Origin: an uncultured Planctomycetaceae bacterium
Lineage (GTDB): Bacteria > Planctomycetota > Planctomycetia > Planctomycetales > Planctomycetaceae
Direction of reading: 5' to 3'
Length of the DNA: 64,000 bases
Assembly: GCA_963813715.1 (NCBI GenBank)
Contig: CAWFAK010000005.1
Location: 384,001 to 448,000, forward strand
The position numbers were made by a program, and so were the translations under genes. This document shows positions 1-64,000 of this stretch, in pieces. How positions within the stretch are numbered: the first letter of the stretch is position 1; each line of letters opens with the position of its first letter. Below the pieces are notes generated by a model. It was not told the DNA's origin. It searched no databases and saw nothing but the letters and a program-made list of their open reading frames with translations.

Positions 1-126
1 GGGCGTGCCCCTGCACTCGGGGCGGCCTGGACCGGATTGCGGCCCGGGCTTCTTCCCGCGGGCTGCGGTTGGGCGAGACGGCTGCGCCCGCTGGGTGACG
101 TTCCTGGATTTTGGTCGTGCAGTCAT
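1..126 (-). CDS. 5' part of a gene running off the window start (MTARPKSRNVTQRAQPSRP...), product unknown
   Basis: ATG at 126, open to the window edge; basic/Pro-rich N-terminus only. Confidence 0.3.
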   Translation of the reverse strand, partial: MTARPKSRNVTQRAQPSRPTAARGKKPGPQSGPGRPECRGTP

Positions 127-420
127 TTCAGTGGAAAGTGTCCGGACCGGATTCAGACTTCGTCGTAACTTCAACCGAAGTTGCTACTTAACTCCGGTCT
201 CTTTTGCTCACTCAGAAACTGACCGGACCTGGACCTCGGAGGCGCAAACCCCACGAGGCCAGGGGCAAGTCTTCCCGAGTCATTCTCGCTTGCAACAAGA
301 CGGATCAAGCCAGCCTACCAAGCCGGCGGCCGTGCCGAGAAGCCCGTGTTTCTACGGGCGCAGAAACAACGTTCGAGATCGCGTTTCTGAACGAGTCTCC
401 AGAGAGCCTTGCCTAGGGGC

Positions 421-861
421 TCACAGGGGGGCAAACGTGGCCGCCGCCAACAGCGCCAGGGAGCTGAGCCAAGTGTAGAAGCCTAAGCCAAATGAGGCGA
501 TGGGTGTCGCATCGCCCAAACCGGAGCCGTTGGGTAACCCCCGCAGCAGCAAACTCGAAAGGGCAATGAGCAGAGCGGCGACGGCGATCCAGCGAGCGGG
601 CTGCAGGTTCCCGAGCGAAAACAAGATCAATCCCGGGAGGAACAGCAGCTTGGCATACCAGCCAATTGCTCCAACAACAATTCCCAGACAACCATAGAGC
701 AAGACTTCTCCGCCCGACGCGGCTGTTCCGCTATTGAACGCCCACATGCCACGAAAGTGAAACACGTCGAGGAAGATGGAAAGGCCGTAAAGCGCAACGA
801 TCAGGGTTGCCAAAGCCAACCGCACCAGCACCAACCGTCCATCGGCGTCGCGTTTGCCCAT
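421..861 (-). CDS. Hypothetical membrane protein (~4 TM)
   Basis: From MGKRDADGRLVLVRLALATL..., several hydrophobic segments; GAGAAGAAG-rich RBS-like tract upstream. Confidence 0.6.
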   Translation of the reverse strand: MGKRDADGRLVLVRLALATLIVALYGLSIFLDVFHFRGMWAFNSGTAASGGEVLLYGCLGIVVGAIGWYAKLLFLPGLILFSLGNLQPARWIAVAALLIALSSLLLRGLPNGSGLGDATPIASFGLGFYTWLSSLALLAAATFAPL

Positions 862-953
862 CTCTTCTTCTCTCACCTGAACCACTGCCAGATTGCCGCC
901 AAACGGAATCCAGGAATTCGATCGCGTGCCACGGCTGAGACGCAGCGGTTCAT

Positions 954-1350
954 TTACTTGGTGTTTTCTTTGGGCACCCAACCTTCAAGGCCTCGTGCGG
1001 TGCGACACCACAACCAGCCACTCTCCTCAAATTGCACGAGCAGCTGTTCCCCTTTGCTTACAGTCAGTTCCGTTGCGTTGTAGTCTCTCAGAAGTACACA
1101 GGTGTTTTCTTCAACCCTCACATAATTCTCCGGCACCCATCCTTTTGTTCCGTCTCTGGGTGGTGCACCATAACCATTCGGGCCATTGGTGTTTGTGCCT
1201 CTCAGAATTCAGCTTGTCGTCAGGGTCAAAATCGAGAGTGTCCCCGGCTCGGAGGATGAGAGGATTCGGATAAGCTGATGTGTAGGCCTTCACGACACTC
1301 ACCGCGCGTGGACTCGACGATGACGAAGTGCCTTGCGGTGGTTGAGTCAT
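954..1350 (-). CDS. Tandem SH3-domain protein (frameshifted near 1150)
   Basis: Frame 1: VVKAYTSAYPNPLILRAGD...WPEWLWC; frame 2: GWVPENYV...DYNATELTVSKGE...GWLWCRTARGLEGWVP. Two SH3-like units with GW(V)P motifs. Confidence 0.75.
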
Positions 1351-1411
1351 TCGCCAATGTCTCTCCGAGCTACGAACGGCACATCGCGGGGCGTCGGTCG
1401 ACGATTCGACA

Positions 1412-1567
1412 AAGGCACGAAGACACAAAGATTGGAGCAGGAAAAGATCTTGGACAGGAGGAAACAGAGGGAACAGAGAAATCAATCGATTCGAGTCTGT
1501 CTTACTCTGTTCCTCCTCCTGTTCAATGTCTTCGTCTTCTTGGTGCCTTCGTGTTTTAGTGGTGAAA
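1412..1567. repeat. Nested palindromic REP-like intergenic element
   Basis: Inner arms TTGGACAGGAGGAAACAGAG(GGAACAGAG) 1450-1478 / CTCTGTTCCTCCTCCTGTTCAA 1505-1526; outer arms AAGGCACGAAGACACAAAG / CTTGGTGCCTTCGTGTTTTAGTGG. Confidence 0.65.
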
Positions 1568-1651
1568 ATCCAAAATTCCCGATCGTGAACACGACCAACG
1601 AGTTTCGGCAGCCTCCGGCTCGTAGGCGCCCGTCGGGACGGTCGATTTCGG

Positions 1652-4600
1652 TCAACGTGTCTCGGTCTGGGGTGGGTCCGTCGCGCGCTCGAGCGTCAAG
1701 TCGACCTCGTGTTCGGGACCGTAGCGGCCATTTTGCGTCGGCTTCACCTCGACCGACTGGCTGACGGGCACGAAGCCCGGGAAAGACACCGACAATTGAT
1801 ATTTCCCCGGCTCGGCGGTGAACGCGGTTCGGCCGAATTGCGACGACTGAACCGGGACGTCCCCCTTGAGGCCGGTCAGCCGGATGCGGCAACCCGGCAG
1901 AGGCAGGCCGTCCGTCGTAAACGGACAGACGTGCAGAAATCCCCGGCCCGAGGCGTGCGACGACGGCGCGTCGGAAAGGGCGATCGTCTTTTTCTCTCCC
2001 GCTGCCAGGGTGACCTCGCCCAGCTTGTCCGCGGCGATCACTCCTTGTTGCGTGAAGTAGTAGTCGCCGGCCGGCAGACCGTCGAATTCAAACCGCTCCT
2101 CTGGCGTCAGACTTTTTGAGGCAAACAGGCGATTGTCCTTGCTGCGTAATTCAATGTACCTGCCGCTTTCCGGGCCTGACGGTTTGAGCGTCCCGCTGAC
2201 CGCCGCCGTACCCTTTGGTGCTTCGAGCGTGATCGTTTGCTCCTTTGGGCCCGTGATCTCGATCTCATGCCGGACGCCCAGGTTCGGGGATCGATAAAAA
2301 GTCAGGCGATACTTGCCGACCGGCACGTCCCGGAAGACGAAGGGATCGTTCTTGCCCTGGGGCGGCTCGGCATTGCGGGACGACCCGTGATAGAACCACA
2401 CAGGATCGTACGGCCAGAGGATGAGATTCTCCCTCTGAGCGTTGCCGTCCCTGCCCGACTGCCCTTTGTCGTCCCTGCCTGACACATGAACGCGAAGCGT
2501 CACGGTCGTCAGATCGAGCGTGCCAAAAGCGTCGTTTGATGTTTGGACGACAAGCGGTTTGACGGGCGAGGTTCTCTGACGGTTGCCGGTGCCCGTCGTG
2601 TAGTAGAGCGTTCGCTCGCCGGGCGGGACGCCGCGAAAGACGAAGTTGCCGGCGTCATCGGTCATCGTGGCGGCCTCGAAAATGCCGTTGTTGGGTTCGT
2701 CGGCGAGGACCACCCGGGTGTTCGCCACCGGTTTGCCGTTCAGGAGCAGGCGGCCGGTGACTTTTTTGATCCCGCCGAAGTCGACGCGGAGCGACTTGCC
2801 CGGAGCCGGGCGAACCGCCTGCCGGATCACACCCTCCGCGGTCCAGCCATCGTGTCGAATGATGTAGACCAGGCTGTCGGGCAAGTGGGAGATTTCGTAT
2901 TCGCCCGCTTCGTCGGAGATGGCGGTCGCGAATTCTCCGGTTCCCCGATAGTCGTTGAATTGTCGATCGAGAAACTGCAGCCGCACGCCGGGAGCCGGGC
3001 GACCCGATTGGTTGTAAACGCGGCCGCGGATAGTGCCGCCGTGCTTCAGGGTGATCCTGAGAGGCGCGGGCGTCGCGTCCGCCTTGAGCTCGATATCTTT
3101 CACTTCGGCGAAGACATAGTCGGGATGCAGCGCGCGAATCGTCTCCGTGCCGGGGCTGAGGTTCTCGAAGCGAAAACGGCCGTCAGTTGTTTGAGGGTTG
3201 GCGCCGGGAAGCACTTTGGCTGCCGAAGCAGGCAGCGGGCGGCCGTAGGTGGAACGGGCAAGGACCGTGGCGCCGTTGATCGGGCGCCCGGCTTCGTCCA
3301 CCACGGTGCCCGACAGACTCAGCCCTTTCGCGAGCGTGACGCGAACTTCCTGCTTGGGATCGACCGCGGTGTCGGCCGGCGCACTCTTGGTGATCGCATA
3401 TCCGTCGGCCGACGCTTCGACGACGTAAACTCCCGGCCCGGAGATTTCGACCGAAAACGCGCCGTGCGGGTCGGACACGCTGTGCCAGCTCGGATCGACC
3501 CACTCGTTCCGGCCGCCCAAACCTTGCGTTCTTATGACACGGACGCGGAGGTTGGTGAGCGGTTTGTCGGGTTTTCCCGCCAACACCCGCCCTTTGAGCA
3601 GCACCGGCTCGCGGGCCGTGATCTCCAGGACGACATCGTTCGTTCCGGTGGCAACCGCCGGGATTCGTTTCATCTCATATTCGCGGGAGTTGATCGTCAG
3701 CTCGTAGCGGCCGTCGGGGATCGGGCCGATCTTGAAGGTGATGTCGTTCGGCTGGACATACTGCATCGAATTGTCGGAACGTTTGCCGGTCCCATTGGCA
3801 CTGATCCAAAAGCCCTGCTCCTTCGGCCGGTTCCCTTTGAAATGGATGCGACCGGAGATGGTGCCCGTCTTTCCGGGCGAGGGGAAGTTCGTTTTGAGGG
3901 CCAACGGTTCCTTGCGGTCGAAGAGATCGACGTCGCTCATCACCGGGGAGTTTTCCCAACTACTAGGACCGCGGGGAATCGAGACGCTGATCTTGTAGGC
4001 CCCGAGCCCGATGTGCGGCAGCGTGAATGAACCATCCGCGCGAATCGGGAGGCCCGACGGCGAAGACATATAGTCCCACCAACTGGGCAGAGCCTGGATG
4101 GTGCTTCCCACCGGGGGCTTGCCGTCACTGCAGATCACCGTTCCCTCGACCGCCTTGCCTTTGGTCAGCGTGATTTCCCGCTCGACGATCTTTTTGGTGT
4201 CGTCGAGTTTGATGTCGAGGGATCCGAGCGCGTAGTCCTCGTGGTGGAAAGCGAATCGAACGACCTGCGGCGAGGGGGCCATCCCGCCCACCGTGGCGGT
4301 TCCATCCTTGGCCGTCGAGTGCCATTTGCCGTCGTACCGCCCTGGTTTGTAGATCGACACCTTGGGGAGCGGATGCCCCTCTTCGTCGACGACCTTCAGC
4401 TTGAGCTGACACCCCGGCTTGAGGACAAAGTTCCGCGTCACCGTGTGCGGCGGATCGAGGGGAATCTCGAGACGCTCGTCCTCGTAGTCCGAGAGACTGA
4501 TGCAGCGGTTGCTGAAGATGCTCAGACGGTATGCACCGGCATCGGGCACTCGGTCGAACGCATACGAGCCGTCAGGCTTGGTCTTCGCCATGTAGACCCG

Positions 4601-4906
4601 GCCGCCCTGCTTCGGATAAATCTGCAGCTCCGCATCGGTCACGGGCGCGCCGGTCTCGTCGGTAATTCGCCCGGTGAGCGAGCTGGGCAGCAAGGGAGGC
4701 CGCGGCCGTCTGGCTCTGGGCTGCGGCTTTGGTTTCGCCTTCGCGGCCGCGGGCGCGTCGACCTTGGGCGGATTGGCCGCCGGTGGATCGGCGGCTGGCG
4801 CGAGATCGCAGTCCGACAGCGGCGCCAGGGCGAGCAGGCCGGCGCAGACGAAGGTGGCGCGGGCAAACATGGCACGCCACGAAAACGCGGATCGCGACGA
4901 GAGCAT
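1652..4906 (-). CDS. Large secreted protein with multiple carboxypeptidase-regulatory-like (beta-sandwich) repeats
   Basis: Signal peptide; repeated GxVxDxxGxPxxGAxV...TxxDGxFxxxxLxxGxY units; GAGGAG RBS. Confidence 0.85.
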   Translation of the reverse strand: MLSSRSAFSWRAMFARATFVCAGLLALAPLSDCDLAPAADPPAANPPKVDAPAAAKAKPKPQPRARRPRPPLLPSSLTGRITDETGAPVTDAELQIYPKQGGRVYMAKTKPDGSYAFDRVPDAGAYRLSIFSNRCISLSDYEDERLEIPLDPPHTVTRNFVLKPGCQLKLKVVDEEGHPLPKVSIYKPGRYDGKWHSTAKDGTATVGGMAPSPQVVRFAFHHEDYALGSLDIKLDDTKKIVEREITLTKGKAVEGTVICSDGKPPVGSTIQALPSWWDYMSSPSGLPIRADGSFTLPHIGLGAYKISVSIPRGPSSWENSPVMSDVDLFDRKEPLALKTNFPSPGKTGTISGRIHFKGNRPKEQGFWISANGTGKRSDNSMQYVQPNDITFKIGPIPDGRYELTINSREYEMKRIPAVATGTNDVVLEITAREPVLLKGRVLAGKPDKPLTNLRVRVIRTQGLGGRNEWVDPSWHSVSDPHGAFSVEISGPGVYVVEASADGYAITKSAPADTAVDPKQEVRVTLAKGLSLSGTVVDEAGRPINGATVLARSTYGRPLPASAAKVLPGANPQTTDGRFRFENLSPGTETIRALHPDYVFAEVKDIELKADATPAPLRITLKHGGTIRGRVYNQSGRPAPGVRLQFLDRQFNDYRGTGEFATAISDEAGEYEISHLPDSLVYIIRHDGWTAEGVIRQAVRPAPGKSLRVDFGGIKKVTGRLLLNGKPVANTRVVLADEPNNGIFEAATMTDDAGNFVFRGVPPGERTLYYTTGTGNRQRTSPVKPLVVQTSNDAFGTLDLTTVTLRVHVSGRDDKGQSGRDGNAQRENLILWPYDPVWFYHGSSRNAEPPQGKNDPFVFRDVPVGKYRLTFYRSPNLGVRHEIEITGPKEQTITLEAPKGTAAVSGTLKPSGPESGRYIELRSKDNRLFASKSLTPEERFEFDGLPAGDYYFTQQGVIAADKLGEVTLAAGEKKTIALSDAPSSHASGRGFLHVCPFTTDGLPLPGCRIRLTGLKGDVPVQSSQFGRTAFTAEPGKYQLSVSFPGFVPVSQSVEVKPTQNGRYGPEHEVDLTLERATDPPQTETR

Positions 4907-5006
4907 GGGCGGTCTCCTCACGGACGGCCAAACGCTTTCGCACGATTATACTGCGGATGCGGGTCCTCGACTGCCTGGATAGGAAAGACGCGCTTCGAGT
5001 CGCGAG

Positions 5007-5459
5007 CTAGTGATTCTTGGGAGCTGGTTTTTTCAGGTAGTTGGCAATTGGGATCGAATGATAGTACCAGGTGAGTGGCTCGCTCTTGCCGTCAAGGGTC
5101 CGCGTCCTCAACTGGATCTCGGCGCGCGCCGCCCATTCGCGTTTCAAATGAAGATCCACTCGACGGTTTCCGTCCACGTTTCGCACCGCCAGCGGGATCG
5201 AGAGATCGACGAAGCCCGTCCCGGCTTCGCCGGGGATCACTAGCTCCACGCCCGTGAGCGGCTGCAACCGTCCCTCGTCGGCGATCGTCAGATTGACCGT
5301 GACACGGCCCGAGCCGTGCTCAATGCACGAGACATCGTAGGCGAGTTTGAGTTGCTCTTTCGTTTGCCCCAACTTTTCGCCCAGCCCGTGGGCTGGCGCG
5401 GCTACGAACAGTCCGAGAGCAAACACGAAGATGGTCACGCCGAGCCGACGCAGGGGCAT
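5007..5459 (-). CDS. Hypothetical secreted protein
   Basis: Signal peptide ending APAHG; AAGGAG RBS; TATAAT ~30 nt upstream. Confidence 0.75.
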   Translation of the reverse strand: MPLRRLGVTIFVFALGLFVAAPAHGLGEKLGQTKEQLKLAYDVSCIEHGSGRVTVNLTIADEGRLQPLTGVELVIPGEAGTGFVDLSIPLAVRNVDGNRRVDLHLKREWAARAEIQLRTRTLDGKSEPLTWYYHSIPIANYLKKPAPKNH

Positions 5460-5611
5460 AGGTCCGCTCCTTCACCGAGTGACGATCACCCGATTATAGA
5501 CGCGCCCCTTCAGACTTACCCCGTCCGGGATTGGTTCCGCGCGCAACGTCTGGCGCAACCGCTCCCAGGTGCCCGGGCTCGGTGATGTGGCGGGCCGAAG
5601 CGGTTCGCGCG

Positions 5612-7565
5612 TCAGCTCCCCAGGTGGGCCGGCACGACGAGCACACTGATATGCGAGGGCTGCCCGGGCGTGTGGTACAAGCGCTCGGTCGCCTTTTTGT
5701 ACTGCGACTCCTTCGCCGAATAGATATCGGTGAAGACCTGCGGGTTGCGATCGATCACGGGGAACCAGCTCGACTGCACCTGGATCATCAGGCGGTGGCC
5801 GGCGCGGAACGTGTGCAGCACGTCGTTGAGCGCGAACTTCACCGGCGTCGGTTTGTTCGGCTCGAAGGCTTGCGGTTTTTCGTAGCTGTCGCGGAACTTG
5901 CCGCGCATCACTTCGGCACGCAGCAGTTGCTCGTAACCGCCCATGCTGGCTCGCGTCGGGTTCGGATCCGGATTGGGGTAATCGTCGGGATAGACGTCGA
6001 TCAGCTTCACGACATAGTCGGAGTCGGTGCCCGAGGTCGAGACGATCAGGTTCGCCTGGACGGGGCCGGCGATGGTCAGATCTTCTTCGAGCACGGGCGT
6101 CTTGTAGGTCAACACGTCGCTGCGACGCGACGCGAAGCGCTGGTCGGCCGTCATGTAGTCGCGGGCGATGGTGTCGGTGATCCGTTCGATGTAGGGAACC
6201 GGATGGGCCGGGTCGCTCACATATTCGTCGGACTCTTTGTCGGTGTTGTGCGGGCCGGCGGCGGGCGCCTTCTCCGTGAGCTTGCCCCCCTCCTGGAAGT
6301 AGAAGGACTTGGGCGTCACGCCCTTGGGCGGCCACGTGGCGTAGCCCCGCCAGACATTCGTCCCCGTTTCGAAGACGTAGGCTTCGGTCTTGTCCGGCTT
6401 GCCCTTGCCTTTGAGGTAGTACTCGAAGAAGGGGAACTCGATGTGCTCGGCGTAGTATTCGGCCGTTTTATCGTTGAAGGTGACGTCGCCCAGCTTGGAG
6501 CCGTCGCCGCGGGCCCAGCCGCCGTGAATCCACGGGCCCATCACGAGCCGATTGACTGTCTCGGGCGATTGGCGCTCGATGCTCTCATAGACCTGGATCG
6601 CGCCCGAAGATTCCTCGCAGTCGTACCAGCCGCCGACGGTGAGCACGGCCGGCTTGACGTGCTTGAGGTGCGGTAGGATCGTGCGGGCCTTCCACCACTC
6701 GTCGTAGTTGGGGTGCTCGACCAGGTCCTTCAAGAAGCCGGTGCCGCCGCGGGCCTGCCGTTCGGCGATCGTGTCGAGTCGGCCGAGCGTGAGGTAGTGG
6801 TTGTAGACGTCGGGCCGACTGCCTTCGCGGCGCATGCCGCCCATTCGGCCGCCTCCCCGGTTGGCGGCTGCTCCGCGTTGCGGCCGATCGAAGAACTCCA
6901 GGAAGTTGATGCTGTCGGCCAGGATGAACGCGCCGTTGTGATGGTAGTCGTCGCCGACGAACCAATCGGTGACCGGCGCCTGAGGCGAGACGGCCTTGAG
7001 CGCGGGGTGCGCATCGACCAGACCGCACGACGAATAGAAGCCGGGATAGGAGATGCCCATCAGGCCGACGTTGCCGTTGTTGTTGGGAACGTGCTTGATG
7101 AGCCAGTCGATCGTGTCGTAGGTGTCGCTCGACTCGTCGATCTGTTTGTCTTTCTTGTTGGGAATGTACGGGCGGATGTTGACGAACTTCCCCTCGGACA
7201 TGTGGCAACCGCGCACGTCCTGAAAGACGAAGATGTAGCCCGACTTGTCGTAGTGCGACGACTGGCCGAGCCGCGCGCGATACTGATCCTCGCCGTACGG
7301 CCGCACGCTGTAGGGCGTCCGCGTCATCAACATCGGGTATTTTTGCGACTGGTCTTTGGGGACGTAGACGGCGGTGAAGAGCTTGACGCCGTCGCGCATC
7401 GGGACCTTGTATTCGTACTTGGTGTAGCGAGCCTTGGTCTCGGCGACCTGGGCCGGATCAGGCGCCGGGCCTTGGCCGCGAGAGTCGGTTTGACAGAGCG
7501 CCGGCAAGCAAGAGAGCAGCCAGCGCGGCAGACCGGGAGACGAGAAACCGCCGGATCGGAGTCAT
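5612..7565 (-). CDS. CocE/NonD family (S15) serine hydrolase; signal peptide frameshifted near 7480
   Basis: VPMRDGVKL, RTPY, QDVRG..SEG, GISYPG nucleophile, GGWYDxE, GPWxHG; upstream frame MTPIRRFLVSRSAALAALLLAG is the signal peptide. Confidence 0.9.
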
Positions 7566-7757
7566 TTTGGGCTCTTTGGCAAGTGCGTCACGGGTGTGGG
7601 ACTGACGTCGACAATGCGCCCTCGAATATAACAAAGATCGCGGGCGCGAAGGGGTCTCCCGCGCATTAAGAGGCGTTCACGAAGGGCTCCGCTGCGCTGG
7701 GCCGACCGACGGCGAAAACAGGCGAGAGGGAGGGCTACGAACTCCACGCGCGACGGG

Positions 7758-8740
7758 CTAGGTTGCCGCGCGGATCGGTTGCGGGAGGTTCGCCAGCCAT
7801 TGCAGCAGCAGGTCGGGCCACTTGGCCGGGGGAAATCCGTTCTTCACCCGCTGCGGGATCAGGTTGCCGACACCGTGGCCCCCTTCGCGGAACTCCTCCA
7901 TGTGCACCGGCACGCCGAGCTTTTCCAGGTCGGCCTTGATGGCCCGCGGCATCTCGATCGGCGCACCGCCGCTGATCCCATCGTTGGTGGCGTGAACGAG
8001 GAACACGGGAGGCGAGTCTTTCTGAAACTTGAAAGGGGACTGCTTCTGCCGCCAGTGCCACGTCGCCAGCCCGACAGCGAAGTCCGGGCGGCTGCTCAGC
8101 CGTTCAATTGGGTCGACGGCGTCCTTATCTCCGCCGTCGAAGTTGGCGGCCAGGTTCATCGCCAGGTTGTGCCCGCCGAGTAGCCGGCGATGCCGATCTT
8201 GTGCGGGTCGATGCGCCACTCTTTCGCCCGGTCTCGCACGACGCGCGTGGCCCGCTTCGCGTCGAGCAGCGTGATTTCCTGGATGCCCGCGTTGCTCACC
8301 CGATACGGAGGCCGCAAACGATACTTGAGGCCGATGACGGCGACGCCTTTCGGCACGAAGACATCGGCCGCGTAGACGACGTGCGTCTTCCAATCGAGCG
8401 CGCCGTAGCCGCCTCCCGCGCAAACAATCAGCGCCATTCCCGTCGCCTTCGCCGGCGGCGGTAGGTAAACGCTGATCGTCGGCACCGACACCATCTTGAT
8501 TGTGCCGCGCGGCTCGACGGTTTCGGGCGGGGCACCGTCCAGAAACTTGGGGGGCTTGCCCGGCCAGAGCGGCAGGACCAAGGGTGCCCCGCCGACAGTC
8601 CCTGGCGGCACGGAATTCTGGCGGGCCGATCGTCGGACGGACGGAACAGAGGTGTCTTGCGCCACCGCAAGGGCGCAACAAACGGCCAGCAGCAGACCGG
8701 TGGCAGACAAGAATCGAATCGCAGGTGAGAATCGAATCAC
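7758..8740 (-). CDS. Secreted alpha/beta hydrolase (esterase/xylanase-like), frameshift near 8175; start uncertain
   Basis: PLWPG, CAGGGY, LKYRL, IDPHKIGIAGYSAG | GHNLA...SSRPDFA...PPVFLVHATND...GGHG. Confidence 0.85.
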
Positions 8741-8764
8741 AGGCGAGAAGAATCGAATCGAGGC
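8710..8764. repeat. ~18-bp tandem repeat x3 in the hydrolase N-terminus
   Basis: AGAATCGAATCGCAGGTG AGAATCGAATCACAGGCG AGA-AGAATCGAATCGAGGC (encodes IRF(F)SP units). Confidence 0.8.
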
Positions 8765-8973
8765 CTGAGCGTGACAGATGCGACAGTGCAGAGCCGCTCA
8801 CTCCGTTTATGTCTGTTCGCGAAACGCTGGCAAAGGATGCGGACCGGGCTGGAAAATGTCGGCAGCGGGGGACTTGCCGGCGAGAAATCAGCGGGCTGGG
8901 AGCTTAGAGTCTTTGTATCCGCTGCGCACTTTGCCCAAGAAAACGGGATCTGTCAACGACGGAGTCCAGCCGC

Positions 8974-10104
8974 ATGAGGGCTCTCTCTAACCGCATCTGC
9001 CACAGACGAGAAAGAAACTTGCAGCTCCAGCATGAACGACCGCAAACCGCTTGCCTGCTGCACGGGAGGATCCGGACGAAAGTTTTTGTTTTCGCGACCG
9101 TGCTCATGGCGACGTTGCGACTGGCGCTGGGCCAGGCGACGGCTCAAGCCCAATGGCAGACGCAAGCGATCAACACGAGTGCGAACTTCCGCGGACTGTC
9201 GGCCGTGAGCGCCCGGGTGGCCTGGGTGAGCGGCACCGAGGGCACGTACGGCCGCACGACCGACGGCGGTCAGACGTGGTCGGTCGCCGTGGTGCCCGGT
9301 GCGGACAAGCTCGATTTTCGCGACGTCGAGGCCTTCGACGCGGCGACCGCGTACCTCTTGAGCGCCGGACCGGGAACCGACTCCCGAATCTATAAGACGA
9401 CCGATGCCGGCCGCACGTGGAATCGGCAATTTCAGAACTCCGATCGCCAGGCGTTCTTCGACGCCCTGGCATTCTGGGGCGAGCGGCATGGCCTGGCGAT
9501 CAGCGATCCGGTGAACGGTCGCTTTCCGCTCATCGTCACAGAGGACGCCGGCTCGCATTGGACCCCGCTTGCGGCCGTCGATCTGCCGCGGGCGCTGCCG
9601 AACGAAGGGGCCTTCGCGGCGAGCGGTACCTGCCTGGTCACGCACGGTCCGAGCGACGTGTGGTTCGGCACGGGCGGAGCCAAAGTGGCCCGCGTCTTTC
9701 ACTCGGCCGATCGGGGTCGACACTGGACGGTGAGCGAGACGCCCATTCCCGCCGGAGTCGCGTCGGCCGGCATCTTCTCGATCGCCTTTCGCGACCGCGA
9801 TCACGGCCTGATCGTCGGCGGCGACTACGCCAAACCGACTCAGCCGGGAGCGAACGCGGCCCGCACAGTTGACGGCGGTCGCACGTGGACGCCGCTAGGC
9901 CGACCGTTCGCTTATCGCTCGGGCGTCGCTTGGGCGAGAGACCGCTGGATCGCCGTTGGCACCTCCGGTTCCGACGTCTCCACTGACGATGGTGTTACGT
10001 GGAAACCCCTCGACCGACAGAACGACAATACGGTCAGCTTCGCGCCGGACGGCACAGGCTGGACCGCCGGTCCGCGCGGTCGGATTGCGAAGTTCGTTAA
10101 CTAG
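8974..10104 (+). CDS. BNR/Asp-box repeat beta-propeller (YCF48-like/glycosyl hydrolase); true start probably downstream
   Basis: Repeated T/S-x-D-x-G-x-T-W Asp boxes; FRGLSAVS, LDFRDVEAFD, EGAFAASGT. Confidence 0.85.
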   Translation: MRALSNRICHRRERNLQLQHERPQTACLLHGRIRTKVFVFATVLMATLRLALGQATAQAQWQTQAINTSANFRGLSAVSARVAWVSGTEGTYGRTTDGGQTWSVAVVPGADKLDFRDVEAFDAATAYLLSAGPGTDSRIYKTTDAGRTWNRQFQNSDRQAFFDALAFWGERHGLAISDPVNGRFPLIVTEDAGSHWTPLAAVDLPRALPNEGAFAASGTCLVTHGPSDVWFGTGGAKVARVFHSADRGRHWTVSETPIPAGVASAGIFSIAFRDRDHGLIVGGDYAKPTQPGANAARTVDGGRTWTPLGRPFAYRSGVAWARDRWIAVGTSGSDVSTDDGVTWKPLDRQNDNTVSFAPDGTGWTAGPRGRIAKFVN

Positions 10105-10200
10105 AGGTCAATCAGCGGAGGTTGTGCGGTCGCAGTCTCACGTCGTTCGGCTTGGTATCTTTGAGCGCGTCGAATTCCGGAACAGTGTCACACGATTCTT

Positions 10201-11028
10201 ATGCCACATACCATCCTCCTCGCCCACGGCGTTTTGGGATTTGGGGCCGACCTCAAGATCCGGTTGCCCGCGCAATACTTCAACGGCGTGGCCGGGCATC
10301 TCGAGGGGCAGGGGCACCGGGTGTTCGCGCCGAGCGTGGATCCGATCGGCAGCATTGCGAAGCGCGGCCGGCAACTGGCGGAGCGGATCCTCGAAGTGCC
10401 GCTGGAGCCGGGCGAGAAACTGCACGTGATCGCCTACAGCATGGGAGGGCTCGACGCGCGGCACGCGCTCTCGAACATCAGCGAGGAGGACATCTCGCAG
10501 CGGGTGGCCGATCGCGTGGCGACGCTGGTCACGGTGGGCACGCCGCACCGCGGCTCGCCGGTGGCCGACGCGATCGCCAATCCGAGCCTGCCCCTGTTCC
10601 AGAAAATCCCGCCCCTGTTACGGGAGGCGTTTCGCGACGCGGCGCCGGCGCTTCGCGACTTGACGACCGAGGCCGCCGAACGCTTCGATCGGGAGACGCC
10701 CGACGTGCCCGGCGTGCGCTACATCGAAGTGGCGGGCGACGCCTTTCAGGCGGGCAAAGGATTGTTTGTCTTCCAGCTGGCCGCGGCGATCGGCGGGATC
10801 AAAAGCGAAGTCAACGACGGCGTGGTCACGCGGGCCTCGGCTCTGCGCGACGTCGCCGGTCACGAGCACCTCGACGACTGGCCGGTCGACCACGCGGGTG
10901 CGATCGGCTGGAGCTTTCCGTCGCTGCTGCTCTTCAACGCCCGCCACTTCCCGATCAAGTTTCGCCTTCCCTGGCTGCCGCCGCCCACCCATCTGGAGCG
11001 GTATGACGAAATCGTCGCCCGGCTCTGA
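10201..11028 (+). CDS. Lipase/esterase family alpha/beta hydrolase
   Basis: LAHGVLGF oxyanion motif, AYSMGGLDAR nucleophile elbow, GTPHRGS, NDGVV, DH. Confidence 0.9.
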   Translation: MPHTILLAHGVLGFGADLKIRLPAQYFNGVAGHLEGQGHRVFAPSVDPIGSIAKRGRQLAERILEVPLEPGEKLHVIAYSMGGLDARHALSNISEEDISQRVADRVATLVTVGTPHRGSPVADAIANPSLPLFQKIPPLLREAFRDAAPALRDLTTEAAERFDRETPDVPGVRYIEVAGDAFQAGKGLFVFQLAAAIGGIKSEVNDGVVTRASALRDVAGHEHLDDWPVDHAGAIGWSFPSLLLFNARHFPIKFRLPWLPPPTHLERYDEIVARL

Positions 11029-11206
11029 GATCGACGTCGCGGGAGGGAAAAGCCCCCACGCAACCTGTCGGAAGGCAGGCGGCGGATCGCTCCTAAGTCG
11101 CGTACTACGAGCCTGTTAGCGTATTCGGCCGGGCCCGGGTCGCGACTCCAAAGGGGTCGCGGGCGGCCGCGGAACCCCGGCCAAAATCCGTCAAATCGGG
11201 AATCCC

Positions 11207-11251
11207 TTGACCGGTTCCGGCCGATGTTAATACAATCGTTTCATACAAACG
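11207..11251 (+). promoter_or_regulatory. Sigma70-like promoter with adjacent putative TetR operator
   Basis: TTGACC (11207) -18 nt- TACAAT (11231); inverted repeat CGTTT-catac-AAACG at 11237-11251. Confidence 0.6.
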
Positions 11252-11314
11252 GATGATGCGAGCGTTTCAGGCGATCGTTCAGAACGTCGCGACGAACACG
11301 GACGACGAATCAAG

Positions 11315-11986
11315 ATGACCATGAAAACCAACGACGACACCGAATATCGCCTGCTGCAAGCGGCCGGCGAGCTGTTTGCGGAAAAAGGCTACGACGGCGT
11401 CAGCGTCCGCGAGATCTGCCAGCGGGCGGGCGCCGGCAACGTGGCGGCCGTCAACTATTACTTCCGCGACAAGGAGCGGCTCTACATCGAGGCGGTGAAA
11501 TCGGCCTGCTCGCGGGGGGACGAAAGCTTCCCTTATCCCGATTGGCCTGCCGGCACCGAGCCGCGGCAAAAACTGATCGACTTCATCCGCGTGCTCACGG
11601 ACCGCATGTTCGGCAACAGCCCGCCGTGGGCCCGCCGATTGTTCTTGCGCGAATTGTCCCATCCGACCGAGGCCTGCACCGAATTCGTGCAGAAGATCGT
11701 GCGGCCGAACGCCGAGCTGTTGGGCAGTATTCTCACCGAGCTATTGCCCAAGGTGCCGCAACGCAAGCGGAGCCTGATCGCGTTCAGCATCGTCGGTCAG
11801 TGCTTTTTCCATCGCTTTGCCCAGCCGATCGTCACCCAGCTCGTGGGCGAGGAAGAAGCCCGCAACTACGACACGGCGCTCTTGGCCGAACATATTGCCG
11901 ACTTCAGCCTGGCGGCGCTGGGCCTGGAACCGGGTAAGAAAAGCCGGCCGCCGCGATCGCGTTCGGCGTCGCGGACGCGGGAGTAA
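11315..11986 (+). CDS. TetR family regulator with CecR/YbiH-type (DUF1956) C-terminus
   Basis: LLQAAGELFAEKGYDGVSVREIC...NVAAVNYYFRDKERLY HTH; FSIVGQC; HIADFSLAAL. Confidence 0.9.
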   Translation: MTMKTNDDTEYRLLQAAGELFAEKGYDGVSVREICQRAGAGNVAAVNYYFRDKERLYIEAVKSACSRGDESFPYPDWPAGTEPRQKLIDFIRVLTDRMFGNSPPWARRLFLRELSHPTEACTEFVQKIVRPNAELLGSILTELLPKVPQRKRSLIAFSIVGQCFFHRFAQPIVTQLVGEEEARNYDTALLAEHIADFSLAALGLEPGKKSRPPRSRSASRTRE

Positions 11987-11990
11987 CGAC

Positions 11991-13133
11991 GTGACCTGGG
12001 TCGCGCTCAAGATGATGACCGGCAATCGCGGCAAGTATTTCGCGATCGTGTTCGGGATCGCCTTTGCCTGCATGCTGATGGGGCAGCAAGCGTCGATCTT
12101 CTGCGGACTGATGCGAAATACCACGAGCCAGATTCGCGACACGACCGGGGCCGACATCTGGGTGATGGACCCCAGCGTGGAATTCGTCGACGACGTCACG
12201 CCGCTGGCGGACAACGATTTGTTCCGCGTGCGGGGCGTGCCCGGCGTGAGCTGGGCGGTGCGGTTCTACAAAGGGCTGGCCCGGGCGCAGTTTTTGGAGG
12301 GGAACTTCAAGCAGTTCATCGTGCTGGGTCTCGACAACGAAAACTTCGTCGGCGCTCCGCAAGAAATGCTGTTGGGATCGCTCGAAGATCTGCGGCGGCC
12401 GGACGCCGTGATTCTCGACGAGTACGGCTATCACTACTTGTGGCCGGGCGAGCCGCTGCGGGCCGGACGCACATTCGAGATGAACGATCGCCGGGCGCAG
12501 GTGGTCGGCGTTTGCAAAACCTCGCCGACGTTCCAGACGTTCCCCGTCGTCTACACCCGCTATACCCAAGCGCTGCAGTATGCACCGCAGGAACGCCGAG
12601 TGCTGTCGTTCGTGTTGGCCAAGGCCAAACCCGGCGTGCCCGTCGCGGATGTCTGCGAGAGCATCCAGGAGCAGACCGGCTTGATGGCCCTCTCGCAGCC
12701 GACCTTTAGCTGGATGACGGTCTCTTATTACATGCGGCGGACGGGCATTCCGGTGAACTTCGCGACGACCGTGCTTCTGGGGTTCATTATCGGTGCGGCG
12801 GTCGCCGGTCAGACCTTTTATCTCTTCACGATCGGCAACCTGAAGCAATTCGGCGCGCTCAAGGCGATGGGCGTGAGCAACGTCCGCATTTTTGGAATGG
12901 TGCTCGTGCAAGGCGCGTTCGTGGGCGTGATTGGCTACGGGATCGGCATGGGAATGGCCGCCCTCGTTGAGACGGTGATGTCACTGACGATCACCACGAT
13001 TCCCCCCGTGTTCTATATGCTCTGGCAGATTCCGGCAGGGACCGCGATTGCGGTCGCGCTGATTATGATCGCAACCACGTTCGTCAGTTTGCATCGCGTG
13101 TGGGTGCTCGAACCCGCGGCGGTCTTTCGTTAG
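11991..13133 (+). CDS. ABC transporter permease (MacB/FtsX-like) 1
   Basis: GTG start MTWVALKMM; ADIWVMD periplasmic domain; QFGALKAMG; EPAAVFR end. Confidence 0.9.
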   Translation: MTWVALKMMTGNRGKYFAIVFGIAFACMLMGQQASIFCGLMRNTTSQIRDTTGADIWVMDPSVEFVDDVTPLADNDLFRVRGVPGVSWAVRFYKGLARAQFLEGNFKQFIVLGLDNENFVGAPQEMLLGSLEDLRRPDAVILDEYGYHYLWPGEPLRAGRTFEMNDRRAQVVGVCKTSPTFQTFPVVYTRYTQALQYAPQERRVLSFVLAKAKPGVPVADVCESIQEQTGLMALSQPTFSWMTVSYYMRRTGIPVNFATTVLLGFIIGAAVAGQTFYLFTIGNLKQFGALKAMGVSNVRIFGMVLVQGAFVGVIGYGIGMGMAALVETVMSLTITTIPPVFYMLWQIPAGTAIAVALIMIATTFVSLHRVWVLEPAAVFR

Positions 13134-13145
13134 GCCGAGACGACT

Positions 13146-14280
13146 ATGCCCTGGCTGGCTTTAAAGATGTTGTTGGGCGATCGGGCCAAGTATCTGGCCA
13201 TCGTCGCCGGCATTGCCTTTTCCGCGCTGCTCATTGCGCAGCAGTCGGCGATTTTCTGCGGCTTGATGCGGCGGCACGGTGGGCCAGCTGCGCGACGTCA
13301 CGGACGCCGACATTTGGGTGATGGATCCGTCCGTCGAATACCTCGACGAGCTGAAACCGATGAAGGAGAACCACGTCTACCAGGTGCAGGGAGTGCCCGG
13401 AGTGGCCTGGGCCGTCCGCTTCTGCAAGGGGCAGGCCCGCATGAAGCTCTTCGACGGCAAGTATCAACAGGCGATCGTGCTCGGACTGGACGACGCCACC
13501 TTCGTCGGCGCACCGCAAAACATGCTGCTGGGCTCGCTCGCCGGGCTCAAGCTGCCCGACGCCGTGATCATGGACGAGATTGGGTACCGCTACCTGTGGC
13601 CGGGAAAGCCGCTCCAGATCGGCGGCACGTTTGAAATGAACGATCACCGGGCCGTGATCGTCGGAATCTGCAAGGCGAATCGGACGTTTCAAACGTTCCC
13701 GATTCTTTACACGCGCTACAACCTGGCGCTGCAGTACGTGCCGCAGGAGCGGCGCGTGCTCCCCTTCGTGCTGGTGAAGGGCCAACCCGGATTGACCACG
13801 ACGGAAGTTTGTGAGCGGATCACACAGCAGACGGGGCTCGAGGCGCTGCCCCGCGAGGAATTCGGCTGGAGAACCGTCGGCTATTACATGAAGCGGACGG
13901 GCATCCCCATCAACTTTGGACTCACCGTGGTGTTGGGGTTCGTCGTTGGCTGCGCAATCGCGGGCCAGACCTTCTACACCTTTGTCCTGGAAAACATGAA
14001 CCAGTTTGGGGCGTTGAAAGCCATGGGCGTCAGCAACCTGAAGCTCGTCGGCATGGTGCTTTTTCAGGCCCTGGTCGTGGCGACGTTGGGGTACGGCTTG
14101 GGAATCGGACTAGCGGCCTTGTTCGGTGTGCTCACGCAAAACACCGAGGTCTCCTTCTTCCTTCCGTGGCAGGTGCTGGGCCTGACGGCCGTCGCGACCG
14201 CGCTGATTGCCGTCTTGGCCAGCGTGATCAGCATCCGGCCTGTGCTGTATCTCGAACCGGCGGTCGTGTTTCGAGGCTGA
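13146..14280 (+). CDS. ABC transporter permease (MacB/FtsX-like) 2, frameshift near 13275
   Basis: Paralog of the upstream permease: MPWLALKML... | GQLRDVTDADIWVMD...QFGALKAMG...EPAVVFRG. Confidence 0.88.
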
Positions 14281-14303
14281 TACGCCTTACTTGAGAGCGG
14301 ACG

Positions 14304-15134
14304 ATGATCTGGCGCAACGCGACAAAACGAGAAACCGACGATTCCGGCACGGTCGGACTGCTGAACGGCCCGACGACCGCCGTCGTCTGTCGCCAGGTGA
14401 CCAAGGAATTCGGCGACGGCGATTCCCGGGTCTTCGCGCTGCGTGGCATCGACCTGGAAGTTTACGGCGGCGAGCTGACGCTGTTGGTCGGTCCGTCGGG
14501 CTGCGGCAAAACGACGCTGATCTCGATCATCGCCGGCCTGCTCGATCCGACGGCCGGCTCGCTGGAAGTGTTGGGGGAAGACCTGAGCCGGATGCGCGGC
14601 GGACAGCTCGTCGATTTTCGCGGCGCCAACGTCGGCTTTGTGTTTCAGCAGTACAACTTGCTCCCCGCGTTGACGGCGGCTGAGAATGCGGCCGTGCCGC
14701 TGATCATTGCCGGCCGTCCCCGCCGGGAAGCCATCGCCAAGGCCCGGGACATTTTGGCGGCGCTCGAGATGAGTGACCGGGCCGACGCCCTGCCTTCGAC
14801 GTTGTCGGGCGGCCAGCAGCAACGGGTGGCGATTGCCCGGGCCCTCGTCCACGAGCCGCGCCTGCTGGTGTGCGACGAGCCGACGGCCGCGCTCGACGCG
14901 CGTTCCGGCCGCACCGTGCTCGACCTGGTGAAGCGCGTGGCCGTGCAGCCGGATCGGGCCGTGATCGTCGTCACCCATGACAATCGAATTTTCGACTTCG
15001 GCGACCGGATCGTCACCATGAACGACGGCCGCATCGAAAGCGTGACAGACCAGAAAAACGCAGGCGGGCCGAAATCCGTCCCGCACAGCGCGTTGGAACC
15101 GCGCGCTTGGCCTTTTGAATCAGGTGAAGCATGA
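14304..15134 (+). CDS. ABC transporter ATP-binding protein (LolD/MacB-like)
   Basis: GPSGCGKT Walker A, LSGGQQQR, CDEPT, VTHD. Confidence 0.95.
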   Translation: MIWRNATKRETDDSGTVGLLNGPTTAVVCRQVTKEFGDGDSRVFALRGIDLEVYGGELTLLVGPSGCGKTTLISIIAGLLDPTAGSLEVLGEDLSRMRGGQLVDFRGANVGFVFQQYNLLPALTAAENAAVPLIIAGRPRREAIAKARDILAALEMSDRADALPSTLSGGQQQRVAIARALVHEPRLLVCDEPTAALDARSGRTVLDLVKRVAVQPDRAVIVVTHDNRIFDFGDRIVTMNDGRIESVTDQKNAGGPKSVPHSALEPRAWPFESGEA

Positions 15135-16057
15135 AAATCAGAATGGGGAAGTTCTTCCTGCCGTTCCTGGCCGCGGGCATGCTGGGCTTTGCGATCTATC
15201 ACGTGGCGATGGCGCAAAAGACGTACACCAAGGCGCCGCCGCCGATCGAACCGCCGACCACTCCGTTCGGCCACACGGTCGCCGGATCGGGCATCGTCGA
15301 GCCGAACAACGAAGCTAGCACGACTTCGGCCATCGCCGTCGGTTCGCAGATTTCGGGGGTGGTCACTCACGTTCACGTGCGAATCAATCAGAACGTGAAG
15401 TTGGGCGACCTGTTGTTTGAGCTGGATAAACGGGCCGCGCTCGCCGACCTGCACGTTCGCGAAGCGCAAGTCGGCGTCGCCGACTCCAACGTCCGCCTGC
15501 AGAAGGACCAGTTGGACCGAGGCGCCAAGCTACTGCCGCGGCAGGCGATCACCGAGCAGGACTACGTCACGCGCGTCGAGAACTACCGTTCGGCGCTGGC
15601 GTCGTTGGAGCTGGCCAAGGTGCAGGTGGAGCAAGGGAAGACGGCCGTCGATCTGCTCGAGATTCGCGCCCCCGTGGACGGCACGATCCTGCAGATTAAC
15701 ATCCGCCCCGGCGAATTCGTGTCGATCTCGGGCAATCAATCGATGATCCAGATGGGCAACATGCAGCCGCTGCACGTCCGCGTCGACGTCGACGAAGAAG
15801 ACCTGCCGCGACTGAAGCTCAACGCGCCGGCCACTGCCAAGATTCGCGGCGACGCCCTCCAGCAGGAGGTGCCGCTGCACTTCGTGCGGCTCGAGCCATT
15901 CGCCATGCCCAAGGTTTCGCTCACCGGAGCTAACACGGAACGAGTCGACACGCGGGTGGTGCAGGTGATCTACGCGATCGAGCCGAACAACAAGCTTGTC
16001 GCCGAGAGGAAGATCCTGGTCGGCCAACTCTTGGACGTGTTCATCGACAGCAAGTGA
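15131..16057 (+). CDS. Efflux membrane fusion protein (HlyD family)
   Basis: N-terminal TM; lipoyl halves (ISGVVTHVHV, IRAPVDGTIL); ERVDTRVVQVIY; ATGA overlap. Confidence 0.9.
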   Translation: MKIRMGKFFLPFLAAGMLGFAIYHVAMAQKTYTKAPPPIEPPTTPFGHTVAGSGIVEPNNEASTTSAIAVGSQISGVVTHVHVRINQNVKLGDLLFELDKRAALADLHVREAQVGVADSNVRLQKDQLDRGAKLLPRQAITEQDYVTRVENYRSALASLELAKVQVEQGKTAVDLLEIRAPVDGTILQINIRPGEFVSISGNQSMIQMGNMQPLHVRVDVDEEDLPRLKLNAPATAKIRGDALQQEVPLHFVRLEPFAMPKVSLTGANTERVDTRVVQVIYAIEPNNKLVAERKILVGQLLDVFIDSK

Positions 16058-16101
16058 CCGGGTCGCCTGAGCGCTGCCGGTGTCATCTTGACTTGTGGGT
16101 T

Positions 16102-16144
16102 GCACGGCGTGGTTCCGCCATCTCGGGCCACGCCGTGCTTTATT
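16102..16144 (+). terminator. Rho-independent terminator of the ABC operon
   Basis: GCACGGCGTGG / CCACGCCGTGC 11-bp stem followed by TTTATT. Confidence 0.65.
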
Positions 16145-16366
16145 AATGCCCGGTAATTCGCCGCAACCTCTGATGGCGAATGCACGAATGCGATTCTTGC
16201 GGAGCGCAACGAGCGGCTGCTGATGCCGCGCGGCGGCCCGCCGGTTCGATCTTGTCGCGCCTCTCGATTTCGCCTACCTTCCCGCCTCTATTCTGCGGGC
16301 CGACTGCCGATTCCCATCTCTGGGTTTTCCCTTCCTCCCGTCTGAGTTCGCTGGAGGCCCCAACCC

Positions 16367-16969
16367 ATGCGTGGCGATTCGCCCTTCGTCCGACAATCGA
16401 TCCGCTTTGTTCGTCAGTCCAAACGGCCGTTGGCGCTGGTGCTTGTCGCCGCGTTTTCGATTCACGCGGTCTCGTGTGGGACGATCATTCACCCCGAGCG
16501 GTGGGGTCAGCCGCGAACCGGCCCGCTCGATCCATCGATCGTCATTCTCGACGGCTTGGGCGTGTTGTTGTTCGTGATTCCGGGCGTGGTGGCGTTCGTC
16601 GTCGATTTTTCGACCGGTGCCATCTATCTGCCCGGGCCGTCTGCCTACTATCCGGCGCCGCCGGGAGGTTATCCGCCTCCGCCGTCCTATCCGCCGCCCG
16701 GCGCTTACCCGCCGCCTGGCGCCTATCCGGCCGGCGGAAATTATGCAGCGCCCGGCACCTCGTCGGCCTATCCGCCTCCGCCACCGACGGGCGTTCCCAT
16801 GACGCGGATCGACGTCGATCCCACGCAGCTCAACAAGGACAAGATCCAAGCGGTAATCCGTGCCCAAACCGGACGCGACGTCAACCTCGATGATCCGGAC
16901 GTGGCGGTGCAACCCGTGCCCAACGTGGACGACGCGTCGCGTTTGCTGAACGCTGCCCGCCAGCCCTGA
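16367..16969 (+). CDS. Lipoprotein-like membrane protein with Tyr-Pro-rich repeats
   Basis: AVSCGTIIHPER..GQ...DPSIVILDGLGVLLFVIPGVVAFVVDFSTGAIYLP then YPPP(P/G) repeats. Confidence 0.75.
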   Translation: MRGDSPFVRQSIRFVRQSKRPLALVLVAAFSIHAVSCGTIIHPERWGQPRTGPLDPSIVILDGLGVLLFVIPGVVAFVVDFSTGAIYLPGPSAYYPAPPGGYPPPPSYPPPGAYPPPGAYPAGGNYAAPGTSSAYPPPPPTGVPMTRIDVDPTQLNKDKIQAVIRAQTGRDVNLDDPDVAVQPVPNVDDASRLLNAARQP

Positions 16970-17144
16970 CCATCAGGTGAAGGGCCCGCGCCCCCTCGAG
17001 CCGGACGAATCTGGCACGAGCCTCCTGCGGGGGCTACGATAAAGTTCCGGCGTCACTGGGCTGGAGCCTTGCGGACCCGCGGATTTTCGCGTCGGTTCCG
17101 AAGTTGCCGCGGCTCGCCCGGCGCCCTGCTACGACACGTTCGTC

Positions 17145-20100
17145 ATGCACTACGTTCCCGACTCGGCCCGCGACTTTCTGCCCGACGGTGCGGCACAGCG
17201 AACGGGATCGGGACTGCCCGGCGGCCGACTTTCCGCCACCAGCTTTCACTACCAGTCCGCACCGGTCTATTTCCTGACACTGATCGTCGGGGCCCTGCTC
17301 GCCGCCGATTTGGTGATCGGCCTGTTTGCCGACCCCGCGTGGTCAGTTTACCGAGCGCCGTTCGGTTTTCGGCTGGCCCTCTTGGCGGCGGTGCTTGGCG
17401 GCGGGCGGATCCTCTATCAGACGCTCGACGGGCTCTTCGAGGGGCGAGTCGGAGCGGAGCTGGCCCTGACGATCGCCGCTTTGGCGGCCATCATGCTTGG
17501 CGAATATATGACGGCCGCGCTCGTGGTCTTCATCGCGCTCTGCGGCGAAAGCGTCGAGGGCTATACGCTCGATCGCGCCCAGTCGGCCATTCGTCGCGTC
17601 TTCGATCTTTGCCCCGCGGTGGCGCATGTCGTCCGCGGCGGGCGCGAGGTGGACGTTCCCGTCGGCGAAGTCGGCGCGGGCGAAACCGTGACCATCCGTC
17701 CCGGGGAGCGCGTGCCCGTCGACGGCACCGTCTCGTCCGGCGTCTCGACCGTCGACCAAAGTGCGCTCACCGGGGAGAGCTTGCCCGCCGACAAACAAGC
17801 CGGAGCGGAAGTCTTCACCGGCACGCTCAATCAATACGGATCGCTGAGCGTAGTCGCCAAGAAAGTTGGGCCCGACACCACGCTGGCGCAAGTCGTCGAA
17901 CTGGTCGCTCAGGCCACGCAGCAGAAGACGCCCCTGGAGCGGACGGCCGATCGGCTGGCCCGTGTCTTCTTGCCCTTCGTGCTGGGCGCGGCAGTGCTGA
18001 CGTTGATTGGCTGGTGGTGGAGCACGGGCGAGTGGCGCGCGGGCTTTCGGCCGGCGCTTGCCGTGCTGGTCGTCGCCTGCCCGTGTCCGCTGATTCTGGC
18101 GACACCCACGGCCGTCATCGCCGCTATGGCGTGGCTGGCGCGCAAAGGCGTCGTCGTGAAGGGCTCGGCCGCGCTCGAGAGCCTGGCCAGTGTCGACACC
18201 ATCGCTTTCGACAAAACGGGGACGCTCACCCGCGGCGAACTCGCGCTCGGCGCGATCGTGGCCTTGCCGCCCTTGTCCGAGACCGAGTTGCTCCGCGTGG
18301 CGGCCATCGCCGAGCGGCGCAGCGAGCACCTCCTGGCGCGCTTGATTGTCCGCGAAGCCGAAGCCCGCAATCTCGTGGTGCCGGGGATCGAAGAGTTCAC
18401 GCTGCATCCTGGCGCCGGCGTGGTGGCCCGCGTCCGCGCGACGCTCTTGGGCCCGTGGGTCGACGAGACGAGCGGCCTGTGTGCGGTGATCGTCGGCAAT
18501 CGCCGGTTGCTCGAAGCGCAACAGGTCGTTGTCGATGCGGCCTTCGAGGCGCAGCTCACCCAAATCGAAGAGAGCGGCGCCACCACGATGCTGGTCGCGG
18601 TCGACGGCCGGCTGCTCGGAGCGATCGGCGTCCGCGATGCGCTCCGCGACGAAAGTCGGTCCGTGATCGCCGAGCTGAAACGCTCCGGTGTGAAATCGTT
18701 CGCCCTGCTCACCGGCGATCGCCCGCAAGCGGCCCGCACCGTGGCCGACGCATTGGGCGTTTTCGACGAGGTCCAGTCCGGCCTGTTTCCCGCCGACAAG
18801 GCCCGCTGGATCGACGAGCAACAGCGACGGGGCCGACGGGTGGCCATGGTGGGCGACGGAATCAACGACGCGCCGGCCCTCGCTGCGGCCGACGTCGGTA
18901 TCGCGCTGGGGGGCGTCGGCAGCGACATCGCGGCCGAGGCCGGCTCGCTGGTGCTGATGGGCGATCCGCTGCGGCCGCTGCCCGGACTGTTGCGACTGTC
19001 CCACGCGCTCGTTCGCAACATTCGCCAGAGCATTTTGATCTTTGCCTTCGGCATGAACGCGGTCGGCATGCTGCTTTCCTCGTTCGGCCTGCTGAGCCCG
19101 GTGCTCGCCGCCGTGTTCCACGAAGCGGCCTCGCTCGCCGTGATGGTCAATGCGACGCGGCTCTTGGGCTTCGAGCGGCTGCAATCATCGACGGCGGCCG
19201 GAGTATGGGAGCAGTTTTCGCGGGGCGCGGAATGGCTCACGCAAGCGCTTTCGCCCAGCCGCTGGATTTTTCGGCTGATCGAGAACCGCGCCGTCGTGCT
19301 GGGCGTCCTCGTGCCGGCGATTGTCTTTGTCTGGCTGTTGTCCGGCATCGTTTGCATCCGCGATAACGAGCGGGCCTTCGTCACCCGCTTCGGCCGGGCC
19401 GAGGCCGATCTGCCCGCGGGAGTCCATTGGCGGCTGCCTGTTCCGTTCGAGCGAATCTATCGCGAGCCGGCCGACAAGCTGCGCACCGTGCAGATCGGCT
19501 TTCGTGGATCCGACGCGCGACCGGCGTCCGACCCTGCCGTGGTCGGCGAACCGATCGAATGGACCAGCGAGCATAACGAAGCGGGTTTCGAGGGGCGTCC
19601 CGACGAGTCGCTCGTGCTGACCGGGGACGAAGTGCTCGTCGAAATGACGGCCGAAGTCCAGTGGCGAATCGCCGACATGCGGCAATACGCGTTCGGATCG
19701 GTTCGCCCTGCCGAGACTCTCCGGACCGTGGCCGAAAGCGTCCTCCGCGGGATGGCCAGCCGGCAAACGCTCGACGGAATTCTCACGGAGCGGCGGCAAG
19801 CGATCGAGGACGATTGCCTGGCGCGGCTCCGCGGTCGCATCAAGCCGCTGGGCCTGGGAATCGAAGTCACCGAGCTGACGCTGCTCGACGTTCACCCGCC
19901 GCGGCCCGCCGTTTCGGCCTATCGCGACGTGGCCGACGCGCTCGAAGAAAAGGAAGAACGCATCAACGAGGCGGAGGCCTATTACGCCGGTCGGCTGTTG
20001 CGCGCGGCCGGCGAACGGGCCGTGCTGATGTTAAGCGATGCGGCTGCTGATTCGAGACAGCGGTTCGATAAAACGACGGCCGGCGGCGTCTCCGGCTGGA

Positions 20101-20600
20101 CGCTGACGGACGCTCTCTGGTCAAAGCTCAATCCCGAGTCGCCGACGACGGAGCTCGTCCTTTCGGGCGAAGCGGCCACCGTCCTGTTGGGTGCGCGAGC
20201 GCAGGCGACGCAAACCACGCAAGCCGCCGGCGGACAGGCCGATCGCTTCAAAGAACTGCTGGGCGCATATCGGTCTCAGCCAGAGCTGACTGGCCGACAC
20301 CTCTATTGGCAGGCGGTCATCGATTCGCTCTCCGGGCGGGCAGTGACGATCATCGACCCCAAGGCGGGCGGCCACAAACGGCTCCTGCTCGGCAGCCCCG
20401 ACGACTTGCGGAACGGCGGCCTGCTCCGCGAGATCGGCTCCGAAGCCCCGTCGACCTCCACGAATCCCACGGACGTGGCAAGCCCAACCGGTGCCCCGAA
20501 CACAACCCCAACTGAGCCGTCGCCAAACGTCCCGTCGGACCGGCCGGCCGAATCCGATCCGTCCAACCGCGGAAGTTCAAACAACGAGTCCAATCGCTGA
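17145..20600 (+). CDS. P1B-type heavy-metal ATPase fused to a C-terminal SPFH/HflK-like domain
   Basis: LTGES, ACPCP, DKTGT, SEHLLA, TGD, GDGIND, HEAAS; then TM + ERAFVTRFGR..GVHWRLPVPFE..LTGDE..LGIEV..LLDVHPP..AYRDV..INEAEAY. Confidence 0.92.
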   Translation: MHYVPDSARDFLPDGAAQRTGSGLPGGRLSATSFHYQSAPVYFLTLIVGALLAADLVIGLFADPAWSVYRAPFGFRLALLAAVLGGGRILYQTLDGLFEGRVGAELALTIAALAAIMLGEYMTAALVVFIALCGESVEGYTLDRAQSAIRRVFDLCPAVAHVVRGGREVDVPVGEVGAGETVTIRPGERVPVDGTVSSGVSTVDQSALTGESLPADKQAGAEVFTGTLNQYGSLSVVAKKVGPDTTLAQVVELVAQATQQKTPLERTADRLARVFLPFVLGAAVLTLIGWWWSTGEWRAGFRPALAVLVVACPCPLILATPTAVIAAMAWLARKGVVVKGSAALESLASVDTIAFDKTGTLTRGELALGAIVALPPLSETELLRVAAIAERRSEHLLARLIVREAEARNLVVPGIEEFTLHPGAGVVARVRATLLGPWVDETSGLCAVIVGNRRLLEAQQVVVDAAFEAQLTQIEESGATTMLVAVDGRLLGAIGVRDALRDESRSVIAELKRSGVKSFALLTGDRPQAARTVADALGVFDEVQSGLFPADKARWIDEQQRRGRRVAMVGDGINDAPALAAADVGIALGGVGSDIAAEAGSLVLMGDPLRPLPGLLRLSHALVRNIRQSILIFAFGMNAVGMLLSSFGLLSPVLAAVFHEAASLAVMVNATRLLGFERLQSSTAAGVWEQFSRGAEWLTQALSPSRWIFRLIENRAVVLGVLVPAIVFVWLLSGIVCIRDNERAFVTRFGRAEADLPAGVHWRLPVPFERIYREPADKLRTVQIGFRGSDARPASDPAVVGEPIEWTSEHNEAGFEGRPDESLVLTGDEVLVEMTAEVQWRIADMRQYAFGSVRPAETLRTVAESVLRGMASRQTLDGILTERRQAIEDDCLARLRGRIKPLGLGIEVTELTLLDVHPPRPAVSAYRDVADALEEKEERINEAEAYYAGRLLRAAGERAVLMLSDAAADSRQRFDKTTAGGVSGWTLTDALWSKLNPESPTTELVLSGEAATVLLGARAQATQTTQAAGGQADRFKELLGAYRSQPELTGRHLYWQAVIDSLSGRAVTIIDPKAGGHKRLLLGSPDDLRNGGLLREIGSEAPSTSTNPTDVASPTGAPNTTPTEPSPNVPSDRPAESDPSNRGSSNNESNR

Positions 20601-20623
20601 ACCTCAGCGCTGAAGTCGAAACC

Positions 20624-21829
20624 ATGATCGATCGTAGTTCGGATCAGTTCGCTCGTACCCCGCCCGACGGACTGAGTCCACCGCCCGACGGCCGCTTCGC
20701 GCGACGCCTCGGGCTCTTTGCGCTGGCGCTCTCCTCGTCGGACTTGCGGCGACCTGCGTGATCTTTGTCGACGAGCGGGAGGCGGTGATCGTCGAGCGGT
20801 TTGGCAGCATTGTGCGAGTTTACGATCGCGAGGCCGACCGTGGAGCCCACTTCAAGCTTCCCTGGCCCATCGATCTGGCCCGCCGCTTCGATCGCCGCGT
20901 GCAGTTGTTCACGCCGTCGGCCCGCGAGATGTTTACGAGCGATAAGAAGAACGTCACGGTCGACGTCTACATCTGCTGGCGAATCGCCCAGCCGCCGGAA
21001 GGTGCCGCCGACGCACCGGGCGAACGGCCCGTGGTGCGCTTCTATCGCGGGCTGGGCAGCAGCGACGTGGCCGAGGCCCGTCTGGAAAGCCGCGTCCGCT
21101 CGATCCTGACGACGGCGCTCGGCCAGGTCGAGCTGAGCCATCTGCTCGGTGTGAAGAATTCCGAGCAGGGCCCGGCGAAGAACGAGACCGGGCCGCTCGA
21201 TCGCCTGTCCGAAACCGTCCGCGACGAAACGCTCAAGCGGGGGAGCGAGTCCGAGTCGCTCCGTGATCGGCTCGGTATCGAAGTCGTCGATCTGCGGATC
21301 ACGCGGCTCAATTTGCCGCAGGGCAACCAGCAGGCCGTCTTCGATCGAATGAAGAGCGAGCGGAAGAAAATTGCCGACCGGTATCGCTCGGCGGGACTGG
21401 CGGAAAACCAGATGCTTCGCAGCCAGGCCGACCGGCAATACAACGAGCTTTTGGCGAAGACTCGGGCCGACGCTGAGCGGATTCGCGGCGTCGCCGAAGC
21501 CGAGGCTGTCCGCGTGCTGAACGCGGCCCACGGGCAGGATCCCGAATTCTACGCCGTGCTCGCGGCGCTCGATGCGTACCGCAAGATTCTCAATGACCGC
21601 ACGACCCTGGTGCTTTCCGCGTCGAGCAGCATGCTCAAGCTGCTGACCGACGGGATCCCCGAGCTGAAGAGCCGGCCCGAGCCGGTGCCTCGCACCACCG
21701 CGCGGCCGCCACTGTCGCCAAACGGCAAATCGCCGACCGGCAAGACGGCGCTCACCCCCAAAAGCGCCGCCCGGCAGCCCCAGCCGCCGGCGTCCGGCCA
21801 TTTCGGGCATGTCGGGAGGGGGCCGATGA
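20624..21829 (+). CDS. hflC: HflC-like SPFH protein (N-terminal frameshift near 20730; end probably at the TGA overlapping the next ATG)
   Basis: VDEREAVIVERFG, HFKLPWP, FDRRVQ, TSDKKNVTVD, GIEVVDLRITRLNLP, RMKSER, RGVAEAEA, DPEFY. Confidence 0.85.
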
Positions 21830-22916
21830 AGCGCATTGCGCTCGGCGGCGCGCTGCTCGTGGCCGTCTATCTGGCGACTGGCTTTTATGTCGTGCGCGGG
21901 AACGAAAAGGCGGCCGTCCGTCATTTCGGCCGTTTCATCCGGACGCCGGAGAATCGCGTCGCCCTGGAAGGGAGCGGTCTGCACTACACACTGCCGTGGC
22001 CCTGTTCGGACATCGAGCGGATCAACCTCAACGAAGTGCGGACGCTGTCGATCGGCATGGGCGAAGTCGCCGAGCCGGGGGCCGGCGGTTTTCTGCGTTC
22101 GCTCGAGGCGGAGAACCGCTCGCAGTTTCTGACGGGCGACAAAAACATCCTGCATCTGCAGATCAACGCTCAGTATCGCGTGGCCGACCCGACGGTCGAA
22201 GACTTTCTGTCCCGCTCGGCGGCGCCGGAACGCCACCTCGAGCGAATCGTGGAGGCGGTGGCGGCCGGGCTGATCGCGCAGAGCGGAGTCGATTTCGTGC
22301 ACCCGCTCGGCCAGGTCGAGCTGAACGCGTTGTTGACGGCCGGCGTGCGTCGCCTTGCCGAAGAGCAGCGACTGGGTGTGGAAATCGACGACGTGGCGAT
22401 CAATGCCGTCTATCCGCCGATCCTGGTGAAATCGTACTTTCTCGACGTGACGAGCGCTCGGGCCGATAAGATCAATTCCATCAACGAGGGATTGGCCTAC
22501 GCCGAGGCCCGCCATTCCGCCGCGCAGGCCGAAGCCCGCAGCACGCTCGACGAAGCGGCCAGCTACCGTCAGCAGACGGTCGAATCGGCGCGGGCCGAAG
22601 CGGAGAGTTTTTCGCGACTGATCGAACAGTTGCGACACGAGGAACAGTCGGGAGCGGGCGGACGCACTTACGTGCAAGCCCGGCAGATGGCCCTCACCCG
22701 CCGTTATTACGACACGATGCGCGACGTGTTGAAAACGGTCGCGACGAAAGTCCTGCTCAATTCGGGCGAACCGGCCGACCTGACGATCTTCACTCCCACA
22801 GGTCGGCCTCCCGCCGCAGCTCCTTCCGCTGGGCAAGCGCCGACACCCCGGCGCCCGCCGCGACCCGGCGCCCTGCCGCCGGCGGATCGGAAACGCCCCC
22901 GGCCTGGTTGCGCTAG
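21826..22916 (+). CDS. hflK: HflK-like SPFH protein (3' end uncertain)
   Basis: GGGAGG RBS + ATG; YLATGFYVV..EKAAVRHFG, GLHYTLPWP, LTGDKNI, YPP..V..YF.DV..ARAD...INEG.AY, RRYYDTM. Confidence 0.85.
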
Positions 22917-22997
22917 CGGGTCAAAACTTGACTCATTCCGCGCGAATCGGGCGACATTTTGTGTCGCACCCGCTCAAAATTGCCGATTTTTGAGATT

Positions 22998-24350
22998 ATG
23001 CGGGCTTATCGGCTGTGCGCGGCGATATCGCGGGCCTGGAGCCGCTCGTCAGCGCAACTGCGTTCGCGTGTTACGACACTGGCCCTCTTGGCCAGCCTGT
23101 GCGTACCGCCCGCGGTGCTGGCCGACTCGGGCTCGACCGCGGCCACAACCGCAACTCCAACTGCCGCCGTCGCGCCCGACTCACGCCCGCGGTCGTCCTT
23201 CGCGTACTACGGCATTCTCGGCGAGGTGGCCCGTCCGGGCGTCTATCAGCTCTCGACCGGCTGCACGTTGGGTCAGCTAGTCATTGGTGCCGGCGGCCTC
23301 ACAGGCAACGCGAATGGCAACGCGCGGGTCCTGCGTGGGCGCGGCAGGCTGAACAATTCTTTGTGGCCGCCTCTGAGTCCGCGGTCTTGTCCCCCGGCGA
23401 CTTGATCGTTGTGGGCGTACAGGCATCGCGGTTGGCCGAGCCCAACGGTGCCCGCGCCGGCCGTGGACCATCGCAAGTGCAAATTGGCCTGTTGAACCTG
23501 ATCAGCCGTCCGGTCGTGCTCACGTTGCCTCGCGAGCTCGCGGCGCCCGCGCGGATCGTCGAGTTCCTCGGTCAACCGCCCGCATTGGCGGACGACCTCG
23601 GGATCGTCGGCCCGTCGCGAGCGGAGGTCCGCGCCTCCTTCAGCGCGAACTTTGCGGATGACCGGCTGGCGTCGGGCGCGGTCCTGATTTTTCCTTCGCA
23701 CCGCGTCCGTGTGGCATCGCTGCCCACGCTGCCCGATCCGATTCCACTCCCCGCCCAGCCGCAGTTCCTGGCAGCACCGTCGACTCCGGCGGCGCCAGCG
23801 ACGGAAACGGCTCGCGGCGCGGATGCGCCGTGGACGTCGGTCGCAGCCGCGCCTTATCAGGCGGGCCGCGTTGCCGGCTTTTACCGCGCGCGGTGCCGTG
23901 TGCCGAATCGCTCCGGCGCCGCCGGCCAACGTGGACGCCCCGTCCCCTCAGCAGCTCGAGCGGATGATCTTCGGCTCACTCCCGCGGAACGTCTCGCGAC
24001 AAGAGTGGGACCGCGAAGAGCAACTCAGCGCCGAACGTGCTCGATCGCGTCCCTACATCTTTTTCTTTGTGATCGCCGGAACGGCCACCTTGGCGATCGC
24101 GTTCACGATCGGCTCGATGGGCCTGCGGGGGTTGCGCAGCATTCGCTCGCGTCGGCGGGCGACTGTGGCCGGGCTGGTGCCGCCCGTGCCGACGTTTGCC
24201 GAGCTCACGCCGGGGAATCGCATCCTCCGCGTCGATGTCAACCAACCGCAAACGCGACTGGCGCTCGACCTGGCGGTTTTCGAGCAGGCGCAGGCCCGCC
24301 GTGCGCAGAGAGCGATGAGCCTCCCGGACCACACGCCGAAGGCCGCCTGA
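22998..24350 (+). CDS. Secreted/membrane-anchored protein with N-terminal SLBB-like domain (two apparent frameshifts)
   Basis: Signal peptide, YYGILGEVARPGVYQL...AGGLT (SLBB); later frames give LSPGDLIVV, a Pro-rich linker and a TM. Confidence 0.6.
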
Positions 24351-24436
24351 TCGGTCACGCCGTCTCCTCGGAGCGACGCCCGCGTTTTGCGCCGCCGTCG
24401 AGCGACGTGCGATCCGCGCTGTGCTACCCTACGCCC

Positions 24437-24985
24437 GTGGGCGCAACTGTCGTTTACTACGTGTGCGTGACGATTTTGCTGTTGGCGATGGCCGGCGCGT
24501 GGCTGGCCAATTTGTTCGCGTTGCCCGGCAATTGGCTGATCGTCGCGCTGGCCGCGATTTTCGCCTTCGCGTTTCCGGTGTCGGCCGGACGGGGCATTCA
24601 TTGGGCGACGGTCGGCGTCGGCGTGGGTCTGGCGGTTGTCGGCGAGCTCGTCGAGTTGGCTGCCGGCGCTGCCGGGGCGCGACAAACGGGAGCGAGCCGC
24701 CGGGCCATGGTGCTGGCCTTGCTCGGCACGGTGGTGGGCAGCGTGCTGGGCGCGTTCGCGGCGATCCCCATTCCCATCGTCGGACCGATCATCGGTGCCG
24801 TGGGCGGCGGAGCGCTCGGAGCGTTTGCCGGCGCCTACATCGGTGAGACGGCGATCGGCCGCTCGACGGAGCAGAGTCTGGCGGCCGGCAAAGGAGCGAT
24901 GATCGGTCGCCTGCTGGGAACGGCTTCCAAGCTGGTGATCGGCGTGGTGCTGTTCGTCGTCGTCGCGGTCGATGCGCTGATCTAA
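24437..24985 (+). CDS. DUF456 family membrane protein, probably leaderless
   Basis: LPGNWLI, GASRRAM, PIPIVGPIIGA..GAFAGAYIGE, GRLLG; TACCCT 6 nt before the GTG. Confidence 0.85.
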   Translation: MGATVVYYVCVTILLLAMAGAWLANLFALPGNWLIVALAAIFAFAFPVSAGRGIHWATVGVGVGLAVVGELVELAAGAAGARQTGASRRAMVLALLGTVVGSVLGAFAAIPIPIVGPIIGAVGGGALGAFAGAYIGETAIGRSTEQSLAAGKGAMIGRLLGTASKLVIGVVLFVVVAVDALI

Positions 24986-25015
24986 CAGCGGGGTTGTGCG
25001 AGGACCGGTCGAGCG

Positions 25016-26843
25016 ATGCACGAACACTTCGATCTGATCCTCACGCTGAGCGGCGCGTTCACCGCCGCGCTCATCCTGGGCTACGCCACGCATCGCCTCG
25101 GCCTGTCGCCGATTGTGGGCTATCTGCTCGCCGGCATCGCCGTAGGCCCGAACACGCCCGGCTTCGTCGCAGACACGAAATTGGCGAACGAACTGTCCGA
25201 AGTCGGCGTGATCCTGCTGATGTTCGGCGTCGGCCTCCACTTTCACTTAAAGGACCTGCTCGCCGTGCGACGGATTGCCGTGCCGGGGGCGCTGGGCCAA
25301 ATCGGCGTGACGAGTCTCGTCGCGGGCGCGGTGGAGATGGCGTTCGGCGGAACAGCGTGGGCGGGGATTGTGTTCGGGTTGGCGCTGTCCGTGGCGAGCA
25401 CGGTGGTCCTCTTGCGCGTATTGGCCGACGCGCACGACTTACACACGCCGGTCGGGCACATCGCCGTCGGCTGGCTGGTAGTCGAGGACCTGGTGACCGT
25501 GCTGGTGCTCGTCATGTTGCCCGTCTTGTTTCGGGCGGAGTCGCAGGGAGTGGGACGCATCGCGCTGTCGCTCGGCGCTTCGGTGCTCAAAATCGGACTG
25601 CTGGTCGCGGTGATGCTGTATGGCGGTCGTCGGCTGGTCCCCTGGCTGCTCGCGCAGATGGCGGCCACTCGCTCGCGCGAGTTGTTCACGCTGACCGTCC
25701 TCGTGCTGGCGCTCGGGATCGCGGTGGCGTCCGCCAAACTGTTCGGGGCTTCGATGGCGCTCGGCGCGTTTCTCGCCGGCATGGTCGTCGGGCAGTCCGA
25801 CTTCAGCCTGCGGGCGGCGGCGGAAGCGTTGCCGCTGCGCGATGCGTTCGCCGTGCTGTTCTTCGTCTCGATCGGAATGCTCTTTCAGCCCGGCTATTTC
25901 CTGGTGGCGCCGGGGTTCGTATTGGCGACTCTGGGATTGGTGTCTGGTGCTCAAGCCACTCGTGGCGCTGGTGATCGTGCTGGCGCTGGGCTATCCGTTG
26001 CGGTGCGGGCTGGCGGTCGGCGTCGCGCTCGGGCAGATCGGCGAGTTTTCGTTCATCCTGGCCGAGGTCGGGCGCGAGCTGGGCATTCTGGACGACCACG
26101 CGACCAACACGTTCGTCGTCGCGGCCATCGTTTCGATCAGCGTCAATCCGATCCTCTATCGCCTGGTCGACAAAATCGAGGATCGGGCCAAGCGACGGCC
26201 GGGCCTTTCGAGATGGCTGATCGATCGGCGGAGCGTTGGCGCGAGCCAGCCCGCGACCGGTGCGGCGGTCGCTTCGGACGATTCGTCCCCGAGCGCCACG
26301 GTCTATCACGCCGTCGTCGTCGGCTACGGGCCCGTCGGCCGGACGGTGGTGCCGCTGCTTCGCGAGAACTCGGTCGAGCCGACGATCATCGAACTGAACC
26401 TGGAGACGGTCCGGCAGCTCCGCGCCGCGGGGATCGCGGCCGTCTACGGAGACGCCACGCGGCCCGAGTCGTTGAAAGAGGCTGGTATCGAACGCGCCAT
26501 CGTGCTCGTGCTCAGTGCCACCAACCTGCACGGAGGCCCGGAGATCATCCGCCTGGCCCGCGAACTGAACCCCGCCGTCCGGGTCTTCGCCCGCACGAAT
26601 TATCTGCGGGAGATGCCCGGCCTCAAAAAGGCAGGAGCGGATGTGACCTTTGCCGACGAGGGAGAAGTCGCCCTCTCGATGATCGAACTCCTGCTGCGGC
26701 AACTGGGCGCGACGGCCGAGCAAATCGATCGCGAACGCGACCGCATCCGCAACGAGCTGTTCGGCGGCCCGCTCTCTGCCGAACCGCTGCTGCCGGCCAA
26801 ACCGCCTGACGAATCGGCGAGTGCGGACACGCCGCAAGCGTGA
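25016..26843 (+). CDS. ybaL: CPA2 cation:proton antiporter with TrkA-N domain (YbaL-like), frameshift near 25945
   Basis: PIVGYLLAGI, GPNTPGFVAD, GVILLMFGVGLHF, ASTVV, VEDL, PLRDAFAVLFFVSIGM, QIGEFSF, VGYGPVG, YGDA. Confidence 0.9.
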
Positions 26844-27339
26844 TCGCGCTTAAAATTGGCACAACAAAACGAGTATGCCTCTATATCAGTTTTAAGTGTA
26901 CCGACCCAATTCAGGGTGCCTGACCCTCACGCCGCCTCTCATCATTCATTGACTGTCGGCGGCGGTCGCTTTGTAGAACAGGCGCTCTGTTGAGATCAGA
27001 CACGTGGCGTGCCTTCCGATTCCCGTCCTAGCCGACGCATATTCCGACCGTTCACAAATTCGCGGGCGCGCACTCCTATCGTCGCGAAACAACCGCCGGT
27101 CGGGAAACCGGCAGCGGAGGCCTCCAAGATCCACTCTGCCATACCACACCCAAATCACCAAGATCAGTTTTTTGAGCGACCGCCGGTCCGAGGGCTTGTC
27201 CCTTTATGGGCTCGGAGCACTTTGCTCAGTGCGCCGCGCTGACGTCGCTCGGCACCCGCGAATCAGCAAACGGGGACGCGCCGCCGCGTGATGCCCGCCG
27301 TACGCGGGACCGTGCGGGGACATTACCGCGGGCGTCCAT

Positions 27340-30300
27340 CTAGAACGGATGATCCAATCCGAACCAGAATTGCACCGCCGTATCGTCGTTGACAGTTTTC
27401 GCCACGTCGAAGCGGACGATGGTCCGCTCGATCAGGCTGAACCAGGCGACGTCGACGCGTAGGCCGACGCCGACGGCATGCGCGATCGGGCCGCTCTCTT
27501 TGCCGTTGAGATACGTGTTGCCCACGTCATAGAACGGGGCGCCGTAAATGTTGCGGACGCCGACCGCGTGATCGAGCAGGTCGAGATTCACCCGCTGCAC
27601 GAGCGGAATCCGCCATTCGGCACTGCCGACCCAGGCCATGCTTCCCTGGCGCTGGCTCAAGTCGTAGCCGCGGAAGAGTTCGCCGCCGCCGAGAGTGAAG
27701 ACGCGGGCGTCGTCGGGCTGCGCCGCCGCGCCATAAATTCGGACCGCCACGCGCGAGTCGCCCAGCCAGCGAAGAAACGTCGACTCCTCGCTGAGGTCGA
27801 ACAGGCCGCGCAGCGTTTTGACGGTGGAAGCTTGCGTGAAAACCTCTTGGAACGAATGGTGTTCGCCCAAGACGGGCAGACCGTCGGCTCCGGTCACGTC
27901 AAAGGACAGTCCGGCTTCCGGGTTCCAGTAGGGCGTCAACAGGTTGCTGTGGTAATGCAAACCGGCGAGCGTCTGATCGTGAAACGGATCCGCTCCGGGA
28001 GTCGGCACGCTCGGTTGCGGCAGCGAATTGCTCTGCATGGCCTCGAAGGCCTCGACGTACTGGAACGGCGGCAGGTAAAAGCTGCTTCCCGGTAAGAACA
28101 CATAGCGTTCGAAGAGGACGGCGCGGCTTGCCCGGTCGCGCCCGTTCGTGTCCGAACCCGAAGTCGGACCGTCTTCCCACGTCGTCAGGGCTCGTTCGAT
28201 GTTGAGGCCGATCTGCATTTCCGGGATCGGCCAGTGATACCACCACGCGTCGACGCCGGCGACGACGTTGCGATCGTCGCTGCGATAGGCCACGTAGGCT
28301 CCGCCGCTGAACTCCTGAGTGCGATAGGCGCCCACGCGGAAACCGGCCATGGGCGAGCGCGTGTACCAGGGATCGATGTAGGTCGAGTCGTAGACCCAAG
28401 GCCCCGCGATGATATTCCAACGATCGTAGGCGTTGGTGAGGTCGACCTCGTCGAGCTGGGTGTAAAGGGGCGTCAGCCGCAAACGGGCGTGGGGCTTCCA
28501 GTGGTTGTTGGTCGGATCGCGGTCGAGCAGGACCTGATCGGGATCGACGGTGATCTGCGTCGGCTCGCAGGGCAGCTCGACCTCCACGCGCACGCAATTG
28601 TCGGGCAGAACCTCGATGTGCGTCGGCGGATTCTCCAATTGCATCTCCGGGACTTGTGGGAAGACGGGGATTCGCACCTGGTAGTTCCCGCTTCCGTCCA
28701 GGCTGAACCCGAGCACGGTCTGCTCGCAGTAGTCTCCTTTCTGCCGCAGCGTGACGCGTCACGCGGCACCGCTCCGGATGCGGCCCGGGGCATGGCTGTC
28801 CCTTGAGTGCGGCGAGCAGGCCCGGATCGTAGTCCAGCGGTTGCCAGCCCGGCCGCTCCCAATTGCGGTGGGCGTCGGACCATTTTTCGATCCGCACGCG
28901 CTCGACTCCCCAATCGGTCATCCCCTTGCCGTAGAGCCAATCGTCGAAGAATTGTTCCCACGAGCGTCCCGTATAAGCCTCCAGCTCGTGCTGGAAATCG
29001 CGGACGCGCAAGATGCGGTACTGATACTTGGCGTAGACCAGGCTCATGAAGTTGAAGAAGCCTTCTTCGCCCAAGCGGGCCTCGATCATGCCGACGATCT
29101 TGCCGCCGCGGTCGTAGGTCATCGCCATCAGCCGCACGAGATTCTTGAAGCGGGGCATCTCCTGCACCGTCGCCGACGATTCGCCGCGGGCGAGCGAGCC
29201 CATCAACGTCGCGTAGCGGTAGTCGTCGCGATGAATGTTGGGGAGCCATTCCAGCGCGGTCGGCAGCGAAATCAGCGTGTTGTTGCGGCCGTACTTCACG
29301 TCCATCAGCCGGTGCGCGAAGTAGACCGCCAGGCCTTCGTCCATCCAGGTCTCGGCATAGCCGTTGACGCCGACGACGTTGAACCACCATTGGTGGCAGA
29401 CCTCGTGCGAGACCAGCTCGTCGACGAAGTTGCTGGCGCGATGCGGCAGCCCGAAGATCCGCGAGTCGATCATCACCAGGCCGCCGCACTGGTTGCCGTT
29501 CCAGCCGAAGTACGACTCGCAGATGGTGAAGTCCGCGTACGGGTAAGGCCCAAACCACCGCTGGTACGCCTCGAAGGCCTCGGCCGAGATCCGGATCATC
29601 TGCTGCGCGTAGAACTCGTGCCCGGGCAGCGCGAAGCAATGCAGGCGGACCGGCCCAACCTGGCCCACGCATTCCTGGTAGCAGGCGCTGCAGGTCAGGC
29701 TGAAGTCCCGCACGCCCGGAGCGCTGACTTCGACCAACTTGCGGCCGTTTCCCAACTCGCGCTCGCCGACGATCGAGCCCGAGCACGCCAGCTTTTGGTC
29801 GAGTGGCAGATCGATGTGGGCCGTGTAGACGCCGGCTTCGTTGAAGAAGGGTTGGTGCCAGGGGATGAAGGGCGTCGGCTGCCAGCCTTGCTCGTCGTAG
29901 AAGGCCAGCACGGGCAGCCACTGCGCCAGAAAGGTGACGCTTTCCCATTGTCCCCAACGTCCCTGGCGTTGAGGCAGTCGCAACGAGAACGTGACCTCGA
30001 CGGTGACGTGCTCGCCCTGGTTGATCTCACGCGGCAAGGTGATTTCGAGGGCCGTGTCGTTGTCCGCGCGATAGCGAAACGGCAGTTCAATCGGTGCGGC
30101 CGAGGCGTTGTGTGTGTCCTCACTCACCAGACAGACGTGCTCGATCGTTAGCGGCGGGCCGTGCAAGTCGATGGCGTCGCTCGGAGCGAGCCGCAAGATC
30201 TCCAAAGTCTTAGCGAGCAAGCCGAGATCGGCCGACGGGACGGAGTAGTGCGCGTGCGCGTTGAACACCAATTCGCCGGCCGGGCGGGCGTGGCGGTTGT

Positions 30301-30515
30301 GCCAAGTCACGCGCTCGGTCACGAGGACGCGATGCTCGGGCACTTCGATCCGCATGCCCAAGTCGTAACGTGGCAGCCACGAAGGGATTTCACCATGAGC
30401 CGCCGGCGGCGCGACGAACCACGTGAGCACGATCGTTAGCGCGGCAGATCGAGCGCCGCCAGAAGTGGACTGGGTTTGCGCGGATCCGGTCGGTGGACGG
30501 GGAGACTGTCTCCAA
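27340..30515 (-). CDS. M1 (gluzincin) metallopeptidase fused to a C-terminal Omp85/BamA-like barrel; frameshift near 28757, start uncertain (30430-30515)
   Basis: HEVCHQWW...WMDEGLA, YDRGG; C-terminus LGGGELFRGYD, GSAEWRIPL, FYDVG, GVGLR, RFDVAK, terminal F. Confidence 0.8.
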
Positions 30516-30930
30516 TCCCGACGACCTTAAGTGGAGGATGGAAGGAACCCTGCGGAGAGGCGCCCTGTCGGCGTGCCCGCAGGTCGCGGCATCAAGTGGT
30601 TCGGACGGGGAACGAGAAGATTGCTTCGTTTTGGGAGGACGATGAGCGAAAGGCTTGAAGTGAGAGAGGGAGCAAAAAATGATGAGCTGGGAGAAGGGTG
30701 GGAATCATCGACGAAATCGGCACCGCTGTCAATCGCCGATTGGCGCCGTAAGTGATTGTGTAAATAGTATTTAAGGTTGCGCGAAACCTGAACGACAATT
30801 CAGAAAATGGCCCTTTGTCGTTAGCCTCACGAGGGTTCGGGTAACTCCGGCGAAATCGACGTGTTCCTCCTACGGGGCGAACGCTCACCGACGGCGCGTT
30901 GACGGGACCTCCACCCGGCCATTCAAACGA

Positions 30931-31004
30931 AAAAAACACAAGGAAAGCTTCGCGTTGCAACCGCTTCCGCGGTCGCGGGTCCGCTGCTTCGCCTTGTGTT
31001 TTTT
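30931..31004. terminator. Long A/T-flanked inverted repeat (bidirectional terminator-like)
   Basis: AAAAAACACAAGG (30931-30943) / CCTTGTGTTTTTT (30992-31004). Confidence 0.45.
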
Positions 31005-31140
31005 GTTGCAGCCCGCGTCGGAGACGGTGCCCTCCGAACTCACGTCAGATGGTTTTGCCCATCCGACGTTCCGCCCGGCCGGCAAGCGATGCGACCCACA
31101 TGGTCGTCAATCAGCCAAGCACAGGCTGCAAATTTCCAAT

Positions 31141-31663
31141 TCAAGAGGCGTGTTTGACTTCGACCGGCATCTCCAGCGAGACCGACTTTCCTGTCTCCGG
31201 AACGGCCATCACTTGCACCTGATTCTTGCCGGCAGGAGCCTCTTTGGTCGCTTCCAGGCTGACGGTCACTTTGTTCTTGTCCCGCCGGGATGGTGGCCAT
31301 GGTGGGCGTGACCATCACACCGGACGGAGCTTTGAATTCCAGTTTGACGCTCTGCTTAAACTCGCTCCCGCGACTGATCGAGATGTCGACGTCGCGTTTC
31401 TTGCCGGTGTCGAGCGTGGTTTCCATCTTCGGGGCGTGCAGCGTAAAGGTGTTCGCCTTATCGACGACGTTCGGCGCGGTTTGTTCCTTCATCGTTTCCC
31501 GAGAGTAGCCGTCCGACTTCACGGTTGAGGTGCTCGAGGTCGTGGTTTTCGGATTGCTCGACACTCCGGGGCCGCCCGGGTTGCTCTCTTGAGTGCAGCC
31601 GGCCAAAGCAGCAAACATCGCGAGCGCGCCGGCGAGGGGCAGGGTCGGGGGAATCATTCGCAT
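31141..31663 (-). CDS. Lipoprotein with an Ig-like domain, frameshift near 31280
   Basis: GGAGAG RBS; lipobox LAGC; GGPG; ends ETGKSVSLEMPVEVKHAS* in the shifted frame. Confidence 0.75.
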
Positions 31664-32029
31664 AGCATCTCTCCAAACGGGTCCACTGGTCGGCCGCTGA
31701 CCGGCCTTGCAGTCTGATTCTCGAACCAAGCTCACAGAAACAGAGACCGAGAGAATGCAACTGGTATGCCAACGATCATTACCGGCAGTGACAGGCTTGC
31801 CTTAATGTGCCGAGAATTAGCGAATTGAAAGTCTGCCCTCTGCCCCGCGGATCCTCATCTTCGAGACGCCTGCTCGGCCACCCAACAGCCTGATCGCGGC
31901 GAAGCCTTGTATTTGCGGCGATTTCGCAGCAAGATCGAATGCACCTTCCTTGATTCGTCGCGCGAAGGCCCGCCGCGAGCCCCCACTCTGCCGACTCACC
32001 GAATACTCCTCTAATGTGACAACACGAGG

Positions 32030-33053
32030 ATGTCTCACATGAACCTTCGACTAGGGTCGATGTCCGTCGCCTGCTGCGTGTTACTGAGCGGCCCGGTTTG
32101 CGCCGTGGCTGGTGTGTCGGGACCGCTTGCCAGCAAGCTCGACGGTACGCCTCCGGCAATTCCCATCGGCGGCGAGTCGGCAAATGAGATCAAATCCAAG
32201 ATGCGTTCTGGCGAAATCAAACAGATCACCCGCATCCCGCCGTTGCCGGACAAAGTCGAGGCCCAGCTCAACGTCAAATACGGCGAAGCGGGCAAGCCGC
32301 TGCTCTTGGATCTCTACAAGCCCAAGGAGATGCAAAAGCCGGCCCCCGGCTTGATCTTCGTCCACGGCGGATCCTGGAGCCGCGGGAGTCGGAAGATCTA
32401 CGGCTACTACTGCCAGCACTTTGCCGAAAAGGGATACGTCGCCGCGACGATCGAATACCGTCTGAGCGGCGAGGCTCCCGTTCCCGGCCGCCATTCAGGA
32501 CGTGAATTGCGCGATCCGCTGGATGCGGGCAAACGCCGAGCGGCTGCACGTCGATCCGAACAAGATCGGCATTGTCGGCGGGTCAGCCGGCGGGCACCTG
32601 GTTCTGCTGGCCGCCTATTCCCACACCGACGATCCGGAGCTCGAGGGCACGGGCGGGAACCCGGGCATCTCCAGCCGCGTGCAGGCGGTCATCGACTTTT
32701 ATGGACCCATCGAGTTGAAGGCGAGCAAGTCCAACCCGAAGAGCGCCGTGTTGAAGTTCATGGGAGGCAAGTCGATCGACGAAGCCCCTGAGCAATACGC
32801 CAAGGCGTCGCCCATCAACCACCTCACGAAAGGCGCGCCGCCCACCCTGATCATGCATGGCACCGTCGACGAGCTGGTGTCGATCGGGCAATCCGACCGC
32901 TTAGCTGCCAAGCTGACGGAGCTGGGAGTGCCCTATCTCTACGACCGACAAGAAGGCTGGCATCACGCGATGGACGCCGTCGCGGTGGTCAACGCGCGAT
33001 GCGTCTGGCTGATGGACCAGTTCCTCGCGCAAGTGCTGCCCGTCACTAAGTAG
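32030..33053 (+). CDS. Secreted alpha/beta hydrolase (HSL/BD-FAE-like esterase), frameshift near 32480
   Basis: LLLDLY, VHGGSW, IEYRL | QDVNCAIRW, GGSAGGHL, HGTVD, GWHH. Confidence 0.9.
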
Positions 33054-33096
33054 CGCAGGACCGAAAGTCGTCCATCACCGAAAACGCGCAGCTCAC

Positions 33097-33175
33097 CCGA
33101 GCCGGGGGCGTCAGCCCCCCGAGCACAGCCGCTAAACCTTGGGAAGACCTCGGGGGGCTCATGGCCCCCGCTCGG
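33097..33175. repeat. REP-like inverted doublet between convergent genes
   Basis: CCGAGCCGGGGGCGTCAGCCCCCCGAG ... CTCGGGGGGCTCATGGCCCCCGCTCGG; each copy is a hairpin and the two are mutually inverted. Confidence 0.7.
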
Positions 33176-33210
33176 AGTCTGTTCGCACTGCGAGTCGCGC
33201 CGACTGCGCA

Positions 33211-35305
33211 TCAACCCGTCTGTGGCAGGTCGAGGGCCTTGCCGAATCGTTCGAGCACGCGAACCTTGAGCGGCGCCAGCTCGGGCTGGTCGAACTCGCC
33301 CGAGCGGACCAGGTCGAATGCCGCGCTGCGGGTCTCTTTGAGGATCGACTCGTCCCGCGTCAGATCGGCGACTCGCAGCGGCAGCTCGCCGTGTTGTCGC
33401 GTGCCTAGCACGTCGCCCGGGCCGCGGATGGCAAAATCGGCCTCGGCGATGGCGAAGCCGTCGGACGTCGTTTCGAGCGCCTCCAACCTCCGCTGCGCTT
33501 CGGGCGACTCGGCATCCGAAAACAGAAAACAATAACCCTGGAACTTCCCGCGACTGACGCGGCCCCGCAGTTGGTGCAGTTGCGACAGTCCGAAACGGTG
33601 GGCCTCGTCGATCACCATGATCGTCGCGTTGGGGACGTCGATGCCCACTTCGACGACGGTCGTCGACACAAGCACGTCGATCTTGCCGTTGCTGAACGCG
33701 GCCATCCCCGCCGCCTTCAGGTCCGAGTCGAGTCGGCCGTGAATCAGCCCCACGCGGAACTCCCGAAACGTTCCAGCGCTCAGCAGTTTGAAAACCTCTT
33801 CGGCACTGGCCGCCGGCCGCTTCGAGAGGTCGTCCGCCGTGGCTTCGATTCGCGGGCAAACCACGTAGGCCTGCCGGCCCTTCTGCAGCTGCTCCTTGAT
33901 GAACTGCCAGGCGCGGTCCCGCGTCGGCGCGTCGCTCACGCGGCTGGTGACGACTTTCTGTCGACCGGGGGGCGTGTCGACGATCGTCAGTCAGGTCCAG
34001 GTCGCCGAACTGGGTCAGGCACAGGCTGCGGGGGATCGGCGTGGCCGTCATCACCAGCACGTGCGGCGCCAGGTCGTTCGAGCCTTTGGAAAAGACGGCT
34101 CGCTGCATCACCCCGAACTTGTGCTGCTCGTCGATCACCACCAGGCCCAGCTTGGCGAACGTCACGTCTTTTTGAATCACGGCCTGCGTGCCGACGACCA
34201 GCGACACCGATCCGTCGGCAATGCCGGCCAGCGCGTCGCGCCGCTCGCGGGGGTTCAAGGCGCCGGTGAGCAAGAGTCGATTGACTCGGCTGTGAGCGAG
34301 CGCTTTGTCGATCGTCTGCCAATGCTGGTTGGCGAGCACCTCGGTCGGCGCCATGAAGACGGCCTGATGACCGGCGGCGACCGCCACCAAAATCGCGTAG
34401 AGAGCGACGGCCGTTTTGCCCGCGCCGACCTCGGCCTGCAGCAGGCGATGCATGGCTTCGCCCGACTCCAGGTCGCGCGAGATCTCCGCGACGGCTCGAC
34501 TCTGTCCCTCGGTGAAGGTGAACGGGAACAGCCGGCGGATCCGCGCGTCGATCTTGGCCGTCGTCGGCAGCACGGGGGCGGCGCCGCGGGTCTTCCAGCT
34601 CCGCCGCCGCATCGCCAGCCCGAGCTGAAACTCGAACAAGTCGTCGAAGATCAAGCGGCGACGGCCCGATTCGAACTCGGCCACCGACTTTGGCAGATGC
34701 AGCTCGCGGATCGCCTGTTTCAGTCCGCACACTCCCAGCCGCTCGCGCAGCTCGGCCGGCAGCGGATCGGGAACGAATTCGACGAACTGCTCGACGGCCG
34801 ACCGCACGATCTTTCGCAACAGGTCCTGCGACAGTCCCTCGGTCAACCGGTAGAGGGGCAACACCTCGCCGCGGGTCTCTGCGTCGGCGTCGCCGATCAA
34901 CTGGGCTCGCGGATGCGAAAATTCCCAGCGGCCCGCGTTCCGCTTGGGCTTGCCGGAAAAGAGGACCGACTCGCCGACCTGGAACTTGTGCATCATCCAG
35001 GGCTGATTGAACCAGAGCCCGCGGACGTAGAGGCCGTCGCTGTCGATCAGCACGCCGACCAGGTTGCGGCCGTTGCTCGTCATGCGACCGTCGCGATCGA
35101 CGACGGTCCCCCGCACGGTTTGCAACTCGCCCGCGCGGAGCTCGCTGGCCCGACAGACATTCGTCAGGTCGAGCACGTCGCGCGGCAGGTTCCAGAGCAG
35201 GTCTTCGACTGTGACCAGGTCCAGGTTGGCCAGCAGCCGTGCCCGATCGGGCCCTACGCCTTTGAGGAACTGTACCGGTGTTTGGAGAGGCGAATCTGCG
35301 TTCAT
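33211..35305 (-). CDS. recG: ATP-dependent DNA helicase RecG (frameshift near 33985)
   Basis: LKGVGP, WFNQPW, RLLQAEVGAGKT, MAPTEVLA, DEQHKFG, MTATPIPRSL, TTVVEVGIDVPNAT, QLHQLRGRV, RGPGD. Confidence 0.97.
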
Positions 35306-35451
35306 GGGTCCGATGGTGGCGCAATTATAGTCGGGCGGTCCGTCCGGAGAGCTTTTTGGAAGCCTCCGCATTATGCTGCAGGAAGCCGTTTTTGCATCCA
35401 CTGTTTGACCGCCAACCGCAACCAATCGCGCTTGGTTCCGGAGAATTGCTG

Positions 35452-37609
35452 ATGCGTTCGCTCGTTTATGCTGCGGTTTTCGCGATCGGTGCCATTCTGC
35501 CTCTCGCGGGCGCTCGAGGCGATGATCCGCCCGCCGATCGTCCGCTGCTGAAGGGCTCCGTCACTATTTATCGCGACACCTGGGGCGTGCCGCACATCTT
35601 CGCCAAGACGCCGGGCGAGGGAGCCTACGGACTGGGTTACGTCCAGGCCCAGGACCGGCTCGACGATATCTACAAGAACCTGCGCACGGGCCTGGGCCGC
35701 ATGGCGGAAGCCTTCGGCGGGAAGAAGCTGGCCGACCAGGACTACATCATGAAGCTCTGCCGCAACGAGGAGCTGGCCAAGGAATATTGGACGAAGGCAC
35801 CTCCGCACGTGAAGGACGTCTGCAGCGGCTTCGTCGCGGGCGTCGAGCGGTATATCGGCGAGCATCCCGAAAAGGTGCCGACGTTTGCCATCAAGCTCGA
35901 GCCGTGGCAGGTGCTGACGGTCGGCCGTGCGATGACCCTCAATTGGCCGCTGGGGACGATCAAGGACGACCTCGAGCGCGGGCAGAAAAAACAGCACGCC
36001 GGCAAGAACGTGCCCATGCGGTCCAACCAGTGGTGCGTGTCTCCGTCGCGCTCGGCCGACAAAGTTCCCATTCTCCTGGCCGACCCGCACCTCGACTGGG
36101 AGGGGATGGCCGTGATGTACGAGGCTCGCGTGCACGCGGGCGATCTGCAGATGAACGGCTTTTTCCTCGTTGGCGGACCGACGCTGGGGATTGGACACAA
36201 TCAGCACGTCGGTTGGGCGCTGACCACCGGCGGGCCCGACACGTCCGACGTTTACCAGATGAAGTTTCGCATGTCGCCCAAGCCGCAGTACGAGTACGAC
36301 GGCCAATGGCGCGACGCCAAGATCACGTTCATCCAGGTCCTCGTCAAAGACTCGACGCCCGATGTTTCGCCCGGCGATGTACACGCATCTTGGGCCGGTG
36401 ATCTCGGCGCCTGATCGTAAGACGGGCATCGCCTTCGTGGGGGCGTCTCCTTACTTCGACGCGATGGGACTCTCGGAACAGTTCTACAAGATGGCGATGG
36501 CCAAGAACGTGCACGACGTTTACAACGCCCTTGGCATGAATCAGTACAACGAACAGAACGTGATGTTCGCCGACGACAGCGGTTCGATCGCCTACGTGCG
36601 CAACGGCGCCACGCCGATTCGTCCCGAGGGCTACGACTGGAGCATGCCCGTGCCGGGCACGACTTCCGCCACGGCCTGGAAAGGCATCCATCCGATCGAC
36701 GACCTGGTGCACATCTTCAATCCGGCCGCCGGCTACATGCAGAACTGCAACATCAGCCCGCAGAACATGATGGTCGGCTCGCCGCTGACTCCCGACAAGT
36801 ATCCGCGTTACATCTACAACGTGTCGTGGGATGACAACAATCCGCGCGGCAAGCGGATCACCCACTTGCTCAATGCCGATCACTGCGTCACGCAGGAGGA
36901 CGCGAAGCGGTTCACGACCGACGTGAAAGACATCCTCGCCGAGATGTGGAAAGCGACGCTGCAGACGGCCGTTTCGACCGTCGGCGCCGAGCACATGAAA
37001 GACCCGGAGTTCGCCGCCGCCGTCAAAGCGATCGAGGCCTGGGACGGTTTTTATCTTCCCGAGTACAAAGCGACGGCACTCTACAAATTCTGGCGGCTCA
37101 AGTGCGGCGACAAGCTCAACCTCACTCCGCTGGGCCAGGGCAAGCCGCTCGACGAGGCGACGAACAAGCAGCTGCTCGACTTGCTCGCGACAACCATCGC
37201 CGAGATGAAGACCCGTTACGGCAAATGGGACGTGGCCTGGGGCGACGTCCACAAGGTGGGCCGTGGCGGCGTCTACTTCCCGGTGGGCGGCTGCGATTAC
37301 GAATCAGGCGACAAGGCGGCGAACTTCACCGAAACGTTATTCGACGTCAAATCGAAAGAAGATCCGAAGCAGCCGGGCCGTTACATCGCCATGAACGGCT
37401 CGATGGCCACGATCCTGATGTTCTTTCACAAGGACGGCGTGCGGTCGTTCACGGTCACGCCCTGGGGGGAGAGCTCCGATCCCAAGTCGCCGCACTATAT
37501 GGATCAGGGTGAAAAGCTCTACTCGAAGCGGCAGATGAAGCCGACGTGGTGGAACGAAGCGGAGCTGAAAGAGCACGTCGAATCGAAGACCGTGCTCGAG
37601 ATTCGTTGA
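35452..37609 (+). CDS. Penicillin acylase family Ntn-hydrolase (frameshift near 36360)
   Basis: RDTWGVPHI, GYVQAQDRL, beta-subunit nucleophile SNQW, ADPHL, NCN, GESSDPKSPHYMDQ. Confidence 0.92.
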
Positions 37610-37624
37610 CGACCAGTGCACCCC

Positions 37625-39058
37625 ATGACTGAAGCAGTGCCGGCAGAGCTGAAATCGCGTCTGGAGCCCCACGGGCAAACGCACGTCCTGCGCTGGTGGG
37701 GTGAGTTGTCGAGCGGCGAGCGGCAGCGACTGGCACGGCAGATCGAATCGCTCGATCTGCCGCGGGTCGCCGCGCTCTGGGCCTCGCGACAGCAGGCGGG
37801 CCAAAAATCGCCGGCGGAAGATCTCGCCGAGATTGCGCGGCGGGCCGTGCCGCCGGCGTCGATCGTGCGACTGCCGCAGACGCCGGCCGCGCGTGCCGAA
37901 TGGCAGCGGGCGCACGAAATCGGCGAGGGGCTGCTCAAAGCCGGTCAGGTCGGCGCGATTCTGGTGGCGGGAGGGCAGGGGACGCGGCTCGGGTTCGACA
38001 AGCCCAAAGGCATGTTCCCGATCGGCCCGGTGAGTCACGCCACTCTCTTCCAGATTCTCGCCGAGCAACTGCTGGCGCGCTCGCGGCGGGCGGGGAAACC
38101 GATCCCCTACTTCGTCATGACCAGCGACGCCACGCATGAAGAGACGGTCGCGTTTTTCAACGAGCACAAGTTCTTCGGCCTGCCAGCCGGCGACGTCTTT
38201 TTCTTCGAGCAGGGCAATATGCCTGCCGTCGACGCGGCCACCGGCCAGCTGCTGCTGTCCGAGAAAGGCTCGCTGAGCACGAGTCCCGACGGACACGGCG
38301 GAATGCTTGCGGCGCTCGCCAAAGCCGGCTTGCTCGACGAGATGCGGCGGCGGGGCATCGAGTTTCTGCACTATCACCAGGTCGACAATCCGACGGCCAT
38401 CGTCTGCGATCCGGTCTTCCTCGGCTTTCATGCCGAGCGGGGCGCGGAAATGTCGATCAAGGTCGTCGCCAAGCGGTCGGCCGGCGAGCGGATGGGCGTG
38501 GCGGTCGACGTCGACGGCCGCACGCAGATCATCGAGTACAGCGACCTGCCCGCCGACGTCGCCGCGCAGACCGACGAGCGGGGCGAGCTGCTCTTGTGGG
38601 CGGGCAGCACGGCCATCCACGTCTTCAGTCGCTCGTTTCTCGATCGCGTGGCCCACAGCGACGCGGCTCTTCCGTTTCATATCGCTCACAAGAAAGTTCC
38701 CTACTGCGACGAGCAGGGGACAGCCGTCGCACCCCAGCGGGAGAACGCCTACAAGTTCGAGCGATTCATTTTCGACGCCCTGCCGGCCGCCCAGCGGTCG
38801 CTGGTGCTGGAGACCGATCGCGCGCGTGAGTTCAATCCGGTCAAGAACGCCGGCGGCGACGATTCGCCCGACACGGCTCGCGCGGCGCTCGTGCGACTGC
38901 ATCAGGGTTGGTTGCGCGAGGCGGGCGCGGTCGTCGACGATCAGACGCCTGTCGAGATCAGCCCGCTCTTTGCCCTCGACGCGGAGGACGTGCGAACGAA
39001 GGTCGCAGGCGGCACCCGCGTGGCCCAACCGACGTTTTTCGGTCCGCCGAAATCCTGA
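37625..39058 (+). CDS. UDPGP type 1 family / UDP-N-acetylglucosamine pyrophosphorylase (UAP-like)
   Basis: LVAGGQGTRLG..PKG, MTS, FEQG, SPDGHGG, QVDN, IEYSDLP, KFERFIFD, EFNPVKNA. Confidence 0.92.
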   Translation: MTEAVPAELKSRLEPHGQTHVLRWWGELSSGERQRLARQIESLDLPRVAALWASRQQAGQKSPAEDLAEIARRAVPPASIVRLPQTPAARAEWQRAHEIGEGLLKAGQVGAILVAGGQGTRLGFDKPKGMFPIGPVSHATLFQILAEQLLARSRRAGKPIPYFVMTSDATHEETVAFFNEHKFFGLPAGDVFFFEQGNMPAVDAATGQLLLSEKGSLSTSPDGHGGMLAALAKAGLLDEMRRRGIEFLHYHQVDNPTAIVCDPVFLGFHAERGAEMSIKVVAKRSAGERMGVAVDVDGRTQIIEYSDLPADVAAQTDERGELLLWAGSTAIHVFSRSFLDRVAHSDAALPFHIAHKKVPYCDEQGTAVAPQRENAYKFERFIFDALPAAQRSLVLETDRAREFNPVKNAGGDDSPDTARAALVRLHQGWLREAGAVVDDQTPVEISPLFALDAEDVRTKVAGGTRVAQPTFFGPPKS

Positions 39059-39109
39059 CTGCCAGAATCCTAATATCGCAAAACCTGAGAACCGTTCGAG
39101 CCCTTTGAA

Positions 39110-40186
39110 ATGTTGCACGCAGTGATTATGGCCGGAGGCAGTGGAACGCGGTTCTGGCCGGCGAGCCGCGCCAACCGGCCCAAGCAGTTCTTGCCGCTCT
39201 TTGGCGACGAAACGTTGCTGCAGGCGACCGTGCGGCGGATTGCCGACTGGATCGGCGGCGACCGCACGCTGATCGTGACGAACCAGGCCCACGCGGCCGA
39301 GACGGCCCGCGAGCTGCCCGCGGTTCCCGCCGCGAACATCGTCCGCGAGCCGTGCGGACGAAACACGGCACCCTGCATCGGCCTGGCCGCCATGCTGATC
39401 GCCCAGCGCGACCCCAACGGCGTGATGCTGGTGATGCCGGCCGACCATCGCATCGAACGGGCCGAGTGGTTTCACGAAGCCGTCGAGCGAGCGGTGGCCA
39501 TCGTCGAGCGAGAGCCGGCGCTCGTGCTCTTCGGCATCCGCCCGAGTTATCCGTCGGTCAGTTTTGGCTACCTGGAGCGGGGCGCGGCGCTCGGCGGCCG
39601 CGAAGGCGCGTTCCGCGTGGCCTCGTTTCGCGAAAAGCCCGACCGCGCCAAGGCGGAGGAATTCCTCGCCGCGGGAAGCTTTTTCTGGAACAGCGGCATC
39701 TTCGTCTGGAAGGCAGCGACGATTCTCGAGGCCCTGCGGCGCTTCGAGCCGTCGATCTACGATCGGCTGGCCGGCTTGCGGCCGCATCTGAACACGGAGA
39801 ACTGGGACCGCGTGTTGGCCGCTGAGTTTCCCAGCGTCAAAGCGATCTCCATCGATTACGGGGTGCTCGAGCGGGCCGACAACGTGCTGATGATCGAAGC
39901 CCCGTTCGACTGGGACGACGTCGGCAGCTGGCAGGCGTTGGGGCGACAAGCGGCACAAACGGGAGACGCCGACGACAACCGCGCGCAGGGGTTGTTTTGC
40001 AGCGTCGACAGCCACGGCTGCATCGTGCGGACGACCGGCGATCACCTGGTGGCGACGATCGGCATGACCGATTGCATCGTTGTCCACACACCCGACGCGA
40101 CGCTGGTCGCGCGCAAGGATGACGAAGAGAGCATTCGCCGCCTCGTTCAGGCCCTCAGAGAACGCGGGTATGAGCGATTCCTCTAA
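39110..40186 (+). CDS. manC: Mannose-1-phosphate guanylyltransferase
   Basis: IMAGGSGTRFWPASR..PKQFL, EPCGRNTAP, PADH, FREKP, WNSGIF, SIDYGVLE, WDDVGSW. Confidence 0.95.
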   Translation: MLHAVIMAGGSGTRFWPASRANRPKQFLPLFGDETLLQATVRRIADWIGGDRTLIVTNQAHAAETARELPAVPAANIVREPCGRNTAPCIGLAAMLIAQRDPNGVMLVMPADHRIERAEWFHEAVERAVAIVEREPALVLFGIRPSYPSVSFGYLERGAALGGREGAFRVASFREKPDRAKAEEFLAAGSFFWNSGIFVWKAATILEALRRFEPSIYDRLAGLRPHLNTENWDRVLAAEFPSVKAISIDYGVLERADNVLMIEAPFDWDDVGSWQALGRQAAQTGDADDNRAQGLFCSVDSHGCIVRTTGDHLVATIGMTDCIVVHTPDATLVARKDDEESIRRLVQALRERGYERFL

Positions 40187-40712
40187 CGGTCCGGCCGAGT
40201 TTGGTGCGCCCGAGCCCGGTGCGCCTGACGGGAGTTCCACGGCCGCAAGTCGGGACCCGCACGCTGCGCCACTGACGGTGCCGCGCCGGGGCCGATTGCT
40301 CGGGCTCGACTATGGCACGGTGCGGGTCGGCCTGGCCGTGACGGAAGAGGAGCAGCGGGTGGCAGTCCCGCTCGAGACTTATACCCGCCGCAACCGGGAG
40401 CAGGACGCCCGGCATCTGGCCGCCGTGATCCGCGATCATCGCATCGTCGGACTGGTCATCGGTTTGCCGCTGCACATGGGGGGCGAAGAGGGCCAAAAAG
40501 CCGGAGAAGCCCGGCGTTTTGGGGCGTGGGCCGGAGACGTCGCCGGCTTGCCGATCACCTTTTGGGACGAGCGGCTGAGCACCTCGCAGGCGGACGAGCA
40601 TTTGGCGGCGGCCAACTTGAAGCCGAAAAAGCGCAAGTTGCTGCGGGACAAAATCGCCGCCCAGATCATGCTGCAGTCGTATCTCGATTCGCAGCAACAC
40701 TCGTCCCGGTAA
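40170..40712 (+). CDS. ruvX: YqgF/RuvX pre-16S rRNA nuclease
   Basis: LLGLDYGTVRVGLAV, VIGLP, WDERLST, DKIAAQIMLQSYLD. Confidence 0.95.
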   Translation: MSDSSNGPAEFGAPEPGAPDGSSTAASRDPHAAPLTVPRRGRLLGLDYGTVRVGLAVTEEEQRVAVPLETYTRRNREQDARHLAAVIRDHRIVGLVIGLPLHMGGEEGQKAGEARRFGAWAGDVAGLPITFWDERLSTSQADEHLAAANLKPKKRKLLRDKIAAQIMLQSYLDSQQHSSR

Positions 40713-40814
40713 GCGTTTTCACCGTGCTTTGTTCCCGGCCGAAGGCTTGCGAAATGCTGAAGTCGGCTGGTTGCACCTTTCGCCGGCGCAAAAAAGAGAT
40801 ACTTTGGAATTGGG

Positions 40815-41483
40815 GTGGGGTTCAATTCATTGGACGATGGGCCGGGGGTAGAGGCCTTGAGTTCGGCGGCTCCGAGCGGCACGCAGCGCACGGTTTTTCT
40901 CCGTGATCCGGACGTTCAGCTGATGCTGCGCGCCAAGGCCGGAGACGACAACGCGTTTGGGCAGCTCGTCACCGGGTATCAGGATCGTTTGCTCAGCATT
41001 TTCTACCATCTGCTGCGGGACCAGGCGGCCGCGGAAGATTTGGTGCAAGAAGTCTTTCTGCGAATTTACCGCGCCCGCAACGGTTACCAGCCGACGGCGA
41101 AGTTTTCGACCTGGTTGTTCCGCATCGCCAACAACGTGGCCAGCAACGCCCGGCGAACCATCGGCCGGCGTAAAGAGGTGCCGCTCGTTCAGGAATCGGG
41201 ATCGGTGCCGTCGGTCGGCACGAAGAAAAAAGTCATCAGCGACCGTTCGTCGCTGATTCCGACGCGGCAGCTCGTGAAACGGGAGACGTGCGAGATCGTG
41301 CAGACGGCGCTCGACACCCTCAACGAGCGCCAACGCCTGGCGGTGCTGTTGCACAAATTCGAGGGGATGAGTTACGAGGACATCGGTGAGGCGATGTCGC
41401 TTTCCACCGAGGCAGTCAAGTCGCTCTTGGCACGGGCCCGCGAGAACCTGCGGACCCAGTTGGAACCCCACTTGAAATCGTAG
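40815..41483 (+). CDS. ECF sigma-70 factor
   Basis: AEDLVQEVFL, FSTWLFRIA (region 2); GMSYEDIGEAM..VKSLLARAR (region 4). Confidence 0.95.
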   Translation: MGFNSLDDGPGVEALSSAAPSGTQRTVFLRDPDVQLMLRAKAGDDNAFGQLVTGYQDRLLSIFYHLLRDQAAAEDLVQEVFLRIYRARNGYQPTAKFSTWLFRIANNVASNARRTIGRRKEVPLVQESGSVPSVGTKKKVISDRSSLIPTRQLVKRETCEIVQTALDTLNERQRLAVLLHKFEGMSYEDIGEAMSLSTEAVKSLLARARENLRTQLEPHLKS

Positions 41484-41552
41484 CGGCTCTGGTGCGTCAG
41501 CCGACGCGCCCCGTGGATCGAAGCCGCGAAGGCCGCTCGTTTCTGCCGAACG

Positions 41553-42068
41553 ATGCAGAAGATCCCCCGACTAACTCAAGACCAGCGATCAAACCTGGTC
41601 GCCTATCTCGACGGCGAATTGCCCGAGCCGGCGGTCAAGGAGATCGACCAGGTGCTCTCCAAGAGCCCGGCGGTCCGTCACGACGTCGAGATGCTCGCCC
41701 GCACGTGGGACCTGCTCGATCAGTTGCCCCGCCTGGCGACCGAAGAAGACTTCACCGCCCGCACGCTGTCGGTCGCCCAACAGGAAGAGGCGCCCCGCCC
41801 CCTTTTGCCCTCGAGCGTGAGCGAGCGGCTGCAAAGCCGTCAGTTGCGCCGCGGCGGCATTCTGTTGATCTGGCTGGCGGTGCTGGCAGCGAGCGCCTTC
41901 CTCGGTTACTCCGCCACGGCCCATTGGGTCCCCGATCAATCGGAGGACCTGTTGCGCAACTTGGAGGTCGTCGAGAAGCTGGACTTGTACCGCAACGTCG
42001 AATCGCTCGATTTCCTCAAACAGCTCGACGAAAAGATCGGAACCTTTGATGCCCAGCCCAAGCGGTAG
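41553..42068 (+). CDS. Membrane anti-sigma factor
   Basis: NLVAYLDGEL, TWDLLD, one TM; directly downstream of the ECF sigma. Confidence 0.85.
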   Translation: MQKIPRLTQDQRSNLVAYLDGELPEPAVKEIDQVLSKSPAVRHDVEMLARTWDLLDQLPRLATEEDFTARTLSVAQQEEAPRPLLPSSVSERLQSRQLRRGGILLIWLAVLAASAFLGYSATAHWVPDQSEDLLRNLEVVEKLDLYRNVESLDFLKQLDEKIGTFDAQPKR

Positions 42069-43059
42069 CCGCACGGCGGGGATCATCGGTCCCCTGGCTG
42101 CAATTTTCGCAGTGACGTTCCTCTGCGGGACGACGCCCGACGAGTCGCGGCTGCTCGCCGAGCGGCGGACGCGCATCGCCGGGATGACGCATGCCGAAGT
42201 TGAACAGTTGCGGCGGAATTACGACGAGTTCCGCAAGTTGTCACCCGAACGGCGCAAGGCTCTGCAAGAGTTGGATGACGAGGTTAAGCAGGACACGGCC
42301 AACGGCGGCCACCTGCTCAAGCTGATGACCGATTACAACCGCTGGCTGTCGACCCTGTCGCCGTTCGACCAGGAGCGGATCCTCAGCAAGACCGACCCGG
42401 TCGAACGGGCCCAACTCGTCCACGAGATTCGCGAGGAGCAGCAGAAACGCCTGGCGACGACGGGAATCGACGCGGGCGGACGGCCGGCGCTCGCACTGGA
42501 CCCGGCGGAATTCGAAACGATGTTGAAAGCCGTCGAGGACAATTTCCTCACCCCCGAAGTGCGCAAGAAGATCCCTGAACAGCTGACGGGCCGCGAACGC
42601 CATCTCCGGATTCTCAAGGCGGCCCAGCAGCAGGCCCACAGCGCGGCCGCCAGTCAGACGCTCGTGCAAACGCTGCTGGAGGCCATTCCCAACGACAGCC
42701 TCAAAGCCCGGATCATGAAGCAAGCGCCGCGAACGCCCCGGCGTCTCTTGGGGCAGGTGATGAGCCGCTCGCTCGCCGGCGAGTGGTGGGACGAAATTCG
42801 GGCCGTTTACCCAAAGCCGGCCGCCATCGAGGAAGAGATCAATCGTCGGTTGGCGATCGCTCCCGCCGGGAAACGCGATCAGCAGAAGCCGCAGTTCAGC
42901 TCCAGGCAGGGAAAACGCATGATCGGCGTGCAGCTCGCGCTGGCTAACGACGATCAATTCAAAGAGCTGCGGCTCGGTCTTTATGTGGCTTTCGGGCGGG
43001 CTGCAACATCGGAATGGCCGCGGCCAGTCGGCCCCAGGATCGGCCACAGTGCCCGATGA
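42049..43059 (+). CDS. Hypothetical periplasmic helical protein (DUF3106-like), third gene of the ECF operon; 3' end uncertain
   Basis: Overlaps the anti-sigma stop; signal-like segment; F..LSPERR..L, WL..LSP..QE. Confidence 0.65.
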   Translation: MPSPSGSRTAGIIGPLAAIFAVTFLCGTTPDESRLLAERRTRIAGMTHAEVEQLRRNYDEFRKLSPERRKALQELDDEVKQDTANGGHLLKLMTDYNRWLSTLSPFDQERILSKTDPVERAQLVHEIREEQQKRLATTGIDAGGRPALALDPAEFETMLKAVEDNFLTPEVRKKIPEQLTGRERHLRILKAAQQQAHSAAASQTLVQTLLEAIPNDSLKARIMKQAPRTPRRLLGQVMSRSLAGEWWDEIRAVYPKPAAIEEEINRRLAIAPAGKRDQQKPQFSSRQGKRMIGVQLALANDDQFKELRLGLYVAFGRAATSEWPRPVGPRIGHSAR

Positions 43060-43131
43060 ATCGCGGACGGACGAAGCTGAGGGCAAGGCGAAGTCGGCCG
43101 AGTGACCGGCGCCTGCCGTGCTACGCAGTGC

Positions 43132-43386
43132 TCAGCGAGCGGCAGAGCCGTCGGAATGCGTCGGCCCGCGACCGTTCAGCGCGTCTCCCGCTGCCGCAGG
43201 GCCCAGATTGAGCGTGACCAAAGGTTTGGCGGGTGAAGCCGTCGAGCCTTCGTGAACCGGGCACGAGGCACAGCCGCTCCCCGCGCGCGCGGAGCCCGTC
43301 CATAATCGCCAGCTGCGGCGGCCCAGGACGAACAGTGCGGCCGCGACGAAAATCAGGGCGACCAGTTGTTGCCAATCCCAAGTCAA
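43132..43386 (-). CDS. FeoB-associated Cys-rich small membrane protein
   Basis: MTWDWQQLVALIFVAAA TM + GCASCP; directly after feoB. Confidence 0.75.
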   Translation of the reverse strand: MTWDWQQLVALIFVAAALFVLGRRSWRLWTGSARAGSGCASCPVHEGSTASPAKPLVTLNLGPAAAGDALNGRGPTHSDGSAAR

Positions 43387-43408
43387 GGTTACGTCCCGCA
43401 AATCGTTG

Positions 43409-45640
43409 TCAAAACAGTCGGGCGACCTGGTAGGTGATCAGCGCGCCCACGTACGCCAGACTCGTCATGTAGACAAAAGTGAAGACCGGCCAGATCCAGC
43501 GGTTGGTCTCCCGTTTGATCGTCATCAAGGTGCCGGCGCACTCGAGCGCAGAGCGCGAAAAAGACCATGATCGAAAGGGCCACGGGCAGGCTGTAGACCT
43601 TGCGGCCTTCGGAGTCGGTGGCGTTTTGCAGCGACGTGATCAACCCCTGGTTGTTGTCCTTGTCGACCTCGTTCCCCAGGCTATAGATCGTGCCGAGCGT
43701 CGCAATGATCACTTCGCGGGCCGGGAACGAGGCGATCGCGCCGACGCCGATCCGCCAATCCCAACCGAGCGGCCGCACGGCTGGTTCAATCGCGTGCCCC
43801 AGGTGCCCCAAAAAGCTCTTCTCGATCAATTGGCTGCCGAGCTTGTCGCGGCGTTCCCTCAGCTTGTCGAGTTCGGCCTGTTGCGCGGCGTCTCCCTGCG
43901 GCGACCGCGGGCATCGCCTCGATCTGCCGTATGATCGTGTCGCGTTCGCTGTGATTGGCGGGGAAATAACCGGCCGCCCAAACCACGATCGACGTGGCGA
44001 AGATCAGCGTGCCGGCCCGCGTCACGAAGGCCTTGCCCCGATCGTAGGCCCGGTGCAACACCACTCGCGGGGATGGCAACTTGTACGACGGCAGCTCCAT
44101 CACGAAGGGGGGCGTCTCGCCGCGGAAGAATGTCTTCTTGAGCAGCCACGCGCAGGGAACGGCGACGATCGCTCCCAACGAGGACATCGCGAACAGCACG
44201 AGCCCTTGCAGCGAGACCCAGCCGCCCAGATAGGTCACCGCGGGCACAAAGGCCCAGATCAACAGCAGATACACCGGCAAGCGGGCGGAGCAACTCATCA
44301 ATGGGGCAATCAGAATCGTCACCATCCGGTCGCGGCGATTTTCGATCACGCGGGTCGCCATCACGCCGGGAATCGCGCAGCGCGAACGATGACATCAGCG
44401 GAATGAACGACTTGCCGCTCAGTCCCAGCCGGCTCATCAGGCGATCCATCAGGAAGGCCGCCCGGGCCATGTAGCCGCAGTCCTCGAGCACGGCGATGAA
44501 CAAGAACAGGAACACAATCTGGGGCAGGAAGACGAGCACGCCGCCGACGCCCGCCACCACGCCGTCGACCACCAGGCTGCGAAGCGCTCCCGGGCCGATC
44601 AGCGATTCGACGCCGCCTTTGATCAGCCCCTCGGTCCACTCGATCGAGCGCATGAACGGCTCGGCCCAGTAATAGATCGACTGGAAGACGACGAACATGA
44701 TGCCCGCGAAGACCAAAAGTCCCGACACGCGATGCGTCAGCACGCGATCGATGCGGTCGCTGGTGGTCGTGGCCGGCTGGGCCGCATGCGTCAGCACGCC
44801 GGACACGACCTCGCGGATGGCCGCGTAGCGCGTTCTCGCTTCGGCAGCCGGCAGGCGAAAGCCGTCTTTTGCCAGCCGATCGCGGATTTGAGCGACCCGC
44901 TCTGTGAAGCCGGCCGGCTGCGTCGGCGTGAGCCACTTCTCGATCTGGCCGTTCGGATCGAGCAGCAGCCGCTCCACCAGGTAACGGGGCAACGCCTCGC
45001 CGTTCACTGGACGAAGATCGCGGGCCACTTCGTCGACGGCTGCGTAAAACGCTGCCGGAAAGACGGGCTTGGGCGCCGGGCGTTTCGATTCGGCCGCGTC
45101 CAGCAAGGCTTGCCGCACCGCTTCGATGCCGACCCGCCGATGGGCCTCCGTCGTGACGATGGGAATCCCCAACCGCTGGGAGAGGGCCGGCACGTCGATT
45201 GAGGTGCCCCGCTGTCGTGCCACGTCCGACATGTTGAGGATCAGCACAGTCGGCAGCCCGACGTCGAGCACCTGGCTGACAAGAAACAGATTGCGTTCGA
45301 GGTTCGAGGCGTCGACGATGCAGGCCACCGCGTCGAGCCGGCCGACATCCGCCTGACGTCCCAAAAGCACTTCGACCGAAACCATCTCATCCAGCGAGCG
45401 CGGGGCCAGGCTGTATGTGCCGGGCAGATCGACGACCTTGAGCGTCGTGTCGCCCACGCGCACGCGGCCGATTTTTTTCTCGACGGTGACCCCCGGATAG
45501 TTGCCCACGCGAGCGTGCATTCCGGCCAGTGCATTGAAGAGCGTGCTTTTGCCGGTGTTGGGGTTGCCGATGAAGGCCACGGTGAGCGTGCGCGGGGGAT
45601 GCGATGTCTGACCGGTCAGGCTCGGCGTGGTGGCGGTCAT
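43409..45640 (-). CDS. feoB: Ferrous iron transporter B (frameshifts near 44380, 43890, 43545)
   Basis: GNPNTGKS, GNYPGVTVE, DLPGTYSL, LNMSD, LEDCGYMAR, PLMSCSARLP, FVMELP, GWDWRI, AREV. Confidence 0.95.
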
Positions 45641-45676
45641 GCTGTGTGGTTTTCGGGCACGGCGGGCGTCCTCGAT

Positions 45677-45910
45677 CTAAGTGCCGAGCCGCTCGACTTG
45701 CAGCCGGCGCGCCTCGTTGGCCCGCAGCGAGATGCGGTAACCGCGCACGCGAAACTCGATCGGGTCGCCAAACGGGGCGAAGCCGACGACTTCGATCTCC
45801 TCCCCCTCGGTCAGCCCCATTTCCAGCAAGCGCACGGCCACGCCGTCGTCGCCGTGAATTTCGCGAATGACGGCTCGCGATCCGGCCTTCAATTGATCGA
45901 GGGTTTCCAT
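45677..45910 (-). CDS. feoA: FeoA
   Basis: RLLEMGLTEG, APFGDPI, SLRANEA. Confidence 0.95.
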   Translation of the reverse strand: METLDQLKAGSRAVIREIHGDDGVAVRLLEMGLTEGEEIEVVGFAPFGDPIEFRVRGYRISLRANEARRLQVERLGT

Positions 45911-45968
45911 AGAAACACCGGCATGATCATGAAGGGCCAGCAGGGCGGGAGCTCGTCGAAATCGGGAC

Positions 45969-46253
45969 TTAGTGCCGCGCGGCCGCCGGCTTGCCCACCT
46001 GGACGAGGATCAAGGCCGCGTCGGAGCCGCGAAACCCGAACCGATGGTTTCCGACCGCCACGATGCAGTCACCGCCGGAGCGGACCATTCGCACGGGACG
46101 GCCCGGACGCAGACCCATTTCTCCCAGGCGATGCACGTGCTCCGGCTGTCCATCGACTTCCACGATCGTCCCCGAATCCCCGGGTGCAAGGTGGTCCAGC
46201 GGCATGACTTGGCAGACGGCTGTATCAGCAGGCGACATCGGGGAGCGCTTCAT
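45969..46253 (-). CDS. feoA: Second FeoA-family protein
   Basis: PLDHLAPGDSG, RLGEMGLRPG, CIVAVGNHRFGF. Confidence 0.85.
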   Translation of the reverse strand: MKRSPMSPADTAVCQVMPLDHLAPGDSGTIVEVDGQPEHVHRLGEMGLRPGRPVRMVRSGGDCIVAVGNHRFGFRGSDAALILVQVGKPAAARH

Positions 46254-46284
46254 GTCAGGGCCTAAAACGCGCGGTCCGTTGAAT

Positions 46285-46345
46285 TGAGACTGAGTCTCAG
46301 GTCCAACTTCACTCCTATAATACACCTTCGGCACGCTGACGGCAA
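46285..46345 (-). promoter_or_regulatory. feo promoter and 7-1-7 Fur-like operator
   Basis: Minus strand TTGCCG (46345-46340) -17- TATTAT (46322-46317); perfect palindrome TGAGACT-G-AGTCTCA at 46285-46299. Confidence 0.8.
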
Positions 46346-46409
46346 CAGTCGTTATCAAAGGTTCGTCCGAGCAGAGCAATTAAGACGTATCCTATGACGA
46401 TGTCGCGAC

Positions 46410-46438
46410 TTGACGCTGTTTTCGGACCCTCCTATACT
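46410..46438 (+). promoter_or_regulatory. Sigma70-like promoter divergent from feo
   Basis: TTGACG -17 nt- TATACT. Confidence 0.75.
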
Positions 46439-46481
46439 CGCGCCGAAGTTCCCATGCGCCCTTCCGAATGAGCCGTTTCGA

Positions 46482-47370
46482 ATGAAAAGTGAACATCGCC
46501 ACGAGCTGAAAACCAACGAGCTGGAGCGGATTGCTTCCGAGTTGGGCCACACCGCCGAGCACTACGTCCACGACAATTGGATGCTACTCGCGGCGGCCGT
46601 CGTTGCGATTCTGATCGGCGCAGGTGGCGTGGTGTACTGGCGCAGCTCGTCTGGTTCGGCAGGCCAGCAAGGTTGGCGAGAGTTTGCCAGCGCGTCGAAG
46701 GCGGCCGACTACGGCAACGTCGCCGACAAATACTCAGGCAGCGTCGCCGCGGCATGGTCCCGGCTTCTCGAAGGCGAAATGGAGCTCAACAGCGGCATTC
46801 GCTCGAGCTTCACCGATCGATCGGCCGGACGTTCCGACCTGCAGAAAGCCCAGGAGAATTTCGAGAAACTGATCGCCGACAAAGCCACGCCGAGCGACGT
46901 CATCGAGCGCGCCCTGTTCGGGCTGGCTCGGGCGAAAGAGGCGTTGCCGCCGAAAGATCTCAGTCCGTCGAAAATCAACGACGGGGCGATCGAGACCTAT
47001 CAGCGTCTCGTCACCGAGTTCCCGATCAGCGTCTATAAGGACTATGCCGAGGCGCGAATCGCCGCCCTCAAGACGGGCACCGCCCAGGATTTCTACGCCT
47101 GGTTCGAGCAACAAAATCCCAAGCCGGCCGACCGCGAGATGCCCAAGGATTCTGATCCCGCCATCGCCTGACGAAACGAAGACGGCCACCGGCACGCCGA
47201 TCAAGACCGTGCCGCCTCCCGCCACGAGCAAGCCCGCGTCCGGCAAAGCCACCGAAACGAAACCAGCCGCGGGCAGCCCGGCCAAGTCCACTGTGCCCGC
47301 GCCCGCGAGCAAATCGCCGGCGACCGAAGAGGGCCCGGCGATGCCGGCTCCCGCGTCTCCAACCAAGTGA
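46482..47370 (+). CDS. Membrane-anchored TPR (YfgM-like) protein with Pro/Ala/Lys-rich tail; frameshift near 47150
   Basis: MKSEHRHELKTNEL, one TM, RALFGLARAKE TPR-like helices. Confidence 0.8.
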
Positions 47371-47446
47371 GGCCGGCACGCCGTCTGGAGTGACGGGGCC
47401 CAGAGCGCTGGGCCCGAAGTGACCAGGCCGGAATGACCAGTCCGGA

Positions 47447-48502
47447 ATGAGTGACGGCCTTTCCTCCGACCAGCCGATCCTGATCACGGTGGAGGCCCGC
47501 GCTCAAGGCTGGCGCGTCGATCACTATCTCAGCCGGCTCTTCCCTAATTTCAGCCGCGCCCTGTTTCAAAGGGCCATCGAGCAGCAGACGATCCTCGTCA
47601 ACGGCATACCTGCCAAGCCGTCGCGCAAGCTGCGGATGAACGATCGACTCTCGGTTCGCCTGCCCCAGCTGCCGGACCGCACGCTGCCTCCCGAAGACAT
47701 TCCGCTCAACATCATTTACGAGGACGACTACCTGATCGTCCTCAACAAACAGGCCGGACTGATCGTCCATCCGGGTAAGGGGAACTATCGCGGAACGTTG
47801 GCCGGCGCCCTGCAATTTCATTTCAACCGGCTGAGCGACGTGGCCGGCCAGCTCCGGCCGGGAATCGTCCATCGACTCGATCGCGATACGAGCGGCGTGC
47901 TGGTGATCGCCAAAGACAACCAGGTCCATCACCGCTTAAGCGGCCAGTTCGAGCGCCGCGAAGTGACCAAAGAGTATCTGGCAATCGCCCGCGGCACGCT
48001 TGATCTCGACGAAGACGAAATCGCCACGCACGTCTGCATCAATCCCCGGCACCGTGAAAAGATGATGGTCTGTGAGCCGCAAGGCAACTCGCGGCCGGCG
48101 GTGACACGTTATGCGGTCGCCAATCGCTACACCGGTTTCACGGTGGTGCGGCTCTTTCCCAAAACGGGTCGCACGCATCAGCTGCGCGTGCACTTGCAAC
48201 ACCTGGGCCATCCGATCGTCGCGGATCGTCTGTATGGCGGCGGTGCTCGGCTGTCGTTGGCGGATCTGAATCCTTCCGCAAAGCATGCCGACGAACAGAG
48301 CGAGCCTACGGAAGAGGCCGAGACGGACGCCGATGCGTCGCCCGATCTAATCGCCCGCCAGGCTTTGCACGCCCGTCGGCTCGCCTTTCGCCATCCCCAC
48401 AGTGGCAAGGAACTGGAATTTGAGGCACCATTACCCGACGACATCACGCGGACCCTCGCAGCCCTCGCCCGCCACTGTCCCCTGCCGGATAGGAAATCAT
48501 GA
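47447..48502 (+). CDS. rluD: RluA/RluD family 23S rRNA pseudouridine synthase
   Basis: S4 domain, NKQAGLIVHP, GIVHRLDRDTSG, TGRTHQLRVH, QALHA. Confidence 0.95.
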   Translation: MSDGLSSDQPILITVEARAQGWRVDHYLSRLFPNFSRALFQRAIEQQTILVNGIPAKPSRKLRMNDRLSVRLPQLPDRTLPPEDIPLNIIYEDDYLIVLNKQAGLIVHPGKGNYRGTLAGALQFHFNRLSDVAGQLRPGIVHRLDRDTSGVLVIAKDNQVHHRLSGQFERREVTKEYLAIARGTLDLDEDEIATHVCINPRHREKMMVCEPQGNSRPAVTRYAVANRYTGFTVVRLFPKTGRTHQLRVHLQHLGHPIVADRLYGGGARLSLADLNPSAKHADEQSEPTEEAETDADASPDLIARQALHARRLAFRHPHSGKELEFEAPLPDDITRTLAALARHCPLPDRKS

Positions 48503-49380
48503 AGCTCGCTAAGATCCGACTGACCGATGGGACACCGCAATTGGCGGCCGTCGAGGACAATGACCGCCGGCTGCGTCTGCTCGATCTGGCCCAAGTCGAA
48601 AAGATCAAAAGCCTGGCGGACATCCTGCACTCGCCCGATCCACTGGGGCTGGCGCGATTTCTCATCGATCCGAAGTCGCCGCCGATCGACGTCGACAAAG
48701 CGGCCCTGCTGGCACCCATCGACGATCAGGAAGTGTGGGCGGCCGGCGTGACCTACAAGCGCAGCCAGGTCGCCCGCATGGACGAATCGGCGTCCGGCGC
48801 AGTCCACTACGACAAGGTTTACACGGCCGACCGTCCGGAGTTGTTCTTCAAGGCGACCGCGAACCGCGTCTCGGGACCGGGTGAGCCGGTGCGCGTGCGG
48901 TTCGATAGCCGCTGGACTGTCCCCGAGCCCGAATGGACGCTCGTCGTCTCCGACAAAGCGAAGCTGGTTGGCTTCACGCTCGGCAACGACATGTCGGCCC
49001 GGGACATCGAAGGTGAAAACCCGCTCTATTTGCCGCAGGCCAAGCTTTATCTGCAGTCGTGTGCCCTCGGCCCGTGGGTTTTCCTGCCGGAGACGCCGCT
49101 CGATCGCGAGAAGACCAAGATCGGCGTGACGATCGTCCGCAAAGGGAAAACGGTCTTCGAGGGAGCGACCGATCTCGGCCAGATGGTGCGTTCGTTCGAG
49201 GAACTCATCGGCTGGCTGGCCCGCGAGAACAGCTTTCCCAATGGCGCGTTTTTATTGACCGGCACGGGCGTCGTGCCTCCGGACGATTTCGGACTCGAAG
49301 ACGGTGACAAGGTGTCGATTGCAGCCCCAATCATCGGCACACTGACGAACCCCGTCGTCAAAGAATCGCGCACGAAATAA
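48499..49380 (+). CDS. Fumarylacetoacetate hydrolase family (2-keto-3-deoxypentonate dehydratase-like)
   Basis: QEVWAAGVTY.RS, RPELFFK, PEPE, GNDMSARDIEGENPLYLPQAK, LLTGTGVVP. Confidence 0.92.
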   Translation: MKLAKIRLTDGTPQLAAVEDNDRRLRLLDLAQVEKIKSLADILHSPDPLGLARFLIDPKSPPIDVDKAALLAPIDDQEVWAAGVTYKRSQVARMDESASGAVHYDKVYTADRPELFFKATANRVSGPGEPVRVRFDSRWTVPEPEWTLVVSDKAKLVGFTLGNDMSARDIEGENPLYLPQAKLYLQSCALGPWVFLPETPLDREKTKIGVTIVRKGKTVFEGATDLGQMVRSFEELIGWLARENSFPNGAFLLTGTGVVPPDDFGLEDGDKVSIAAPIIGTLTNPVVKESRTK

Positions 49381-49411
49381 GCGGTGCTCAGCAGCAATGA
49401 TTGAGAGCTGG

Positions 49412-51056
49412 TCAACCGGGGTTCGACGAACCCTTGCCGGCGAGGCTGGAATTCGCGCCCCGCTCTTTTGGCGCTACGCTGGAAGTTGAAGACCTCGGCG
49501 CCATCGCTCCCTGTGAATTTCGTTTCAGCATCTCCTCGATCCGCTCCAAGATGTCCTTGCCGCTGACCTTCGCGAGCGGATGGCCGTGCCAGAGAATGCG
49601 GCCGTCTGCGCCAATAAGGAACGTCTTCGGAGCGAAGTCGAGACCAAAGGCCACAGCGGGCGCCGTGTCGAGAGGATAGGACTTCCAGGGTCCGGCCCAA
49701 TAGTGTTCCAGGTGCTTCCAGCCGCGCTCCTTCAAGTGCCGCGCAACGCTGTCGGGCTCTTCGTCGATGCTGATTGGCACGACGGTGACACGGTCGTTCC
49801 AATGGTCGCGATTCTGCGCTGGCACGATCGAGCTTCTCAATTGTCTCCTGACAGTACGGACACCAACTGAGCCAGAAGTCGAGACAGACGAGTTCCCCAC
49901 GCAGGTTGCTGAGCTTTGTATGCTTGCCGGTGGTCACGCTCACCAGGTCGATGTCGGGCGCCATGTCCCCCACTTCCGGAGGCAGCAGGAACGTGAACGT
50001 TTCGGGGGCCGAACGGGTCTGGAATTGGAAGGTTCCAAGATCGCGCGGGTGCTCTCCGATCTTGACCGTGTAACCTCGGTGGAACCAAAGGCATTGCGAG
50101 ACACGGTCCGTGATTCCCTTGAGAACAATTTCCCCCGATTCGGGGACTGGGGCGGCAAAGACGGGAATCGTGCCGTAGTGGCCGTCACGATAGCCGATCG
50201 AAACTTTGACGCCCTTCGCGGGCTGGCCGTCGCGCTTGCGCAGACGCACGACGGCCGTGCGCTGCCCGCGAAAAGCCTGTGGATCGGGGGGCGCGTAGTG
50301 AAAATCGATCCGACGCGTCTGGTCGGGGGCCAGATGGAGTTCCACGTTTTCGTGGTACCAGCCCGGATTGACTGGTTGCTCTACCGTCCCCGAAATGGTT
50401 TTGACTTCCGCCTTGGGGTGCGTAGAGGCCGTGATCCAGTAATGGCCCGCGTCCAGATCGGCAATTCGCAGTGGAGCCCCCAGTGGCAGGTCCATGCGAT
50501 AGGCGGCCCATAAATACTTGTTCCGTGTTGTCATTCGCATGACCGTCAACATCTGGCGGTCAAATGGCAGGTTCTTCCCGCTGGTCTTTCCCGCATCGAA
50601 GCGAATTTCGAGAAGTCCCGGCTTCTCGAGCGCGATTTCAAGTGGGCCCTCCTTGACCTCCGACCACTTGAATGGTCCGCGCTCGAAAAACCGCAGGAAA
50701 CCCGGTGCGAAGACGGCCACGTAGAACGGCTGTCCGGGAGTGGAAAGCCGCGCGGCAAACTCCGCCGGCCCGATCGAGCGAACACCGGCCGAGTACACGT
50801 CGGGCTCGCCGTCGTGACGGTTCATCGGTTGCCACGACAACTGCGCTTTGTCGCGTAAGTCTTCCCCATAAACCTCTGGCACGACGCCGGCCGGCCAGAT
50901 CATCCCAGCGGGCAGGCGAAAACGCAGCCTCAACTCGCCCGCTTGAACTGGCTCGCCTCGCACAGCAACGGCTCGACCTCCATCAGGTGGGGCCGTGCGA
51001 CTCGCCGAGTGGCAAACCGCCATGATCAAACCGAGGGCGACAGCGAATCGTCGCAT
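49412..51056 (-). CDS. Secreted protein with C-terminal TlpA/redoxin domain (frameshifts near 49800-49850)
   Basis: AAGGAGG RBS, signal peptide; VGDMAPD..LSNLRG..LDFWLSWCPYC; P.TFLIGADGRILW.GHP. Confidence 0.8.
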
Positions 51057-51208
51057 GAGGACCTCCTTGTCTCACCACGCTGGGGGGGCGTGCCAAAGTT
51101 CGCGGCACGATGCCTCGCTTGTTTACCCGGCCGGCGGGGTTCTACCATCGCAGGAAATTGCTGTCTATCCATCGACCCTGCCCGGCACCTTCTCTGCGAG
51201 GTTCTCCC

Positions 51209-52491
51209 GTGACGCATGAACCCGACTTTTCGCGTCGACAATTTGTTCGGACTTCCGTGGCGGCGGCCGGAGCCGTGACGATGGCCAGTCTGGCGCCGGC
51301 GGCGGCAATCGGCGCCAATGATCGCATTCGCATGGGAGTGATCGGCGTTGGCGGGCAGGGGACCGGTCACGTTGCCGGGCTGGTGAAGCGGGCCAAGGCC
51401 GACAACGTCGAGGTCGTCGCCGTCTGCGACGTTTATCGGCGGCGAATCACGCGGGCCCAGTCGATCTCGAAGGCGGAAGGTTACAGCGACTATCGCAAAG
51501 TCCTCGAGCGTCCCGATATCGACGCCGTGCTGATCGCCACGCCCGACCACTGGCACGCCAAGATTGCCGGCGATGCGCTCGAAGCGGGCAAGCATGTTTA
51601 TTGCGAAAAGCCGATGACGCACACGGTCGAGCAGGCGATCGAGCTGCGCGACAAGGTCCGCCGTCACAAAAAGGTGCTGCAGGTCGGCCCCAACGCCACC
51701 GCCAACGACGGCTATTGGCAGGCCCAGCGGGCGATCCGCGACGGCCGCATCGGCAAGGTGACCTGGCGCAGGGCTGCTACAACCGCAACGAGCGCGTCTG
51801 CCTTTTCAACGTTCATCAAAAGATCGATCCGACCGCCGGCCCCGACAAGTCGGGCGAGGATCACATCGATTGGGACATGTGGCTCGGTTACAAATGGGAT
51901 CTCGCCCCCCAGATCGCTTGGAACCCCGAGCACTTCTTCCGCTTCCGCAAGTACTGGCCCTATAACGGCGGTGTCGCCACCGACCTCTTGTATCACAAGC
52001 TCGCTCCGCTGCTGCTCGCGATCGCCGGCCCGGACGGCGAATATCCGTCGCGCGTCAACGCGTGCGGCGGGCTCTACATCGAGAAGGACGGCCGCGACAT
52101 CCCCGACACCTTCTTGATGACGGCCGACTATCCGAGCGAGTTCTCAATTTTCCTCGTCAGCACGCTGACCAACGACGCCGGCATTCCCGACCGAGTCTAC
52201 GGCAAATGGGGCACGATGGAACTCGGCGGCGAGCCCGCGTTGAAGGTGAACGGCCCCTTCACGCCGGAGTTCAAAGCCAAGAACGACGGCAAAGCCGAGG
52301 TCCACCTGCCACTCGAGCCGCGCCGCGATCTGGTCGGCAATTTCCTCGACGTAATCCGCGGCAACGGCAAGCTCTGCTGCAACGCCGAACTGGGAGCGGC
52401 GACGATGGTGGCCATCAAGCTGGCCGTCGAATCGTACCGGCAGAAGAAGACGATGCTCTGGGACGCGAAGGCCGAGCGGGTCCTAGCGTAG
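51209..52491 (+). CDS. Tat-exported Gfo/Idh/MocA oxidoreductase (frameshift near 51765)
   Basis: SRRQFV Tat motif, GANDRIRMGVIGVGGQG, ATPDHWH, YCEKP, DWDMWLG, RFRKYW. Confidence 0.93.
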
Positions 52492-52550
52492 GCGTGGGAC
52501 CAGTCCGCCGAACGGGAACCGACCGGTTGCGCTTTAAGAGTTGCTCTCCG

Positions 52551-53678
52551 TCATTTCGGTGCCGCTCTCGCGCGTCGCGTTCCTGACGGGGCCCGCAGGC
52601 CCGCCAGTTCCTTGTACTCGGCCGTGATCGCGCGTTGGGATCCGTCCGGTTCGACGACGTAGTTACGAATGCCGTCAGGCGTGTTCATACCTCGTTGATC
52701 CTGCACGGCGGTGCCGGGTGGAAACTGCTGAGAAAAGACGAAGGGATCGATCTTCTCGTTGATGGCGTAGCTGATCACCCGGCACTCCTGGTGAAAGTCT
52801 TTCGCTTCGGAAGTCCACTCCGAGGGGACCCAGCCGAATTTGGGGTCCTTTTTGTATCGGATCGCGCCTTCCCGGTGCAAAATCGGCCCTTCGACTGTCC
52901 AGTGTGCGACGACGTCGTCGCGGACCGGACTGACCCATAAGCTTTCGATGCGCTTCCTCCTCGCGCACCGTTACCGCTCTTCTGCACGATGACCCTCTGA
53001 ATTTTGACGCAACGACCGTTGTCCATGCTCGCATTCTCGTCGACGAGGCGGCACTGATCTCGCAGCCAGGAGACGCCGGGGAATTGGGGGCGAAACGTCA
53101 GCCAGAGCCTGCAGTGTCGGGTCGGCCATCTGCTGCTCGACCCGCATCGTGCGATATAAGACACCGTACGCCTTCCGGGACTGCTCAGCCGGCGAGCCCG
53201 TTTCGTAACGCGAACCGGCCGAGTATTGCGAGCTCGTGTCGCCGTCGATGATCCATCGCCCGACCACCCGCCGAGCGTCGGCCGGCTTCGCCTGGGGAAC
53301 TTTGAAAATCGGCGTTTCGATCTTGCAAAAACGCTGGTCGCCCTCAAAAAAACCCTGCACGCCGAATTGCTCGAAGGCCTGATCATGTTCGAAACGCTGC
53401 AAAGGAACGGTGCCGCTTGTACGGTCGCGCGATCCTTTCGGGTACGTCGTGCGGCAGTCCCAGGTGATATGAACCGATCGGACCCGATCGCTCCGCGCCT
53501 TCCAGTTGGCGAAAATCCGATCGAGCACGGCCGTCTCGTGCGGCGACGGCGGCGGATCGGCGGCTCGCGCCAGCAGAGTGAAACGCGACGCCGACACGAA
53601 GAAAAACAACGTGGCGACCATGGCGGACCGCGGTCGGATTCGGCCAGGCATGGCAACTCCCGGTCTCGGCATTGTCAT
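52551..53678 (-). CDS. Hypothetical secreted protein, paralog A (frameshifted)
   Basis: Signal peptide; DRIFANWKAR.DRV..H.TWDCRTT; C-terminal I.YKKD..GW.P.EW, SYAIN..IDP..FSQ.FP.GT. Confidence 0.7.
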
Positions 53679-54792
53679 TTCGCTTGGGCCTTCGCGGCGG
53701 CCTGCTTTATCCGGCGGGAAGGTGCTCCGATTAAGCGTCCGTACTCTTCGAGGGAAACCGTGCGCTTGGAGCCGTCTTTCTGGACAATGTAGTAACGAAC
53801 GTCCTTCGCCGAGCTGCCGTTCATTTGATCCGAGACCGGAGTACCGGCGGGAAACTCCTGGGAGAAGATCGTGGGATCGATGCTGTTGTTGATCGCGTAG
53901 CTGGTCACCCTAAACTCGAAGAGTTCCGCACCGACGTAGTCGCAACTCCACTCCCAGGGGATCCAACCGATCGTTTTGTCCTTTTTGTAGTTGATCGTCC
54001 CCAAGCAAGTGTGTAGCGACGGGCTTTCCGTTTTCCAGCGGACGACAAGATCGTCGCGAGCGGGACTGACCCAGACGGTCTCGACATAGCCCGCCTGCTG
54101 ACCACCGCCGAAAGGCCTCGGCTCGACCAAGCGCTGAAGCTGGACGTAATGTCCTTTATCGCGATCGACGGTTTCCTGGACGAAACGGCACTGTTCCCGG
54201 AGCCATGAGAGCGACGAGTACGCTGGCCGAAACGGGAGCAACACCGTTTGCCAGCCCCCGATCGGAAATGATCCGTCGGTGGGAGTTCGATAAAGTTGGC
54301 CACAGCGCGGAAAATCGCGGCCAGGTCCCGTCACATTCTCCCAGCCGGATCCCGAGTTAAGAACCGAAGTCACGTTGCCGACGACCACCCACCGTTCGAC
54401 CACCCGCCTCCGGTCTGTTGATTGAGTCAGCGGCGCCTTGAAAGTAGGAGTGTTGACAAGGCACATCCGATCGTCGCCTTCGACCCAGAGCTGGACGCCT
54501 GATTGCTCGAACACCGTGTCGCGGTCCAAGAGACTGCGAGGTCTGCCGGTGCTCGAGAAATCCTCGGTTCCTTTTTTGCACGTCGTTCGGCAATCCCACG
54601 TGAAGTGCAGCGTGTGCACGCGATCGTGCCGCGCCTTCCAGTTGGCGAAAATCCGATCCGGCACGGCCGCTTCGTGGGCCGCCTTGCGCCGGATCATCGG
54701 CTTGCGCCGGTCGTCGGAAATCTGTAGCGGCCGCAAGGACGAAGAATGCCATCGCGAACTCGGGCCAATCGTTGCAGGCAACCAAATGGCAT
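53675..54792 (-). CDS. Hypothetical secreted protein, paralog B (N-terminus frameshifted)
   Basis: Same motifs as paralog A; stop overlaps the start of A (ATGA). Confidence 0.7.
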
Positions 54793-54929
54793 GGCGGCCT
54801 CCCGAACTGGGAGAATCGGGACAGCGGCGGCACTAGGCATTGAGCGTATCGCCCGCAACAAGCGAGAGCCACAACAAAAGCCGAATCACGGCTGAACTTC
54901 GTGCGGGGCTGTTAGCCGGCTATTTGAGG

Positions 54930-56222
54930 CTATTCGTCCGTCGCGGCGTGTTGTGATTTGATCCACTTCTTGTAGTCGTCGGACTTCACGAACTCGGCGT
55001 ACGCAGGAACGGTGGTCAGGTCTTTGAATTTCATCTTGAATTTCGACTCGAGCGTCGAGAGCAGCTCGGCCGTTTTGGCGAATTTCCGCTCTTTGAGGGC
55101 CTGGCCGAGCAGAGAGAAGTAGGCGACCCTCAGCGTCGGCTCCGCGGCGATGGCGGCTTCGGTTGTTTTCCAGGCTTCATCGGACTTGCCTTGGGACAAC
55201 AGCAGGTTGGCCCGCAGCACATTCAGATACGGGTCGCCCCCCACGGCCTTGTCGACGTGATCGACGCCCAACTGGGCCTGACTGTAGGCCTTTCGCATCG
55301 CGAAGGCGTCGAGGGCGATCAGGTCGATCGACGCATCCTTCGGATAGAACTTCCGATAGTCGTCGATCGCCTGCAGGTATTCCTCGTTGCTGATCGATTG
55401 GGCCGAACCGAGCCGAATGGCCAGGATCGTTTTCATCTTCTTCAGCGATTCGGGCAGGCGCTTGTAGGTTTCGAGCACCTGCCGATGCTCTTTCTCGTGG
55501 AACGAGTCGACCATCGCGGTGAACTCGGAGAAATTGGCGAGGAAGTCCCGCTCGGCAGGTGAGAGCTGGCCCAGCCCTCCTTTCACCCAGTTGCGGGCGA
55601 AGGGCAGGAACGATTCGCGGACGGCCTCCGACAGCGTCTGCCCGGTGAGGAAGACGTAGCAGTCGACGGCCCGTACCAATCCGCCGTCGTCTGAGGCGAG
55701 CACAAAGTCGTGATAGTTGAGGCCCCCCTCCTTGGTGATCATGCGAAACTCGGCCCGCCGCTGGCCGTCGACCAGCCGACTGTGCAGGAACTTGTAGTTG
55801 CCCCCGCGGAGCACGCCCTGGCAAACTTGCCCCGTGAAACCGGTCGCCGAACGCGACGTCGATTTGGCCCCCTTGACGAAGTCGCCCCGTTGCTTGTTCA
55901 GCTCGGGCGGTGCGTTGGGGTAGGCGGTCGCCTTGTCGAGCAGCGCGTCCCAGTCGATCAATTCGTTGCAGGCGCTTAAGTCTCCCTTTCGCACGGCTTT
56001 CTCGAACAGAGCCGCCCACTGCCGGCCCTCCTCTTCGGTCGGCGCGGCCGGCTTAGTGGCGGCAGCCTTCGCCGATGGCGGCGCGGTGTTGTCTGCTCGC
56101 GCCGATGGCGGCGCGGTGTCGGCAGCCCGCGCGCAGGCGGCCATCGGCATCAGCGAAAAGACAACGAACGCAGCTGCGGCAAGACAAGCAGTCAAGCAAA
56201 CACCACGCGAAATCCGGCGCAT
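54930..56222 (-). CDS. Secreted TPR-containing hypothetical protein
   Basis: Signal peptide; duplicated TAPPSA; GGLNYHDF; VGGDPYL and TPR-like C-terminus. Confidence 0.75.
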   Translation of the reverse strand: MRRISRGVCLTACLAAAAFVVFSLMPMAACARAADTAPPSARADNTAPPSAKAAATKPAAPTEEEGRQWAALFEKAVRKGDLSACNELIDWDALLDKATAYPNAPPELNKQRGDFVKGAKSTSRSATGFTGQVCQGVLRGGNYKFLHSRLVDGQRRAEFRMITKEGGLNYHDFVLASDDGGLVRAVDCYVFLTGQTLSEAVRESFLPFARNWVKGGLGQLSPAERDFLANFSEFTAMVDSFHEKEHRQVLETYKRLPESLKKMKTILAIRLGSAQSISNEEYLQAIDDYRKFYPKDASIDLIALDAFAMRKAYSQAQLGVDHVDKAVGGDPYLNVLRANLLLSQGKSDEAWKTTEAAIAAEPTLRVAYFSLLGQALKERKFAKTAELLSTLESKFKMKFKDLTTVPAYAEFVKSDDYKKWIKSQHAATDE

Positions 56223-56428
56223 GAGTCCTGTTCCCCTGAGATGGCATCCCTCGGACGAAGCTCGAAGAGCCAACGATCTTACCGCCGCATCGCGACGGTT
56301 GCGACCAGATTTATCCTGCGAATTTGAGCACGCTAGGCGACGAAAGCAGCGTGCCGGTCAAATTATGTCGGCCAGGGTCCCGAGCGAGTCTTTACGCGCC
56401 GACGCCGACCCGGTGCTACAATGCGGAC

Positions 56429-56737
56429 GTGAAGGACGTGGCGACGCGAATCGTGGAGTCACCCATGGACAATGCAAAACTTGTCGAACTCTGTCGGGTG
56501 AAAGACGGCATTGAAGCTGCCTTGATTCGGGCGGCGCTCGAGGATGCGGGCATCCGCGTTCGTGTCGAGGGCGACATGCTCCAGGGAGCCATGGGGGGCC
56601 GCCTGCGGATGGGATGGACGACCTTGCCCCGCATCATCGTGTTCGACAGTGACGCGGAACGGGCTCTCGCCATCCTCAATCAACTCCCCGGCAAAGCTCA
56701 CGACCCAGGCGCCGCGTGTGAAGCTCCTGAACAGTAG
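56429..56737 (+). CDS. DUF2007 / putative signal-transducing protein (start 56429 GTG or 56465 ATG)
   Basis: EAALIRAALEDAGI...IIVFDSDAERA; TACAAT 6 nt before an in-frame GTG. Confidence 0.8.
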   Translation: MKDVATRIVESPMDNAKLVELCRVKDGIEAALIRAALEDAGIRVRVEGDMLQGAMGGRLRMGWTTLPRIIVFDSDAERALAILNQLPGKAHDPGAACEAPEQ

Positions 56738-56857
56738 CGTCGCAACCACGAAGCCAATCCTGGTCCTGGTGCTCATTTCCTGAATCTTAAGACTTCGGCG
56801 AATCGTGTACGAATTTCAACGACAGAGGCCCGAGACCTGCCAGCCTACAATCTCGGG

Positions 56858-57061
56858 ATGGGATTCGTCGTCAAGGTAGACTTCGCGACCGGGGATCGAC
56901 GGTGGCTCACCAGCCCGCGCCGGGGCGGTGTCCCCGCGTTTGGCCCCCGCGAGATCGCGCAGGTCTTCCGGACGGAGAGCGAATCGCAGGCCGCAATTGA
57001 CACCGTGCGGCAAAGCAGCCCGGGTGACGGCGTCACGTTCCGGGTCGAAGCGGCCGAGTGA
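56858..57061 (+). CDS. Small hypothetical protein, probably leaderless
   Basis: 67-aa ORF; TACAAT 7 nt before the ATG. Confidence 0.6.
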   Translation: MGFVVKVDFATGDRRWLTSPRRGGVPAFGPREIAQVFRTESESQAAIDTVRQSSPGDGVTFRVEAAE

Positions 57062-57086
57062 GCGGCTGCAGCGGGACTCATTGAAG

Positions 57087-57263
57087 ATGAGGCGACGACC
57101 CGTCCTCGAATGGACGCTCCTGGGGGCAATCCTCGGATCGGGCCTCGCCTTCGGCGATCGGTTCGACTGGATCGGGCTGTTCGTCGGAGTTGCTCTCGGG
57201 GGCACGATCGGCGCGATCATTGGCGTCTCGGCCGGTTTGCTCAGAAGACGCGGCGGTGCATGA
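57087..57263 (+). CDS. Small Gly-zipper membrane protein
   Basis: GAILG, GLFVGVALGGTIGAIIG. Confidence 0.55.
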   Translation: MRRRPVLEWTLLGAILGSGLAFGDRFDWIGLFVGVALGGTIGAIIGVSAGLLRRRGGA

Positions 57264-57379
57264 ACGGATGGGGTCGCATCGCGATTGTATTCAGTACCCC
57301 GCTGCTCAAATTCGGGCGTTACTCAAGATCGGGGTTGTGCCCGTGTTGAATCACGGTTGTGAACGTTGGGCGCCGGAGG

Positions 57380-57646
57380 TCAGCGAGTTTCGATCGCCTG
57401 CCGCAGTCGCCATCGCCGACACGCGATCCAAATCGCGACCGAAACAACTGCCCAACAACAAAAGACCAGCACAGCCGTGCGTAGGCCCCAGTAAGCAGCG
57501 GCGACGCAAACGCCGCCCGCGCCGATTTCTCCGACAAGAGCGCCCAAGGACCATGCCGGCTTGCGTTTCTTGGTGCTCAGGCTGACAACCGCAACGGGTT
57601 GCTGTCCGGTTTCGATTGGATCGAGTTTCTTCGGTTCGTCGCTCAT
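57380..57646 (-). CDS. Small membrane protein (array unit A, MSDEPK...)
   Basis: 88 aa, 2 TM; degenerate shared head GTGACG-ATGAGCGACGAACCG. Confidence 0.6.
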   Translation of the reverse strand: MSDEPKKLDPIETGQQPVAVVSLSTKKRKPAWSLGALVGEIGAGGVCVAAAYWGLRTAVLVFCCWAVVSVAIWIACRRWRLRQAIETR

Positions 57647-57674
57647 CGTCACATTTCGCGATTGGTAACAGGAC

Positions 57675-57782
57675 CTAGCGTATCGCCGCCCTGAAGGCGA
57701 CGAGCAAAAGCGCGCCAACTAGGGACACGATGATGACGACGATGAGGGTAAGAAAAACCAAGCGGCCCGGCTTGTCGCTCAT
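57675..57782 (-). CDS. 35-aa single-TM peptide (unit B, MSDKPGRLVFLTLIVVIIVSLVGALLLVAFRAAIR)
   Basis: Own translation; head GAGAATAACGGC-ATGAGCGAC. Confidence 0.6.
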   Translation of the reverse strand: MSDKPGRLVFLTLIVVIIVSLVGALLLVAFRAAIR

Positions 57783-57786
57783 GCCG

Positions 57787-57969
57787 TTATTCTCGCCTCA
57801 GTCGCTTTCGCGCAGCGGCGATAGCGCGCACAAACTCCGCACGATCTTGCCCCGTCTTAATCCGCTCAGCCTCTTCGCGGCTCAAGTGACGTCCTGGTCC
57901 GCATCGTGCCCGGATGCGATCAATTTCGTCCGGTTCAGACTGGTCGTTTTTGGAGGATTCGTCGCTCAT
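57787..57969 (-). CDS. 60-aa soluble protein (unit C, MSDESSKND...)
   Basis: Head CAAGGTGACGGC-ATGAGCGACGAA; its stop lies inside the head of unit B. Confidence 0.55.
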   Translation of the reverse strand: MSDESSKNDQSEPDEIDRIRARCGPGRHLSREEAERIKTGQDRAEFVRAIAAARKRLRRE

Positions 57970-58009
57970 GCCGTCACCTTGGCGTTGGCTCGAGAGTTCA
58001 GTGAGACGG

Positions 58010-58219
58010 TCACGACTTGGGCGACCGAAGCCTGAGCAGCAAAAGAAGCAAGAGTCCAGTCGTGCTGGCGATGGCGTAGACCTTCGACAGAACCAGAATG
58101 AAGTTCCGCGGAGCCGACGTCCCCTCAAGTGCGCCGGAGAGCACAATCAGCCAGGCGATTAGCGACGTGATCAGCGTGATGATCAGGATGGTCCACGGTT
58201 GCTTTGGCCGTTCGCTCAT
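58010..58219 (-). CDS. 69-aa 2-TM protein (unit D, MSERPKQPW...)
   Basis: Head GCCGCTAAGAGTGACAGC-ATGAGCGA. Confidence 0.65.
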   Translation of the reverse strand: MSERPKQPWTILIITLITSLIAWLIVLSGALEGTSAPRNFILVLSKVYAIASTTGLLLLLLLRLRSPKS

Positions 58220-58237
58220 GCTGTCACTCTTAGCGGC

Positions 58238-58540
58238 TTACGTGGCCGGGTGCCGCCGGGCGAACCGATTGATGCCCAGGCCGGCGCAGTATCGTACACA
58301 AACTGGAATTCCGACGATTCCGAGAAACACGAACGCCAGCAGAAGAAATGGCACCAGCGCCAGAAGCATACGGCTCGCGACCAGCGGATGCTCCCGTGCC
58401 CATTTCGGAGGGCAAGGTGGGCCGTATCGCTCCGGCCTTCGTGCGGTCGGAAAATAGCGATCACGATGGATCAACAAGACTGCCGCGATCCAGGTGGGGG
58501 CGACGATAGTTGCGACCACGATAGCCACTGTTTCGACCAT
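58238..58540 (-). CDS. 100-aa 2-TM protein (unit E, MVETVAIV...)
   Basis: Head CCGCCGCTAGAATGACGGC-ATG. Confidence 0.65.
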   Translation of the reverse strand: MVETVAIVVATIVAPTWIAAVLLIHRDRYFPTARRPERYGPPCPPKWAREHPLVASRMLLALVPFLLLAFVFLGIVGIPVCVRYCAGLGINRFARRHPAT

Positions 58541-58569
58541 GCCGTCATTCTAGCGGCGGATTCGGCGCA

Positions 58570-58618
58570 AAGAAAAAGCCGCCAGTTAGCGGGTTTGAAC
58601 TCGGCTCTAACGTGGTGG
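58570..58618 (-). terminator. Probable terminator after the SnoaL gene
   Basis: Minus strand CCACCACGTTAG...CTAACTGGCGG followed by CTTTTTCTTT. Confidence 0.45.
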
Positions 58619-58668
58619 GATCGTTTCAGGATATTTCTGCCTGGTATGGCCCTTCAGACAAAAACTGC

Positions 58669-59034
58669 TCACGGTAGCTTGTCGAAAAAGAGATAAAGGG
58701 CAGCAATCCGGCCGTCCCGGGCAATGATGAAATCGGTCCCGGCGTATTCGGGTGCCTCGCCAGGGCGGCCCGAGACCCATTTGATCCGCCCGCCATCGCC
58801 CAATTCCTCTGGCGCGGCAATTGGCTGGTAGCGAAACTCGGGGTGAGTCGCCTTGATCGCGCCTGCGATGCGATCGATCTCATCGCGGCCACGGTAGACG
58901 CCTTTGTTGGGATCGTAGAACACGCAATCTTCGGTATAGAGCTCGCCGAGTGCTGCGCGACGCCGCGCGGGGTCGTTTTCACCGAAGACGTCGCTGAGAT
59001 TGCGCGTCAGCAAAGTCGAGATGCTGTTGGACAT
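58669..59034 (-). CDS. SnoaL-like / NTF2 family protein
   Basis: RNLSDVFGENDPARRRAA..LYTEDCVFYDP, GRDEI, GTDFIIARDGRIAALY; GGGGAG RBS. Confidence 0.9.
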   Translation of the reverse strand: MSNSISTLLTRNLSDVFGENDPARRRAALGELYTEDCVFYDPNKGVYRGRDEIDRIAGAIKATHPEFRYQPIAAPEELGDGGRIKWVSGRPGEAPEYAGTDFIIARDGRIAALYLFFDKLP

Positions 59035-59096
59035 CGCTTATCTCCCCTCGGCAATACGTCTCGCAATCAGCGTGGCGAAAAATCAACCGATGGCCA

Positions 59097-59375
59097 TCAG
59101 GGCGACGAAATGATCCAGCCGCCACTGTGCCACGCATCTGGCGGGCCGAATCGGCCGCGGTACCAATGCAAGGCTCGGCCGGCCGGTCCGCCAGCCCGCT
59201 GGATCGTAATCATCGGACGATAGGCGACGAGAAACGTCCCAGGGGAAATCCAACCACGCCAGCACAGCCCCCATGCGGGGCCGAACGACGCGGCATAGAG
59301 CGCCGCCGACAGACCCACGCTCCATCCGGCTCGGACGATCCAGCGATACAAGGATGGTTTCGGTTCGTCGCTCAT
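59097..59375 (-). CDS. Small membrane protein (unit F, MSDEPKP...LYAASFGPAW)
   Basis: TM then Y..SFGP...YRP motif; head ATGGTGGCA-ATGAGCGACGAACCG. Confidence 0.65.
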   Translation of the reverse strand: MSDEPKPSLYRWIVRAGWSVGLSAALYAASFGPAWGLCWRGWISPGTFLVAYRPMITIQRAGGPAGRALHWYRGRFGPPDAWHSGGWIISSP

Positions 59376-59399
59376 TGCCACCATGAGTTGCGCGGAAGT

Positions 59400-59525
59400 T
59401 CACGGGTACATGGTAAGCCAAAAGACGATGGCGAAGATTGCGAACGCCGCGACCCCGACAACGTGCCAGCGCGCGATCCGCTCTGATAGCTGGTCAAGCT
59501 TCTGCTCGCGAAGATCGTCGCTCAT
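59400..59525 (-). CDS. 41-aa single-TM peptide (unit G, MSDDLREQKLDQLSERIARWHVVGVAAFAIFAIVFWLTMYP)
   Basis: Own translation; head CCGCCGCTAGAATGACGGC-ATGAGCGACGA. Confidence 0.65.
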   Translation of the reverse strand: MSDDLREQKLDQLSERIARWHVVGVAAFAIFAIVFWLTMYP

Positions 59526-59574
59526 GCCGTCATTCTAGCGGCGGTTTCGCGCGGCAGTGCCCGCCGAGTCGAAT

Positions 59575-59967
59575 CCGGTCCAACGTCCCGTCGGTCTCGT
59601 GTCCCGTCCCCACCGATCCCGTCCCGACCGCGGCCCCACCCCGCTTTAGCGTCCCGATCCCCGCCCATCCCGTTTCGTGCAATTCACTCCCGTCCCGCGG
59701 CCCTCCCCGACGACCTCTGACGGGTCGGTGCAATCGCCAAATTGGCCGGGATTTTCTCGGTGAAACAATGTTGTCCCGTCCCGGTGTTGGTCCAAGGTCC
59801 CGCGGTCCAAAGTCAGGATTGCGAGCCTCTGAATTCTCGACCTTGGACTCGATCGAAGGCGTCCCGTCCCATTCTTTCCCCCTCGCCCGTCCCCTTCGGA
59901 TGGGAGAGGGTCGGGGTGAGGGCGGATTTCTCCGGGCGTTTCCCGATAAAACAACGTGTCCCGTCCC
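59575..59967. repeat. TCCCGTCCC repeat patch (left of IS)
   Basis: At least 6 TCCCGTCCC cores; long unit TTTCTCGGTGAAACAA(C/T)G(T)TGTCCCGTCCC near 59752 and a variant near 59939; CCCTCGCCC..GGGAGAGGG..GGGGTGAGGG hairpin at 59880-59922. Confidence 0.75.
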
Positions 59968-61479
59968 GAATGGCACTAACTCAAGCCGGAAGGAGTTGGC
60001 AGTTGGAAGTTTATGTCGGGTGAGGAGCGTGACGGAATGCGTCTCTGAGGAATCCCGGCCTCCTGCGAGAATGAGGTTGCTAAACGACCCATTTCCACAG
60101 GAGGCCAAGGATGGCGCCATTTATCGAGTCTGTTTTGGAGCAGGTCAAGGGGGATGTGACCGAGGCGCTTTCGCCCGAGCGGATCGAGCAGATCTGTCGC
60201 GAACTCAATCACGTGTGGCGCGACTGCACACTCAATCCGATCACCACCGTCTATGCGTTCCTGCGGCAGGTCTTGGCGGGCAACATCGCCTGTGATCACG
60301 TGCCCCATCTCCTGGATCTGGATGTCACCGGCGAGGCCTACTGCAAGGCCCGCGCGCGATTGCCGCTGGAACTCTTCCAACGGCTGATGGAGGGGGTGGC
60401 GCGTGCTGTTGGTGCGCAAGTGCCTAACTGCTGGCGAGGTCATCGTCTTTGGCACGTGGATGGTTCTGCCTGTTCGATGCCCGACACACCCTCGCTGCAG
60501 GAGGCCTTCGGGCAATCGGGGGCTCAGCGGCCCGGCTGTGGATTTCCGGTGGCCCGTCTCCTGACACTGTTTGATGCCAGCACTGGCTTTCTCTTGCGGG
60601 TGCTGCCAGCTCCTTTGCGGTCGCATGACCTGTCGCGGGTTCAGCGCGTGCACGAGGCCTTTCAGCCGAACGACGTGGTCGTCGGCGATCGGGGATTCTG
60701 CTCCTACGCACATCTGGCACTGCTCAATTTAGCCGGCGTTTTTGCTGTGTTTCGCATCCATCAAGCGACGATCGTCAACTTCCAAAAAAGGCGGCCTTAC
60801 TCGCCGCAGAAGCGTGCGAAGAATGTCCCACGCGTGAAGGGACAACCGACGTCCCGCTGGGTCCAGTCGCTGGGCCGACACGATCAAATCGTCGAGGCGT
60901 TCAAACCGACCCAACGGCCATCGTGGATCACCCCGGAAGACTTCGCGCGGCTGCCCGAATCCCTGCTCCTACGGGAGCTGCGCTATCGCATCACTCAACG
61001 GGGGTTTCGAGTCCGCCAGGTGACCCTCGTGACGACGCTCTTGGATCAACGACGTTACCCGGCCGTCGAACTGGCCAACCTCTATCTGAATCGCTGGCAG
61101 ATCGAGACGAATCTCAGGCATCTGAAACAAACGCTCCGCATGGACGTGCTGCGCACCAAGACAGTCGACGGGATTCACAAAGAGCTGGCCATGTTCGCCA
61201 TCGTTTACAATCTGGTGCGCTGCGTGATGCTGCGTTCGGCAAAACGCCAGCGCGTGCCGGTGACTCGGACCAGCTTCATCGACGCCCAACGACGACTCTG
61301 CCATGCCCCGCTCAACGCGGCCCCCAGAAATCTGATCGTTGTTCCCCACCGCCCAGGTCGTTGCGAGCCACGCGCCTCTAAGCGACGACCAAAACAATAC
61401 GATCTCATGAACAAACCACGTCGCCAACTTCAACAAGCCCTGATCCACAAACAAGTAACGCCTTAAGTTAGTGCCATTC
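59968..61479 (+). mobile_element. IS4-family insertion sequence, apparently intact
   Basis: IRs GAATGGCACTAACTCAAG / CTTAAGTTAGTGCCATTC (17/18); 11-bp target duplication TGTCCCGTCCC at 59957-59967 and 61480-61490. Confidence 0.95.
60111..61466 (+). CDS. IS4-family DDE transposase
   Basis: HVDGS, VGDRGF, Y-2-R-3-E-6-K (YLNRWQIETNLRHLK), EPRASKRRPK; AGGAGG RBS. Confidence 0.95.
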   Translation: MAPFIESVLEQVKGDVTEALSPERIEQICRELNHVWRDCTLNPITTVYAFLRQVLAGNIACDHVPHLLDLDVTGEAYCKARARLPLELFQRLMEGVARAVGAQVPNCWRGHRLWHVDGSACSMPDTPSLQEAFGQSGAQRPGCGFPVARLLTLFDASTGFLLRVLPAPLRSHDLSRVQRVHEAFQPNDVVVGDRGFCSYAHLALLNLAGVFAVFRIHQATIVNFQKRRPYSPQKRAKNVPRVKGQPTSRWVQSLGRHDQIVEAFKPTQRPSWITPEDFARLPESLLLRELRYRITQRGFRVRQVTLVTTLLDQRRYPAVELANLYLNRWQIETNLRHLKQTLRMDVLRTKTVDGIHKELAMFAIVYNLVRCVMLRSAKRQRVPVTRTSFIDAQRRLCHAPLNAAPRNLIVVPHRPGRCEPRASKRRPKQYDLMNKPRRQLQQALIHKQVTP

Positions 61480-61830
61480 TGTCCCGTCCCAATGTTCCCG
61501 TCGCTGGGTCAACTGCTTTGCTGGGTCAATTCGCTAGTGAAACGAAGTGTCCCGACCCACCGGCCAATCTCTTTCCGGCTCGACTTCCCGGGCCCGACCC
61601 CGCGCAGTCATCTCCAGTGAGGGGCCGGTTTCTCCGCGGTTTTCTCGGTGAAACAACGTGTCCCGTCCCGGCGTCCGCGTGCCGGCAAGGGGCTCCGAAA
61701 TGTTGCCGGAGCTGCCTTCCCGAGGTCTGTCCTCCCGCCGCAGGCTGCCGGGGATCTTTTCTCCCCTATGTGAAAATGGATCCCCATCACCGCCGGGGAT
61801 CCTTTATTTGTCCCCGGCGGGGATCTTTTC
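61480..61830. repeat. Repeat patch (right of IS)
   Basis: GTGAAACGAAGTGTCCCGACCC (~61547); TTTCTCGGTGAAACAACGTGTCCCGTCCC (61641-61669); three CGGGGATC(C)TTT copies at 61747-61830. Confidence 0.7.
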
Positions 61831-62181
61831 ACCAGCGGTCGAGACTCTGCAGGCCACGGACGCCGCGCAACCGCACCGAGAGAAGCCGAGCACAATCCGC
61901 GCGCAAGCGACCGCTCGCGTGCCAAAGCCGCTATCTCCATTGAGCCACAAAAACCCGATTCGGCCAAGATCAGTTTCGCGAAATTCGGGCTTGGCCGGCC
62001 GCGCGAGTTTGGCCGCTGGTCGCGGACAGGGAGGCGACCCTCTTTGCGCAGACCTTCGTACTGATCCTCAAGCTGGTTGACCTGGGTCTCGAGTTGCTGG
62101 CTCTGCGACTGGATCTCCCGAAGTCGCTCGACCAAGTGGTGTCCGTGTTGAAACACGGTTTTTCGCGATTGGCACGCGGGT

Positions 62182-62295
62182 TCAGGGAATCCCCGGCAAT
62201 TGAATCGCGTACAGCGCCCAGCCGACAAGAGCAATTGCGACGAACAGGACTGTCCACGTAATCCATGCTCGTGGCTTGTGAGTTGCTTCGATCAT
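62182..62295 (-). CDS. TM peptide (unit H, MIEATHKPRAWITWTVLFVAIALVGWALYAIQ...); may continue via a frameshift into a coiled coil to ~61970
   Basis: Head CCGCTACAATGGCGCC-ATG; downstream frame LVERLREIQSQSQQLETQVNQLEDQY. Confidence 0.5.
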   Translation of the reverse strand: MIEATHKPRAWITWTVLFVAIALVGWALYAIQLPGIP

Positions 62296-62408
62296 GGCGC
62301 CATTGTAGCGGGGCGCGTCGATCAGCCGGTTTGCGTCGACCGGAGTGGGCGTTTGAAAAGCGAATCCGAGCGATTGGCACGGGAATTATCGGTCGGCGAT
62401 AATTTGGC

Positions 62409-62717
62409 ATGCTTCGCTTTCGGTCTGTCCGAACGAGATCGCTGCTCTTCGCTCTCGCCACTCTTGTCGTCATTGCGCTCAGCGTCCTACTGGCCTGGGG
62501 ATGGAGCCACTATCAGGACGGTCTGCAGAGCAAGAGGGCGACGGTCGTGGAGATCAACAACCGCATTAAGACGCTTGGGAAAAAGGCGAGCGTCTCGACC
62601 GATCAAGCGCAGCGCCAAAAGTCGCTTGCGGAGGCACACCGCCTGTTAGTGGAGCGGCGAGAATTGGAAAAAGAGCTGCGACCGCTCTTTCAAAGGCTCT
62701 TGGATGCCTTCCGATAG
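62409..62717 (+). CDS. Membrane-anchored coiled-coil protein
   Basis: MLRFRSVRTRSLL + TM + helical region; GATAAT 5 nt before the ATG. Confidence 0.7.
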   Translation: MLRFRSVRTRSLLFALATLVVIALSVLLAWGWSHYQDGLQSKRATVVEINNRIKTLGKKASVSTDQAQRQKSLAEAHRLLVERRELEKELRPLFQRLLDAFR

Positions 62718-62754
62718 TCGCTCACGCCGTCACCTCAGCGATTAGTACGGGAGT

Positions 62755-62934
62755 TCAAAGCAGACAGAGTTCGGCACAGATGATGGCGAACAGAACGGCC
62801 ACGCCAACCCCCAGATTGTGGGTGCCGCATGTCGACGGCCAATCCAGCCCTCTCGAGGCAAGCACGATCAAGGCCGGAGGCGCGGCAAATCGCGCTGCCC
62901 ATTTTAGAGTTGGCGCTCTCGGTTCGTCGCTCAT
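62755..62934 (-). CDS. 59-aa membrane peptide (unit J, MSDEPRAPTLKW...)
   Basis: Own translation; head GTGGAATGACGGC-ATGAGCGACGAACCG. Confidence 0.6.
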   Translation of the reverse strand: MSDEPRAPTLKWAARFAAPPALIVLASRGLDWPSTCGTHNLGVGVAVLFAIICAELCLL

Positions 62935-62949
62935 GCCGTCATTCCACGT

Positions 62950-63155
62950 TCACTCGCGGGCTACCGGTCCGAACCACTGGATCCATGCCAATTGAAGCGC
63001 CACGATCGTGATGTAGATAAAGAGCGGCGCGACAACCAAAGATTTGGAACCATTTCCAGAAGTTTCGCCAGCCTTTGTCCCTCGTCGCGGATGAGCTGGG
63101 CATTCAGGGCGCCCAGAGTCTTCGCATCGTCGGTCGTCGCAAAGCGACTCTGCAT
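62950..63155 (-). pseudogene. Chimeric remnant: GNAT-like N-terminus joined to a membrane-protein C-terminus
   Basis: MQSRFATTDDAKTLGALNAQLIRDEG then unrelated sequence; alternative frame LVVAPLFIYITIVALQLAWIQWFGPVARE*. Confidence 0.4.
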
Positions 63156-63277
63156 TTGCCACCCCGCTCTTTTTTCTCTCGGTCGCAAAGCGGAGCGCCT
63201 CGGGGCACCCTGCCGCAGTATGATGGGACAGGCAGATCATAATCCGGGCCACGATCTTGGCTGACCGAGTTCGCGAA

Positions 63278-63757
63278 ATGTCCGAACCACCGCTGCCAAC
63301 GAAACAAGGGAACTTCGGGCTATCGATCTTCGACCCCGGTTTCCAGTTTCTGGTTCGGTGTCCGCACTGCGACGCTTGCGCCGAGGTCACAGTGGTCACG
63401 GGCCGCCCCGGGTGGTCCATCCGCTTGACGTGTTCCACTTGCGGAAAGTCCAAACAATCCGGCGTTCGTGTAATCTACGAGGGAAGGCCAATCGATCCGT
63501 CTTTTCAGTTGCCCTTGTGGTTGCAGCGTCCTTGCTGCGGCAAAACACTTTGGGCGTATAATCTTGGGCACGTCGCCTTCCTCGAGGCGTATCTCGGCGC
63601 ATCCCAGCGTTCGCGCCGCCTGGCCTGGAACCTATGAATACGAGCCGGCGGCATGCGCCCCGGCCATCTGCCGCAGTGGATGAAGGCCGCCAAGAATCGC
63701 GAGCAAGTCCTTCGCGGGATCGCGTCACTGCGTGAGATGGCACTCGCATCCGACTAG
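63278..63757 (+). CDS. Zn-ribbon hypothetical protein (frameshifted near 63630-63660)
   Basis: VRCPHC, LTCSTCG, DPSFQLPLWLQ.PCCG..LWAYN..H..FLEAY; LPQWMKAAKNREQVL. Confidence 0.75.
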
Positions 63758-63768
63758 CGCACGGCGTG

Positions 63769-64000
63769 CTACTCGTCCGTCACGCAGCCTTCCGACGCGC
63801 TCTTCACGTTCTTGATGTACTTGTAGAGCGTGCCGCGGGTGAATTTGTACGGCGGCGCTTGCCAGGCGGCGCGGCGTTTCGCCAGTTCGCTATCGGAGAG
63901 GGCGACGTCGATGCGGTTCTTGTCTGCGTCGATGGTGATGGCGTCGCCGTCGTGAACGAGGGCGATCGGCCCGCCTTCCTGGGCTTCCGGGGTGATGTGA
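63769..64000 (-). CDS. ilvD: Dihydroxy-acid dehydratase, 3' end
   Basis: [25 protein letters not shown]...[22 protein letters not shown]. Confidence 0.93.

Follow-up and report, generated by a model that had tools for sequence, protein, structure and literature searches.

A conserved module of three genes in planctomycetes joins a P1B-type metal-pumping ATPase to an SPFH protein in a single polypeptide. Its first gene encodes the ATPase, a short linker, an extra membrane helix and a complete HflK-like part (K') that is predicted to be periplasmic. Two translationally coupled genes then encode an HflC-like protein (C) and a second HflK-like protein (K''). We regard it as probable that the tethered pump forms one subunit of a ring of the HflK/C type, which would be a scaffolded platform for metal transport. 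In such an assembly, C and K-type subunits would take turns around an HflK/HflC-like ring or cage that faces the periplasm, and K' would compete with K'' for the K positions. Each assembly would thereby bear at least one pump on a linker of about 50 residues. The possible gain from the scaffold is clustering and stabilisation, turnover control, or periplasmic metal handling.

The fusion gene and the two genes behind it

The window, which is the whole stretch of 64,000 nucleotides analysed, comes from a soil planctomycete. The fusion gene in it is open without interruption (Table 1). Its product contains E1-E2_ATPase (residues 156-334, 1.1e-53), Hydrolase (350-583, 3.9e-30) and Band_7 (738-945, 1.5e-20) in Pfam, and scores 550.8 bits against the heavy-metal P1B model TIGR01525 of NCBIfam (cut-off 346). 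The initial annotation had proposed this fusion and singled out the junction at 19170-19330 for confirmation. Contigs from four independent runs of four studies (three DNA, one RNA library) span the junction without an inserted or missing letter, and one of them, X3 record 25, covers this part in full. The frame between the ATPase and SPFH parts is kept in the loci of 10 of 10 relatives. A database search found 236 homologues of 633-2015 aa. Among the 120 listed, 111 contain all three Pfam domains, eight are shorter with Hydrolase and Band_7, and one ends past the junction. One homologue (P0076) belongs to the isolate genome of Symmachiella dynata. The P1B ATPase-SPFH fusion is a genuine in-frame protein and is conserved. 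Single-base assembly errors do exist a few hundred bases downstream, and the genome assembly consists of 18 contigs with 82.6% completeness, but a mis-assembly or frameshift joining two genes retains next to no probability and is ruled out by the gap-free contigs over 19000-19501, the identical frame in the relatives and hundreds of full-length homologues, one of them from an isolate.

Table 1. Features of the module, in window positions
Feature	Coordinates	Strand	Description or basis
Fusion gene	17145..20600	+	1151 aa; P1B ATPase, linker, extra TM helix, HflK-like SPFH/coiled-coil, disordered tail
P1B ATPase part, residues 1-682	17145..19190	+	MA, MB, M1-M6; A, P, N domains; structure model
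M4 metal-site motif C312-P313-C314	18078..18086	+	invariant in 38/38 aligned fusion proteins
Phosphorylation motif D356-K-T-G-T360	18210..18224	+	invariant in 38/38 aligned fusion proteins
M5 N638 and M6 H659-E660-A-A-S663	19056..19133	+	putative metal ligands
Contigs across the junction	19000..19501		X1 record 1 (19000-19501); X2 records 17, 18; X11 record 9; X3 record 25
Linker helices, residues 683-713, and ninth TM helix, 715-732	19191..19340	+	conserved LSPSR in linker; model
HflK-like part K'	19347..20390	+	Band_7, hflK model, 7vhp_E match, structure model
Disordered tail, residues 1098-1151	20436..20597	+	Pro/Ser/Thr/Asn-rich; pLDDT <50 in model
HflC-like gene (C)	20624..21829	+	406 aa in relative G002; frames, G002 alignment, intact ORFs in G002 and G003
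HflK-like gene (K'')	21826..22916	+	362 aa in G002; TIGR01933 126.3 bits

Separate hflC- and hflK-like genes had also been described downstream. They are genuine and separate in the relatives, but two clean reading frames are not present in the letters of the window. As written, the start ATG of C at 20624 is out of frame with the body of the gene, and a single frame of 840 codons (20758-23280) spans both C and K''. Alignment with G002 (506 mismatches in 6382 aligned bases) places three single-base indels within the two genes. A G that the window lacks behind 20724, within the TM helix of C, is present in 4/4 runs; a base fewer at 21793/21796 and a base more behind 22839/22842 are each present in 2/2 runs with cover. 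Since the runs agree with G002 and not with the window, these indels are most likely assembly errors of the window. The start of K'' overlaps the stop of C (ATGA), and its true stop is the TAG at 22914-22916, which matches the end given in the initial annotation.

By its curated score, C is classed with the HflC family: the G002 copy reaches 163.3 bits and the window's own DNA (C5:404749-405645) 163.5 bits against TIGR01932 (NCBIfam cut-off 134.4). Neither K-type part reaches the curated hflK cut-off of TIGR01933 (159.4 bits), with 150.2 for K' and 126.3 for the G002 copy of the third gene; in a profile search of the genome, these two head the hflK matches. NCBIfam scores and pairwise comparisons bear out the three SPFH subunits claimed before, two of them K-like and one C-like.

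The three-gene module is real and conserved. The fusion gene is found in 20 of 31 related genomes, and an HflC match adjoins it in 17 of these 20. Start/stop overlaps recur in the module at four loci (L013, L014, L021, L022). No hflC/hflK genes follow the fusion gene in G022 and G027, and in G029 they lie on contigs other than that of the fusion gene. The genes flanking the module are not conserved among the relatives' loci compared.

The pump and its putative metal site

The ATPase part has the features of a P1B-type pump: DKTGT, the E1-E2_ATPase and Hydrolase domains, a TIGR01525 score above cut-off, CPC in M4, and eight helices before the linker in the structure model. The fold resembles those of the solved P1B pumps CopA (3rfu, 4bbj), ZntA (4umv, 4umw) and sCoaT (7qbz), with target-normalised Foldseek TM-scores of 0.82-0.89 (0.82 for 4bbj, 0.89 for 4umw and 0.82 for 7qbz). 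PDB sequence matches lie at E 1e-94 to 1e-98. The pump keeps every catalytic motif. N638, H659, E660 and S663 are invariant in 38/38 aligned fusion proteins, and two N-terminal motifs, MHYVP and FHYQSAP, are conserved. No HMA domain was found in the ATPase part. This is also the case in sCoaT, and residues 50-677 of the pump are colinear with sCoaT 48-675. His-rich cytoplasmic tails are seen in distant relatives, on the pump (L017, L021) and on the HflC-like partner (L017, L018). An N-terminal tail with at least five His is present in none of the 38 close family members, and the window's pump has no His-rich tail.

P1B-1 pumps (Cu+/Ag+) use Tyr-Asn in M5 and Met-x-x-Ser-Ser in M6 as ligands. 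P1B-2 pumps (Zn2+/Cd2+/Pb2+) combine CPC in M4 with Lys in M5 and Asp-x-Gly in M6, and the M6 motif of P1B-4 pumps is H-E-G-x-T. CPC is given as a P1B-1 motif, and SPC in M4 as that of P1B-4 (Co2+/Zn2+/Cd2+/Fe2+), in passages of PMC13460109. None of the three subgroups accommodates the pump. As to P1B-1, M5 is Met-Asn, so that the Asn of CopA is shared and its Tyr is replaced by Met; the pump has HEAAS in M6 where CopA (3rfu) has MALSS, and lacks both the Met and the Ser-Ser. The score against TIGR01511 is 396.4 bits (cut-off 397). As to P1B-2, CPC is present, but HEAAS stands at the aligned M6 place, and the ZntA equivalog models are far under their cut-offs (341 vs 1240 bits; 385 vs 1005). 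As to P1B-4, M4 is CPC and not the SPC of sCoaT, and HEAAS agrees with the aligned HEGST of sCoaT only at His, Glu and the hydroxyl residue. The motif combination seems to fall outside the known subgroup motif sets. Judged by its motifs, Cys-Pro-Cys (M4), Asn (M5) and His-Glu-x-x-Ser (M6), the pump probably transports a divalent transition metal (Zn2+, Co2+, Cd2+ or a neighbour) and not Cu+.

The fused HflK-like part and its partners

The membrane placement of K' is derived from the even number of helices in P-type pumps. Since one extra helix follows the pump in the model, the SPFH part should sit in the periplasm like HflK, in line with the initial annotation. The model has the topology of HflK: a single TM helix with its N-terminus inside, a periplasmic SPFH domain (735-917), the long helices of a coiled coil (920-969 and 1008-1063) and C-terminal strands (1067-1082). 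E. coli HflK (7vhp_E) matches K' at E 6.8e-28 over residues 822-949 in a PDB sequence search. A disordered insert in the SPFH domain (788-829) holds the conserved PIEWTSEH; W806, H810, E821 and E829 are invariant. In the linker, S703 and P704 are invariant among the 38 aligned fusion proteins, and the length of the disordered C-terminal tail varies across the family.

K' and K'' share 28% identity (E 1e-18), and K' matches C at E 0.02 only. To judge from their sequences, K' and K'' are old paralogues, which gives the module the layout K'-C-K''. A tree of 60 rows groups the ATPase-fused parts in a single clade (SH-aLRT 97), distinct from the clades of K'' (98) and C (100).

Multimer modelling, which had been suggested at the outset, places the fused part side by side with the HflC-like protein. 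The K'-C pair scores 0.64, compared with 0.01 for the best of three controls, but this may mean likeness only, since HflK/HflC complexes are already solved. Of 157 solved complexes, 116 attained this score mark, as did 2 of 215 mismatched pairs. At least 95% of the contacts are shared between runs, the partner has a pLDDT of 73, and the modelled interface extends over the SPFH part, the two long helices and the C-terminal strands. The model is of a single pair and is silent on a ring, its size, and whether the pump lies inside or outside.

The module as modelled shares with the E. coli HflK/HflC-FtsH complex (7vhp, 7wi3, 9cz1/2, 9paw) the N-in single TM helix, the periplasmic SPFH domain, the long helices and C-terminal strands, a K-type part that matches HflK, a gene that passes the hflC model, and K-type and C-type partners modelled side by side. 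There are also differences. The E. coli complex has two subunit types and the module three, one K-type subunit here begins with an entire 8-helix metal pump, neither K-type part reaches the curated hflK score, and gene order and co-occurrence give no sign of a link to FtsH.

SPFH parts are also fused to other exporters. Among 45 mid-length relatives of K', 25 are ATPase fusions or fragments, 13 are fusions to Cation_efflux (CDF), two are fusions to ArsP_1 and five are plain HflK. Since the CDF and ArsP_1 fusions are placed elsewhere in the tree than the ATPase fusions, at least two independent fusion events are indicated. One could go further and suppose that K', C and K'' form a vault, HflK/C-like and closed, which covers the pump's periplasmic mouth, with metal released into or taken from a protein-walled nanocompartment, and that this device evolved separately in two or perhaps three transporter families at least (P1B ATPase, CDF, ArsP_1). 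We consider this closed vault unlikely.

FtsH, metal supply and the meaning of the module

Instead of acting on transport, the three SPFH proteins could form an ordinary HflK/HflC cage around FtsH. The HflK fusion would then hold the pump beside the protease, and the level of the pump would be set by regulated proteolysis or quality control. The sole established role of HflK/HflC is with FtsH, as seen in the E. coli structures 7vhp and 7wi3. The initial annotation had stressed that FtsH is not encoded nearby. There is indeed no FtsH gene on the window's contig, but this carries little weight, since hflKC of E. coli likewise lies apart from ftsH. The genome has three FtsH genes elsewhere (Peptidase_M41 matches on contigs C12, C2 and C9), and a search with the hflK and hflC profiles found no other HflK/HflC-type pair in it besides the module genes; for this reason, the module proteins may also serve FtsH. 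Furthermore, plain-pair proteins of two relatives (both in G015, the K-type member in G022) fall inside the module's C and K'' clades. Against this stands the distribution among the 31 relatives, where FtsH is found in 30 and HflC in 24. The seven genomes with FtsH but no HflC match are all without the fusion too, and HflC tracks the exporter modules, not FtsH, in these relatives. Among the fusion loci seen, none has an FtsH gene next to it; the shortest distance is about 27 kb (G003). The fusion of three unrelated exporter families points to metal export as the common theme, although a common requirement for control of turnover is another possible explanation. On balance, control through FtsH as the purpose of the fusion has a small chance of being right.

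A literature search found no paper on the P1B ATPase-SPFH fusion architecture, in line with the initial annotation, which had overlooked a published unfused analogue. By gene content as described in the portions of the sources available, the closest is likely the hmtA locus of P. aeruginosa, where the P1B ATPase HmtA has three SPFH genes (PA2437-PA2439) as neighbours and Zur controls the locus (PMC4542158, PMC8531726). Upon zinc depletion, PA2437-PA2439, of the HflC/HflK family, rise 9- to 14-fold and PA2435 (hmtA) 5.6-fold (PMC4542158 Table 2). The proteins of the PA2435-PA2439 locus also increase (PMC11761036), and Zur binds the PA2439 promoter (PMC8531726). HmtA is claimed to be a metal importer, but import by a P1B pump is disputed, and "further analyses are needed" (PMC10393844). 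In these partial accounts, the pump is unfused in P. aeruginosa and fused here, and regulation by zinc shortage is established on the P. aeruginosa side only.

Induction by zinc shortage and the claimed import, which are the sole published data on a comparable gene set (PMC4542158 Table 2, PMC8531726, PMC11761036, PMC10393844) as far as these sources describe them, fit poorly with a detoxifying efflux platform. The pump might instead act in zinc or copper limitation, either as an importer or by exporting metal with which periplasmic proteins are loaded, and the SPFH assembly in the periplasm would bind the metal or pass it on. The conserved His and Glu residues of the K' insert are consistent with such a role. 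However, the Pseudomonas locus is likened by description and not by sequence comparison, P1B import is itself in dispute, and the other fused partners, CDF and ArsP_1, are exporters. Nor was an AT-rich Zur-box-like palindrome evident by eye when the upstream DNA of five genus-level relatives was aligned, although the planctomycete Zur motif may differ. We consider a supply function under shortage quite unlikely.

For the tethered platform that we prefer, the PacL-Ctp effluxosomes of M. tuberculosis offer a likeness in working principle only. According to the available part of that source, P1B ATPases rely on small membrane scaffolds, which cluster them into dynamic membrane platforms, and one PacL scaffold bears a metal-binding tail (PMC13460109), comparable to the His-rich tails of the HflC-like partners in L017 and L018. 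PacL differs in that it belongs to another family (DUF6110), is unfused and binds the cytoplasmic metal-binding domain of the pump (PMC13460109).

The CDF and ArsP_1 fusions, together with the Zur-controlled P1B pump beside three SPFH genes in P. aeruginosa, suggest that SPFH scaffolds have a general and overlooked connection with the transport of transition metals, one that lends itself to testing in cultured bacteria. Every domain of life has SPFH proteins (HflK/C, stomatins, prohibitins and flotillins). In the fusion, the client is bound covalently to the scaffold, so the protein served is beyond doubt, and it is a client with readily assayed activities, metal-stimulated ATP hydrolysis and transport. 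If the closed vault were true, SPFH cages would have a role apart from FtsH. The conserved fusion could reveal what SPFH scaffold cages do for a membrane transporter.

The fused gene and its neighborhood

A metal pump and an SPFH domain are encoded by a single gene. The stop-free ORF at 17145-20600 (+ strand, 1151 codons) joins a P1B ATPase to an extra TM helix and an HflK-like SPFH part, here called K'. The initial annotation advised caution about the junction at 19170-19330, which was fair given the single-base errors in the window. Independent contigs cross this junction without an indel. The region 19000-19501 is covered by contigs from three DNA runs and one RNA-library run, which come from four separate studies of soil or rhizosphere. 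A single contig (record 25 of the X3 run) reaches across all of 19000-23000, and contigs of the RNA-library run X11 cover 27 of the 30 bins of this interval, which is no proof of transcription. In the loci fetched from relatives, the ATPase and SPFH matches share one frame in 10/10 cases, with open frames of 1039-1166 codons. A homolog search with residues 690-1060 as the query, limited to proteins of 633-2015 aa, yielded 236 matches. Among the 120 listed, 111 contain E1-E2_ATPase, Hydrolase, and Band_7 together, eight shorter pieces contain only Hydrolase and Band_7, and one (P0105) ends at residue 827, past the junction. One fusion homolog comes from an isolate, Symmachiella dynata. An assembly artefact is excluded by the gap-free contigs of four runs, the shared frame, and the full-length homologs, and the fusion proposed in the initial annotation is genuine. 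When P0105 (827 aa) is compared with window 17145-19625, identity is about 80% over residues 1-655 and almost 100%, with one difference, over residues 656-827. This jump suggests strain-to-strain recombination or a chimeric contig.

As written, the window carries one 840-codon frame (20758-23280) holding two Band_7 stretches, and the natural start of the HflC-like gene, ATG 20624, lies in another frame. In the related genome G002, two clean genes (406 and 362 codons) overlap in ATGA, and G003 likewise has two clean SPFH genes with this overlap. The window differs from G002 by 506 mismatches across 6382 aligned bases. Three single-base indels also separate them in the SPFH-gene stretch, where the runs match G002: an extra G after 20724 (4/4 runs), one base fewer at 21793/21796, and one more base behind 22839/22842 (the latter two in 2/2 runs with cover). 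The window assembly carries single-base indel errors, three of which are within the two SPFH genes. Since G002 and the runs agree, we read the stretch as an HflC-like gene (C) and an HflK-like gene (K''), whose corrected limits equal exactly those first annotated. C passes the NCBIfam hflC model (163 bits, cut-off 134.4), and HflK-like K'' scores 126 bits with the hflK model, below its cut-off. The Kef-type gene at 25016-26809 is probably also frameshifted, because its frame becomes Arg/Gly-rich nonsense past about 300 codons, compared with a G003 ortholog of 605 aa with Na_H_Exchanger and TrkA_N.

The three genes form the module, and the flanking genes vary between loci. The MacB-type operon adjoins it in the window and G002 only. 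The ORF at 16180-16893 was left out of the module because of its Arg-rich nonsense translation and lack of a Pfam match. The DNA of 16058-17144 is conserved in G002, G003, and G009 despite this nonsense ORF. It includes a CTGGCACG box (17011-17018, about 130 bases before the fusion start) that is kept in four genus-level relatives and that we take to resemble the -24 element of sigma-54 promoters, with a poorly fitting downstream spacing. An alignment of five relatives revealed no AT-rich palindrome upstream of the fusion gene, and the window has no match in Rfam or tRNA scans.

Domain organization and metal site

Pfam places E1-E2_ATPase at residues 156-334, a HAD-type Hydrolase at 350-583, and Band_7 (SPFH) at 738-945. 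The NCBIfam heavy-metal P1B model TIGR01525 gives 550.8 bits (cut-off 346), and the C-terminal part gives 150.2 bits with the hflK model, slightly below the cut-off of 159.4. Residues 50-677 are colinear with the P1B-4 pump sCoaT (7qbz), with CopA and ZntA scoring similarly, and residues 822-949 match E. coli HflK (7vhp_E, E 6.8e-28). An AlphaFold2 model (mean pLDDT 73.8, pTM 0.56), built from 38 family members, shows a P1B pump with eight membrane helices and its A, P, and N domains, with Foldseek TM-scores (on target) of 0.82-0.89 against CopA, ZntA, and sCoaT. The C-terminus of P-type pumps is cytoplasmic, and HflK and HflC are located on the periplasmic side. Since a ninth helix follows the pump in the model, the SPFH part should be periplasmic, as HflK and HflC are.

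Features of the window, the fusion protein, and related loci
Feature	Position	Strand	Basis or remark
MacB-type tripartite ABC exporter operon	11817-16057	+	upstream of module
Two paralogous FtsX/MacB_PCD permeases	11817-13133, 13279-14280	+	
ABC ATPase	14304-15134	+	
HlyD-type adaptor	15131-16057	+	
HflC-like gene (C)	20624-21829	+	corrected reading from G002 and runs
HflK-like gene (K'')	21826-22916	+	corrected reading from G002 and runs
Two linker helices	residues 683-713		model
Ninth membrane helix	residues 715-732		model
SPFH domain	residues 735-917		model
Disordered insert in SPFH domain	residues 788-829		model
Two long helices	residues 920-969, 1008-1063		model
Short C-terminal strands, then disordered Pro/Ser/Thr-rich tail			model
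SPFH-transporter cassette loci	L026 (G030:C61:1-10500), L027 (G023:C1:6757000-6768000)		
His-rich-tail genes	L017:6121-7380, 7398-10811; L018:5490-6911; L021:7165-10422		

C312-P313-C314 in M4, the DKTGT motif, N638 in M5, and H659, E660, and S663 in M6 are invariant in 38/38 aligned proteins, as are W806, H810, E821, and E829 of the predicted periplasmic insert. The aligned counterparts of the M6 motif are H-E-G-S-T in sCoaT and M-A-L-S-S in CopA. CPC stands where SPC would in M4, the Cu+ ligands are absent, and the pump falls far under the cut-off of the NCBIfam ZntA equivalog models. Pfam detects no HMA domain in the fusion protein. To our knowledge, this motif set matches no known P1B subgroup. 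From motifs only, we infer that the substrate is a divalent metal favoring thiol and imidazole ligands (Zn, Co, Cd, or a neighbor).

The N-terminus (residues 1-12, window 17145-17180) begins with an almost invariant M-H-Y-(V/C/I)-P-E-S, which may be metal-binding or regulatory. Seven of the 38 family members have MHYCPESC, with two Cys, and the M-H start is retained even in distant members of the fusion family. Distant relatives carry His-rich cytoplasmic N-terminal tails on the pump (loci L017 and L021) or on the HflC-like partner (L017 and L018), and a tail with at least five His occurs in 0/38 closer family members. The tail on the partner hints that the scaffold itself could contact metal.

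Distribution and SPFH partners

The fusion gene is present in 20 of 31 related genomes. The match is single and open in 14 of them, contains one stop in three (the ORF of G009 is nonetheless intact), and is fragmented in three (G004, G005, and G011). In a sample of 401 Planctomycetota genomes, with four candidates scored per genome, residues 601-1000 are strongly matched (E <=1e-45) in four, counting the window's own genome; the gene is thus patchy within the phylum. None of the at least 5000 best-scoring PLSDB plasmid records reaches 80% cover of the fusion protein. The ESM Atlas contains three ATPase + Band_7 clusters of 64-81 members each, whose commonest phyla, as a lead only, are Planctomycetota, Verrucomicrobiota, and Acidobacteriota.

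Of the 20 genomes with the fusion gene, 17 have an HflC match next to it; the exceptions are G022, G027, and G029. FtsH occurs in 30/31 relatives and HflC in 24/31, and none of the seven relatives without HflC, which are 86-99% complete, carries the fusion. Therefore, in these 31 relatives HflC tracks transporter modules, not FtsH. The window's source genome (18 contigs, 82.6% complete) does have three FtsH genes, all on other contigs, and FtsH-linked turnover control of the pump is in our view unlikely. Beyond the module, this genome gave no strong match to hflK or hflC. An SPFH pair on its contig C7 matches no NCBIfam family and is therefore not a second HflK/C pair.

K' and K'' share 28% identity (E 1e-18), and K' and C are barely alignable (E 0.02). 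In a maximum-likelihood tree of 60 rows (quick search, SH-aLRT only), C-type proteins form one clade (100), K'' proteins form their own (98), and the ATPase-fused parts form a clade of 19 (97) that takes in two parts, from G030 and G023, whose fusion partner is an unknown membrane domain. Judging from these identities and separate clades, K' and K'' are old paralogs that travel together. Parts fused to CDF or ArsP_1 transporters join canonical HflK in a group with support of 90 (not starred).

In an exhaustive search without a profile, K' hit 5864 cluster representatives at E <=0.001 and 174 at 1e-30. Among 45 mid-length representatives picked from it, 25 are ATPase fusions or fragments (eight recognized solely by reading N-termini), 13 are Cation_efflux (CDF) + Band_7, two are ArsP_1 + Band_7, and five are plain HflK. 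Repeated fusion to metal transporters is shown, as are the gene structure, its conservation, and the paralogy. G030 and G023 have an SPFH trio flanked by an ArsP_1 permease on one side and a cysteine-less P1B-like ATPase on the other. The order is ArsP_1 permease, Band_7 fusion (599/609 aa, with an unknown membrane part of about 290 aa), HflC-like, HflK-like, and P1B-like ATPase (646 aa, without the CPC motif), and a NicO/DsbD_2-like gene is next in G030. At locus L018 (G024:C49), a Peptidase_S49/NfeD1b-like gene (2931-3962, - strand) comes after the SPFH genes. NfeD-type proteins are described as classic partners of other SPFH families in the available text of PMC2636767, which does not mention an ATPase fusion.

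Candidate roles of the module

A complex of HflC-like residues 30-355 and K' residues 700-1095 was modeled. The score is 0.64 in 3/3 runs, and the best of three controls has 0.01. Of 157 solved complexes, 116 attain the 0.64 mark, as do two of 215 mismatched pairs. The runs share at least 95% of contacts (partner pLDDT 73), which extend over the SPFH domains, the two long helices, and the C-terminal strands. The predicted pair resembles HflK/HflC, and since HflK/HflC complexes are already solved, the score indicates likeness, not binding.

No published account of a P-type ATPase-SPFH fusion was found in the literature searched. In P. aeruginosa, three genes of the HflC/HflK family (PA2437, PA2438, and PA2439) are grouped with the P1B ATPase HmtA (PA2435). 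According to the portions available, zinc depletion raises PA2437-PA2439 expression 9- to 14-fold (PMC4542158, Table 2), and their proteins are more abundant in zinc-depleted cells (PMC11761036). HmtA is reported as a Cu and Zn importer, and a later review asks for re-examination (PMC10393844). These portions contain no discussion of the role of the SPFH genes. By analogy with this locus, the module might serve metal supply or uptake under shortage, a reading we hold to be decidedly improbable.

Rather, we consider it fairly probable that the pump is tethered into an HflK/HflC-type hetero-oligomer as one of its subunits. This reading is not fully exclusive of FtsH-linked turnover or metal supply, and we infer its assembly, stoichiometry, metal, and, above all, benefit. 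A similar principle is seen in M. tuberculosis, where P1B pumps are described, in the part of PMC13460109 available, as requiring PacL scaffold proteins for 'effluxosomes'; PacL belongs to an unrelated family. In the tethered arrangement of the fusion module, K' and K'' would share the K positions.
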